From assembly GCA_964187785.1 (NCBI GenBank), contig OZ076419.1, positions 10,788,001 to 10,852,000 on the forward strand: a stretch of DNA of 64,000 nt, written 5' to 3'. A program made the position numbers and the translations under genes. The notes under the pieces were generated by a model. The model made no database searches and had not been told where the DNA came from. It saw only the letters and a program-made list of their open reading frames with translations. This DNA comes from Amphiscolops sp. MND2022. Lineage: Eukaryota. Positions 1-64,000 of this stretch are shown piece after piece; position 1 is the stretch's first letter, and each line of letters begins with the position of its first letter.

Positions 1-34
1 TATATTTAACTGAACATCAATCACTGAATGGAAG

Positions 35-619
35 GTCTACAACACGGATCAAGCCGTTATCTACAATACCTATCAGTGCTACCTGAAAGAGGCCTTCAAC
101 TGGCTTTCTATTGACATGAGCTTCGCAGAACGTGAGGGCTTCTATTTCGGGGCAAAAATCGTGCGTGGGGCGTATCTTGGGTTCGAGCGGAAGCGAGCAG
201 CTGAAATAGGATATCTGGACCCGATAAACCCAAGTTACGAGGCGACCACCCGAATGTACGAACGAGTTGTGGGTGAATGTCTCAACGCCATCGCTGCCGA
301 TAGAAAAGTGTCCATAATGGTTGCATCTCACAACGAAGAGTCTGTTAATTTCACAACAGAACGAATGAACCAATTGGGAATTTTGCCAGAACAGAGGTTG
401 GTCTATTTTGGTCAGCTCTTGGGCATGTGTGACAGACTCACCTTCAGATTGGGTCATGCCGGGTACCCTGTTTACAAATATGTACCCTTCGGACCTGTCA
501 AAGAAGTTCTACCCTATCTATCGCGAAGAGCCCATGAGAACTCCTCAATGCTCGCTCATACAGACAAAGAAGTGAAACTGCTGAAAGATGAATTGAAAAC
601 CAGAATGTTTGGCCGATGA
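35..619 (+). CDS. PRODH: Proline dehydrogenase 1 (proline oxidase), final coding exon; gene begins upstream of the window
   Basis: Frame is open from ~35 after an AG at 33-34: VYNTDQAVIYNTYQCYLKEAF...FGAKIVRGAYL...MVASHNEESV...YFGQLLGMCD...YKYVPFGPVKEVLPYLSRRAHEN, the hallmark PRODH C-terminal motifs. Stop TGA at 617-619. Exon start is approximate. Confidence 0.93.
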   Translation, partial: VYNTDQAVIYNTYQCYLKEAFNWLSIDMSFAEREGFYFGAKIVRGAYLGFERKRAAEIGYLDPINPSYEATTRMYERVVGECLNAIAADRKVSIMVASHNEESVNFTTERMNQLGILPEQRLVYFGQLLGMCDRLTFRLGHAGYPVYKYVPFGPVKEVLPYLSRRAHENSSMLAHTDKEVKLLKDELKTRMFGR

Positions 620-2038
620 AAAGAAAAAGTGCGTTTCGAGGCAATGCCCTCATCGGAATGAGTTGTTGCTTAACACGGGTCACAAAACTTTGAGCTCATA
701 CGATGCTTGTAAGTTTTACTTCCACAATCTGACTTGTAAAATGTAAATAATCATCAACTAATTTCTTTCGAAATCGTCAGCTGGCTGATAAAATTCGAAT
801 GGGTATAATTCATCTGCGATGCTTTGCCATTTACACAAGAGGCCCTCTGAGAAATTGGCTAATTTCCGCCCTGAATTATTTTACTCGATACAATAATACT
901 AAACTTGCACAAAAAATTGATACTTTTGACACTTTTTGAGTTTTTTTCGGTTCATTTCAGGCTCTTTGAAAAACCTTTTTTCTTCAAGAAAATTTATAGT
1001 AAGTAGCTGATTGCTTTATCGTTCAACTCTGAATAGTCATGCCAACAAAAACGTTCAAAACATCACAAAATAGCATACAACGCGTACAAAAAGGTTGGGA
1101 ATTTGGGACGTACCCACAGTTTCTGGAGCTTTTTTTATTTAGCGCACTTTGTTTCGAAAAATTCAAATATCTCCTCGGATATATTTATGCTACTACAAAC
1201 CTATTTTTTTGTTGAATTCTGTAAAAGAACCTCTATCTTTTGGATATCAAATTGGAGCGTGACAAAATTTAGAATAATTCCATCTTTTATGAAACGTGGG
1301 CGGGAGAACACATTAACATATTTCAACATCTTCTGTCTTTGTTGTTTCGATTATTGTCAGATCTCACAATATAGGCCCGGATATTATTGCGCTATAATTT
1401 CGTTCAAATTCGATATGCGTTCAAATTTCGATCTGCGAAAACAGAAATTTCGATATATTTCTGTTAAATGTGCGTACGAAAGTACTTAATTTTTAACTAA
1501 AATTTATGCAATGAACAACAAACCAAAGACAACCCTAACTGGTGCCCCGCTTAAGGCTCAAAACGCAGTATTTGGAGAAAATCATAGTCTGAATAATCTT
1601 AAGAAAAGCCATGGTGCGAAAAGAATCTCGGAAATCTCGCCAGTACTACGTTTTTCAAAACAGTTTTCAGAAAAACTTCATTCAAGAACGAATTCTTTTT
1701 GAGAGATACGTTGAAAATTGGAAAAAATAAGCAATTGAATGAAAATTATGTAATGGTAAATGCAATAAAATCCGGGCCCTGTTCATAATTTCCTTGCTTT
1801 GGTATACGCTTAACAAATCGCTTCTGGAACTGCCGGTAATGGGATTAAATAATTGTGATAGATGTATATATTTTTTGTTAAAATTGAATTTTAATTCCTT
1901 ATTTTTCTCTGCCGACCGTAAAAGTTGACATGTTTTCTTTTGTATTATCTTTGTATTATTCTCATTTCATACCATTTTTTGTTTGGTTTGCTAAAATTGA
2001 CATTGAAAAATCGGAAAATAATTAAGATCCCGTAATTG

Positions 2039-2140
2039 CGGAAGTGAAGGTGGAAAGGATTGAGTAGCCAATCAGGATTGAAATTAGAGGTGCACCGAAC
2101 TGGGAATTTTCCGTCCTGCGGAACCACCAGACATGACTCA
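2039..2140 (+). promoter_or_regulatory. Possible promoter motif cluster (ETS-type CGGAAGTG, CCAAT box, TGACTCA)
   Basis: CGGAAGTG at 2039-2046, AGCCAATCAG around 2066-2075, TGACTCA at 2134-2140, all within 100 bp. These are short motifs and function is unproven. Confidence 0.3.
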
Positions 2141-2399
2141 TATGACAAGACTGTGGCAAAAACGACTGTTCCAGAAACAGTTCAGTTCAAGATCAACTGC
2201 AGCTAATTTCATAGAATAGATTGCGAGAAGCTACTTCATCTAGAAACAAAATCGTAATAGCCGAACCGTGAAGCAGAGTGTTGTGATTGCTGCTTCTCTT
2301 GATCTAGTTTTTATGACGAGTTCAACATTTTTCTAACCCTCAAAAAAGCCTTCGTACTTTTTTATAGCTCTTGCATCTATACTCGAGTGCCCAATATAA

Positions 2400-4145
2400 T
2401 TTGCCCAATTTATAAGAAAGACTGCAAGGGTATCTCGAAGCTAATGACATCATAGGCGCAGAGCAAGCAGATTTCAGAAGAGGCTTCGGCTGCGAGGACC
2501 ACACATTTTTGCTATCTAAAATAGTGTCTATCTACCTGAACCAGAAAAAAAGACTCTACGTCACTTTTATTGATTATGAAAAAGCATTTGACTTAGTTGA
2601 CAGACGTTTACTTTGGCGGCAAAAGCTTATGGTTTATAACATTAATGGAAAGATTTTGCGTGTTTTGAAAAATATCTACTCAAAAACACGAGCTTGTGTT
2701 AGGGTCAACGGAAAATGTTCTGATTTTTTTTATTGTCATGTGGGTGTCCGACAAGGAGATATTTTGTCACCCTTACTTTTTACTATTTTTATTAATGATT
2801 GTGAACCGTTTCTTAGAAACAACTGTAACGGCCTCACTATACTGAAAAAGTTTGTGGAAGAAAATCTTGGTGAACAACAAGCTGAAACTTTTTGGAATCT
2901 CTTCGTCCTTCTATATGCTGACGATACTATTTTACTAACTGAGAGTGAAGAAGATATGCAGAAAGTACTAGAGACTGTATCTGATTACTGTAGATCTTCG
3001 AATCTGAAAATCAATTGTGGTAAAACAAAATACATGATTTTTTCCCGTGGTAAAGTCCGCAATGCCAAGTCAATAAATATACACGGTCATGTCATTGAGC
3101 GCGTAGATAGTTTTTGTTACTTGGGTGTTGTTTTCAAGTACAACAACACTTTCCAACTGGCAATAAAGAATAATGTGGCCAAAGCTAAGAAAGCTCTTTT
3201 CAAAATCACATCTGAAACAGCGGGCCATAACCTATCCGTGGCATCTAAACTGCACTTGTTAGACTCGCTGATTATACCTATACTATTATACGGATGCGAA
3301 GTCTGAGGATACGAAAATATTGATCATCTGGAAATTTTATATCGGAATTTTCTCAAAAACCTGTTACAGGTTGGCAAGGGAACACCTAACCCGATGGTGT
3401 ATCGGGAACTGGGAAGAGTGGAAATCCGGTACCTAGTCTGGCATAGAATGATTGGATTCTGAAAAAGAATTACTTTGTCACAAACTAAGTATTCCAGTAT
3501 TATCTATAACTGTATCAAATCATGTGGAAAAACGTACTTATGGCTTGAGGACATACAGAAAATTCTAATAGCGTGTGGTATACCTGCAGTTTTTGAATGC
3601 CCAGCTGAGATATCAGAATCACACTTGATGAGATTTTTGAAAGCACAACTGAGGGACGCTGCTTTACAAACCTGGCGAACGTCCTTGAACGAAAACACTC
3701 TTTGTAAAACATACGTTTTATACAAATCCAATATTGGCATAGTAAAATACCTTTTCAACTTGAGACAACCTTACCGAAACGAATTAAGTAGGTTCCGATG
3801 TGCCTCTTTTGTGAACGCGCAGACAAGACAAAAAATTTTCGGAATAACTGAAACGCATTATTTACTTTGCAATGAGGAAGGGCTGGCGGACGAATATCAT
3901 TTACTTCTAGTCTGTAAGAGCCTAAAGTCAGAGCGGGAAAAATATTTAATGGAAGAGTTTCATAAGTACCCAAATCTTCTTAAAATAAATAGGTTGATGA
4001 ACTTGGGTTGCACCTCCAAACTATATAATTTATCTGAGTTTTGTAAACAAATTACCAACCACGTTCGCTGTAAAATGCAAACTTTGTAATTTGTAAGCCC
4101 GAGTTGGGCAACAAATACGAATTGAAATGTTCATTCATTCATTCA
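2400..4145 (+). mobile_element. 5'-truncated non-LTR retrotransposon (LINE; CR1/L2/RTE-X-like), RT plus C-terminal Cys/His domain, inactivated
   Basis: EQADFRRG...DHTF, FIDYEKAFD, GVRQGDILSPLLF, LLYADD, FCYLGV, LLYGCEV*G; C-terminal DEYHLLLVC motif. One frame from 2509 to 4089 with TGA stops at 3304 and 3460. 3' (ATTC)n tail at ~4128-4145. Confidence 0.9.
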
Positions 4146-4526
4146 GTGTAAAATCAAACATTCTTAGCCTTGAATTCAAATTTTGAGGATTTCTAGCATT
4201 GTTCTTTCGTGATATATGCGATCTTTTATATACGATATTTATCTGGTCGATACTGGACTAGAATTTGTTCGGTACACTTAGTTTTGCGAGTACAAATTTT
4301 TTCGGAGTTCTGGGAATTTACCATTTTTGAAGGCCTTTACAAAATGTGGTCACCCAAAGTTTTGCTCCAAGTTTCAGTTCGCCGATCTGACTATCCTTTT
4401 CCGACTATTTTCAGATTAATTCAACGATTATACTTGGATCTATCCAATGATGGAATGTGTAAATGTTATTCAATAACGCAATTGTCTGAGCTGCTACTTT
4501 CAAGTTGGAAAGAGGAAGTCCAGGAG

Positions 4527-4670
4527 ATGCCTGCGAAGCATAGCGCAGTGGCACTGCGTACTGAGTTCCCCCTGTACTCGATCCAGTGTTTCGGGGGCCA
4601 GCACATGGTAGTGGCCGGGGGAGGGGGTGCGGCCAAAACAGGGATCCCTAATGTTATCGAGACATTCGAG
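4527..4670 (+). CDS. PREB: PREB/SEC12 (Sar1 GEF, WD40) exon 1
   Basis: MPAKHS...FPLYSI...VAGGGGAAKTGIPN matches the Sec12/PREB K-loop motif GGGGxxKTGIxN. GT donor at 4671, phase 0. Confidence 0.9.
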
Positions 4671-4788
4671 GTACGGGTGTGCGGTGAATTGATTATACTG
4701 TTTTTAGAAGAACCGTTTTTGAAGAAAAAGACACGGCTATTACAGTGACTAGTTTTTGTTATAGAGCCTCACACTGATTTGTTATCTA

Positions 4789-5210
4789 CTGGGGTGTGGA
4801 ACCGTACGGGTTGAATTGAAATTACGGTTTACGGGTTATAGTCTACGGTTTACGGTTTCACGGTTTGAAAAACACTTTTGCTTCAGAAGTATTTAAATTT
4901 CTTCATCAAAAATCTTCTTTGTTATGGTGTTATCAAAGCACTCATGTTTCTTGACCCAAAATAGCATTTGAGGGAACGCCCTCTGCAAATTACAGCGTAA
5001 AAATAAAATATTTGGAACGAATTCGTTTTTTTAAAGGCGTTCTTATTTGAGAATGAACAATTGAATGTTAAACAACTGCTGTTAAATGTATAAAACAATT
5101 CGCTCGTATTTCTCAGAAGTGTACGGTTCGCGTTTCTCACAACTACTGTTTACGGGTTACGGTTTGGCACTACGGGTTTCGGTCCACGGTCTAAAAATCC
5201 CACACCCCAG
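4789..5210. mobile_element. hAT-type MITE (422 bp) in PREB intron 1
   Basis: 11-bp TIR CTGGGGTGTGG / CCACACCCCAG; exact 8-bp TSD GTTATCTA at 4781-4788 and 5211-5218; arrays of ACGGTT-like subterminal motifs at both ends. Confidence 0.88.
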
Positions 5211-6628
5211 GTTATCTACTCTTAGTAATAATTCTCCGTGAGTCCACACTTTTTCCAGACTTCCATCGTTACGTTTTGTCGCCAATTCTGGTAGCAGTGA
5301 GGCTGCGCTACTCCAATCGAGCGAAAGTATCGTTACATTCGTTCTCTCAACAGTTCAACTTTTAGCAGCGAGGGGCGCATGTTTATCAACACGAAGCGAG
5401 CGAATCTTTCCAATTAATCGTAATTAGCATTGTTTCGCCTGTTTGTTCAAATAATGATGCAAGAGATCATTACCGCTCACTCGTAGTACTTTTGTTTCAT
5501 TCAAGTAACAAAGCTTATAGACCAAGATTTCGATGTTTTCAGTCAAAAATATTAAATTTTCCCTTAAATCCCGAAAACTTAATGTAGAAATGATGGATAG
5601 TTTTTTGATATCAGTGAGCTACGTGCTGTTTATTTACTGCTACAAAAAGTGTTTTTCAATTTCGACTCCAGAAAGGAATCTCAAAATCGCGTTAACTGAT
5701 GTTAACCGTTTTCATATTAATTTTTGTTCGCAAAAAAGTGACTGGTAGATCTATGTCTCAGATTTCAGTGCAGATTTTCTAAAATCACTGTTGAGGAAAA
5801 GTTATTTTTAAAAAAATTTCGGTCGAATTTTTTCGCAAGGCGGCTCAATGGGGCTAGCGTAATGTGCTGCTCGTATGCGATTACTTTCAGCGACTAAGAC
5901 TTTTTAGGTGAGGGCGTCCAAATTTAGGTTCAAAAGTATTTCACTATTAGTGTAATCGCTTGCCTTGATGTTAAAGACGTCGATGTTAAAGCAGTGATGT
6001 TCATTTCATTTTTTGAAATTCGAATTTAAATTGGGTAAGGAAATGAAATTTTTTGAAGGTTACAGCACGTTTGATTGTTGAAAAATTCACTGAGATCGAT
6101 AGCTATTTTGGAAAGAGTAACGGTATTTCCGACCTACGAATTTACAACAATTTATTGTCACTTTCCGCTTTCATAAGTTGCGAAAAAGTATCTTTCTTCA
6201 GCATTCAAATTTAAATTAGTAATTTGAATTTCTCCAATTAAACGGAGCCTTTTTGAATCAATGGAAATTTAAATGATAATGGGACCGTTATTGGCACTAT
6301 GAGGAGGCTCTGCAGCTTGCAGCGTACTGACACCCAAACTCTTTTCACTGACACACCCTCCTTGTAATAAGGGTACAAAATCTCTCTTTACACCAAATCA
6401 CGGTTGCAGTACGCGCGGTCTTTTCAAGACTTGATATAAAAGAAAAAAATGATAATTTAGAATAATTTATATTCCAGTGTTTAAATGTTCATCAATGTAT
6501 TGAGGGACGTAAGGTCGTAAACTCGTTTTTTTGAAGTTACGTGCAGTTCAATCTTTGAGGTCGTCTCTCTGAAATTAAGTTTAAGTCATCTCACACCCTT
6601 GACCCTTTTGGGTCACTTACCCCTCAAG

Positions 6629-6814
6629 GTCACCCACATTGACCCCTATCGGTGCGAGTGCGAGGGCCTGAACCGCACCATCACTGATGACGTCATCCAC
6701 GACATGCGAGAGGCGGTGATGAATGGCAGCATCTGTACGTGGAAGATCAAAGACAGGGCGGCCTTCTTCGCGGCAGGCATGAACAACCGATGCGTCATTT
6801 TCGAAGTGTACAAA
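6629..6814 (+). CDS. PREB: PREB exon 2
   Basis: Acceptor cctcaAG at 6627-6628 and donor GTGAGT at 6815; 62 codons, phase 0-0; ...AVMNGS...FFAAGMNNRCVIFEV fits PREB blade sequence. Confidence 0.75.
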
Positions 6815-6873
6815 GTGAGTGAATCTGTCGTGTCAGTCAGGGGGCTTGATTGTCAAAGCTGAAAGAGAAAGTT

Positions 6874-8607
6874 TATTATTTTCCGCCCCACAAATTTATT
6901 TGTGAATGGGGGAGGAAAATCATAACATGTGTTGCGTTTTTCTACAAATTTTGTCAAATCCACTTTTTACTCCATTTTATATTTATTACTGCGTTTTATT
7001 AAGGAGGAGGCAGAGGTTCGAAAACAGAGGTTCGTCCCATTTGTCCCAGCACGCTATATCTGAAGTTTTGACGCTATATCCGAAGTTAATTGTGTTTTAC
7101 TACGGAGGAAGCGGAGGTTCAAAAATATAGCGCTGTATCAGAATTTTAACGTTATATCCGAAATAAATAGGGTTTTACCAAGAAGGAGGTAAATTTTCGA
7201 TTAAGTGTCTTTTGTAAGCCAATTGAAGGCGAAAAATATTCAGGTGCATAGCGGGCGTCTTGTTTATTTATGCATAGAAATATCCAAAGTATATACATAA
7301 ATAAAAATACTGAAACAGTTAAGCGTGTAAAAAGGACAGACAAAGTTTATACATCTCGTCGCCGAGTCTCTGCTCTGAAATCTTGGAAGAGATTTATAAG
7401 TGCAGAGAAGTTGAAAGTTGAGATGCGTCGCTATTTTCAAGGTTGTCAATCAGTGTTGACCGATTAAGAATTCCAAATGGCAAATATAATATTTCACGGG
7501 TGACTGTAATTAATGGGCCAACTTCTCTTGCTTATTGGTAACAAACTTGGTTTTGTCGCGCAGGGTCCTTTTGATGGAAAGGCAAAAAAGAGAAAACAGA
7601 AATGTAATGAGGGTGTGTGATATGAATTCATTCGATGCGGTAGTTTTTCAGCAAAAACGGCCTTCAAAAATTCAGGCAATCATTTCCAGAATCTAGACAT
7701 GGACGCAAAACGAAAATGCGAGTATGTGGGCTAAAATTGAAGTTGTAGAGTCAAATGTTGAAAGAATTGAAAGTGCAAGCTTTACAAAAGCTTCAAATAT
7801 TGCACAGTAAACTAAAAAATGCATTGCTTTTCCCGCAATGCACGTTTGTAACATTATCTACGTCTTCCAGAGGAGCCAACTCATCGCAATCGATTACCAT
7901 TGTCGGAGCCCAAATTCTCTTGGGCGCAACAGACAAATATCCACAACTTTGAAGGACTGTCTGCGCGTAACAGAAAACACGGACAAATGTTCTGACACTA
8001 GCAAATAATATCCTCAGAGAAGTCGTGACAAATTCAAAGTACTGAAACGACGCCACTTCAATGAATGAGGAAGCGCTAATTTGACCACTGGCTGATTTGC
8101 ATTCGGAACCAGTTGTTCAACTGTTGAAATGAGCGTTGTAGTAGTCGCTCTGAGTAAACCTACAATTTGCGGTTGTGGAACGTTAACCAATACTCCGGAT
8201 TGAAGATTACACTGGTAACGGAACAAATTATGGGAATCAGTAGCCTTGTCTGTTAACAGCGAACACTTCCTCCGTAAGAGGGAAGTTTTTGTCCAGAAGC
8301 AGCGGAATGAAGTTGAGCAAACGGAACAGTATACAATACAGTATCATTAGGAAGTACAGTAGTGCCGCTGGCTGTTTATCGGTCAGTCACAATTTGGCGT
8401 GCTTGTGCTAGAGTCAATGAGGTTTTAAGATAACCAGGCATCACAGACAACTGAAATTCGAAAGGTCAACACTAATACAGGAGGTGAACATAAGGTATAC
8501 ACTCCTTAAATGGAGTGGAGATAAAGTGGAGTTTTGGCCGAATTAGTTTAAAAAATGCATCACAGATTATGATTTTCCTCCCCCATTTATGTAGGGGAAA
8601 AATAATA
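6874..8607. mobile_element. Inverted-repeat-bounded segment with decayed, unassigned coding-like content
   Basis: AATGGGGGAGGAAAATCATAA (6905-6925) is the exact reverse complement of 8567-8587, with imperfect extension to ~50 bp. Each arm is itself hairpin-like. The interior has long stop-poor frames. No TSD seen. Confidence 0.4.
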
Positions 8608-8610
8608 GTA

Positions 8611-8687
8611 GGTCACTGTCAGTTACTTGTCAGTTTTTGAGTAAATGTTTTCTGTTTCTCTTCTTTTCTAATTACAGCCCCGCTACA
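8611..8687 (-). repeat. Gypsy 3' LTR remnant (~77 bp)
   Basis: Similar to 17250-17327; starts TGTAGC on the minus strand directly after the polypurine tract; homology is lost below ~8611. Confidence 0.7.
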
Positions 8688-9766
8688 TTCTTCCTTCTGT
8701 ATACTTTGCGAGCTTTCTGTAGTAGATACTGTAAACTGAAAAATGGTTGTGCTTCTAGATTTTATCAGACTATGCATTCAATTCTCATCGCTCGAAATCA
8801 CGATATTTTCTCTTTCTTGGAGACTTTCGACACCACATATCATCACTGGGTTGCCGTAGTATTCTGGGGCGTTCCCGTTTCTTTTGGGTTGTTCACTCGC
8901 TGAACTTCCCTGTTCTGTGTCACTTTCTGGCTCTGTTTTAGTTTTCCCCCAGTTAATAGTTGCTTGAATTGGTTGTTTGTTTTTGATTTGTCGCTTTTTC
9001 ACTTCGTGTTCATCTGATTCCAGCAGTTCTCCCCAGTTTGCCAATCTGTTGATTTCCTTTGGTATCCTCTGCTCCTTTTTCTTTGAATTCTGAACTTCTT
9101 CGTTTTTCTTTGGTTGTGCGCTGTTTGTTGGTTTGTCTCTGGTGTTGTGTTCTGATTGGCTGTTGTTGAGCCAATACCTTTTGTCCTTGCAATATCTCTT
9201 TTGCTGTTTTTCTGCGCCGCCTTGCCAGTTTCTTGCATTGTCACTGTATGTGACTTTTCTGTTATTCTCCCTTTCTTTCGCTTGTATGTGCTTTCTCGCT
9301 TTGATCCAAGTGCACGCTCCCTCACTTTGATTTCAGAATTTTGATCTCTCGGGAAATTGCTTATTTCGAGTTCGAAGTTGCTGTCGATTTGTGAAACATT
9401 GTAGTTGTTTGTAGTTGGTTCTGTAGTCAATATATCTTTTACAGTAGTTAGTTTTCTCCCCAGGTGTAGCTCTGCTGGAGAATTTGTGTTACTTTTCGGA
9501 GCGTTTCGTAGCGCATATGATATTTCGGACAATCCCTCTTTGTGCTTATCTGATACCACCCTTTTGTTAGTTCTCAGCCTATCATTTACCGTTTTTATTT
9601 GTCTTTCGACCTTGCCCTGACCTCGGTTGGACATTTAATATGTTGTATAAAATATTTTTGACAAAATTGGGTGAATTTATCTTTAGCACTGTTCCGGGTC
9701 AGTACGAATTTTCTAGGGATACCGTCATCTGCTATGTATCTTTCTGAAAATTCCACCACTTTATTT

Positions 9767-12700
9767 GTAGTGGGGGCTCTCATGAATTTCGCGTCCGGCC
9801 AGCCTGTTTTGCGATTTTTTGATACAACTAGGTTTTTCTTTGGTTTACGTGCTATCTTGAAAACCCTGCAAAGTCTATGCCAATTTCTTCATTGACTGGT
9901 TCCGGCACTGGTATGTTACGGGTTTATTTTTGTTTTACCAATGGCTTTAGCGGCTTACCTGCATTCTGGCATTCTTGGCATGTCTTTGTAAGTAATGTAT
10001 TTTCTCCGTGTATTCGAGCCACCAAATGTCAATTTTTTCCCTTAGCATTTGATCTCTATCTGGGTGTCCCCAGTGTAGTGATTTTCAATTAGCGTTTGTA
10101 ATATTTTTGGTATTAGTCGGTCGTCCATATAGAGTAGGTCATTTTCATCACTTGAATCTTTTTTTCCAAGGGCTGTCTAATGCTCTGATTTTTGCTTTTG
10201 ATAAATTTTTTACGATTGCAATCGAATTTTGTAAGTTTTCGTCATCTCGGTATTTTGCGAATATCATGTTTTCTCCGATTTTGTTAGCGAGTTCTAATTT
10301 CGGAACTAGTTTCTTTGAAGTTTTATTACCTGTTAATAGGTTAGTTGAATTGCTGTCCCATTTTGACTAGGCAGTTTGTTTGCGTCCGTTCACGTGAATT
10401 GAATGCTTGTACGCTTTTGCTTCGTTGGTCGTCACGTCTCAATTTCTTTCATTGTCAGCCTGATTGGTCCGTTGAATTCTTCCGCTAAAATGCTATTTAC
10501 GTTTTTTACATGGTTCTCATTGAACCAGTTTTTCCACTGTTCTGTTGCTTTCACTCTTTCTCCTACTAGTTGTAAAGGATGTCTCGACAAGTATGCAATA
10601 CCATTTGTCCTTGCGGGGGCGTGAGTAAGTCTGCTCGAGTAGGTCTTGTTTTTATTTCCCATTAGTACAGTGACCAGTGCTTTATGATCGGACACCACTT
10701 GGAATTTTATTCTACAGGGGTAGTTTTTGAAACGTTTTACGGCTCAATTTACCGCGAGTAGTTCCAATTCATTTATTGAATATTTATCTTCGAGTGGCGT
10801 TAGAAATCTAGATTCGAAATGGATTGGTCGCCAACCAATTTCGTCCTGTTGCTGTAAAAGTGCTCCTAGACCTGCTTTTCTGGCATCACAAATTAAGCGT
10901 ATTTTACCACTTTTCTTGAAATGTCCGACTTCCGCTACTTTTTGGACTTGTATATTTCTTTGAACGCCTTGTCATGACTTTCATCTCAACTCCAAGGTTT
11001 ATCCTTTTTTTAGTAACGTCCTTAGTTCAAAACATAATAGGGCGAGGTATGGTATGAACCTGTTCTTTTGAATAACCGCCACCAAATATGACCGCAGTTT
11101 TTAAATTTTGGTTATAGTTTATCAGTTATCGCCTGTATCTTGGAATATGTTGGACTAATTCCTGTTTGGGATGATTTGTACCCAAGCCATTCGATTTCGC
11201 TTTGCGCAAATTTACATTTTTCCTGTTTTAGTCTAATGTTCGCTTTATTTAATTTTACAATTACTTGTTTTTCAACGCTGTAATGGTTGTCCTTCGTTCG
11301 TTTTATTACCGTGAGTATGTCTTTTAAAAACACGTACGAATTTGGGAGGTTGGATAGTTCTGTATCCATTGCCTTTTGAAATTCTGTGGGCATTACGGTC
11401 AATCCGTAAAATCCCTTTATAAATCGATACGTCCCTGTTGCCTTCCCTCCAATTATCTGGAAGTTAATGTTTTGCAGTTTCTTCATTGGTACTTGGCCAT
11501 ATGCGTATCACGTATCTATGGAAGTGTACCAAGCTTTTCCCTCATTTTGCTTGTCTAATTGTTCGGCAAGCTCATCGACTAGATGCTCTAAATTTGGCAT
11601 CTGATATTTATCTTTGACGAGGTCAATATTTAGTGCGCGTGCCTCGAGTGTTACACGTTCTATATACCCTTCTTTTAATAATCGCTCTATTTCTTCTTGA
11701 ACTGCTTCTTGCAGTTGTAAAGGTTTCCGTCTTTCTGATAGGTTTAAATTCAATTTTTACCTCGTGGCCAATTGATTGTCCTTGTCTAGTAAACAGCTCA
11801 TTAAATTGTTCTTTCAATTTAATTTGTTCATTTGTATCGTTTTGAATGTCGCTTTTACTTTCTTTCACCACTTGGTTTATCTGGTTGCTTAGATTTCGCG
11901 TTAATTTCGTAACTAGTTCGAAAACCTTCTTTCTGATTGGGTGATACAATTTTGTAATTGAACGCATTCAGCCAGTCTCGTCCAATCAGTGACTTTGCGC
12001 CTTTCTCTGCAATCAAAATCCTGACTTTGTGAAATTTGCTTTGCCTACTTCCAGATGACAAAAGAAGTATCTCAATAAATTCAACTTCCTTTTGTTGAAA
12101 TCCACATACTCCTCATCTTTCGGCAATTCACGAATAAATATATCTCTGCGTTTCGTTATTTCCTTGATGTCGTCGATCTCAAAAATAGTTACCGTTGAGC
12201 TCGAGTCCACCATCGCCTTGAACTGAATTCCATTTATTTTGCCTTTCATCGTGAAATGTCCATTCTCATCGCCTTCAATAGTTAGTACTATATTGTCTTC
12301 GTCAACCACCGATCCATCTCCATTACTGCTCTCTCTCTCTCTCCATTCGCCATTTCTTTGTATTCTCTGCGGTGGTTTTGCTACTTTACGGTTCCTGCCA
12401 AAGTTACCTGCTCCTTTTGTCTGGCAACATTTTGCAAAGTGTCCCTTTTGCCATATTTTATGCACGTCACGCCATTTGCTTTGCAGTCTTTCAAGTGTTG
12501 TGAGGTAAATATCCCTTCACATCGGAAACAATTCTTGTTAGGGCCCCACTTTTTTTGTACTCTGAATAATATTATTTACTTTAGTGGCTTCGGTTTTAAT
12601 GTTCGGCTTCTCAAGTTTTCAGAATGACTGCTGTTGAATTGTTCCTTCTTCGTACTCAATTGCTAAATGTATTGTTTCATTCACTGTGATTTTCGGCTCT

Positions 12701-13534
12701 GTGCATGGTTTCTCGTGGACTTCTTTGTTTGCCATGTTCACAATGAACACGTCTTTCACAAGACTGTTATTTGGCCAAAATTGCATTTCGCTGCCAATTT
12801 GTTTCGCTCATTCCAGAACTGGCGTAAAGAGTTTACCTCTTCTTGCTTTCGTGACAAGAACTCGAATCTATCCAGAGTTTCATTTTTGGATTTTTCAAAG
12901 CAATCTTTACAATTCTTCAAAAGGTCCGGAAGGGTCACCGTCGCAATGTTAGTTGCAGGAAATTTATCTGCTATCGTCTTGCTGCTGGTCATCCTAACGC
13001 CAGGTACAATACGCTTATTGCTTTTTAGTTGCGGGTATTTCATCGAGGTCGCCCGTGAGGCTTTCTTTTTTTCCAGTCGTTTTTCTCAATTCCGATATGG
13101 ATATATTGTTCTTAGCCAATAATGCCACCTGAAAGAGGTCAATCCACTTTTTCCATTCCAAGGTAGGTGTCTATGATGCATCTGCCCAGTAGCTAAGTAA
13201 TCCCGCAATTGCTTGAGGACCCCCGAAGGTTAAGGTTCTGATGGCCGCACCGCCATGTTATAGGATGAGGTTTTTCTTTTTAAGAAGTCTGAGATATTCT
13301 ATCTGTTTAGAATGAAGAAAGAGCAAGACAAAAATCTATTCGCTAGAGACCATATGATGAAATGGATCACCTCAAGTCGAAATGGTTTACAATGTTGCTG
13401 GTATTACTTGCGATGATTTATGCAACAACAAACAGTAATAAACAATAATGAACAATGGTAATACTGCGTCGAAATGGTCATTGTGGCTTACTTGTCAGTT
13501 TTCAATTAAATGCTTTCTGTTTTTCTTCTTTTCT
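9767..13534 (-). repeat. Tandem duplication unit 1 (pol part, gag, truncated LTR 13256-13534)
   Basis: Near-identical to 13535-17309 at an offset of 3768-3775 bp; both copies share the same frameshifts. Confidence 0.95.
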
Positions 13535-16500
13535 GTAGTGGGGGCTCTCATGAATTTCGCATCCGGCCAGCCTGTTTTGCGATTTTTTGATACAATTAGG
13601 TTTTTCTTTGGTTTACGTGCTATCTTGAAAACCCTGCAAAGTCTATGCCAATTTCTTCATTGACTGGTTCCGGCACTGGTATGTTACGGGTTTATTTTTG
13701 TTTTAACAATGGCTTTATCGGCTTACCTGCATTCTGGCATTCTTGGCATGTCTTTGTAAGTAATGTATTTTCTCTATGTATTCGAGCCACCAAATGTCAA
13801 TTTTTTCCCTTAGCATTTGATCTCTATCTGGGTGTCCCCAGTGTAGTGATTTTTAATTAGCGTTTGTAATATTTTTGGTATTAGTCGGTCGTCCATATAG
13901 AGTAGGTCATTTTCATCACTTGAATCTTTTTTTCCAAGGGCTGTCTAATGCTCTGATTTTTGCTTTTGATAAATTTTTTACGATTGCAATCGAATTTTGT
14001 AAGTTTTCGTCATCTCGGTATTTTGCGAATATCATGTTTTCTCCGATTTTGTTAGCGAGTTCTGAACTAGTTTCGGAACTAGTTTCTTTGAAGTTTTATT
14101 ACCTGTAAATAGGTTAGTTGAATTGCTGTCCCATTTTGACTAGGCAGTTTGTTTGCGTCCGTTCACGTGAATTGAATGCTTGTACGCTTTTGCTTCGTTG
14201 GTCGTCACGTCTCAATTTCTTCCATTGTCAGCCTGATTGGTCCGTTGAATTCTTCCGCTAAAATGCTATTTACTTTTTTTACATGGTTCACATTGAACCA
14301 GTTTTTCCACTGTTCTGTTGCTTTCACTTTTTCTCCTACTAGTTGTAAAGGATGTCTCGACAAGTATGCAATACCATTTGTCCTTGCGGGGGCGTGAGTT
14401 AGTCTGCTCGAGTAGGTCTTGTTTTTATTTCCCATTAGTACAGTGACCAGTGCTTTATGATCGGACACCACTTGGAATTTTATTCTACAGGGGTAGTTTT
14501 TGAAACGTTTTACGGCTCAATTTACCGCGAGTAGTTCCAATTCATTTATTGAATATTTATCTTCAAGTGGCGTTAGAAATCTAGATTCGAAATGGATTGG
14601 TCGCCAACCAATTTCGTCCTGTTGCTGTAAAAGTGCTCCTAGACCTGCTTTTCTGGCATCACAAATTAAGCGTATTTTACCACTTTTCTTGAAATGTCCG
14701 ACTTCCGCTACTTTTTGGACTTGTATATTTCTTTGAACGCCTTGTCATGACTTTCATCTCAACTCCAAAGTTTATCCTTTTTTAGTAACGTCCTTAGTTC
14801 AAAACATAATAGGGCGAGGTATGGTATGAACCTGTTTTTTTGAATAACCGCCCCCAAATATGACCGCAGTTTTTAAATTTTGGTTATAGTTTATCAGTTA
14901 TCGCCTGTATCTTGGAATATATTGGACTAATTCCTGTTTGGGATGATTTGTACCCAAGCCATTCGATTTCGCTTTGCGCAAATTTACATTTTTCCTGTTT
15001 TAGTCTAATGTTCGCTTTATTTAATTTTACAATTACTTGTTTTTCAACGCTGTAATGGTTGTCCTTCGTTCGTTTTATTACCGTGAGTATGTCTTTTAAA
15101 AACACGTACGAATTTGGGAGGTTGGATAGTTCTGTATCCATTGCCTTTTGAAATTCTGTGGGCATTACGGTCAATCCGTAAAATCCCTTTATAAATCGAT
15201 ACGTCCCTGTTGCCTTCCCTCCAATTATCTGGAAGTTAATGTTTTGCAGTTTCTTCATTGGTACTTGGCCATATGCGTATCACGTATCTATGGAAGTGTA
15301 CCAAGCTTTTCCCTCATTTTGCTTGTCTAATTGTTCGGCAAGCTCATCGACTAGATGCTCTAAATTTGGCATCTGATATTTATCTTTGACGAGGTCAATA
15401 TTTAGTGCGCGTGCCTCGAGTGTTACACGTTCTATATACCCTTCTTTTAATAATCGCTCTATTTCTTCTTGAACTGCTTCTTGCAGTTGTAAAGGTTTCC
15501 GTCTTTCTGATAGGTTTAAATTCAATTTTTACCTCGTGGCCAATTGATTGTCCTTGTCTAGTAAACAGCTCATTAAATTGTTCTTTCAATTTAATTTGTT
15601 CATTTGTATCGTTCTGAATGTCGCTTTTACTTTCTTTCACCACTTGGTTTATCTGGTTGCTTGGATTTCGCGGTAATTTCGTAACTAGTTCGAAAACCTT
15701 CTTTCGGATTGGGTGATACAATTTTGTAATTGAACGCATTCAGCCAGCCTCGTCCAATCAGTGACTTCGCGCCTTTCTCTGCAATCAAAATCCTGACATT
15801 GTGAAATTTGCTTTGCCTACTTCCAGATGACAAAAGAAGTATCTCAATAAATTCAACTTCCTTATGTTGAAATCCACATACTCCTCATCTTTCGGCAATT
15901 CACGAATAAATATATCTCTTTGCGTTTCGTTATTTCCTTGATGTCGTCGATCTCAAAAATAGTTACCGTTGAGCCCGAGTCCACCATCGCCTTGAACTGA
16001 ATTCCATTTCTTTTGCCTTTCATCGTGAAAAGTCCATTCTCATCGCCTTCAATAGTTAGTACTATATTGTCTTCGTCAACCACCGATCCATCTCCATTAC
16101 TGCTCTCTCTCTCTCTCCATTCGTCATTTCTTTGTATTCTCTGCGGTGGTTTTGCTACTTTACGGTTCCTGGCAAAGTTACCTGCTCCTTTTGTCTGGCA
16201 ACATTTTGCGAAGTGTCCCTTTTGCCACATTTTATGCACGTCACGCCATTTGCTTTGCAGTCTTTCAAGTGTTGTGGGGTAAATATCCCTTCACATCGGA
16301 AACAATTCTTGTTAGGGCCCCACCTTTTTTGTACTCTGAATAATATTATTTACTTTAGTAGCTTCCGTTTTAGTGTTCCGCTTCTCAAGTTTTTCAGAAT
16401 GACTGCTGTCGAATTGTTCCTTCTTCGTACGCAATTGCTAAATGTATTGTTTCATTCACTGTCGTTTTCGGCTCTGTGCATAGTTTCTCGTGGACTTCTT

Positions 16501-17309
16501 TGTTTGCAATGTTCACAATGAACACGTCTTTCACAAGACTGTTATTTGGCCAAAATTGCATTTCGCTGCCAATTTGTTTCGCTCATTCCAGAACTGGCGT
16601 AAAGAGTTTACCTCTTCTTGCTTTCGTAACAAGAACTCGAATCTATCCAGAGTTTCATTTTTGGATTTTTCAAAGCAATCTTTACAATTCTTCAAAAGGT
16701 CCGGAAGGGTCACCGTCGCAATGTTAGTTGCAGGAAATTTATCTGCTATCGTCTTGCTGCTGATCATCCTAACGCCAGGTACAATACACTTATTGCTTTT
16801 TAGTTGCGGGTATTTCATCGAGGTCGCCCGTGAGGCTTTCTTTTTTTCCAGTCGTTTTTCTCAATTCCGATATGGATATATTGTTCTTAGCCAATAATGC
16901 CACCTGAAAGAGGTCAATCCACTTTTTCCATTCCAAGGTAGGTGTCTATGATGCATCTGCCCAGTAGCTAAGTAATCCCGCAATTGCTTGAGGACCCCCG
17001 AAGGTTAAGGTTCTGAAGGCCGCACCGCCATGTTATAGGATGAGGTTTTTCTTTTTAGGAAGTCTGAGATGTTCTATCTGTTTAGAATGAAGAAAGAGCA
17101 AGACAAAAATCTATTCGCTAGAGACCATATGATGAAATGGATCACCTCAAGTCGAAATGGTTTACAATGTTGCTGGTATTACTTGCGATGATTTATGCAA
17201 CAACAAACAGTAATAAACAATAATGAACAATGGTAATACTGCGTCGAAATGGTCATTGTCGCTTACTTGTCAGTTTTCAATTAAATGCTTTCTGTTTCTC
17301 TTCTTTTCT
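13535..17309 (-). repeat. Tandem duplication unit 2
   Basis: See unit 1; paired ORFs include 9877/13645, 10727/14500, 11112/14884 and 13448/17223. Confidence 0.95.
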
Positions 17310-17327
17310 AATTACAGCCCAGCTACA
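17031..17327 (-). repeat. Gypsy 5' LTR (297 bp) with adjacent primer-binding-site-like sequence
   Basis: Minus strand TGTAGC...TATAACA, followed immediately by TGGCGGTGCGG (17030-17020); second copy at 13256-13534. Confidence 0.85.
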
Positions 17328-17789
17328 TGGATCTTCATCGTTTGCTCTGCTTTGCGTTCATCATCTTCGTCTACATCTTTGGATTGTTGGCTTGTGTCTG
17401 TTCCATGGTTCCACAACATCTACTGCTTGAACTGGATCATGGTTTTTTCAAGTGGAGTTTTTAGGAAGTTTAAGTTGCGATTGGCTCAAAAGTGCAACAT
17501 ACCTCAATTTGTTGATCTTTCAAAATTTGAACGCTTGCCTTGAAATTAACCAAACGGGGAATCACGCTTATCATCGATTCCTCCAAATGAGGCTGATTTA
17601 AGCAAACGTGGAACCACGCTTGTCGTCGATTCCAGCTGAACAATTGAAACCCAATAAGTCCTTGTTGCTTTTGCCGTCTTAGATGTTGAAAATTTAAATA
17701 GCATGAAAATCAACGCACACGCAGAAATACAATCCGGCATTCTTATCATTAACCATTGTGTATTGCGGTCTCATTCACGGCACGAAAAC

Positions 17790-17975
17790 ATTGACACAAA
17801 ATTTCAAACAAGACCAGCGACTGCCCAAGGCAAACGTTGCGGAAGCTTTGTGAAATTTGATCCGTTGTCGCTGTTGTGTTCCGACAGTCATGTTAAGAGC
17901 GCGTTCCGTTCGGCCTAAAGAAAAAGTTTTTGGCGATGTCGGGTAAAGGCTAACTAAACGGTAAACAATCGCCAG
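17790..17975 (-). pseudogene. SLX1-like GIY-YIG endonuclease remnant, C-terminal to the helicase
   Basis: Across frameshifts: IVYRLVSL...TFSLGRTE...LT*LSEHNSDNGSNFTKLPQRLPWAVAGLV. This fits the SLX1-type pattern YxLxS...Y(I)GxT...RLxxHN...G...T...RPW; the conserved Arg position is TGA. Confidence 0.6.
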
Positions 17976-18049
17976 GTAATTTGGTTTTAATATTAAAAGG
18001 TACAAAAGCTATTTTCGAGATGTTGATAGGCTGAACAATGCCACCTAAT

Positions 18050-19375
18050 CGTGCGTCCGTGCGGATGTTATCTAACAGACTGAGAAGACGTTTTTCCCGC
18101 AAATCCCTACTCTCAAAAAGTGATTTTATTGCGTCCAACGTAGCTGTCTTATCTCCGCCGAAAGTGAGGTTCAACTGTTTCACTCGACTCACTATAACGA
18201 AGACATGTGATGTCATCCGAAAGGCATAGCTACTATCAGTTTCGGAAATTAACGTTGCCAGCTTGTCAAACGTATCACCCATGAGTTTGTGTGTTGTCAT
18301 GGCCACATTCTTCATCAGCGGTTTCTGGATCCTTCTAACAGTTCTCGAAGGAGTGCACGAAACCGGTTTGCCTCGAAAGGATCACTGAGCGCCAATTTAG
18401 GTACTTTTCGTGTTCCAACATCGCCTGAGAGATGTCAACGTCACCACTAGTGTCAGGGATGTGGACTGTTACCGAGTCAGCGGAAGGAACCTCGTGGATT
18501 ACACCAACCTGTCCTTGAGACAACTGCTCAGCTTCGAGATTCAGACTGACCCTGACCTAAGCTTTTGGGCTCACAATGAGGCCTTTGGGCTAGTTCACTT
18601 TGTCGCTCAGATGACTACTTACTTTACGAGAGTCTGTCTGATTCCACACAGAGCTCTTTGACATCAGCCTCAAAGATTTTGAGCGCAATTCCGGACTCGC
18701 GTACTCACTGAATGTGGCTTTCGAATTCTTTCTGCTCAGCTTTCCGCTTTCCGAAATCACGCATGACATGGATCTTGCACTGCAAGCCGAACTGCCTTTG
18801 AGGGATTCCAGAATCACCAGAATTTCGGCGACCCCAGGAGCATCAATTGGACGTCTCTACATGTGCCGAAGAACAGTTTGAGCTGCTTCATCTGTCATGA
18901 AAACGAAATGCCCCAGAAGAACAAGCAAAATTTGTCAACAGTACTGGTGAGAGGAAGATGCCATTGCCCTCGACGGATGGCAGTTGCATTTAATCACCGC
19001 TAGCAATCACCAGAACGGCACTGAAAGGCAGGGTAGACTGCTTCAACTGGAGTACAATGATCATTGAAGACCACTGTTCGGCGCTGATTGAACTTACTTC
19101 TTCCACGAACAATTCTTCCAGGGCCAGGAGGAACATCTTTTTCTCATTCCTGTGATCGAGTTTAGTCAACGCTTGCTCGGCCATCTTGATCGGGGAGCCG
19201 GAAGATGCAAGCAGGAGAACCTTTGAATGTGCTCACCGCTAAAATGTGTTAATCTCAAAGCTGAACATATTACCAGACAAAACTGACCTCTAGAAAGCGC
19301 ATAATTTAACGCCATTGTTGAAACGTACGTGTACATGTACCTGGAGGACCTAAAATTAATTGATCTCGCAAACCT
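18050..19375 (-). pseudogene. PIF1/RecD-like SF1 helicase remnant
   Basis: Motifs in the correct order across frameshifts: I QLILGPPGT(CT) ~19335-19370; Ia/Ib SGEHIQRF; II LFVEEVSSIS; III PFSAVLVIASGD*MQLPSV; V QKPLMKNVAMTTHKLMGDT; VI VFVIVSRV. Confidence 0.85.
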
Positions 19376-19974
19376 GTGACTTGCAAACTCTCAATGATTA
19401 GATTAAGAGTTTTTTAAATTTGGGACTGCTTCTGCAAAGTCTGAGCAAACTGGAAAACATTTGCAATGAGGTCCGCAGACCACTTCGAAGGTGTTTCTTT
19501 TGTCACTAGATCGAAATTCGCAGAAGATGAAAAATTTGGTATATTTTGTGTGTCAACGACTTAATGTTAACTTGTGACTGACGAAGCATCTTTTTGGCCT
19601 TGTCTTCTAGTGCTTCAGTGACAGTGTCCATGCTCGTGGTCGGTAAGCCTTCATTGTAGATGTTGTTGTCCATTAACATTCCTTTGAAAGCAGATTTCGC
19701 AACGAGAAGATTGGAATCAAACGACCTCGTACCACCTTGCAAGTACCTTTTCCAAGACGTTTTTTTTTTCAAAATCTCATTAACATCATTTTCATCGTTT
19801 CTTGTTTCTGTCAGGGTCAGTTCCTCCTTCTGCATACGCATCTTTTGTACTTGCAATCGTCGTTGAGGCCATGATACCTTGCGTTTTATTTTTTGCAGCT
19901 TCTCGAGCAATAATTTTCCTAACACCTAGTTTTTTGTTTCGAAATTTTTGAACCTGAATATCAAAACATGATGT

Positions 19975-22116
19975 GCGTTGTCTGGGTTGATGAAGACTTC
20001 TGCGTGTTCTTCTTTTCCAGCAGCGTAAGAAGTTAAATACCTGGGCGCTATAGACTTGCAAGCTTTCAAAGCGTCCAAACTTGACCTACAAATACCCCAC
20101 AAAGCAACATTAAGCGGCGATATGTGTTTTTCTTTTTAGGCCGCATCAGACATGACTTAACCTGCAAACATTCATTGAAACCAGCCTCGGTTCAGATAAA
20201 TCTATTTCCTGTAACGCTGCCAAGATTTCCTGTGAATGCGGTTGGTGGAATTCCTTGTACCATGGATTGTGATTCTGGGGGTACGGAGGGACACTACATT
20301 TCCTTTCGCCGTTCAACCTAACATTTTTCAAGCAATGCCCTTTGTCACAATCATGGGTCTGAATACGTATAGTCTTGAAACAACTTAACAGCATGCTCTT
20401 CATTCTCGACAGTACCAAAATTGACATGAAAAAGTTGTTCAAACTCATAAACTAGCAGCTGCACTTTGAAATTCATCTCTACCCCAAACCTTTTAAATTT
20501 CGCCCGAAATATGTTCATCCCAAAACCGCAAATAATCTATCAAAAGCTCAATTGTGCGGGTCCAGCATCTAACAATTATTACCATGTAAGATTGCAGCTC
20601 TTCTTTCAATTCTTCTGTCGTAGCGGCTTCATAAAGTTCAAGAATTCACCAATTGTGATTTAAATTTTGGAGAGTGGCATTGTAGATCGTTGATAGGACA
20701 CAATAAAGATTATCGAATACTATGTGACCTCATATCTGTCACGCCTTAACGTTTGAACCGGAAGAGCTTGAATAAGTAACCTCAAAGTCACGTCATCATG
20801 AAGAGACGTTCTATTGAGCACTATATTCGCACAGGTCACTGCCGGCCGAACGATTACTGAACTGAAGAATATTTTATTTAAATATATAAAATATTTAAAC
20901 TTATCATTTCTGCTGCCTGAAAAGCGTTAGAGTCCAGATAAAGTGTCATTGAAGGTTGGTTGTTGGACAGTTTGAACTTCAAAGACCATTTGGATCAAAA
21001 AGAGTCGAACTTTATATACTGGATCATTTAAATTTGGTCCAAAATTAATCGTGCAAGGTAATTTTTGTATTTCAAACACTATACTTGTATTCAGACAACT
21101 TTCAGCATAGATTTCAAGAAGAAGTAGTGAGCTCGTGAACATGTGAACCATCGGTTTGTACCACCCTTTAATCTCGAATCCTCCATTCAGGTTAACTGAG
21201 TCGCAGATTCGAAGAACAACCTCATCTAACTCAAACGGGTCGAAGTCTATCGCATTAGTCGAGATTTCTTTTTTTTGTGCTCTTACGAAGATGTCAGTAG
21301 TGGGGCGTTCGATGTTTTTTTTGGTTTTTGTCCGAGTCTTCGATAACTTGGAGCTCGTCGGAAACAAAGGCAACTGTTAATGCTGTGGCGGACAGTACTC
21401 GCACTGACGTTGAAATGTGCAAAGCTAATTCCGTTAGACTTTCTATAGATTCAAAGCAACCTGCAGGACACCTAATAGTAGGAAAACTCTACTTCGTTAG
21501 AGCCTCAACCAAGTTTTTTTCTGTTCGGTTATCAGTGTCCAAAAATAATCTTTCTCAGAGGTAAGATTCCTAAAAAGAGCTTCTTTTGCAGACCTAAATA
21601 TTGATGGATGAACAGTGTTCATGTGTATTTTATACGTGTCTTTGATTTTATGCGGAAGTATTTTTGAAGTTTTTCTGCAGTAGAGCTAAACCTATGTGGT
21701 TGAAAGAGTAAAGTATACATGAGACAAGGCCACACGTTAGGCCAATCCTTGTGACGAGTGGTATTGTATGTATGTAAAATATTGTTGACAGTAACTGTTT
21801 CACCAGTCGTCTCAGCCATATGTTTACCAAACATAGTCGGATGAAGTGAGGCACGGCGTGAAGTCAGGTCCTTAATTGTTTGTGGACGTTTTGCTACACT
21901 TCCAGCACATCTCGCATCTGGAACCCTATGGGTGCATCTGGCTGGGGTATTGGGGACATTGACATCATTGGTGACATCTTGTTTGGCAACATGATGTTGT
22001 TGTACTCGTTCATTCTACTGACATCTTGAACAGACTTCGTCAACTCCAATGAACTTGTTGTGAACCTCATATCTCCTCACAATATCGTTTCTACCTCGTC
22101 CTCTACCACGTGGCAT
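19975..22116 (-). pseudogene. Helitron-like Rep and N-terminal region remnant
   Basis: HISPLNVALW...RYLTSYAAGKEE (~20130-20005) resembles the Rep motif carrying the catalytic Tyr residues; IQTHDCDKGHCLK...RKCSVPPYP resembles the Helitron Rep QxHxC..C..CR..P block; upstream RCPAGC and WPNVWPCL; candidate ATG at 22116. The HUH motif itself was not recognised. Confidence 0.55.
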
Positions 22117-22535
22117 ATTGCAATCAATTTGAATCCAAGCCTATCTTAAAAAACGCTGTTGTGTTAGACGTTACCAGAGAAAACCACCATTTCATGACAA
22201 AAATTATGGTGAAGTGGAAATATCATTAAACACCATTCGTTGCTTTTTAATTGAGACACGACCTATTTTCGTTCAGAGCACCTAATCATCAGCCACGCAT
22301 GGACTATGTTTTTACTTTATTGTGATCAATAATCCTTATCACCAACCACGCTTACCGTCGATTAGTGATGAATCTACAACTCTATTCTAGTCAGTTATCC
22401 TAATCAATAACCACGCTTTCCGTCGATTAGTGATTTTAAATAAAAATTAACAAAACCTGGTATAAAACATCACTTGAAATGTAACCAAATCAAACACTTT
22501 TTCCATTGACCAATGAATTGAAAAACCATGATAGA

Positions 22536-23061
22536 ACAAGCCGGGAACGGCCCAAGTCGGCGCCATATCTAAGGCTCAAAAATAACAAAAGGACTTCAAA
22601 GTGTCAAGTATTCTCTTCTACAGTACCCGTTTGAGGAAAGTTGAAAAAAAATCCGATTTTTTTTGAATTTTTTAAAATTTTTTTGGTCCGTAAGTCGCAT
22701 GGTGCCGAAACATGTAAAATGGGGCCCTTTGGAAGTTTTTTAACATCCATTCTTTTGCAAAATAGACAAAAAAATGAAGGGTGGACCCTTTGGAGATATT
22801 TGCGAAAAAAGTCTCACAAAGCCGAAAAAAATTTGCACAAAAAAATTTTGGTCATGACGGGACTCGAACCCATGTCATTCTGCTTGTCAGACCTCGAAAA
22901 AGCCGTAGTGGCCAAGTGGCAGTGAAGTAGTGTGACACAGTTTAGTGTTGGTGCCGGTTTAGTGCCAACTTATAAAATTTATAAAATCTGTCAGTTCGTT
23001 GGTCTTAAAAAAAGTCACTACTATAGTCTGCGTTTTCCTTCGAAAAGCGCCGACTAAAAAA
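22536..23061 (-). mobile_element. HINE/DINE-1-like non-autonomous Helentron, family A, copy 1
   Basis: subTIRs AGTCGGCGC (22555-22563) and GCGCCGACT (23047-23055); partial inverted repeat beside one subTIR; short hairpin GCCG-GGAA-CGGC outside the other; T-run end; tRNA-like segment at ~22850-22900. Confidence 0.7.
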
Positions 23062-23345
23062 CCAGTCATTCAATATGTTATTCAAATCTTTCTTTCGGAC
23101 CCATTCATTTTTACCAAAAAATTATATGGTTCAAAAACAAAAAATTATATACTCTAAATGTCCAATTGAAATAATAGCTGGAAATGAAATAATCAAATTG
23201 TTCATGAAATCACAGTGAAATAAAACGAAGTGACAAATATAAGGCTATCAATTGATACAATTGTTCACCAAAAATGTCATATCTTTCTTCTGTTACAAAT
23301 GAAGAATCCAAAATCAAATGAAAAACAGACACAAAATCTCAAATG

Positions 23346-23986
23346 TCATTCCAAAGATAGAGAATGAAAACATTCTCTCAATTCATTCGTTGCTGGGAAT
23401 GCGAAATATTTTTGTATGATTGTCGTCAGTTGAGAAAGTCCTCTAAGAATAAAAACATTCATGTCATTCGTTGTTGAGGAAGCGAAATATTTTTTGTTTA
23501 TGATTGTCGTCAGTTGAGAAAGTCCTTTATCATTCAAATGAACCTCATCTTCGGCCAAAATATTTTCAGTGGACATATTTGAACCGATTCCTACGAACCA
23601 TAAATAATAACTGAAATTCAATTCATGAATGGCTCCACATGAACTATTTTGTTTCGGGATTCCGAGCACAAATACTCTAATTCCCATATCGTAGAGATAA
23701 TAGGCCATCTTGTCTATCTCATTCTTTGTATCGTCAGGGCTGATTGCAACTCTAAGTCGACTGGTTTATACCGTTTGACATAGACTATAAAGACATAGAA
23801 GTCGCTGTCTAGATTGTTAGACCTCAAATAACAAAACAATGTCTTCCACCGTCCACGGGCGATAATGACAACGTCGCATTCTTCTATATTGAATGTCTTA
23901 ACCAAAGGGTCTCCAATTAGAAGAGTTCTAGTACCAGCGAAGAAGCGCTCATATACTTTGAAGTTGAAACCATTCATCCTCATCAA
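23346..23986 (-). pseudogene. SGNH/GDSL hydrolase-like remnant
   Basis: TLLIGDPLVK (block I GDS-like) and ILAEDEVHLNDKGLSQL (block V DxxH-like) in the correct order; interrupted by stops; C-terminal ~85-bp duplication. Confidence 0.5.
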
Positions 23987-25149
23987 TTAAAAAGCCATTA
24001 TCGAGAGATTTTTAAAAAGTGTTTTCAGAATGATGGTTTTACCTCTCATTAGACATGATATCATTGAATGAAGAAAAGTACGATCGAATTCCAAATTTAT
24101 AGCATGAATATAAAACACAAAACACAACATTGAACCTTTTTAAATTCTGAATGGAAAATTTTTTAAAGTATATTGACACTGTCGTAATGTAACAGTCACC
24201 ACACTCTCATCTGGAATCCTCCACACCTGCAATAAAGACGATGGATAAACTTCACAAGGGAAAGTAAACTAAAAATGAACAATAAAAAACCTATTTTTGA
24301 AACTTACAAATCTCGAGGCTTGAGGATGCCGAACGTGGTGCCGAAAAGCGTGTCAGACCGACTGGGGTGCCTGCTCAGCCCAGAAGGTTAAAAAATCAGG
24401 CAATCATTTCCAGAATCAAGGAAGCCATGCCAATAGCATGTTTCTTCGTGTTAATCTGTGAACTTTCTTCGAAAGCCATGATCTATAACAAACTTGAATG
24501 CAAAACATCTTTTTCATCCAAGGTGAAATGGAATAAATGGCTTGAGCGGGCTGCTGTTTATTCAATAATGGGACGTTTAACGGATCAATTAAAAGTTCGA
24601 TCAATTGTATACATAATACTGAGCAACTTAGCACTGTGAATATAGAGTGAAAAATTCCATTTAAACATTGAAAAATCGAAATAATTTTGACAATTGAAAC
24701 CCTATTCAATAGTTACATTGTTGTTTTCAGCCAAATTATGAACTTGCTAAACTGGGATCATGAAAATGCTACTCTCAGACAACTTGATGGAGTTCCATTG
24801 TTTTTGTGTTGGTTTTGAGGCTTCCATCAAACACGCTAATGTCTTTGGAAGTCTTCTCTGTTGACTTGGTTTCATAAAGCGACCGTTTCAGTCATTTTAC
24901 GTTTTCTATAGAAGGGTATCTCATGGCTTGATAACACTTCATCGTGCTAATTCAACTATTCGTACTGTCAAAAATTCCTGTTCAAAGAATTTTTCGTTGT
25001 TTACGAAAAGATATATCCACTACACGTCTCTCTACAGTCTCGCTACGCGAAATCCCGGTTTCAATACGCGCGGTCTTTTTAGTTGTTAAAAAAGTTGTAT
25101 CCATGCTCGACAGTTTTTTCTTTTCCTATGATGTTCACTGCACTGTAAC

Positions 25150-26200
25150 GACGTTGTCAGTAAACTAGGTGTTAAGTGAAAAACTGCGGAAAACAGAACC
25201 CTTTGCCTTTAGCGCGACAAATCTTCACATGCTCCATTGTGAAGTTTTCTGCTCAACATCTCAGACAATCATTGCTTTTGTTCACTACGCAAACTGGTTC
25301 TGCTTTGATTTCTCGTTGTTTCCCCATATGATTTCTGGCGTAGTGTTCCTTCTTCAAAGGCTATCGCAAACTTCAGAGCATCTTTCGTAGTAGTTTTTGT
25401 TCCGTGTATAGTTTTTCTTGGACCGTTAAGCGTCTCATGTTCAAAATGAAGATGTCATGCACTAGGCTCTCGGTTCTGTTCCCAAAATCACATTCTGCTG
25501 CCATGCCTTGCAGCGAATGCCGAAATTGCTCTAATGTTTCCGACTGCAATTGCTTCCTGGGCAGAAATCTGATTCTGTCTAGTGTGCGATTATGCTTTAT
25601 ATTAAAGGTCTCTTTGTAGATCTTCATCAGTTCACTTAACGATATCTTTGCAAGTTTCGCTGTTGCATTTTTGTCTACGAAAGGTTTCCTCGCCGGGTAC
25701 CCAATGAAAGTCACAGGACACTCACGCATTTCCGCTCAGCCGCTGCGTGTTCTAAATTATTGAGGAGCACCTTGTTCCTGTCTGTTTCGTTTGCTACAGT
25801 TCGAAATACCTCAGAGATTGCGATTGAATACTTTGCTGTCATAGCGACGGCAATTAGATCACTCCACTTTCTCCGCTCCACACTCGGCTTCTTTTGTGGA
25901 TCGGTACAATATGGGCTCAACCCTGCAACGGCGGAACTTCCGTCTTTTCTTGTGCTGTCATGTAACTCGTTCGCTCGCAGTGCCATGTTAAAGTGGAAAA
26001 CTGCGGTCTAACGATATTGATATCTCGTGCAACAACTTTATATCTTGACAACTTTCTGCACTGAAAGTAACGTGTGTCGTTTCGACCACGATTTTTGACA
26101 GGTACATGATTAAATGTTTGCAACTGATGCATTAATTTATTGTTAGCGCATTTGGTTTTTTAAGCCTTACGGCTTGTGCCACACTAGGGGTGATTCACAA
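25150..26200 (-). mobile_element. Second Gypsy remnant (gag only)
   Basis: HNRTLDRIRFLPRKQ...FRHSLQGMAAECDFG...DIFILNM gag segment plus a CLRC..NFT..H..C knuckle; related to the gag at ~12.7-13.1 kb. Confidence 0.75.
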
Positions 26201-26557
26201 GAACAGATATCGTCGCTTCTCGATTCGGTTTCTGGGTTTCCAATAGTCCGCGTGGCCTTTTCTCTGGCAACATTGCTAAAAAAACGGATCACCAAGAAAA
26301 AAAATAGAAGAACATATTAGACATCTCCAACTCATGTTCTATTGCGCGTTAAGGCCTCCATCAAGCGGACTTGTGCCTTCGGAAGTCTTTTCTGTTGAAT
26401 TTGTTTCATGAATTTTTTTCATTGAAATTGTTGTTCATATCATTCAACAGATCAATTAATATTGTAAGTGTTGTTTAGCAAGTTTTTGTTCATAACATTC
26501 ACCAGATAAAGTAACTTATTATTAATATGTATTACAATCCCTGCTTACACCCTGCAG

Positions 26558-26776
26558 GAACCGAATAAACTGGCCAAATACGTGGGCGCTGTCACTGTGA
26601 GCGAAAAGGGCTACCAGACGGCGGTTTGTTGGGCCCATGACAACTCGCTGGTTGTGACAGCCGACAACACAGGCTCCCTCAAAGTTTGGGCCTTTCCGGG
26701 GCTGAAGAAGGTGCACGACTTACAGGCACATACTTCGGACATCGAGTGGCTGACGTCATCGCCGAACAGTAAACAT
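26558..26776 (+). CDS. PREB: PREB exon 3
   Basis: cctgcAG acceptor; YQTAVCWAHDNSLVVTADNTGSLKVWAFPGLKKVHDLQAHTSDIEWL WD40 repeat; GT donor at 26777; phase 0-0. Confidence 0.9.
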
Positions 26777-27085
26777 GTTAGAATATAAATTCAATTCGGA
26801 CTAGTTTTAGAAAATTTGTTCTTAAGTTTGCACGCAAATCTTTACAGTAAAGCGAAATTGAATGTTTTGGTGACTTAAAAGTAGTTTCGGAAAGAAAAGG
26901 ATTCAGTTTATCATCAGATTGCTGAAGTTTACCAGATTCTCACTTAGAGAACGATTTTGTGCTTTCATGAACGTTAATTTACGGTTAAAACTTAGGTTTT
27001 TCGAAACATGGCGAAATTCTCATTTAATGAATGATTCAATCGACAATTTTTCTCATGAATGCCATTATATTTTCGTTACCTTAAT

Positions 27086-27377
27086 TTTTGCACATGACAA
27101 AGTCAATGTGCATTGCAGTCCAGCTAAGTAAGTTTTTTTCCACTATAGTCAACTTCATAATGAGCGCCTTTTAGAGAAAAGCCAAAACCCCAGAGAGATT
27201 CGAACCTGCAGCCTCCCGACTGCACGGCATAAGTGTTGACCACTGTGCCATAGGGACGTTATTGAACAAAGTTTAACTGTTGAATATATACGCATGCGAT
27301 TAAAATAGTATATATACGCATATTAAAATAATCGATGTCTTCGTCATGTGTTGCGAAGCACCGCTTCGCCTCTGTGT
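27086..27377 (+). mobile_element. HINE/DINE-1-like element, family B, with internal tRNA-like cassette
   Basis: 5' T-run, then GCACATGAC-AAA-GTCAATGTGC hairpin; 3' subTIR TCGTCATGTGT (27341-27351) followed by hairpin GCGAAGC-ACC-GCTTCGC and CTCTGTGT. Confidence 0.65.
27190..27257 (-). ncRNA. tRNA-like pseudogene or Pol III promoter cassette
   Basis: A box TGGCACAGTGG and B box GGTTCGAATC at tRNA spacing; acceptor and T stems pair poorly. Confidence 0.5.
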
Positions 27378-27856
27378 TTAAGTTGAAACAGCTGTTCGAA
27401 GGATAGTGATAGAAGAACCGAAGGTATGTATGATGTATGTCTCCTTTAAATAAGTTTAACAACGAATAAGTTGTTACAAAAATGTTGCAAAATGATTCAT
27501 GAATAGAGTTGTTTTAATAGCAGGGTTGACCAAACGGGTGTTTTAATCGACTAATAGCTTTGTCTTTTTCCGAAATAAACATGTTTTTCCCTTTTTTGTT
27601 TACAGAACACAAATCAAGAACAAATTGTATTTATTGAATTATTTATTCAGTTCTTGATACAGAAAAGCAAGTATTTTGCAAATTTTCAACTTTTAGGTCT
27701 AAAAAATCGTCCCAACTTGGGTCCTTCACACGAGACATGACTACCTGAAACAGTGAAATATTTTGAAAATGTAGCATATTTTGTTTGAAAAAAACACCTG
27801 TTTTTCAAGGTGTTCTAAACCTGCCAACCCTGTATAATAGCGCAATATTTCTCCAG

Positions 27857-28196
27857 GTAGTGACTTGTGGCAGAGATGGTTCCATGAAACACATAGATGT
27901 CGAGAAAGGAACCATCACGACAGATTTGTTTTGGACTTCGGACGAAGCTCTTTTGAAGACATACAGATGTAGGGCCTGCAGCTACGCGCTAGTGAACCAC
28001 GGGCAACAAAACGTGAAACTTTTTTCTGTTCACATTCCGAAAGTGATGAAAAACAAGACGAGGCTTCCCATGTATCTTGTCAAGTGGGATTCCAGACTCC
28101 TACCCGAGCGAAGGGCCCTTTTGTCTGACAAAGACACCCCTTCGTGTATTTGTGTCAGTAAAGACGGAAACTTTATCGGCATCGGGTCTTTAGAAG
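27857..28196 (+). CDS. PREB: PREB exon 4
   Basis: ctccAG acceptor; VVTCGRDG...YRCRACSY...PSCICVSKDGNFIGIGSLEG; GT donor at 28197, phase 1. Confidence 0.9.
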
Positions 28197-28262
28197 GTAG
28201 GGTTTGGAAATACTGCAGTAGATGATGCTATTTTGAACGAAGAATGTTCCACTGATACTTTA

Positions 28263-28962
28263 ACAAGCCGGGACCGGCCCAAGTCGGCGCCATATCCAAG
28301 GCTCAAAAATAGCAAAAAGACTTCCAAGTGTCAAGTATTCGTTTACAGTAGTCGAAACTCGAAAATTTTTCGAAAATTTTTTTTTTGAAAAAATTACATA
28401 CTAAAAAAATGGACCGAGTGGCGCGCCGGGGCTCGCTACCGCGAGCCCCTGGCGCGCTAACGTCTCACAATGCCGAAAAACTGAAAAGGGGGACCCTTTG
28501 AGGTTTTTCAACATCCATTCTGTCGCAAAACATGAAAAAATTGAAGAAAAAAATTTTTTTATTTTCGGGAGAAAATCTCACAATGCCGAAAAAAACTGAA
28601 AGGAGGAACCCTTTGGGATTTTCCAACATCCATTCTGTCGCAAAACATCAAAAAAAATGCAGGGGGGACCCTTTGCGGAAAAAAAATTTCGAAAAAAAAA
28701 TCCGAAAAAAATGTCTCGCAGTGCCGAAAAAAAATGAAAGGGGGGACTCTTTGGTCTCGCCCGGTATGATATGTTACGCGGAAAAACAGGTAAATTCATT
28801 TTGGTCCAGTTCGCTAGGCCAAATGGTGCTATTTGACACCATAATATTTTGTAGAACTTTTAAGAACTATTTTGGTCAGTTCGTGTGGATTGAAAAAAAA
28901 AAAAAAAAAAAGAAAAGTCACTATAATAGTCGCGTTTCACTTCATGAAGCGCCGACTAAAAA
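28263..28962 (-). mobile_element. HINE family A copy 2 (PREB intron 4)
   Basis: Hairpin GCCG-GGAC-CGGC, subTIR 28282-28290, opposite subTIR 28949-28957; internal 16-bp-stem GC hairpin at 28421-28457. Confidence 0.7.
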
Positions 28963-28970
28963 CTCGATCA

Positions 28971-29103
28971 TCATGTAAAGGTTTGATGCAAAAAATTGGT
29001 GAAAATACTAGAAAAAATGGTTATTTTGTCAGTGAAATGATTTCACTGACAAAATAACCACTTTTTCTAGTATTTTCAATTTTTGCATCAAACCTTTACA
29101 TGA
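28971..29103. repeat. Near-perfect 133-bp palindrome (foldback element)
   Basis: Arms of ~67 and ~63 bp around a 3-nt loop (TGA, 29038-29040). Confidence 0.9.
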
Positions 29104-29431
29104 AGTGCGGTATAACTACCGCTTTCAGAAGGATTCTAATTGACAGATAGCGCAAGTTTCAATGAAACTTTCTCGAAGTTTTCTTGATAGATATACTTGA
29201 AGATTAATTTCAAACATTTACATCATTTCAAGTAACAAAAAACTGATATTTCAACTTTTTGAAAATTTTTGTCTCATAGCAATAATGTAAAAATCAACGT
29301 TTAAGATGAAAAACGTTTGAAAAACATTAAAATTTGTTTTTCTGCATGACAATGGTTTTTTTTCAATTAAAAAACAATCAAACAACCAACCAAGCACCTC
29401 TGCTGATTGCAAACCCTAACTCTGTTGTCAG

Positions 29432-29736
29432 GCCACATATCTATCTACATTGCCTTTTCGCTGAAGTGTGCTAAACGCGTGGACAACGCTCACTCGTCTT
29501 TCGTCACTGGTCTGTCGTTCGCCCCCGTGAGTTTCTGCGAACAGCCTGGCCAGGTGATGCAGTCGCGACTGTTCGTGGACTTCGACGCAGTGCTGCTGAG
29601 CATCTCCATCGACAAACAGGTCAACTGCACCATGCTGCCTGTCAGGACTTCTCTCTCTGTGGCCACGGCCCTCATGCTCTGTTGTCTCGTCATTGTCCTC
29701 ATTGGTGTCGGAATTGCAATCGGATCTAATTTATAG
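29432..29736 (+). CDS. PREB: PREB exon 5 (last), with C-terminal transmembrane anchor
   Basis: CTAAC branch point plus gtcAG acceptor; phase 1 restores G-H-I-S-I-Y; AHSSFVTGLSF, LLSISIDK; hydrophobic TALMLCCLVIVLIGVGIAIG; TAG stop. Five exons total 1194 nt = 397 aa plus stop. Confidence 0.9.
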
Positions 29737-29910
29737 TCATTTGATTGGCCAAAAATGAAAATGAGTTTGGTGGTTAGAATTTTGGTAGTCGTCGTGACTG
29801 GAGCCTAGGAGCCTGCCAGCATGAAATCACGCGCGAATATGCGAAAAAATTGCGGACAGAAAGTTGGAGCAATGGCTGATTTCAGTTCAATTTTACAGAA
29901 ATGATGTACA

Positions 29911-30261
29911 ACAAGACGGCAACGTCTCAAGTCGGCGCTATATCCAAGGCTCAAATAAAATCGAAGGGGACCTTTTGGAGACAAAAAAATTTCGAAAAAA
30001 GTCGCACAGTGCCGAAAAAAAACGAAAGGGGGGCCCTTTAACCTCATCCGGTTTTGTAGGCTACGTTAAAAAAGTGAAAAACCAAAGGGCGACCCTTTGG
30101 AATAACTTAGATGCGTTTCGCAGGTATTCGTTTAGTTGAACAAACTGAACAAAATTTTTGTCGCATCCGAGTCTGTCTTAATCTTCAATTTGAGAAAAAG
30201 AAAAAACGAGTGACTGTAATAGACGGGCCCCGTATTTATTTCTAAAAGCGCCGACTAAAAA
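29911..30261 (-). mobile_element. HINE family A copy 3 (a further terminal fragment at ~30530-30665)
   Basis: Hairpin AGACG-GCAA-CGTCT, subTIR 29930-29938, opposite subTIR 30248-30256; a second GCGCCGACTAAAA end at 30653-30665. Confidence 0.7.
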
Positions 30262-31644
30262 TAACAGAATTCAGAGATTTAAAAAATTATTCATGTAGCA
30301 TACTTTTCATTAGATGGTTTTTACTTATTTTCAAAATTCTTAACTTGATTTCGTAGGTATCCACAGACTGTAAAAACAACCGATATAGCTAGTAAAGCTT
30401 CTTATTTTGAAAAAAAGTGTAAACGTTCCTTCGACGGATTACCTGGAACGTTTTGAAAAAGGACAAAACTTCAAAGTTTGACAGTTATCCATTTTTCGTA
30501 CGAAATTCTCGTGACAATAGGATAGAGCAGAGCGTTTCCCGGGTATTCGTTTAGTTTCCTTTAGTTGAGCAAAGTGAACAAAAATTTCGTCGCTTCGAGT
30601 CTTTTTTTAAAAAACGAGTAACTGTAATAGTCGGGCTCTTCTATTAATAAAAGCGCCGACTAAAAGTACAGTTGTTTGATAGTTTCTGGGTCGAAACTTC
30701 CGCGGTCTGAAGTGACAAAATTTTTGAAAAAAATCAACTGAAACTTCTTTCTACAGCTGCTGGGGTTGATTGAAGGAACCCAAAAATTACCGCAATTGAT
30801 GAATGTTGAGGCATTCAACTTTTGTTGCTCTTACAGAAATCTTGCAACTGTCCAATTTTACTTTAGAACAATCATATTCAGCCAATTTCTAGTTCCGCCG
30901 CAGAATCACGCCATGTCACAGAGCAATCTGATTGGCTAGAAAATCACGCTAATTCATGCACGTGATTTTATGCTGGTCCTATTGTAGCCGCTCGATAATG
31001 TAACCGAATAGTAATATGGAAGAATTTGCATGCATTGACTTTCATTTACTCTGTCCGGTTGCAAAGTTGCATAGTTTCATCATTCAAAACTCACGGATCG
31101 AACACTGTTGATCACAATATCAATTTTTATTCGTTTCAGCTATAATTTTTTCTACATTATTATCGAGCGGCTATTCTCCCCTGTCACCATAAATTTTATA
31201 TAACGGTCAACTCCGGATATAACAAAGTGAGAGCCTATATGCAGATTTTTTGAATTCGTTTTAGCCGAAACTTGTTTCAAGATGAATTCTTACTTTCTTC
31301 AGAATAAATTTGTTATAATCGGAGCCAACTCTAGTGCTTAATGCTTCCCTGTAAAAACAAGTAAGACCACTTGAACGTCTCATCTCTTTGGAAAACTATT
31401 TCCCTCTTTCGTGTTTCAATTTTGGACACTGTTGAAAAAACTTTCATTTCCGAATTGATATGTCCGTATGTTTTAATCAAGTGGTCGTGTAACTGAAAAA
31501 CCATACCTTGTATTTTTGCAAATTTGAATATTTATACTATACTCGTGTACATTTCTGTCATCAATTATAATCATTATTTTGCCAATAAATTTTTTCATGG
31601 TATACTAGCAACCCCTTAATCTAAACACTGAAGCAAAGATTTAG

Positions 31645-31711
31645 AGCTGAAAGGATTCGAACCTGTTTCTCCAAGTCGCGACATGACGTGCTGACTCTTA
31701 CACTACAGCGA
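31645..31711 (-). ncRNA. tRNA-like sequence (probable pseudogene or SINE head)
   Basis: GGTTCGAATCC B box, partly pairing acceptor (GCTG/CAGC), D and T stems; anticodon stem is defective. Confidence 0.45.
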
Positions 31712-32080
31712 TATGTGCGCAGTCCGTCTAGACTTATTAACCAAATTAGTTGTTGCTATAGGATAGTTAACGGTATAGATTTGCATCGTCGACTCCAAAG
31801 CTTTCAAGAAGAGTGGCCGCGTAAAATAAAACATTGACTCAAAAGAAGCGAATGAATAGTTGTGGAATGAATTGCTGGAAACGCTATCAAAAACATGTGC
31901 CGCTAGCTACTGAAACTTGCAATTTTTAAATTTGGAACGCTTTTTGTATTTCACTACCTTGATGCTACACAGGAAGGTTGGCTTCTAGATTAATTCTATC
32001 TAAATAGAAAATAGTTTGAGACACATAGCTCAGTCGGATGCAAGAAACATAATTTTTCCAACAGAGATGGTAACATGGCT

Positions 32081-32949
32081 TTTTACACTTGCGATAAGCA
32101 AGTGTTATGGGAAAGTGCGGGTGCTTTTTTTTTCCGCGCGACAACTCTCGTTTCAGACCGCAAGTCGCATAATTCAGACTTTTTTGATCTAGCGGTAAGA
32201 TGCTTGCTTTTCAACCCAGAGGGTCCGGGTTCGAACCCGTGCCTATGCGCTAATTTTTTTTACAAAATTTTCGAAGCAGAAGATTCTCACTTTTTTCGAC
32301 AATATGAAACCCCCCTCCCCCTTTTCGGCTTTTTGAGTGTCCCCAAAGGGTCCTCCCTTCATTTTTTTTGATATTTTGCAACAGAACGAACGTTAAAAAA
32401 TTCAAAAGGGTCTCTTCTTTGAGATTTTTCGGCACTATGAGACTGTTAAAAATTCGCTATTTTTTCGAAAATTTTTCGAGGTCTCCAAATGGTCCCCAGT
32501 GTTTTTCATATGCGGCTTTTTTAGTTTTTTTTTCATCAAAGTCCCCCCTCAATTTTTAACAAAAATGAAACGTTTTGCGACTCTAAAGGACTCGTCAAAG
32601 TTTTCGGCACTATGCGACTTCAAAAATTTTGTCGGTAACCTTCAAAAAAATTTTTCGAAAATATTTTGGAAAAATTTCGGAAAATTTTTGAAAAAAATTC
32701 AAAAAAATTTTTCCTTCAATTTTCTGTTTGTTTTTAAGGTTTTACGTTGAGGAAGATGGGTTTTTTGCTGTTTTCAGTTGGGGAAGAATGGTTTTCGAGA
32801 CTTATGCCCATCCCTTCGGGTATTTTTTGGCGCTGTAAAATTGATGAAATTTTAACATAGTCCTTTTACCCTTGGTTATACGTATGATATTGCTTATTTG
32901 GTTTTCAAAACTTCGCAAGTGTTTGCGAAGCACGGCTTCGCCTCTGTGT
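32081..32949 (+). mobile_element. HINE family B element inserted in the BEL 3' LTR, containing a family A fragment and a tRNA-like segment (~32186-32248)
   Basis: 5' subTIR ACACTTGCGA (32085-32094) plus IR GCAAGTGT; 3' subTIR TCGCAAGTGT (32913-32922) plus hairpin GCGAAGC-ACG-GCTTCGC. The whole block is absent from the sister LTR near 42040. Confidence 0.8.
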
Positions 32950-34419
32950 CTAACTTTCTATACAAGACGTTTGACCAAAGGTTCGCCTCAAAAGTTTTAA
33001 AGTCTCCTGGGAATCTTCTCTTGAACACGTCAAGTATACCAAAGAATGGATTTTCTTCGAAAAAGGTTGATTCAGGAATTGAATAAAATTTTGAACTTCC
33101 AAAGCGTTGAAAAATTTCATGCTTAGTAGTCGGTACTTTTGTTACGAAAAAGTGACCGACTATGTGCACTTTTACCATGAGTACTTGATACTTATTCTGA
33201 ATGCATCCTCTAAAAAACCATGAAATACAAACCATTCCAAAGCAGAAGGGCCCCTCTTTCAATTCTTTTATCCCAAAAGGTTTGGTTTTACTTCAGCATT
33301 GAGTCTTCTACAATTTTTCCAATTTTTTGACGTCACCAGAGAAAAGCCTCTTCGGTTATTTCTATTTTCTTCAACCAACTGGAGTAAAAAACCCAAACAG
33401 TCTTTTTGCATTTTTTGGCGCTATTAGACTCTCTTAAAATTCTCATTTTCGTCTGAAGTTATATCCTCTCAATATATGTCTGAAAGAATCTAGGCTTCTC
33501 GGTTTACTAGATGTCGTTTTGAAAAGGCAAACAGGTCAATACTGTATTATCTCCATGATATTCTGTCGAACCAGCCATAAATGTTCAAAATTTGGAGTCA
33601 AATGAAAAACAAATATTAACAAAACTCGTGCTTGGACAGGCAAAAGAACGATATTTATTTATCAATATGAGTCAACAATGATAAACATTCACAAACAAAA
33701 GTATTTGACATTTAGGATAACAAAGGACAGCAAGGCCTTTTTATACAGACTTTTCAAGATTATTTTACCAGTTATTTGTAGTTCACTACTATTTTTCGAA
33801 ATTAATAAGTTTCCGTTCGAGGCATTGAACGCGTTCGGAAAACCTTTTAGGCGATAATTCAATAGTGCGTTATCCACTATGCCAAGGAGACTTATTAGCT
33901 AATTAATCTTGTTTACATTGCGAACGCACCATCCTCCGGGCCCCAGAAGATGACGAAACTTGTTTTCACAAATAAAAAATTCTCAGTATTTGTTTTTCAT
34001 GAACAATTTAGGACAAATATGGGTTAGAGGAAACATGTTAATTAAGTATTCATGTGATTAAACTTTTTGAAAATTCTGAGATTTTCTCAGTTACATGTTG
34101 TGATAAATGTCGGTCTGTATTCAAACTAGGAAATTTGCAAAATAGAGACAGGAAGAACCGGGGCGAGTTTTACAACCGGACGTACGAGGGATCCATTTTT
34201 CGTCTTCACTTCGGCGGAAAGTGCAACAGCATCACAGTTTATCGACTCTGGCGAGCGGGTAGTGTCCTCGTGGGTTTGTGGGTTCTCAACTTTTGGGAGA
34301 ATAACCCCTTTCGTGCCATTGGTAATAAAGAAGTTTACCTCTCGTTTAACTTCGCCCACAGACGTGCTGTGCTCTCCACTTGCAGACGTGGGACGGGTCG
34401 ACTTGTTGGCTTCCCTATC

Positions 34420-36197
34420 ATATGGTGCTTTTTTTCAAACGACATATCCGGCAGTGCCCCATGTTTATGTCCTGCTGCAATAATCTCTGTCTCCGGGATG
34501 CGGAGGCTGTCCCACAAATTCACAATTGTACAATCTCATTTCTGCTTTCGTCCGTTCGGCTAGTAGTATCTCCATCGATGTCGGATGTCTTCAAAAATTT
34601 ACATGGCTTCCACAGAACTGATCGCCTTTCGCTAAGCCGTTGTGAGAGTTTAGCTATCATATTGTTCTTGAGCTGTTATTCCGCTAATCCCTCAAGCTCA
34701 AGAACCAGCAATTGGCAGCTCTCGTGGGCAATATAGAGACTGCAATCACGCTCACTCAATTTGTGAACTACTGCAGCGACACTGTCTAGGACGGATTTAA
34801 GGACTTTCAATTTCATGACATCCGGTTCCGTAACGTCCTCTTGAGTTTTCCCAAGTCAATTAGTGCCTTGGATATCTGCCACCGAAATTTTAAAAATGAC
34901 GCTATCATGGATAACATAGAATCCCACTGGGATTCTATGTTATCCATGATAGCGTCATTTTTAAAATTTCATGGCATCCAGTCTTGGAATCAATTTGGAA
35001 CGTCGATTCCGAAATTCTATCGGCTTGTAAAACAGCCAACACTTTGTCGGTGTTAAGCGCCGATTCTCGGAACAGCTTCACAATTTCTCTCAGTTTGGCT
35101 ACGGAGGCAGATATGTTCTCACTCAGCTCTGTGTAGCCGTCGTCCTCTTGATTATCGTCATCACTGTCACACTCTTGTTCGTCACAGTTAACGACTGCAA
35201 TTGGTGACCGGTACAATTGGTCGCATACAGCCAAATGAACCCCATGTGCCACGCAAAATTGCGTCCAATCCTCCTTCTGCAGTTGACGGGCAACCGCCCA
35301 ATTAGCGCTAGCGCCGTCACAAATCAACGCCACAACATCCTTCGCCATATTGACACGATAATCATTGGGTCGCCTTACAAGTTTTTCTGCAAGGACACTC
35401 GCTGGCGCAGAACCATAAATCTTTGACAGTCCTAATGGTTGTAGCTCGCCACTTTTGCCGTGTAGATTGACACACATGTACTTCCGATTACGAACCGACG
35501 TCCACTCGTCAAAGGTGACAGAAACTTTTTCGCCGTCGCTGAGCTTTGATTGTATAGTTTCTTTGAGATCATGTTGCACGCTTGCTCGAAATGATTGAAT
35601 GTACCGTCGCACAGCATGACGGTCAGTAGGAATCTTCTTAAAACCACGTGCGACAAAGCCTTGGCGAATGTCGTGGGATGAAGCAATCGTATGGAGCGAA
35701 AAGCCATCTTTAGCAGCCATGCGAAAGAGGACCTGGAAACACAATATCATCTGCTTTTTTGACGTAGAAATCTTACACTTTGGTGTACAGTGCACTTACA
35801 AGAGGAAGAGTATCTCGCTCAAACGATTCAGAAAATGTAGCTAGGCGTTTCTTTCTCTTCGGTGCGCTGGTTGACGGTGACGCCGACGGACCGCTCTCCC
35901 TCGATGCTGTTAATGCCTCAAATGCTGCACCGTGCTTTGCCTGGAGATGCGACTTTAACCCTTTTGTGCTACCTCCAAGCGTTTTCACCTGCTTCGCACA
36001 TTGTGAACACTTTGCGGTCTCTCTGTCCAATCGCTCGTAAGGCGCCCAGTATACAGATACACTCATATCTGAGATATACTCAAGTTTTAACAAATTTTAC
36101 AAGTTGTCAACAATCCCGGGATCCCGCGGTGTAAATCCCGGGATCTCAAAATTGCTCGGGATCCCGGGAGTTCGTGATTCCGGGATTCTCAACACTA
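34420..36197 (-). mobile_element. hAT DNA transposon remnant inside the BEL integrase
   Basis: BED finger (W..Y....AKCSQC...GSTKGLKSHLQAKH), VSVTFDEWTS, CDGASAN, CVAHGVHL. One terminus TAGTGTTGAGAATCCCGG with CCCGGGAT subterminal repeats; the other end is missing. Confidence 0.88.
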
Positions 36198-38143
36198 GTT
36201 AAAGCGCCCAAATCGGTTGCATCCGAACTGGCGGGTACCAGCAGTCGTGCATTTGGGCTTTGTTCAACAAGACAGAAGCGCTACGATTTCGTCAGTAAAG
36301 TCTTCAGTTTCCAATAAGAGCATAGAATGTGTGTTTGAAACTTCGCAGCAAGCTTTCTCACACACCTCCGTGGTGTGGGGCACTTGGAGGGTTGAACTTC
36401 CACTTGATGTTTCTTTAAACCATAGAATCACTCAGAACACGCTGATTCCAGCTAAGTACGTTCGCTAAAATATCTTTTTCTCTTGCAATGAACTTTGTGC
36501 CATAATCGGACCAGATGACTGAGGGGACGCCACGGCGGGCCACAAATCTTTCTATCGTTATCACAAAGCTGCTTGTATCCAGTGATGGCACTACTTCAGA
36601 ATGGACTGTTTGTGTAGCTAAGCAGGTAAAAAGGTAACCCCATCGTTTCTCGGATGAGCGTTTAACTGACACGAAAAATAGTCCGAAGTAGTCCAATCCA
36701 GTGTTAGTGAAAAGTGGTGAACTGAACGCTAGTCGCTCAGGCAGCAAAACTGCCATCATTGGTGTTAGCGTTTCGGCTCTGCGTTTTCGACAAACAAGGC
36801 AATGTACCTCGACTGAAAAGATCTCAATGTTGCTCTGAGTCGAATATTGGCGAACTTTTGATGGACCAAGACACGCAAACATTCAACGCTTTGATGGCGG
36901 TGCGTTTTGTTTACGTGCTCAAGAAGCAGACGAACGCAAAGATTGCGACTATCCAAAAGAATGGGATGCTTCATTTGGAATGACAATACTTCTAGTCGTT
37001 TGGTTCGACCAGTGGCCCTAAAAGACCATTTGAGCCAACAAACTGTGAAAAGTTAGAAATCGGGGAGTATTTGTGGATCAGACGCGTGTTTGTCAAGTTT
37101 TTAATTTCGACAGAGAAAAACTCTGATTGAACCAAAAAGAAATTTTTTTGTGTTCAGCTGAAATAAGGTCAGATGGGTCAGCAATGCTTGCAGTGTCAGT
37201 CCGATTGGAAGAGATCTTCGGCAAAGTACGCCACGATGCGCAAAAGTTACTCGTATGAGCTGTACTTTTGCCACTCGAAAGTTGTCGCAGTGAAATTCGC
37301 GCAGACATTGGCATTGAATTCTTCCGTTTCTTCGTTTCTGGATTCTGCCTGTAATGGGTTTGTTTCTGTTAGGTTCATTCGATCCGTGGTTTCCTTCGGA
37401 GGCCTACAAGGATAATCAGTACTTTCCAGAAACTTTGGACTCGTTAGCCAATTGCTCTTCAAGAGGGCAGTGGCGGAAAGACCACGAGTTCCAGCATTTG
37501 CTGTATTGTCGGAAGTTTAGACATCGTGCCATTCGTCTATATTTACCGTCTCCGCTACTTGGTTTGCAACAAAGACTGGTTGCTTTGGAATTGAGTTCAA
37601 CAACTGGAGTACTGTAGTGCTATCGGTCCACATGAAGACTCGTTCAATAAGCATTGTGAGAGCCTTGGTTGTTTCTTGTCGCCGCTAGCAGATCAAGTTT
37701 TGGGCCTGTTAACGGCTTCATCGGTGCTACACGAGCTTTCCCAAACACAAATGCAAGCTCTGTTTGGCTGTCACGTCTTTCCTCGAGTGAAAGCAACAGC
37801 CGAGAAGGCACCTTGGGAACTGCCATCAAACATGTGTAGTTCCACTATTTCGACGGTGTTTTTGAAATAGCTTCTCGGTACGGTCAGCTGGCTCAAGCTT
37901 GGCAGCTCTTCGCTCCATTCAAGGAATTTGTTCACGATGTCTGTTGGTAAATCGTCGTCCCTTTGCTGACCAATGAGGCGCCAGATATACTTCAGAAGGA
38001 GACAGGCGTGTATTGTGTACCCCGGACACAACACCCAGCAAAACACTTTGTGTTACTTTACGGTCCAAGTTTGCGTTCTTCCCACGACCCACAACTAAGG
38101 TGTCTTAGCGATGATTCCATTCCAAACCTATGACGTGAGATTC

Positions 38144-38633
38144 GGGGCACGGTAAGAAGTTCGAACGCATAAGTTCGAATTTTAATTTCGAATGGACTAA
38201 GTTCCAATTTTCTAAAAACCGGAACAAATTCGAATCTCTGTGTTCGAATTTTGAACTAAGTATGAAACGTGCCTCTGATATTTCCCAATTTCATCTAGTG
38301 CCCCGCGGCCCCTTGGGGCCGCTTATGTTCCCATCTTGCTAAGCGAGGTCGAACAGGAGCGGGAACGGAGATCGCGAAGCAATCGTAGTGAGAGCTGGTC
38401 TTTGCGACGGTGAGGGCGAGCGTGCATACACAGGACGTGCCCCACATTTCAGTTTTTAGATTCCTTTGGATCCTAGGCGATGGAGCTCTCAGGATATTGT
38501 GTACAGGATGTCCAGTTTACACCGGATATACCCGATATGAAAATTCGAACTTGGTGTCTCGAAACTATTCCATTCGAGCTTATTGCATTAGTTCAAATTT
38601 GAAATTAGTAAATCGAACTTATTGCCTGAAGCC
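38144..38633. mobile_element. MITE with 9-bp TSD (MULE- or Merlin-like), 490 bp
   Basis: GTGAGATTC duplicated at 38135-38143 and 38634-38642; imperfect GG...CC TIRs sharing AAGTTCGA; AAGTTCGAA subterminal repeats. Confidence 0.8.
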
Positions 38634-41600
38634 GTGAGATTCATCTTCTGCGTTGATTGGTTTCATGCTAGTTTCAGCTTCTTGGGTGGGTTTAAGCACC
38701 ATATTCGGGACATTGAGGACGAAATTTGTGAGTGAGAAGCCAACCAAGTTCAACAATTTGACAAGATCTTGCTATTTTTTCATTACCTCCTCAACTGTCG
38801 GACAAGATTTCAAATAGTCATCCATGTAGAAATTGTTCAACACACTGAACGTTGCTTCTGGAAACTCACTCTCGTTATCGGTAGCTGTTCTACGGAGCGC
38901 ATAGTTTGCGCAAGTTGGTGAATCTTTAGACCCGAAAATGCGGAGGACATATTGATACACAGCAACGTCGGTCTGTCTTTGGTGATCACGCAAACTGGTA
39001 AAAACATGCTCTCAATTTCAGCGAAAACGGCCTGACAGTATTGGCGGAATTTCACGAGGACATGGATTGAAGTCTGTACTAAATCAAGTGCGGTCAAAAG
39101 AGCGTTGTTGAGTGGGCAACTGTGGAATTTTGCGGCACCATTAAGTAGTCGACGTACTTTTCCCGGTTTATGAGGATGTAAAACTGGGTGATGCGGTAAA
39201 TACCACTCGCGTTCGTCGTCAATCTTGAAACTTTCTTATTTTGGAACTTTGACGTCGTAACCTTTGTCAAAATCGTCTTTGATAGTCTGATCGTAGCTAC
39301 CTTTGAGTTCAGGTGTTCTCTCAAATTGGCGCTCAAGTAACTTTAAGTGGATCAAAGCGGAGAAACGGTTATTGGGAAGGCTACTTTCGTCATTCGCCCA
39401 TAACATACCGACCGGATATACTCGTAGGCGCTTCCACTTCTAGCTACAGCTTTAAAGCACGTTGAAAAAAGTCCAGGTGTCGAAGGCAGTGGTCCACTTA
39501 AAACCCAAATCAACTGTGTTCGGACAGCGATTGGAGCATTTTTTCGGTCGGCTTCAAAATATTCCAGAGGGCCGATTAAGTGGATTACGTCTTGACTCAA
39601 GATCATTTCGACGTCCCAAGAGCTATGTTATTTCAGGACAATGGGCTCACAGTGAGGACAATGCGTCTTCGACTTGTCGACATCGATTACATCGTTCCCA
39701 ACATGAAGAGTTTTTCTCACGTACGGCTTGACCTCAAAAGTGGAGCAAGAGCCACCCGAATGAACAGGCGTCAACTTGAGCTCAACAATTCAGGTGTCAA
39801 TCACATTTCGGGTGTGAGTTGATTCCATGGACAGTCAGTTTAGTTGGTGATCCTTTCAGTTTCAATTTGGATGCGATGTTTTGTGAACCACAGGAGTGAC
39901 TACAAGCAGAATCACATAAAGCCAAAACCTTGTGGTAAAGAGTAGCTGTAAGCACTTGAACTTCAACGATCTGTATTAGCCCTTTCACGTCAGTCACAGA
40001 GCAAATTCCAGTCCTTTCTTTACTTTTGGTTTCGGTGATGTTTAGGCTCTGCGATCCAGTTACTTTGTTCCTTGTCGGTTTCGGTGTCGTTTCCGCAGCA
40101 AAAGTCCGTTCTGCTCCGTGTATGAGAGTGTTGCGGGAACTAAAGCATTCATTCTTGCTGCATTTCCGTGGTGCAGTACCTTGTCGGAAGGAGTGATTCC
40201 CTTTCAAGCAAGAGAAACAAAGTTTGCTATCGGCAACAACCTTCGCTCGTTCGGTAAGGAAAACGTGACAGCGCCATAATGGATGGGTCTTTCGGCGTAC
40301 GACACAGTTGGTTTGTGTTCGGTTTGTAATGGTCTTTTGAGCCGTTGACGGTGCACTCGATGTAGCTGATGCAAAATTCTTGGTACCAGTTTTCACCTTT
40401 GTTACTGTGGTAGGGCTCTCCTCGGATGGTTTTTCCAGAAAACACTTTCAGCCGCTCGTGGGCCTCCCCCTTGTCTTTCAACCAGACGTTGAAATCTAAG
40501 AGAGTTGCGCGACTCCAGTTGTTTTTTCACCGTATTTATGGACCAAGCTTTCTTCATGTTGGGAGGAAGTTTCTGCACTGCTTGGTCCAGACGAGCAGCT
40601 CTCTCGGCAAGTCATACTCATACTTCAACGATCGGAAAACTCCGACTTAGGCTGAAATTGTTGCTGAGTATGCAAAAAACGTTGTCACTGTTGTGCATCT
40701 TCAAGGGCGGAAAACCGGAGAGTTTATCCAATTGAGCTGAAACGACAGCATGAGGCTGTCCAAACTTTCGTTCCAGTGGTTTCAAGGCGTCTTGATACAT
40801 TGTTCCGCAGTAGGCAAACTCAGCTATTGCTGTTTTTGTTTTTCCCGTAACGAGTGTTTTTAAGTAAGTCAACTTAACATAGTCCGAGAGTGGCGCGGCG
40901 TCAATGGCACTTTTGAACTGGCTGATTCACTCGTGTCACTGCAGTGGATCTCTGTTGTACTGGGTCAGTTTCAACTCTGGAAGTTTGAATTTGTGCCAAG
41001 TCGTTGACACTGACGGCCGGAATCATTTGTGGGGGAATTGATGTTGTTGGGTGCGGAAATGGTTGATAGCTCAAGCTAGCCGTGGTCAAAGTTGGTTGTT
41101 GGAAAAGTAGCGCGGTTGTTGGAAGTGTACCCAGTTGTGGGTGACAATCAAAAGTTGTGCCTCCACTTTGAATAGGAACAATGGGAGCGAAACTCACAGT
41201 GGTACTTACAATGGATTCCGTTGTAGCTTTTGTTCCCGTCATTTGTCCACAACTCGGTGGCGAGATGATCAAGTTATATCCAGGGATACTACTTGGAGCC
41301 GGAAACGTCCAAGCGACGTGTTGGATATAAAGTGGCTGGCTGGTATGTGAACCCGCGGCATGCCAGCCGGTATCGTTGCTGCCGGAACGTTCCGTGTATG
41401 AGTCGGAGCTTGTGGTCCTAAGGCATTGGGAGTTTTCGTTATAGGTGGTGGAGGTGGTAAATTATCAAGAAGTAACGGCATGTTTCCCTCACTTAAAGGC
41501 GGTGTACTGTTTGGTCTCATGATTGTTTCACTGGGATCGGTAGTTACTGCTGTAGAATGCTTTTGAGCAGTTGTCAGACTATTCACAACTGAAGCAGGCC

Positions 41601-41964
41601 TCATCGTTGTCACTGGGTTGTTGGTTGAGATTGGCGCCAGGTAAGTTGGCAAAAGGTTTGCGTACGTATCATTCGTGATGGCGTTCCGTTCGGTAGCAAT
41701 GGTCTGTGGCTGGTTGACTGGGTTGTTACCTTCGTTCACCCAATGAGAGATCCTTTGGGAAGTTGTTTGTTGACTGCCTACACTAAGTTGAGATAGTGTT
41801 TGGAGAAGATCACTCGCAGCTTCGGACACGTCTTCAGTCAGTTCCAATTCATTAAGTTTGGCCTCAGCAAGCTTTTGCCTCTTTTCTTCCAGTTCTAGTA
41901 ACTTGATAGCTTGTTCTTGCTCTAAACGTTCTCTTTCTTGCTCAAGATTCTGCAGTTCAAGGTA

Positions 41965-43016
41965 GAAATTAGTTTCTGAGACACACAGCTCAGTCGGATG
42001 CAAGAAACATATTTTTTTCCAACAGAGATGGCATCAGTATGGCTATTCCAACTTTTCTACATAAGACGTTTGACCAAAGGTTCGCCAAAAAAGTTTTAAA
42101 GTCTCTTGGGAATCGTCTCTTGAACAAGTCGACTCTTCGAAAAAGGTTGATTCAGGAATTGATTAAAATTTTGAACTTCCAAAGCGTTGAAAAATTTCTT
42201 GCATAACAGTCGGTACTTTTTTTACGAAAAAGTGACCGACTATGTGCACTTTTACCATAAGTACTTAGTACTTATTTTGAATGCATCCTCTAACAAACCA
42301 AGAAATACAAACCATTCCAAAGCAGAAGGGCCCCTCTTCCAATTGTTTAATCCCAAAAGGTTTGGTTTTACTTCAGCATTGAGTCTTTTTTACAATTTTT
42401 CCAACTTTTTGACGTCACCAGAGAAAAGCCTCTTCGGTTATTTCTATTTTCTTCAACCAACTGGAATAAAAAACCCAAACAGTCCTTTTGCGTTTTTTGG
42501 CGATATGAGACTCTCTTAAATTTCTCATTTTCGTCTGAAGTTATATCCTCTCAATATATGTCTGGAAGAATCTAGGCCTCTCGGTTTACTAGATGTCGTT
42601 TTGAGAAGGCAAACAGGTCAATAATGTATTATCTCCGTGATACTCTGTCGAACCAGCCATAAATGTTCAAAATTAGGAGGCAAATGAATAACAAATATTA
42701 ACAAAACTCATGCTTGGACAGGCAAAAGAACGATGTTTAATTATCAATATGAGTCAACAATGATAAACATTCACAAACAATAGTATTTGACATTTAGGAT
42801 AACAAAGGACAGCGAGACTTTTATATGCAGACTTTTCAAGGATACTTTACCAGTTATTTGGTAGTTTACTACTATTTTTCGATATAAAAAAGTTTTCATT
42901 CGGGGAGTTGAACTCGGTCGGATATCTTTTAGGCGATTTTTCAATAGCGCGTTATCCACTATGACAAGCTGATTTATTATTTGCTAATTAAATTTGGCTA
43001 CATTGCGAACGCAACG
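41965..43016 (-). repeat. 5' LTR of the minus-strand BEL element (joins directly to mid-gag, implying an internal deletion)
   Basis: Colinear with the 3' LTR copy at ~31995-33931 once the HINE insertion is removed; visibly diverged. Confidence 0.75.
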
Positions 43017-43687
43017 ATGTCTACCTATATAATTTCAATACTATCTGAATTTGTGGCTATATCAGAGGCAAAATGAGTTTTACTGAGCAGTTTCGAGAAA
43101 CAGCGCTCCTATGTGGTCCAACAAGCTACATCAGACTTTCTGAATCCTTTTCCGGTCACGAAAAGCACCCTTTGTTCGTGAGTTCTTCAAAAAAGTTCGT
43201 GAGTTTTTTTACAAAACCCTTGCACTTTTTGAGTCGAGGTATAGTGCCGACTTGAGACGTTCCCATTTTGTTAGTGTATTCTGCACTTGAAAACAATGTG
43301 AAGTAAAAACCGGTTTTCCTGTTTTCAGTGGATTGAAAAGCTCAATCAAGGTCAAACATTTTGATTCGTCGAAATTATGTTTAATATGCTTTTGAATGTT
43401 TTTTGGAGAGTTTTATCAATGGTTCTTCAATGACCGGACAATCAAAATTACAGCATGTTTGAAATCTGCAAGTTTTTTTCTAGATAATGCTTCAAAAAAC
43501 CCAAAAAGTTTTTTTTTCGAATTTTGTAGACAGACTTTTTTCTATAGGTTTTGAACGTTTTGGTGGTACGAGTATTCACGGTGTTCGGAGACGAAGTAGC
43601 ACAAGTTTATATTCAGAATTCTGGAGATCATAATTTTAAAATGTTACAAATAATTTTAAAATTCACAAAATGCCCAGAAAAAAGCAA

Positions 43688-44652
43688 AAAGCCGGAAACG
43701 GCCCAAGTCGGCGCCTTATACAAGGCTCAAAAATAATTGAAGGGGGACCCATTGGAGACGTTAAAAACATTTGCGAAAAAAGTCTCACAAAGCCGAAATA
43801 ACATGCGAAAAAAATTGGTCAAGGGCGAGACTCGAACCCACGTCCTTCTGCTTGGCAGACCTAAAAAAATCCTAATTAACCTCTATACCAGTAGAAGTAG
43901 TGTGGCAGTTAGTATTAGTGCAAGTCACCTTATAAAATCTGTCACTTCGTTGGTCTTAAAAAAACAAGCCGGGAACGGCTTCTTCTACCGAATTCTCTTT
44001 AACAGTACCCATTTGAGGAAAAATTGAAAAAAAATTCCGATTTTTGTTTGAAATTTTTTAAATTTTTTTGGTCTCCCGTAAGTCGCATAGTGCCGAAACA
44101 TGTAAAATGGGGCCCTTTGGAAGTTTTTTAACATCCATTCTTTTGCAAAATAGACAAAAAATGAAGGGTGGACCCTTTGGAGATATTTGCGAAAAAAGTC
44201 TCACAAAGCCAAAAAAAATTTGCACAAAAAAGTTTTGGTCATGGCGGGACTCGAACCCATGTCATTCTGCTTGTCAGACCTCGAAAAAGCCGTAGTAACC
44301 AAGTGGCAGTGAAGTAGTGTGACACAGTTTAGTGTTGGTGCCAGTTTAGTGCCAACTTATAAAATTTATAAAATCTGTCAGTTCGTTGGTCTAAAAAAAA
44401 AGAAGTCACTACTATAGTCTGCGTTTTTCTTCGAAAAGCGCCGACTAAAAAAAAGTCACTACTATAGTCTGCGTTTTTCTTCGAAAAGCGGCGACTAAAA
44501 AGAAGTCACTACTATAGTCTGCGTTTTTCTTCGAAAAGCGGAGACTAAAAAGAAGTCACTACTATAGTCTGCGTTTTTCTTCGAAAAGCGGCGACTAAAA
44601 AGAAGTCACTACTATAGTCTGCGTTTTTCTTCGAAAAGCACCGACTAAAAAA
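43688..44652 (-). mobile_element. Composite HINE family A with tandemly amplified terminus
   Basis: Hairpin plus subTIR at ~43690-43713; a second AAGCCG-GGAA-CGGCTT hairpin at ~43967-43982; tRNA-like segments at ~43820-43860 and ~44235-44285. An oppositely oriented family A end lies at ~43240-43275. Confidence 0.7.
44401..44652 (+). repeat. Five tandem copies of a 50-bp unit (HINE terminal hairpin)
   Basis: AAGTCACTACTATAGTCTGCGTTTTTCTTCGAAAAGCG(C/G)CGACTAAAA, period 50 bp. Confidence 0.95.
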
Positions 44653-46034
44653 CGACTTGTAAGAGAAGAGTGTAGCACTCTAAGGAAAAGCGCCGAATAA
44701 AATAGTCATTTTATCTGTTTCGGGCAATTCTGTCATTTATATTGATTTTTTTGATATTTTCGTGGGAATTAAAAATCCAGAGTTCAACTGGATTCGTTGA
44801 TTTAACATACTTTTAAAAAGAGAACTTCAGGTTTGTCACTTAGAAGTGTCAATTTTTCTTTTATTACCTCTGGAAGTTTCATGCACAATTTTTTTTTCAT
44901 TTTTTCGTGTTTCGGTAGCTCATCGTGATCCAAACAATTGGAAAAGAATACACTGAATTACTTAGCTTACTTTGGCATAGAGAAAACAAGTTTTTCTGGG
45001 GAAAATGAGAATTACCAAAATAAAGGTCATTTTTTCAATTTTGAGGCCGTTGGGTTTGTTGCTGGAATATTTAGCCTGTATCAGGGCGTTAGAAAGGTTC
45101 GAAAATTTCAACTCGCAGATTTTGGGTTTTGAACAAGTCTGTTTTGAGTTGTGGCCATGCCAAAAAAACGCAATTGGCAAAAAAGAAACTGCGAGTTCTT
45201 AGAACTTCATGACTTTAAATTGTACAATTTATGGTAGGTGTTTACAATCAGAAAAATCAGATGTTCCATTTTGTGCAATTCGTGTATAAAACGCAGATTC
45301 AGCGACTGTTTAAGACCAGTAAACTGAAAGAGAATTCTACAAATATTTTAAACTTCATTCCGTTCGTTTCCACGTCACTTTCAAGCAGGGAGGCAAGAGT
45401 AGTTTCGCAATGTGTTGACAAGCAATAAGATTAAAAGCAAATAGACGTCACTCATTTGCGTGCTTTGGAAATATAATTGGAATATTCTACAACATTCGAT
45501 GATCGTAAAAAGTTCGAGAATATTCTAGAAAGTATTTGAATATTCGAATACGAAAAAGGCCTTGCTACGAAATATTGTTTGCAAATATTTACCACTCTGA
45601 TGCTACTCTTTATGTTAATTTGATTATTGACAAATATTATATTGATCTTTTCGATTCTTCATTTATATTATTCGAATGATCTGAAAAACATACGGCCGCA
45701 AAAAACTTCAGTTGAATAATACACTATTGATCATCCTTATTTTTGACTCTCAAAACGATCTATAGAGCAGCTAACTCTATAGTAATTTCATGGTGGCCAT
45801 AGAGAGGCTGGATTTTTTATGCATTTCAATTTTATGGAGCAACTAGTAGTTGGAAACTTCTGACTGACGGCTTAGCTGCACATTATTGACCATTCTACAT
45901 CTTAGCTATTGATTTAGCTGAGTGTGTTTCTCTGAATTCGAGCCAGTGTCTCGGACGTGGCTGTGTGAATGCTCAGATTAGATTCCCTTGTCTTCCCTTC
46001 TACTTCAGCGATACAACGCTACTGTGATTTGTGA

Positions 46035-46436
46035 ATTTCCAGTTACCAGTCAAAAGCGCAGAAGACTCCGAGATGCCCCAAATATCCAGACGGAGAAGAA
46101 ATAGATGAAATTCACAGAAATGACCATTTGCTTGAGAACCATCGTCCAAACTATATTGCCACTGCGGGCACACTGTACCCCTATATGTTCATGGCTTTCG
46201 CTGGCCCAAATTTAGAAACAGTGACCGACTATATCCCTACCCTTGGTAAACAACTGGGTGACGTTTCTGGGAGGGGAGTCATACCGATCCAATTTCAGTT
46301 CCGCCCTCTTCAAATACCCGGTGAGGAGGTTCCCCTGAAGATCCAAAGATTTACCCCAAGCCCGGAAGGTACCCTAAACCCGAGGACTGCAAAATGGTTA
46401 TGTTCGAAACAAAAAAAAACTTTAAAAACTGAATAA
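46035..46436 (+). CDS. BEL leader accessory ORF-A fragment, unknown function
   Basis: Stop-free frame of ~133 codons (NYIATAGTLYPYMFMAFAG...RGVIPIQFQFRPLQIPGEEVPLKIQRF); no clear ATG start. Confidence 0.4.
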   Translation: MSSYQSKAQKTPRCPKYPDGEEIDEIHRNDHLLENHRPNYIATAGTLYPYMFMAFAGPNLETVTDYIPTLGKQLGDVSGRGVIPIQFQFRPLQIPGEEVPLKIQRFTPSPEGTLNPRTAKWLCSKQKKTLKTE

Positions 46437-46722
46437 AACTAGAACTTGTGCTTCGTTTATAGCAAGGCCTTTAATGTAATCCGAAAAAATCGTAAAATAA
46501 TATTTGCCTTCTTTCACAAAGGTACGAAATTACTTTTGATAGGATTTCCGAAAATTACCCGTATTTCCTTCGAAAAAAAACGTTAAGGTAACTTCAATCG
46601 TTGAACCTTTACCTTCAAATTTTCTTTTTCTGTGGGAAATTCTTTGCCCTTTCCGTGCTAAATATCTGAAATACATTCATGAATCTTTTTGTTATTTTCG
46701 TACTGTTTCTGAGAAAAAACTC

Positions 46723-47342
46723 ATGGTATACATTTTAGCGGCAAGTTCCGTTGATCATGCTCTTGACACCCTAAACCCCGAAAACCGAAAAACCTTAGAA
46801 GAGAAAATTTTCTCAATCCCGGGCCTGAGCCTTAACCCTAACACGAAAAATCCACAAAAAAATTGTGCAAAACTTGCTCTCTAAAGATCTTGCCGAAAAA
46901 ACTGACATCATTATTTGGCATGATGTGCTGAATATTAGCATTTCTAAGCACGAGAGCAATAATTACCGAGCATTGACCGTTCCCCAATTGTTAGATATTT
47001 TGAAATCTTTCGAAAACAAACTCCGGGCTCTAGTGCATTGCCACCGATTCCGTACCCCGAACATTTTACCGAATTTGAAGGAAATTGAAAAAACCACCAA
47101 CATTAAAGTGTTCAGTATCGTTGATGATTTCATTTCCACGAGAAAACAGAAAGATCCCGACTTTCTTAAAAAAACTCAAGGCGTTACACCAGAGCCCCGA
47201 GATTGAAATAAAGCATATTGACTTTATTCTGAGAAAAGAGAGCGAGCTTGACGCCATCACCGACAAAAGCCGCACCAAGCGGCCTGGTAAGCGCGCCCGA
47301 AAGGCAATCAAGAGTGCAGCGGCCGTCGCTGCTTCGTCCTAG
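46723..47342 (+). CDS. BEL leader accessory ORF-B (~205 aa if two +1 A-run frameshifts are corrected), possibly SGNH-like fold
   Basis: MVYILAASS...IPGLSLN...IIIWHDVLNISISKH...LVHC.R...ALHQ followed by a basic tail RTKRPGKRARK. Frames join by removing one A from A7 runs at ~46856-46862 and ~47168-47174. Confidence 0.55.
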
Positions 47343-47886
47343 ACCCCCTCCATCCGTCTTTACTGTACTGTAGTTATGGTGTCCGGACTTCATTGTCCGG
47401 TTGAAGTTTCTACAGTAATTCACCCTTCTTCTTGAGTTGTGTCCGGACTTAATTGTCCGGTTGATACTCAGAAGTCTACTTCCCGTCTTTCTTCCTGCCG
47501 TTTGGACAGTGTCCAGGCTTAATTGTCTGGTTGAAGTTCTTTCGGCCTTCTTCCGCCCCTTGGGCACTTAATATTGGACGACCCATTGTCCTTTCGGGAA
47601 GAGCGTGTTTTTAGATCATCGTCTCGTCCCATGTAACTTCTTCCTGTGTCTTGTAATTACTTTTAAAAAACAAAAAATCGCAAAACTACTCTACCGTTGC
47701 TGTTATCGTGAGATACAGCCCATCATCCAAAACACACCGTTACCGTTAACCCAAATTTTCTCCGTTCAGCTGTGTCTAAGCTTAATTGCTTGGTTGACGC
47801 TGTCGAAGAAGTTACTCCTCGATCTCTTTGATTTAACACTTTCCTTACTACCTTGATTCATTCTCTAACAAAAGATCACGACAAAG

Positions 47887-50800
47887 ATGACCGACACCAG
47901 ACAAGACAAAGTTAGAAAACTTTTCGAAAGTCGTGCCAAAGCTGAGACCGAGTTACAAAGATTGCTTGAAAAAGTTCAAGATGCCGTGGAGAACAAAGAT
48001 AGACGTATCCGCGTCGAAAGACTTGTTACTTTCTGCGACGAAGCAATGACAAAACTGTTTGCCAAACATGAACAACTTTTCGAACTCGCTGGCAAAACAG
48101 AAGACCCATCACTTGTTAAACAAGATTTGGAAACTTGGTTGAATGAAGTGACCACTCGAAACGATGAGATTTCAAAGAAGGCTCGTGATTACATCGATCA
48201 GTGCCCGCCTGTCGATGGAGCATCTCAATCATCAACGACTGTCACCAAGAGAAAGCAACCAAGCAAAACGTCAGCTTCAAGGACATCTAGACAATCGAGA
48301 ACATGCAGTCAACGGCATCGAGACTTGCTAATTGCTAAGCAACGTAAGGAGGAGATAGAAAGACAAAACGAAGCTGCCCTTAGATTTGCAAAACAACAGC
48401 AGGAACTGGAACTTGAACGTCTACAGGAAGAACAAGAACTACTCAGACTGAGGACCGACCGACTCAAGAAGGAGCAAGCACTTCGAGTAGAACAGTTAGA
48501 AGAAGAGAATCGAAAGAAACTAGCTGAAGCAACACTCACTGAGCTTGAACTGACCGAGGACTTGTCGGACTCTCAATCGGAGTTTCTAGACACAGTTTCA
48601 CAACTAGCGGCTTCGACCACAACGCTTCAGGGGACAAATGCTCCATCAGTAACTGCTTCAGCCTCAGCTCCTTTGGCAACCGCCATGTCAATTCCGATTT
48701 CAACAGTCACCGTTCCCACAAGTCATGTTCTTCCGAATTTATCAGCCTGGACATTTCCGACAGGACCAAGTAACCCGCCCGTGATAGTAAACCCCGTAAC
48801 GTCGAGCGCCACTGTGTTTCCGACAGTTTTACCGGCTACTAGTGTCGCCTCAACATCTTCGCCTGTTATCCCAGTCACCGCTGGAGGAACAGTATACTAT
48901 ATTAACCAGACGTCTCTTGCAACTGTGCCCGCACCGAGCAGCGCACCAGTACCGACTACTTTCCCGGCCGTTCCTTCAACAGCAACACCATTGGCAACTC
49001 CTCCATCCGTCAATGTACCGCAACCTGCTACTACCAGTTTCACTGTCCAAGATCTTGCGTAACTGTTAGCATCCTCGAAGAGGGATCACCTCCCTGAATG
49101 GAAACTAGCCCAGTACAGTGGAGATCCACTTCAATGGCACGAGTGGTTTGGCCAGTTCAAGAGTGCCATCGATTCAGCGCCCCTTACCGATGACGTGAAA
49201 CTGACCTACCTGAAGACACTGGTGTCCGGTAAGGCGAAGACTGCTATCGCCGAGTTTGCATACTGCGGTACTATGTATAAAGACGCGCTGAAAACGTTGG
49301 AACGAAAGTTTGGTCAACCTCAGACTGTTGTTAGTGCCTACTTGGACAAACTTGCCAACTATCCGCCAGTAAAGATGCACAATAGCGACAGTATTATTAG
49401 CTATTCTGCCACAGTTTCCTCACTGGTTGGTGTTTTCAGATCCTTGAACTACCTGCAGGATCTGTCGAGTGCTTCTCTCCTGGGCCAAGCGGTTCAAAAA
49501 CTTCCACCAAATTTGAAGGAGGCGTGGTCGATGAACACCGTCAAACGGAATCTGGATCGGCCGACTTTCATTCACTTTAACGATTGGTTAAAGGAGAAGG
49601 CAGAGGCACACGAAAGAATGAAAGCCTCCTCCAGTAAACCAAGATCCGAAGAAGTTCCTGTCACTACCGTAACTAAGACAAAAAGAGGAACCAAAGTTTT
49701 TGCGGCGACCACCAGTAACCAAGGGAACGCTGTTACCAAGGTTAAAAGTGAGAAACAATGTGTAGCTTGCAAGGACAGTCACCCGCTTTGGCGTTGTAGA
49801 GTGTTCCGCCAAAAAACTCCGACAGAGAGAACCAAGCTAGCCGCGGAGAGCAAACTCTGCTTTTCGTGTCTAAACGAAGGACATTCATTCCGGCAATGCC
49901 CGCAACCAAGAAAATGCACCAAAGACGGCTGTATCAGCTCTCATAACACCTTACTTCACGGGTCCGACAAAATTTTCCCACAGAAAAGTCTCGGCGACGC
50001 GAAAACTTCCCAAAGTGAAACGACAAAGGTCAGTCAAAAACAAACAGGCAACGAAAGCTCCGGCATGCGTTCCGTAACCGACGTCAAAGGCTTGTTGCAA
50101 ATAACAGAAGTCGAATTGACATCGCCGTCGAGCTCCGCTAAAATTCTTGCATTGTGTGACTTAGCTTGTAGTCATTCATGGATCTCGAGAAGATTAGCCG
50201 ACAAGCTACAAGTTAAGGGCTCAGCAAGCAAGTTAACCGTACATGGGATAAACTCCCAACAACTGATCGACACGGAAACGGTTGAGCTTAAGTTGACACC
50301 CGTTCATTCGGGTGGCTCTTGTTCATCTTTTCCTGTCACTCCTTACGTCCGAGATGATTTGAAAGTTGGAAACGACATTATCGACGTTGACAAACTGAAA
50401 ATGACTTACCCGCATCTAGAACCGATCCCCCTGAGCAAGTACAGCTATTCAGAAATTGAGATGATCCTTGGTCAGGATGTCTTCCACTGTATCCGCCCAT
50501 TGGAGTACTTCGAAGCTGACCGTCCGAATACTCCAATAGCCGTCCGTTCACCGTTGGGTTGGGTACTGAGTGGTCCGCTTCCTTCCACCACGGGTCTTTT
50601 CTCGACATGTTTCAAAGCTGTCACTGGCTCAGAGAACGATTCTATTCTTGCCGAACAACTTCGCAGCTGGTACGACATTGAGTCATATGGTGCCTACAAA
50701 CAAGTTGACTCTCGCTCCGCAGCCGATGCGCAAGCGATGAAAATCCTCGAAGAGACGACATTCAACGATGGCTGCCGTTACCAAGTTGGAATGTTGTGGG

Positions 50801-53800
50801 CCGACGAAGAAAGTACGTTGCCGAACAACTACTTCTCGGCTCTTGTACAACTTAAGTCGTTAGAACGCCGCCTCGGAAAAGATCCTCAACTGAAAGAGAG
50901 CTACAGCAAGACAATCAGAGAGGACGTCGAAAAAGGGCATATAGTTCGAGTCGATAAGTCCGAATGTTTCCGTACCGATAACCGTCGTGAGTGGTACTTG
51001 CCACATAACCCCGTAGTACACCCGCACAAACCCGGCAAAGTGAGAAGAGTTCTCAATGGTGCTGCAAAGTTCCATGGACACTCTTTGAACAACGCCCTTC
51101 TAACCGGTCCGGATCTACTGCAAAGTTTCATCCATATCCTCTTCAGATTCCGTCAATTCCCCAAGGCCGTGTCCGCCGACATTGAAGGCATGTTCTTACA
51201 AGTGGGAGTTATACCGAAAGACCAACCGTCCATTCGTTTTTTGTGGCGGGAGGATCCATCAACTGAAGTTGCTGTTTTTCAGTACGTGAGACACATCTTT
51301 GGGTCGAAGGACTCTCCGACTTGCGCAAATTACGCTCTGAAGAGGACCGCAACCGACAATGCCGACAAATTTTCGAAAGCCGCTCAAAGCGTGCAGACGA
51401 ACTTCTACATGGACGACTACCTCGAGTCTAGTCCCACTGCTCACGAAGCTACCGAGAAAGCTAAAGAATTAGTGAAATTGCTTTCGCTAGGTGGATTCAA
51501 TCTAACGAAATTCGTGTCTAACGACCGAAACATCTTGCAACAAATCGAACCAATATCTGAGCGTGAACCCAACGATGGTAAACAGTTACCGACAACTGAG
51601 GAATCATCGCACGTACTTGGCCTCAAATGGAACCACGACTCGGATACACCTGTTGCCAGTCGAGGCACCTGTCCTGACACAAACAGAACAGTTACTCAAC
51701 GAGTTGTCCTCAGCCTCGTCTCCGCCGTCTACGATCCCCTTGGGCTCGTAGCCCCGTACATCGTGAAAGCCCGACTCCTGCTGAAGGACATATGGAGACT
51801 GAGCGGCCAGAAATGGGATGACTTTCTCCCGGAGAGCATTGTAACCAAGTTTCTTGACTGGAGCTCTGAATTGGGAACTCTAAGTGAACTCGTGATTCCA
51901 AGAAGTTACTTCCAACAAAAGGTCGAGTGTCTGGAGTTACATATGTTTGGTGACAGTTCGCAAGATGTCTTTAGTGCCGTAGCCTTCCTCAGAGGGAAAG
52001 TTAACACTGGAAATGGCAGTTCAACCGAATTAGCCTTTGTGCTTGGCAAAGCACGAGTTGCACCAATGAAAGCGCTGACAATCCCGAAACTCGAACTGCA
52101 GGCCGCACTGCTCGCCGCAAGATTGAGAAATAAAGTGCAACGCGCGCTCACTTTGCACATTGAAAAAACATTTATGTGGAGTGACAGTACTACGGTCCTT
52201 CAGTGGCTACATTCTCTTGAGAAACAGCCGGTGTTCGTTGCAAACCGTGTTGCAGAGATACTCGAACTGACAACTGCAGATGAGTGGTACCATGTTCGAT
52301 CCGCCGACAACCCTGCTGACGCCGGAACTAGAGGTTTGTCTGCCGAGACGCTCCTGCAAAGTAGTTGGTTAAAAGGCCCCGACTTCTTGAAAACAAACCA
52401 ATGGCCCTTCAGGCCATCTGAAGACTTCCGACAGAAACTGAAACAAGTGAAACCGGATCCGACTGACAAACTAGTTACAGACTCTTCGTCAAAACTGTGC
52501 GAAACCCAAGTTGCAATTGCAAAAACTTTCGAGTGGCAGAAGTATTGCTCATACGAGAAACTCCTGCGCATTGCAGCCTATGTTTTGCGGCTCTTACCAA
52601 GAAAAAGCGAATACAGGACAGACACAGGTGCCATTATGGATCCGGCCGAACTTGATAATGCCGAACAACGTCTTTTCTACCTGACTCAGGCAGAATCATT
52701 CAAAGTTGAAAGAAGTAATATGCTGAAGTCAACTCCGCTCAGTAAAACTTCCAAACTTGCCCAATTTTCTCCCTTTATAGGACCCAACGGGCTCCTCAGA
52801 ACCTCTGGTCGAACAAGAAACCTTGACGGTGCAACATTCGATGTGAAGTACCCCATTCTTTTGGACGCCCGACATCCCGTGGTTCGACTCTTGTTGGAAC
52901 ACACGCACGTCCGACATTGTCATCAAGGCGTTGACTACCTCCGCGCTTTGATACAGCAACGTCTTGCCGTGATCAAACTTCGAGCAACTTTGAGAACAAT
53001 AGTTTCGAGGTGTGTCACTTGCCGTAAGCGAAGAGCTGAAACTGTTACTCCAGTGATGGCGGACCTCCCGCGAGAAAGACTTGCTTTCAAAGAACCCCCT
53101 TTCGCGAACACTGGTGTGGACTATTTTGGACCCTTCTTTGTAACCGTGAGGCGGTCCACTGAAAAACGTTGGGGTTTCCTTTTCACATGTCTAACGACTC
53201 GCGCGGTTCACTTTGAAGTAGTTCCTAGCATGGACACTAGCAGCTGCGTGATGGGAATAGAAAGATTTTGCGCCCGTCGTGGCATCCCATCAGTAATCTG
53301 GTCCGACAACGGGACAAACTTCGTTGCTACCGAGAAAGAACTACTGTCCAACATCAACAATTGGAACCAACGAACTGTCAGCGATGCGCTCGTCAAGAAG
53401 GGGATTAAGTGGAAGTTTAACCCACCAAGCGCTCCACACCACGGAGGCGTTTGGGAGCGCCTAGTTCGTAGCTTCAAGCACGTATTCTATGCCATTTTAG
53501 GAAACCGCCGTTTGACGGATGAAATTTTGACGACAACGTTCTGCTTGGTGGAACAGTGTCTCAATGCTCGTCCAATTACTCCTGTTAGTCCTGAAGCTAC
53601 GGACCTCGACGCTCTTACACCAAACCATTTTCTACTGGGAACCGCTAGTTCAACCTTGCCATCACACTTCCGCCCCGAAATAGACCATCGAAAGCGATAC
53701 GTTCGAGCTCAAGCGTATTCAGACGCAATTTGGAATCGTTGGCTCAAGGAGTACGTTCCAAACCTCAACCATCGCTCGAAATGGTCCAAGTCGTCAGACC

Positions 53801-53994
53801 GAGATCTGAAGACCGGAGATCTCGTTTGGCTAGTCGAACCTACCGCTCCAAGAGGACACTACCCACTTGGTCGTGTAGTGAAGTTAAACTACGGCACCGA
53901 CGCCATCGCCCGTTCAGCTGAAATCAAGACCTCTACCGGAAACCTTGTTCGCCCAGTTGTCAAGCTCGCTCCCGTTCTCCCCATTCCCGAATAA
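47887..53994 (+). CDS. BEL/Pao gag-pol polyprotein, one frame with a single premature TAA at 49060-49062
   Basis: Coiled-coil gag, LPEWKL...GDPLQW, CCHC knuckles, protease CDLACSHS, RT YMDDYL, RNase H FGDSSQ, integrase H/H/C/C plus GVDYFG, SDNGTNF, GGVWERL, and RPVVKLAP terminus. Confidence 0.95.
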
Positions 53995-55386
53995 ACTAGA
54001 AACTCTATTATTTTGTTTTTGTTTCGTTTACCGTAAATTCTTATATTTCATGTAACATGTATGAAAAAAAAATAAAATAACTTTGGAAAAAATTTTCGAT
54101 TAATTCATTTCTCCACATCTTCTTGGGCCCGGAGGATGTTGACAAGCAATAAGATTAAAAGCAAATAGACGTCACTCATTTGCGTGCTTTGGAAATATAA
54201 TTGGAATATTCTAGAACACAATGCTTAAACACAAAAGATGTTGAGCTATTTCGGCACTGCGACGACTTTCTAAAAAACTTGCACTTTCCTCTTTGGCCTA
54301 AAGTGTCTTGGAAAATGTTTTGCGGGCCTAAAGAGTCTCGGTTTGGTTTCCAACACTGTGCGACTTCTAGCAAATTGGAATTTTTTAGTGAAGGAAATAT
54401 TTCGAAGTCTGAACAGTATTCTTCGGCGGTGTAAGATTAATATTAATTTTCGCGTTTCATTTTGCTCATTTAAATACTTGGCTCTTCTCGACTCTTGAAT
54501 GGTTTGGTCGATCGGGCTCGTTAGAAGTTCAACTCTAATAACATTGAAATTGAGATCTATTGGGATCTTCAAAGGTATATATTCGTATACTTACGTTATG
54601 CAACTAAATCTAGCGATAATGATGCAAAATAGTTTTGTAATTCAACTTAGTCATTCTAATATTTGTGCTTTGGGTGTTTTAACAGCACATTCTGGATTTT
54701 TAGGGGGATTACTGAGACATTATAAACTTTTATACGGAAAGATTCTGCCATTTTCCCCGAAACTTTTCGATTTCTTGATTGCGGAAAACAAGTTCCACAT
54801 CCTATCTATCCGGAATCGATGCTTTTGAAATTGATACAAAGCAGGAAAACAAGGTTCTAAGTTAAACGGCTCAATTTCAGACTGTGGTTTTGTTGCTTTC
54901 ATCCTTGCAGTTGGAGTGCCTCTGACGTGGCAGCAATAGTGAGTTTCAGACGGTTCAGAGGTGCAAACTAGTGCTACGAACGAAGTCGTTTTGGTATAGA
55001 GAACCCCCTAAGACATGTGAACTGTCCTTGTTTTACGATGGCGAAAGCGTTAGAATTTTTTGCAGGTTTTAAAAGATTAAAACTTTCAAGCAGTTTTCAG
55101 CGAAGTTCATGGATGCGCCGAGCTTTAGAAACGAAAAGGTTCCTGAATTTTCCATGGTTCAAAATGACCCTGCATACATGAAAACGGCATGGAAAACTTT
55201 CCGATTCGACGAGGGTTTGTGTGAATGTATAATACAATTGATACAGTGGTAACAATGAGAGCTTGATGTCATTTAACCTCACGCAGTTGCCAAAGCAGTA
55301 CGGACTGTCGCTTTACAAAAATTGATATTGTAAAAATTTTATTTCCAGCGATATCAAGACCAGCATGAATCACTTATAGCAAATAT

Positions 55387-55719
55387 TTAATGAAATCGGC
55401 TGTCGCACTTTTGGTCGACCTCATCGCTGTAGTCGTTGCAAGGGAGAGCTCTGCAGCAGTCGGGTCTGCCGTTGCACATGAGGGCTCCGTTGATGCAGGT
55501 CCCGTCCTCACACCTGTGCTTGTCGGCGCCACAAGGGGTGAACCCGGGCTGCTGGTGGCTCCTGCAATCCATCTCGTCCTCGCCCCTGGAGCAGTCGCGC
55601 ACCTCGTTGCACCTGGCCGACCTGGGCATGCACTCCTGGTCCCAGCATCGGAAGTCGCACCTCACAGGGGGCTGGTTGTCTGGCACCTTGGGCAGGGGGA
55701 ACCACGTGTTGTCGTCGCA
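55387..55719 (-). CDS. LDLa-repeat protein exon 6 (last)
   Basis: tttcAG acceptor; LDLa repeats 18-19; stop TAA at 55387; AATAAA ~45 nt downstream. Confidence 0.8.
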   Translation of the reverse strand, partial: CDDNTWFPLPKVPDNQPPVRCDFRCWDQECMPRSARCNEVRDCSRGEDEMDCRSHQQPGFTPCGADKHRCEDGTCINGALMCNGRPDCCRALPCNDYSDEVDQKCDSRFH

Positions 55720-55792
55720 CTGAAACATTTGGATCACTAAACATGTAGGACAATGATAGTCAAGGTATCATTTGGAACAGTGGAATGCTAAC

Positions 55793-56224
55793 GTTCTTTT
55801 CGTCGCTTCCAGTCGGACAGTCGGGCCAGCCGTCGCACTCGTACGAATGGGGCAGACACTCGCCGGTGCTGCACTGCAACTCGGCCAAGCTGCAAGTGCC
55901 ACAGTTGCCCTCGTCACTCCTGTCTCGGCAGTCGGGGAACCCGTTGCACACCTTGGTCACAGGAACACATCTCTGGCCGCCGTCGCAACTCAGGTTCGGG
56001 GGCTGGCACGAGCCGGGTCTGGGTCCTTGGTTTCCCGGGCAGTTTTCCTCGTCTCTTCCGTTGGAACAGTCTGCTACGTTGTTGCACCTCTTGAAATCGG
56101 CCACGCATTGCCAGCGGCTGCACCGGAACTCAAACTGCGAGCACTGCCTTTCCTGTGCGTAGGGGGGAACCTCCAAGTTGCCCACACACAATCGAGCACT
56201 TTCGTCCTCGCCATTAGCACAGTC
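55793..56224 (-). CDS. LDLa-repeat protein exon 5
   Basis: GT-AG boundaries, phase 0-0; CxxxEFxC...CD...DC..GSDE repeats. Confidence 0.88.
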
Positions 56225-56302
56225 CTAAACATTTTATGACATTCATGAATGCTCAAGATTTCAACGATCAAGGAAGCAATCAAGCTGGCAATTTTCACTA
56301 AC

Positions 56303-56601
56303 ACGATATCCGTCGCATCTTCGGGACAGAGGAATGCACTTGAGCTCGCTCTCACAGCCATACTCGGACGCCAGGCACTTGAAGTGGATGTTTCCTCCGG
56401 GGTTAGTTCCTCCACAGCCAGACTCGTCCGACCCGTCCAGACAGTCCCGTGTACCGTCACACCTCTTGGTACTTCGGATGCACTGTCTCCCGTTGGCACA
56501 CGCCCACTCGTCAAACATGCAGTTGCCAACTCCGCCGTTGTTGCCTCCGTGATGACCCCCACAGTTCAGCTCGTCCGAGTGGTCGGGACAATCGGGGCGA
56601 C
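56303..56601 (-). CDS. LDLa-repeat protein exon 4
   Basis: ttccAG acceptor (phase 1), GTTAGT donor; two LDLa repeats with Gly-rich linkers. Confidence 0.88.
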
Positions 56602-56683
56602 CTGGAAACATGAAAAGGCTACCCTACTTGCTACTCAGAGAGGGATCACATAATGGTTTGAGCTCTAAGACCAAAAACGTTAC

Positions 56684-57096
56684 CATTACACCGGGCAGAA
56701 CGGTGAACACAGGCTCCGTTGAGACATTCGAATTCGGAATCGGTGCAGCCACAGTCCCTTTCGTCAGAATAGTCCCCACATTGATCGATGCCATCGCACA
56801 AATTGCTCAGATCGACGCAAGCTCCGTTGGCACAGGTGAACTCGACCCCATCTAAGCAGGGACAGTCGAGGGGCTCGTCAGATCCGTCGGCACAGTCGGG
56901 GTGCCCGTTGCACTGCAGGTAGTCCCCGATGCACTGGCCGTTGGTGCATTGGTACTGGCCGGGCTTGCAGGAGCAGAGGATCTCGTCCGAAAGGTCGCCG
57001 CAGTCGTCGAAACCATTGCAGTGTTGGTGCTCGTTGATACAGAATCCGTTGGCACATTTGAACTTGTGGATGGTACACGAGCATCGGAATTCGTCA
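56684..57096 (-). CDS. LDLa-repeat protein exon 3
   Basis: ttttAG acceptor (phase 2), GTAACG donor; LDLa repeats 9-12. Confidence 0.88.
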
Positions 57097-57166
57097 CTAA
57101 AAAGTACAATTGTGGTTATGGGAATCTTCAAAAGGATCATTGGTAAAATTGATAAGTTTCTAGAAC

Positions 57167-57528
57167 CTTCCATCCGCACAATCTGGGACACCATCGCAGA
57201 TTTTGGCGTTGGGCACACATCCACTTATATCCTCGCATCTCCACTTGCCGAACGAGCAAGAACAGTCTACTTCGTCGGAAAAGTCTCCGCAGTCGTTGAC
57301 CCTATCACATCTGGTTGTGAAGTCGACACAGGCCCCGTTGGTGCATTGGAATTCGTTGTCCTCGCAAAAGCATCTCATTTCGTCCGAGAAGTCTCCGCAG
57401 TCGTTCCGGCTGTTGCATTCCAGTTCAGCGGGAATACATCGTCCATTCGTGCAAGTGAAGTGGTTGGGTCCGCACCAGCAGAAAGTTTCGTCTGACCCAT
57501 CGCCGCAATGGTTGTCTCCGTCGCAAAC
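57167..57528 (-). CDS. LDLa-repeat protein exon 2
   Basis: tttcAG acceptor, GTTCTA donor; LDLa repeats 5-8. Confidence 0.88.
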
Positions 57529-57599
57529 CTGAAAGATTGACTAAAATGAGAACAAGCACCGGTTTATTAAGTTATGAAGGCATCAAACAAAAAACCAAC

Positions 57600-58400
57600 G
57601 CGATCAAACCGGACACATTTTTCGTTGGCACAAGCAAATTTCTCCCGATCGCAAACGCAGCCACTTTCGTCATTGTGGATTCCCCCGCCTTGACAGTCGA
57701 CCTTTCCGTCGCAGAGCCACTCGCCTGGGATGCAGTTGTCGGTAACGGGGCACTGGTATTGGTTGAACGAGCACGCCGGGCAGTGCAACTCGTCCGACCA
57801 ATCAAAGCAGTCGTTGCTGTGGTCGCACTTGTGCACCTCGTCGATGCAGTTGCCGTTGCCACACGTGTACTGGCCCGGAGGACACTTGAAGCAGCCGATC
57901 TCGTCGGACATGTCTCCGCAGTCGTTCGCGTTGTTGCACAGGTCTATGATGAGGATGCACTTGCCGTTGGAGCACTTGAACTCGTCCAGGGTACAGTCGC
58001 AGTTCATCTCGTCCGAGGCGTCGCTGCAATGGGGGATGTTGTCGCACACCCACTGCCGCGAGATGCAGCTTCCACTGTTGCACGCAAACTGGTTGGCCCC
58101 GCAGTTGTGCGGCAAAACCCGACCTCCCGGAGGACGCATCTGTCGCTTTTCGCTCTCGTTGCCAGCTCGCACCTCCAAGTGGTTCAGACGAGTCATGCTT
58201 TCGTTCTCCAGGATGAAGCGCTTCTTCGCAATGTACTTGTCCTCGGGAATTGCACTTTCATACGCACGTTTCGTCGCTTCCATCAAATTCTTTTGCTGTA
58301 TCCGTTTCGTCTGCTCACTTTCTGCTTGCGTCATATGACCCAAACAAAACCATAATGACAGAACTCCGAGGAGTTTTGCCCAACCTTGGATGTCACGCAT
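57600..58400 (-). CDS. LDLa-repeat protein exon 1 (signal peptide, linker, repeats 1-5)
   Basis: ATG at 58400; hydrophobic LLGVLSLWFCLG...TQA signal-like segment; LDLa repeats from NCGANQFAC. Six exons total 2640 nt = 879 aa plus stop, and the frame is preserved at every junction. Confidence 0.9.
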
Positions 58401-59554
58401 TTAAATTTGAAGTTTAAATACAATCGATCAATGAATGAAGTTTATAGAGTTTGGGCTATGAATTTTGGATTTGAAATGAAGTTGGGAGTCAAGTTTCGTA
58501 AACTCATTTTCAAGTTTGGTGTTTGACAGGTGGTTTGAGAAACCTAACTGGTGACTCAAAATGGCCCCACAGGAACCTTTTCGTCGGCTAATTTTGAATT
58601 TTGCAGGAAAGCAGCGTATTTTGATTGACAGCCAAGCTGAACTGAGTTCATGCTAAAACAAAATTACCAATTACAAATTACTACTAGTTGAACGAAAAAC
58701 GGAACGCGTGAAAATTTCACTCTTCAAAATCGTAATATTTGTAAACAAGGCACTGAAAATCTCTCGAATTTGTCAAACTTGAGCTATCATTACGTAATCA
58801 ATTTTCAACAAAGGTTGGCCTAAACCTTCTGAAAATGTCTAGATATGTTCACCAGTCAATTCGTTCTCACTTTCTTGGTGTGAAAGTTCTTTCGGTTCTA
58901 GAAAAGTTGTCAAATTGTTCTGCGTTGAAAGTTGTCTTGAATTTTTGTCGATAAATATTTGATACTTTGAACGCTCTAAATTTTTTATGCGATCCGTTTT
59001 TTGGTTCACTTAGTACCAAGTGTCGAAAACAGATGAAAATTAGTGAAATTTTAACTGTCAATCATTCAACCACTGAAAACTGGTTGGTAAATACTTGAAT
59101 TGTGAAAAATGTGAATTATTACGTGTACTGTTTTTTAAAGGTCAATAAGTTGTAAAAGGGTGAACCAAAAGAAATGCAACCCACAAAAATTTCATTCTTC
59201 AAAATTTTAATATTTGTAAACAAGGCATCGAGAAGCTTTCACTTTTTCCGTCAAGCATTCAAAATGGAGCTCTTTTGGTATGTTCGATAATGCCACGTGA
59301 TTTTTTCAGTACATGAAAAAGGAATATGCTCTTAAAGAAACCTCCTAAAGCTCTCATCATATGCGCCATAGCTTTTTCTCAATTTAGTAATTGAGTCGTC
59401 AAATCTATTCTTTTGCGTTGGGCTTCAATCATATGGAAATGAAACATCAAGGTAATCAACTTCTCTGCGATACGTCTCTATAAAGCTAATTGAAAACACC
59501 AGATAACCCCGAGAATTCAAGCGTGACGAATTAGAAAGCTTTATTTTGAGAAGC

Positions 59555-59640
59555 GGGGAAAACGTTTTCTTTTTAAGCAATTAGCGGATATTCGTCAGGG
59601 GAAAACGTTTTCTTTTTAAGCAATTAGCGGATGTTCGTCA
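59555..59640 (+). repeat. 43-bp tandem duplication
   Basis: GGGGAAAACGTTTTCTTTTTAAGCAATTAGCGGAT(A/G)TTCGTCA x2. Confidence 0.9.
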
Positions 59641-59831
59641 TTTCCATTATTGATTTCAGTTTTTATCGCCTGAAGGCAATATAATTTTTTTCTGGAGCTT
59701 TAGAAAAACTTTCAAAATAAAATCCTAGAAAGACTGATTACAATCTCAAATCGATTGTATAAAACAACAATTGATATTTAGATATCAAAATGCCGACACT
59801 AGATCAGAACCATGGGTATTTTTGAGCTAAA

Positions 59832-60300
59832 ACAAGACGAGAACGTCTAAACTTGGCGCCCGGTTAAGGCTGAGAAAACGTTAAAATTTTCAATATACTT
59901 GGGGGGGCTTCTAAAAAGTTCTATAAAATCCCACAGCGGTGAACACATTCAAAAAGGCCCTTAAGACTTTTCCTTCCTAAAAGTGGGGAAAATTTTCGTC
60001 TGAGTTCTTCGAAACTAGAAAAGTCGCAGTGCCAAAAATGCAAATGGGAGACACTACGGCTTGAAATGTACTTTTGAAACCTGTAAATATACTTTTGAAG
60101 GGTGAAAACTTCTGAAAACATCAAAAAATTTAGAAGTTTGGCCAAAGTTTTGTTAGCCAAATAGGAAAAAAGCCACACAATGCCGAAACACGTTTGGCAT
60201 ATGGCCACGTCTGTTTTGCAAAAGTGAAAAAAAACCAGAAAAGTGCGGGACACCAACCCACGAGCTCCCGCTTCCAAGTCACACATGGTAACTACTATAC
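59832..60300 (-). mobile_element. Degenerate HINE family A-like copy
   Basis: Hairpin AGACG-AGAA-CGTCT followed by a degraded subTIR and TAAGGCT; internal AAGTCGCAGTGCC / CACAATGCCGAAA motifs shared with family A. Confidence 0.45.
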
Positions 60301-60374
60301 AGTACAAGGCAACAATTGTGTTCGGATGTGAGAGTGCTCGAAAAGTTCACAAATCACCTTAAGGGTGGAAAAAA

Positions 60375-63226
60375 ATCTCTTTACTGTAAGAGTCGCGTGT
60401 TTCGCTTCAAAAATGCTGAATAAAGGAACAAACAAGACTGAACAAAAGAATTTCAAATAGACTTTCTTTTCCAGCCAAAAGGGCAACTGGAACTAAAAAC
60501 TGGAAATACAAAGATCAATTTAGCACATTCAGAACGCTAAAAAACATCCTTGATGCAACGCGCGATTCTTGAAGATGACAGCCAAAGTTCTTATTCAACA
60601 TTATGTTCTAAGTTCAGTGATAGCATTTCAATTAATTTAAACGACAGTGTGAAATTGTGTAGCGGCGATGCAACGTACTACTGCAGACCCAAAGTTGTCT
60701 CCCCTGTTAATCATCGGTTATCTAACATGAAACATCAAGATACAGTATTGAAGTGATTGTTAGTCGTCCTTTTCGTTCAAGGACCATCAAGCATTCTGGC
60801 GAAGCGAAGCGGAAATTATTTCTTTCAATTGTTAGAGGCAACTTTCACTTTTTTGTCATTTTTAACCTTCGTGCAATTTTTTCACGTCCAGTAATATGTA
60901 TACGCGTTTCGTTTTTCAAAAATAAAACCGACTCTGGACTACCATCCAGTAAAAAAAGTATTGTTGACGGATGTTCCAATATAGACGTTTCCTGTTGGAA
61001 ACATTGATATGTCGAATCAGAACGCCAGTTTCTAATCATTTGGATACATTATGTTCGAAACCATTCAAGCAACTGGCCTAATCGGGAACTCTTCATTGTG
61101 CACACCATGGGGGTTTCTCGTGACACAACTTTCATTCCGCTAACGTGGTTTCTCGGTGCAAACTTTGACGGAAGGTGTTTCTTGATCAAGAACATTTTAG
61201 CTCATTTGGGTTTCTTTTTGAGACCAATATCTTCGCGACTTGCCTATATTTGTGATGCAGTGAAAAGTTTCCTGGTAAAAAAGCTCTAGGCAATTGCCAA
61301 TGTTCTAGTCCACGAGTGTTGAGCCAAAGCTGACTTCATCGAAGTATTCCGTAAGAAAAGTTGGTTGGTTGAAATTGAAATCCCAGTTCGAGACAAATGG
61401 TTGCTATTACCTCCGGAACCATTCGCAGTACTGGCATGATCTGTACCTAATTTTTCATGGTGCACTCCTGGGGCCTCGTGGAACTACTTTCCTCTCGCTA
61501 GTCACTGTAAAAGTCGCGTCTTTCTCTTCAAAAGTGCTGAATAAAGGAACAAACAAGACTGAACAAAAGAATTTCAAATAGATTTTCTTTTCCAGCCAAA
61601 AGGGCAACTGGAACTGAAAACTGGAATTACAAGAATCAGTTTAGCACATTCAAAACGCTAAAAACATCCTTGATGCAACAAGCGCAATTCTTGTAGATGA
61701 CAGTCAAAGTTCTTATTCAACATTATGTTCTAAGTTCAGTGATAGCATTTCAATTAATTTAAACGACAGTGTGAAATTGTGTAGCGGCGATGCAACGTAC
61801 TACTGCAGACCCAAAGTTGTCTCCCCTGTTAATCATCGGTTATCTAACATGAAACATCAAGATACAGTATTGAAGTGATTGTTAGTCGTCCTTTTCGTTC
61901 AAGGACCATCAAGCATTCTGGCGAAGCGAAGCGGAAATTATTTCTTTCAATTGTTAGAGGCAACTTTCACTTTTTTGTCATTTTTAACCTTCGTGCAATT
62001 TTTTCACGTCCAGTAAAATGTATACGCGTTTCGTTTTTCAAAAGTAAAACCGACTCTGGACTACCATCCAGTAAAAAAAAGTATTGTTGACGGATGTTCC
62101 AATATAGACGTTTCCTGTTGGAAACATTGATATGTCGAATCTGAACACCAGTTTCTAATCATTTGGATACATTATATTCGAACCCATTCAAGCAACTGGC
62201 TTAATCGGAAACTCTTCATTGTGCACACCATGGGGGTTTCTTGTGAAACAACATTCATTCCGCCAACGTGGCTTCTCGGTGCAATTTTTGACGGAAGGTG
62301 TTTCTTGATCAAAAAGAACATTTCTGCTCATTTGGGTTTCTTTCTGAGACCAATGTCTTCGCGAGATGCCTATGTTTGTGATGCAGTGAACAGTTTTCCT
62401 GTAAAAAAAGCTCGAGGCAATTGCCAATGTTCTAGTCCACGAGTTTTGAGCCAGAGCTGACTTCATCGAAGTATTCCGTTAGAAATGTTGGTTGGTTGAA
62501 ATTGAAATCCCATTTCGAGCCAAGTGGTTGCGAATACCTCCGGAACCATTCGAAGTACTGGCATGATCTGTACCTAGTTTTTCATAGTGCACTCCGCACT
62601 CCTGGGGCCTCTTGGAACTACTTTCCTCTCGCTAGTCACTGTAAAAATCGCGTCATTCTCTTCAAAAGTGCTGAATAAAGAAACAAACAAGACTGAACGA
62701 AAGAATTTCAAATAGATTTTCTTTTCCAGCCAAAAGGGCAACTGGAACTGAAAACTGGAATTACAAGAATCAGTTTAGCACATTCAAAACGCTAAAAACA
62801 TCCTTGATGCAACAAGCGCAATTCTTGTAGATGACAGTCAAAGTTCTTATTCAACATTATGTTCTAAGTTCAGTGATAGCATTTTTCAATTAATTTAAAC
62901 GACAGTGTGAAAATGTGTAGCGGCGATGCAACGTACTACTGCAGACCCAAAGTTGTCTCCCCTGTTAATCATCGGTGATCTAACATGAAACATCAAGATA
63001 CAGTATTGAAGTGATTGTTAGTCGTCCTTTTCGTTCAAAGACCATCAAGCATTCTGGCGAAGCGGAAATCATTTCTTTCAATTGTTAGAGGCAACTTTCC
63101 TTTTTGTCATTTTTAACCTACGTGCAATTTTTTCACGTCCAGTAATATGGATACGCGTTTTGTTTTTCAAAAATAAAACCGACTCTGGACTACCATCCAG
63201 TAGAAAAAGCACTGTTGACGGATGTT
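60375..63226. repeat. Tandem repeat, ~1.12-1.13-kb unit, about 2.5 copies
   Basis: Marker AAG(G/A)AACAAACAAGACTGAAC at ~60423, ~61544 and ~62678; units are colinear with scattered substitutions and small indels. Confidence 0.95.
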
Positions 63227-64000
63227 CTGAGCTGTTAAAAAGAGTGGTGGTTGTTTCTTTTAGATGTTTTATTATAGACATAAGAAGTCTAAGATTTTAA
63301 CAGCGGGGTCGTCTTACTTTTATCTTATAGCTAGCTAGGTCTAAGTACAATCTATTTCTGAGATCTCAGTTCTTGAAGTGCTGGAGAGAAGACCGATCGT
63401 CAGGATGAATTCTCAATTTCTCCGAGTAGATATATTATATTAACTAGGGTAGGTTTCATCAATTAACAATGTGACAGCAACAGGATGAATCTAAGAAGCT
63501 TGTTACAGGATATATTAAGTGAAGTTTCTTCTAGAATAATTAGCTTTCAAATGAGATTACTTTTACTAATTACTTTGGTTAAGAGTTCAAAGTATTTCAG
63601 ATTTGTAGAATCTTTGAGGACATGCATCATGGCATCACAATGAACCGGGAATTCAAACTTAAAATTACATATATGCACTTTGCTTTTGAGGAGTTCTAAA
63701 AGTTTTTGTTTTGAATGTTATATGCATGAGTTTGTGTTGTACTTGAGTTGCATGAGTTTCGTTCTGTAGTGTACCATACTTAAGGAGTGAGAACAACCTA
63801 TTACGATTTGACTTCTTACGTCATAGACGATTCAATTGGTGCAAAAAGGTTCAAGTTTTTCAGTTTCTTTGACTGACAGTTTTCGATCGAGTTATTGTTG
63901 ACAACTATTTAGTATTTCATGTTTCTTTTCGTATCAGCCATCGGCTTGTTTGAAAATTTTTTTTCATCAACATGAGTTAGTCAGCATTGAAAACTTTTCA

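Follow-up and report, generated by a model that had tools for sequence, protein, structure and literature searches.

Hairpin repeats behind the genes of a multigene Helitron-like element in Amphiscolops sp.

Two pairs of a 20-bp direct motif flank a gene for a Rep-helicase-nuclease protein in a stretch of 64 000 nucleotides from Amphiscolops sp. MND2022 (contig OZ076419.1, positions 10,788,001 to 10,852,000), referred to below as the window. Do these repeats delimit a circularisable unit, as Rep-binding iterons or nick sites would, or are they a signal repeated at successive genes of a larger element? The initial annotation had raised both readings, the second in the form of a promoter motif placed before each gene.

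Motif copies and hairpin fold

The window contains four motif copies (17560–17579, 17612–17631, 22344–22363 and 22409–22428), compared with 0.02 expected by chance. They lie on one strand with spacings of 52 and 65 bp, and a search at up to three mismatches found no others in the window, all as first described. The genome-wide scan proposed in the initial annotation returned 285 exact 18-mer cores against 1 for the control. The motif is linked to one mobile element and confined to its copies.

The 20-mer is a real motif but represents only the apex of a longer hairpin (H1), which folds on the minus strand, i.e. the gene-sense strand. H1 has a covarying outer stem, a U-G pair, a single bulged G or U, a short upper stem and a loop ending in AG; the invariance of its core is partly built into the search pattern. 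Of the stem cells, 89 per cent are paired, and double-sided changes number 59 versus 23 in shuffles (none of 500 shuffles being as high). RNA folding favours the gene-sense strand in 146 of 147 variants, and DNA folding likewise favours it in 139 of 147. This strand bias fails to separate RNA from single-stranded DNA, because the displaced plus DNA strand shares the polarity of the mRNA. Among 65 distinct H1 stems, G-U pairs outnumber A-C pairs by 29 to 10 (p=0.003, the copies not being independent). Together, covarying stems and G-U bias point to a single-stranded fold rather than a double-stranded promoter box.

There are two H1 stem types, CACT-type and GGA-type (8 CACT-left and 34 GGA-left among the 65 distinct stems), and hybrids of the two were not seen (0/65). 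A second hairpin class, H2, has the H1 core with one G-C pair swapped for U-G and a closing pair that varies (A-U, U-A, C-G or G-C); its core gave 306 matches, against 0 for the reversed pattern. An Rfam covariance-model search of 30 kb holding H1 and H2 returned no match at E<=1. When the H1 covariance model was run across 23 sources, among them divergent lineages, HLE1 and HLE2 loci, and four relatives from metagenomes whose flanks are short, only the four window sites matched. No match to H1 was found in the viral contigs of the collection.

The element copy in the window

The four hairpins belong to a dead copy of the element, which spans 7693–24388 and lies between 27-bp target duplications. 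Its parts, in gene order, are:

24390–24416, minus strand: target-site duplication, left copy, 27 bp, preceded by the target half CTTG; 96% identical to 7666–7692
24293–24388, minus strand: 5'-truncated element start, matched in other copies by non-coding DNA ahead of the SGNH gene
23481–24022, minus strand: decayed SGNH/GDSL hydrolase-like gene B (tblastn)
22402–22435, minus strand: H1 hairpin with CACT-type stem (motif 22409–22428), in the cluster after gene B
22337–22370, minus strand: H1 hairpin with CACT-type stem (motif 22344–22363)
about 17693–22116, minus strand: RepHel-GIY-YIG gene, dead, broken up by stops, frameshifts and large deletions
20664–21389, minus strand: displaced 3' piece of gene A, lodged within the RepHel gene
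17605–17638, minus strand: H1 hairpin with GGA-type stem (motif 17612–17631), 63 nt past the last RepHel match
17553–17586, minus strand: H1 hairpin with GGA-type stem and two core changes (motif 17560–17579)
8611–17327, minus strand: LTR retrotransposon, a later insertion foreign to the element, with a 3.77-kb internal tandem duplication
7856–8447, minus strand: decayed 5' part of gene A (tblastn), likely for an OB-fold single-strand-binding protein
7693–7720, minus strand: conserved element 3' end, ending in CTAG
7666–7692, minus strand: target-site duplication, right copy, 27 bp, starting with AT

The motif pairs do flank a Rep-helicase-nuclease gene, a decayed minus-strand RepHel-GIY-YIG running from 22116 to about 17693. 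Its deletions cover about amino acids 238–1057, 1125–1152 (including the HUH motif) and 1364–1627. The LTR insertion noted earlier at 17327 is that of the retrotransposon, with an LTR at 17030–17327, its twin at 13255–13534, a remnant at 8611–8687 and an RVT_1 match. The stretch 17328–17552, previously read as stop-poor and acidic, has stops in all three minus-strand frames; other copies have a matching spacer behind their hairpins.

Genes and classification of the element

Intact RepHel copies are about 2370 amino acids long and match Pfam Helitron_like_N and PIF1 above cut-off. The HUH and YxxxY motifs can be aligned, although the final Lys that is usual there is mostly absent. RepHel is a fusion of a two-Tyr HUH Rep and a PIF1-like helicase. 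The GIY-YIG match is weak in the query (21.2 bits versus a cut-off of 22.6) and is found at E<=0.001 in 13 of 20 relatives. RepHel had no match among PDB sequences at E<=1, and no relatives were found in viral contigs; of two metagenome scans, the first was blank and the second gave four loci.

The intact gene B product is GDSL/SGNH-like by Atlas features and has no Pfam match; in the most distant lineage, the GDSL-like motif was read by eye. The gene A product is likely an OB-fold single-strand-binding protein, an assignment of low confidence: Atlas support for the OB-fold is weak, the structure model is poor (pLDDT 42) and a fold search with it gave no match at E<=0.001.

By its sequence, the element is classified as a multigene Helitron-like element of the Helitron superfamily (HUH Rep with two Tyr and PIF1-like helicase). 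In the Rep tree, 28 rows fall on a separate side from HLE1 and HLE2 (SH-aLRT 99), in a comparison with only four HLE1-like rows, all from this genome, where long branches meet (a tool warning). This tree left out P0079, P0132, one near-duplicate and three near-identical HLE1 rows. In another Rep tree, its one HLE2-like row grouped with HLE1. DUF6570 was found in none of 24 proteins (one of them truncated at the N-terminus) versus all four HLE2 proteins of this genome.

Ends, target site and duplications

Alignment of the ends of other copies, the second check proposed initially, placed the true ends at GTG...CTAG. Full-length copies start with GTG(C/G), and the 3' end is CTAG, or CTGG in one lineage. 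The 5' end is not TC as in canonical Helitrons; a CTAG 3' end, which the initial annotation had not located, does exist. Terminal inverted repeats are absent: in the two copies compared, the 80-nt ends share inverted words of at most 6–7 nt. Short units and divergent lineages have a palindrome 40–55 nt ahead of the 3' end; none is evident in H1-bearing ends. The target is CT(A/C/T)G^RT (the caret marks the insertion point). Two full-length lone copies depart from this consensus, with left flanks CTAA and CTGC. The ends GT...AG were also considered as those of a spliced intron, an idea that was dropped; the RT of the target also follows from the nick model given below.

Young copies stand in head-to-tail rows with relatives and with thousands of short non-coding units of 1.2–2.1 kb. 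Lone 5'-truncated copies are accompanied by duplications of 27–1454 bp of host DNA at nine of 35 loci; none was found at the other 26. Three cases were excluded from this count: G000 C12:45.62 Mb, which lies within a satellite of the host; C9:45.47 Mb, where the 835 bp are between gene-A modules in tandem; and C11:7.53 Mb, with 14 nt of flank only.

From the true 5' end to the first H1 is about 950 nt in RepHel-first copies, and from the last H1 to the true 3' end about 200–400 nt; duplication breakpoints are away from H1 at five of the six loci examined. Intergenic DNA diverges everywhere but around H1, which creates false boundaries when 5' truncations are compared with H1 positions.

Position of the hairpin clusters

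In a survey that took in the DNA around all 89 exact sites, 107 of 117 clusters lie within 1.5 kb after a gene on the same strand, seven only before a gene and three without a gene; none is inside a coding match (0/117). The preceding genes are those for the SGNH hydrolase (B), RepHel-GIY-YIG and the OB-fold-like protein (A). The distance from the gene 3' end has a median of 83 nt for RepHel and of about 410–440 nt for A and B. Clusters are also present after the last gene of the element. They were not seen in the shared 5' leader, and H1 was found in none of 69 short non-coding units. Spacings between motifs within clusters are most notably 52 (64 cases) and 65 (30 cases).

Gene order differs between element copies, and the CACT-type cluster stays with gene B even where B is 3' of RepHel. 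In a lineage 69% identical, the hairpins behind RepHel and A are of class H2 instead of H1; in one 30% identical, every gene is followed by hairpin pairs peculiar to that lineage. No recurring hairpin class was recognised in the divergent autonomous lineages at G000 C1:74.33 Mb and C5:22.68 Mb. Ten of 11 genes have an acceptor-like site 5–79 nt ahead of the ATG; of control positions, 22% have one within 60 nt. In all four intact copies the first AATAAA past RepHel is downstream of the cluster; after genes A and B its positions are mixed or it is absent.

Role of the hairpins

The reading that we favour, and consider somewhat better than an even chance on this comparative sequence evidence, is that the hairpins are protein-bound RNA signals for transcript ends or read-through and not cut sites, the element moving by its ends. 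A leader, spliced in cis or in trans, would serve several genes, each with its acceptor-like site before the start codon. The hairpins would adjust which 3' end is chosen or how stable the RNA is, and the putative protein binding them may be the element's own or the host's. The idea of a signal repeated at successive genes is supported: the motif is confined to a multigene element with SGNH, RepHel and OB-like genes. But the clusters follow the genes, and their stems point to a fold of single strands. The promoter or enhancer box for the next gene, a double-stranded site, is very improbable. Its 52-bp spacing would correspond to about five helical turns and seven clusters stand only before a gene; complementary stems of differing sequence and a one-strand G-U bias are nevertheless not expected of a duplex site, and the last gene also has a cluster behind it. 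Another single-stranded role, unlikely but deserving weight, is in replication: hairpins on the displaced plus DNA strand would serve second-strand priming, or the loading or pausing of RepHel or the OB-fold protein, and be needed only in long elements. The plus strand does fold better as DNA also (139/147), the only free space in the element is intergenic DNA, and the short 1.2–2.1 kb units might do without internal sites. Helraiser transposes the plus strand (PMC5876387), and HUH enzymes often recognise hairpins (PMC10288648). Set against this are the clusters hugging gene 3' ends and unseen in the shared 5' leader, the lack of hairpins in all 69 short units, and the U-G for G-C swap in the core, which suits RNA better.

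Least probable, in our estimate, is a role as nick or recombination sites, marking out a circularisable RepHel unit or reshuffling gene cassettes in the manner of a virus origin or attC. Rolling-circle origins have a constant apex on variable stems, as the hairpins do, gene order varies between copies, two short copies begin 10–20 nt before H1 and one module switch occurs at an H1. Cutting and rejoining between stem types would, however, leave hybrid stems, which are absent among the 65; the real ends are far from H1, at five of the six loci examined the duplication breakpoints avoid it, and the short units lack it, so that the circularisable unit first suggested is not borne out. Like the promoter box, RNA structures that cleave themselves or block a nuclease, dividing a polycistronic transcript gene by gene, are very improbable. 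An invariant core, tandem copies between genes and several related structured classes would fit them, and Terminons are described as carrying hammerheads among many ORFs (PMC6431247). Against them stands the empty Rfam search of the 30 kb with H1 and H2. A single bulged hairpin is, moreover, small for a ribozyme. A hammerhead in a three-way junction before gene B was also considered and dropped, no catalytic core being visible by eye.

Proposed insertion mechanism and significance

The HUH domain would nick one short sequence both at the element 3' end and at the target; existing 3' ends would then be good targets, and such self-targeting would explain long mixed satellite arrays built by transposons. 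In one-ended events, second-strand cleavage by the fused GIY-YIG would fall at a variable distance. A second nuclease was the guess offered for the duplication exceptions in Chlamydomonas, and Replitron-1 makes variable duplications without one (PMC10288648); GIY-YIG may therefore not be the cause of those seen here. The duplications at lone 5'-truncated copies match what is described as one-ended insertion in Helitron2 that bears Fanzor.

The usual statement is that Helitron-type elements insert without duplicating the target; here a nuclease-fused transposase lineage shows the Chlamydomonas-type signature. Rules based on the ends and targets of HLE1 and HLE2 would mis-annotate such elements, whose own are different. 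As a motif, the hairpins are compact and structured, vary naturally in a compensatory way and have no match in Rfam. We tentatively suggest, as a possibility somewhat short of even, a third major Helitron-like branch in which the HUH domain uses one nick sequence for its own 3' end and the target, lineages 30% alike and thousands of short parasites share head-to-tail arrays, the fused GIY-YIG is the driver of one-ended insertion and its kilobase duplications, and the multigene transcription unit, virus-like in kind, is punctuated by an RNA code of interchangeable hairpins.

Comparison with known systems

Like the present element, HLE1/Helraiser (PMC5876387, PMC11417382) has HUH Rep and PIF1 helicase in one ORF, a CTRR 3' end (here CTAG and CTGG, there CTAG), a palindrome before the 3' end (here in short units, with none evident in the H1-bearing ends), tandem arrays and a likely single-strand-binding accessory gene. 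It differs in its 5' TC (here GTG), its A^T target without long duplications, and its Rep clade, from which the present Reps stand apart; the hairpin clusters behind each gene are a further feature of the present element.

The large RepHel with an extra C-terminal nuclease recalls HLE2/Helentron (PMC11417382). DUF6570, short terminal inverted repeats and T^T insertion are absent here, and GIY-YIG stands in place of the C-terminal AP endonuclease. Within HLE2, a captured GIY-YIG domain has been reported a single time, in HelenSM92 (PMC11417382). Replitron-1 and IS91 (PMC10288648) share oriented insertion next to a short target, and Replitron-1 also variable duplications. They have no helicase, and Replitrons carry a single catalytic Tyr and end in short direct repeats, unlike the present element. 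Rolling-circle origins or cassettes differ in that no ends or joints fall inside the hairpin here.

In Helitron2 CRe-1,2,3 of Chlamydomonas (Bao and Jurka 2013, PMC3627910), as here, 3' ends are intact and 5' truncation is frequent, and variable duplications start just after the target tetranucleotide, full-length insertions having none. Their ends have asymmetric inverted repeats. The Chlamydomonas elements differ in a TTTT-like target (here CT(A/C/T)G^RT, mimicking the element's own 3' end) and in duplications mostly of 7–19 bp and up to 443 bp (here up to 1454 bp). They are non-autonomous and carry Fanzor, whereas here the second nuclease is fused to RepHel. Finally, the texim SGNH hydrolase of fish Helitrons (PMC4021074) also travels with a Helitron; in the present element, the SGNH gene is seen upstream of RepHel in lineages only 30% identical.

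The window copy and its motif

All four copies of the 20-bp motif placed in the window by the initial annotation are present (0.02 would be expected there by chance), with no further copy, as had been noted. The gene between the two pairs, reported as a Rep-helicase-nuclease gene, is a minus-strand RepHel (Rep-helicase-GIY-YIG); it is dead. It belongs to a multigene Helitron-like transposon, ordered here as gene B, hairpin pair, RepHel, hairpin pair, LTR retrotransposon, gene A.

Features of the window copy
24416-24390 and 7692-7666, 27-bp target duplication
24022-23481, minus strand, gene B, then a hairpin pair
22116 to ~17693, minus strand, dead RepHel, HUH motif deleted, flanked by hairpin pairs
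8447-7856, minus strand, gene A, beyond the retrotransposon

The LTR-element insertion recognized at 17327 is an LTR retrotransposon; it carries a 3.77-kb tandem duplication (9766-17309, 98% identical). The stretch after the lower pair, described as stop-poor and acidic, contains stop codons in each of the three frames, and its sequence corresponds to spacer DNA found in other copies. Elsewhere, the window contains two ORFs that look intact (391 and 1573 aa), together with an inverted match (73%) at 40.7-41.0 kb (47887-53994, plus strand, and 40672-40983), GC-rich, cysteine-rich repeats of 108-bp period (55387-58400; to the eye an array of host exons of LDL-receptor type) and two long near-perfect palindromes (34884-34970 and 29000-29078; arms of 43 and 39 bp, 1-nt spacer).

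In the 1.07 Gb host genome (G000), the 19-mer form of the motif has 89 exact matches, against one for the reversed control, and the 18-mer core 285 against one (positions for 100 of the 285).

Position relative to the element genes

An inverted repeat, different in sequence from class to class, surrounds each motif copy, which forms the apex of a hairpin (class H1). Positions were counted in 1.28 Mb picked by motif, end or gene matches, including the surroundings of all 89 19-mer sites. There are 117 clusters of neighbouring sites (249 sites). Of these, 107 follow an element gene on the same strand at a distance of up to 1.5 kb, seven are found only before a gene and three near none; two of these three are directly ahead of an element 3' end and one is within an element. 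No cluster lies within a coding match, and one has an opposite-strand gene nearby.

Elements usually begin with the leader and gene B, followed by a cluster, RepHel and a second cluster; gene C comes next in some, ahead of gene A, a last cluster and the end. Intact RepHel, at about 2370 aa, matches Helitron_like_N and PIF1 and, weakly, GIY-YIG. The gene B product is GDSL/SGNH-like. For gene A the probable product, on weak evidence, is a single-strand-binding protein with an OB fold. Gene C, a 206-aa ORF (L073:7552-8172, minus strand) with no Pfam match, separates RepHel from gene A in some subfamilies; in other copies only a short remnant of it is left. An acceptor-like site lies 5-79 nt upstream of the start codon in 10 of 11 cases. 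The first AATAAA downstream of RepHel is beyond the cluster in four of four intact copies; genes A and B are mixed in this respect. At five loci (L045/L116, L071/L093, L118, L090, L208), a unit made up of gene B, hairpin cluster and RepHel N-terminus is tandemly repeated, its length differing between them.

A lineage 69% identical uses a second class, H2, and in one 30% identical each of the three genes is followed by hairpin pairs of that lineage's own; two other distant lineages show no recognized hairpin class. In one young subfamily RepHel is followed by a 76-nt hairpin repeat distinct from H1. More structured repeats, with conserved tips and variable stems, lie between RepHel and the next gene in L064-L065 and L049: a 76-nt unit, a hairpin pair ahead of AATAAA and a three-way junction ahead of gene B.

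Structure of the hairpins

Read in gene sense, the fold consists of an outer stem, the pairs A-U, U-G and C-G, a bulged G, three pairs and a 5-nt loop with AG at its end. Stem pairing occupies 89% of cells in 35 chosen variants (33-42% in slid controls). Double-sided stem changes number 59, compared with 23 in shuffles, none of 500 shuffles being as high, although these ignore relatedness. The general core has 306 matches in 1.48 Mb and none reversed. H2 (80 exact matches, control 0) shares the core, with a variable closing pair and U-G in place of G-C. Rfam gave no match to the hairpins.

Ends, rows and target duplications

Alignment of other copies mapped the true ends. The 3' end is a conserved CTAG, where alignment between copies stops, and full-length copies start with GTG. 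Young copies stand head to tail (CTAG|GTG), interspersed with short units of 1.2-2.1 kb that have ~780 bp of leader in common; a palindrome near the 3' end of these units has 4,239 exact matches. The same rows house autonomous lineages 30% alike. Over about 3 Mb of contig C1 (73.46-76.48 Mb) all element ends listed have one direction, and in each stretch compared (L047, L050, L061-L062, L066-L069, L095-L097, L204-L207) short units and intact autonomous copies belonging to several lineages are lined up in rows; the region is possibly a satellite or a domain resembling a centromere.

As one of two options, the initial annotation had proposed that the motif marks a circularizable unit. The element ends elsewhere, none of 69 short units contains H1, H2 or another hairpin class, no stem among 65 distinct ones combines the two main types (CACT and GGA), and duplication breakpoints are away from H1 at five of six loci inspected; the motif therefore does not define such a unit, and the original interpretation is supported in part. 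Two short copies and one module switch do start near an H1. One short copy starting at H1 (L086:5283-5635) has ~80 bp of 3' flank in common with a longer copy on another contig (L051), possibly by 3' transduction or as a shared target repeat.

At 3' ends with no recognized unit after them, RT comes next in 41 of 44 and T is second in all 44 (manual count). The 3' flank is duplicated upstream at nine of 35 distinct lone loci (33 from one set and two from another), over 27 (window), 48, 50, 148, 152, 424, 853, 1159 and 1454 bp, and CT(A/C/T)G directly precedes the upstream copy in all nine. Among 300 random 18-mers, 64 had an upstream copy and one a copy preceded by CTNG, a control that empty siblings of tandem host repeats could escape. 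Element DNA begins within 65 nt of the duplication end in six of the nine; the 424-bp duplication has no pinned junction, that of 853 bp has its junction 946 nt away, and that of 152 bp is only 85% identical, its junction lacking a nucleotide match. Two lone full-length copies have left flanks CTAA and CTGC and no duplication. No duplication was found at the remaining lone loci, many of which are old or interrupted.

Possible function of the hairpins

The fold, strand and position of the hairpins, like the ends, target and duplications of the element, are direct observations. The hairpins keep close to the 3' ends of genes, move together with the gene upstream of them, accept U-G pairs and do not occur in units that lack genes; from this we infer that they act in RNA. 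The somewhat favoured reading is that a protein binds them and that they serve as a signal for the choice of 3' end, or for stability, in a multigene transcript with a shared leader. The main rival is a role as single-stranded DNA, since the displaced plus strand has the same polarity as the mRNA; we consider it rather unlikely. For RNA, the sense strand gives the better fold in 146 of 147 variants, and for DNA in 139; 65 distinct stems have 29 G-U against 10 A-C.

For transposition itself, the HUH nuclease would nick CTNG|RT at the target as well as at the element end. Ends already in place would then be good targets, and mixed rows would build up. Full-length events would join both ends cleanly. 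In one-ended events, the 3' end would be joined, and a second cut at variable distance, probably by GIY-YIG, would produce duplication and truncation.

Lineage and comparison with known systems

In a search with the Rep region, 147 proteins reach E<=1e-30, a number that rises to 679 at E<=0.001. Among 20 long relatives scanned, 13 have a GIY-YIG match and none DUF6570, a domain present in all four HLE2 (Helentron group) elements of G000; PDB gave no match at E<=1. A quick Rep tree separates 28 rows from four HLE1-like and five HLE2-like rows (SH-aLRT 99), these references being from one genome only and the tool warning of long branches. Besides strong canonical Helitron_like_N matches, G000 contains HLE2 elements with DUF6570, one of them with OTU and one with weak JAB and AP endonuclease matches (L210-L214 and L165-L187 for both kinds).

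Among the papers listed by full-text searches, which leave aside subscription papers and Repbase, none announces in its title or in the first lines of its abstract a GIY-YIG RepHel lineage that has such ends or hairpins. HELIANO (PMC11417382) defines HLE1 (canonical Helitron) and HLE2 and reports one GIY-YIG-bearing HLE2 and unclassified clusters; our element fails the tested features of both groups, except for the CTAG 3' end, as in HLE1. An SGNH gene is described in fish Helitrons (PMC4021074), Terminons in PMC6431247, and the Helitron plus-strand mechanism and A|T target in PMC5876387. Replitron-1 makes variable duplications (Craig, PMC10288648), and the same author speculates on a second nuclease for Chlamydomonas Helitron2. 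The latter elements (CRe), which carry Fanzor, have intact 3' ends, 5' truncation and duplications after a tetranucleotide, with none at full length (Bao and Jurka, PMC3627910; insertions also in PMC9977147). This insertion signature is the same as that of our element, which behaves as a Helitron does, with one-ended insertion of the CRe kind.
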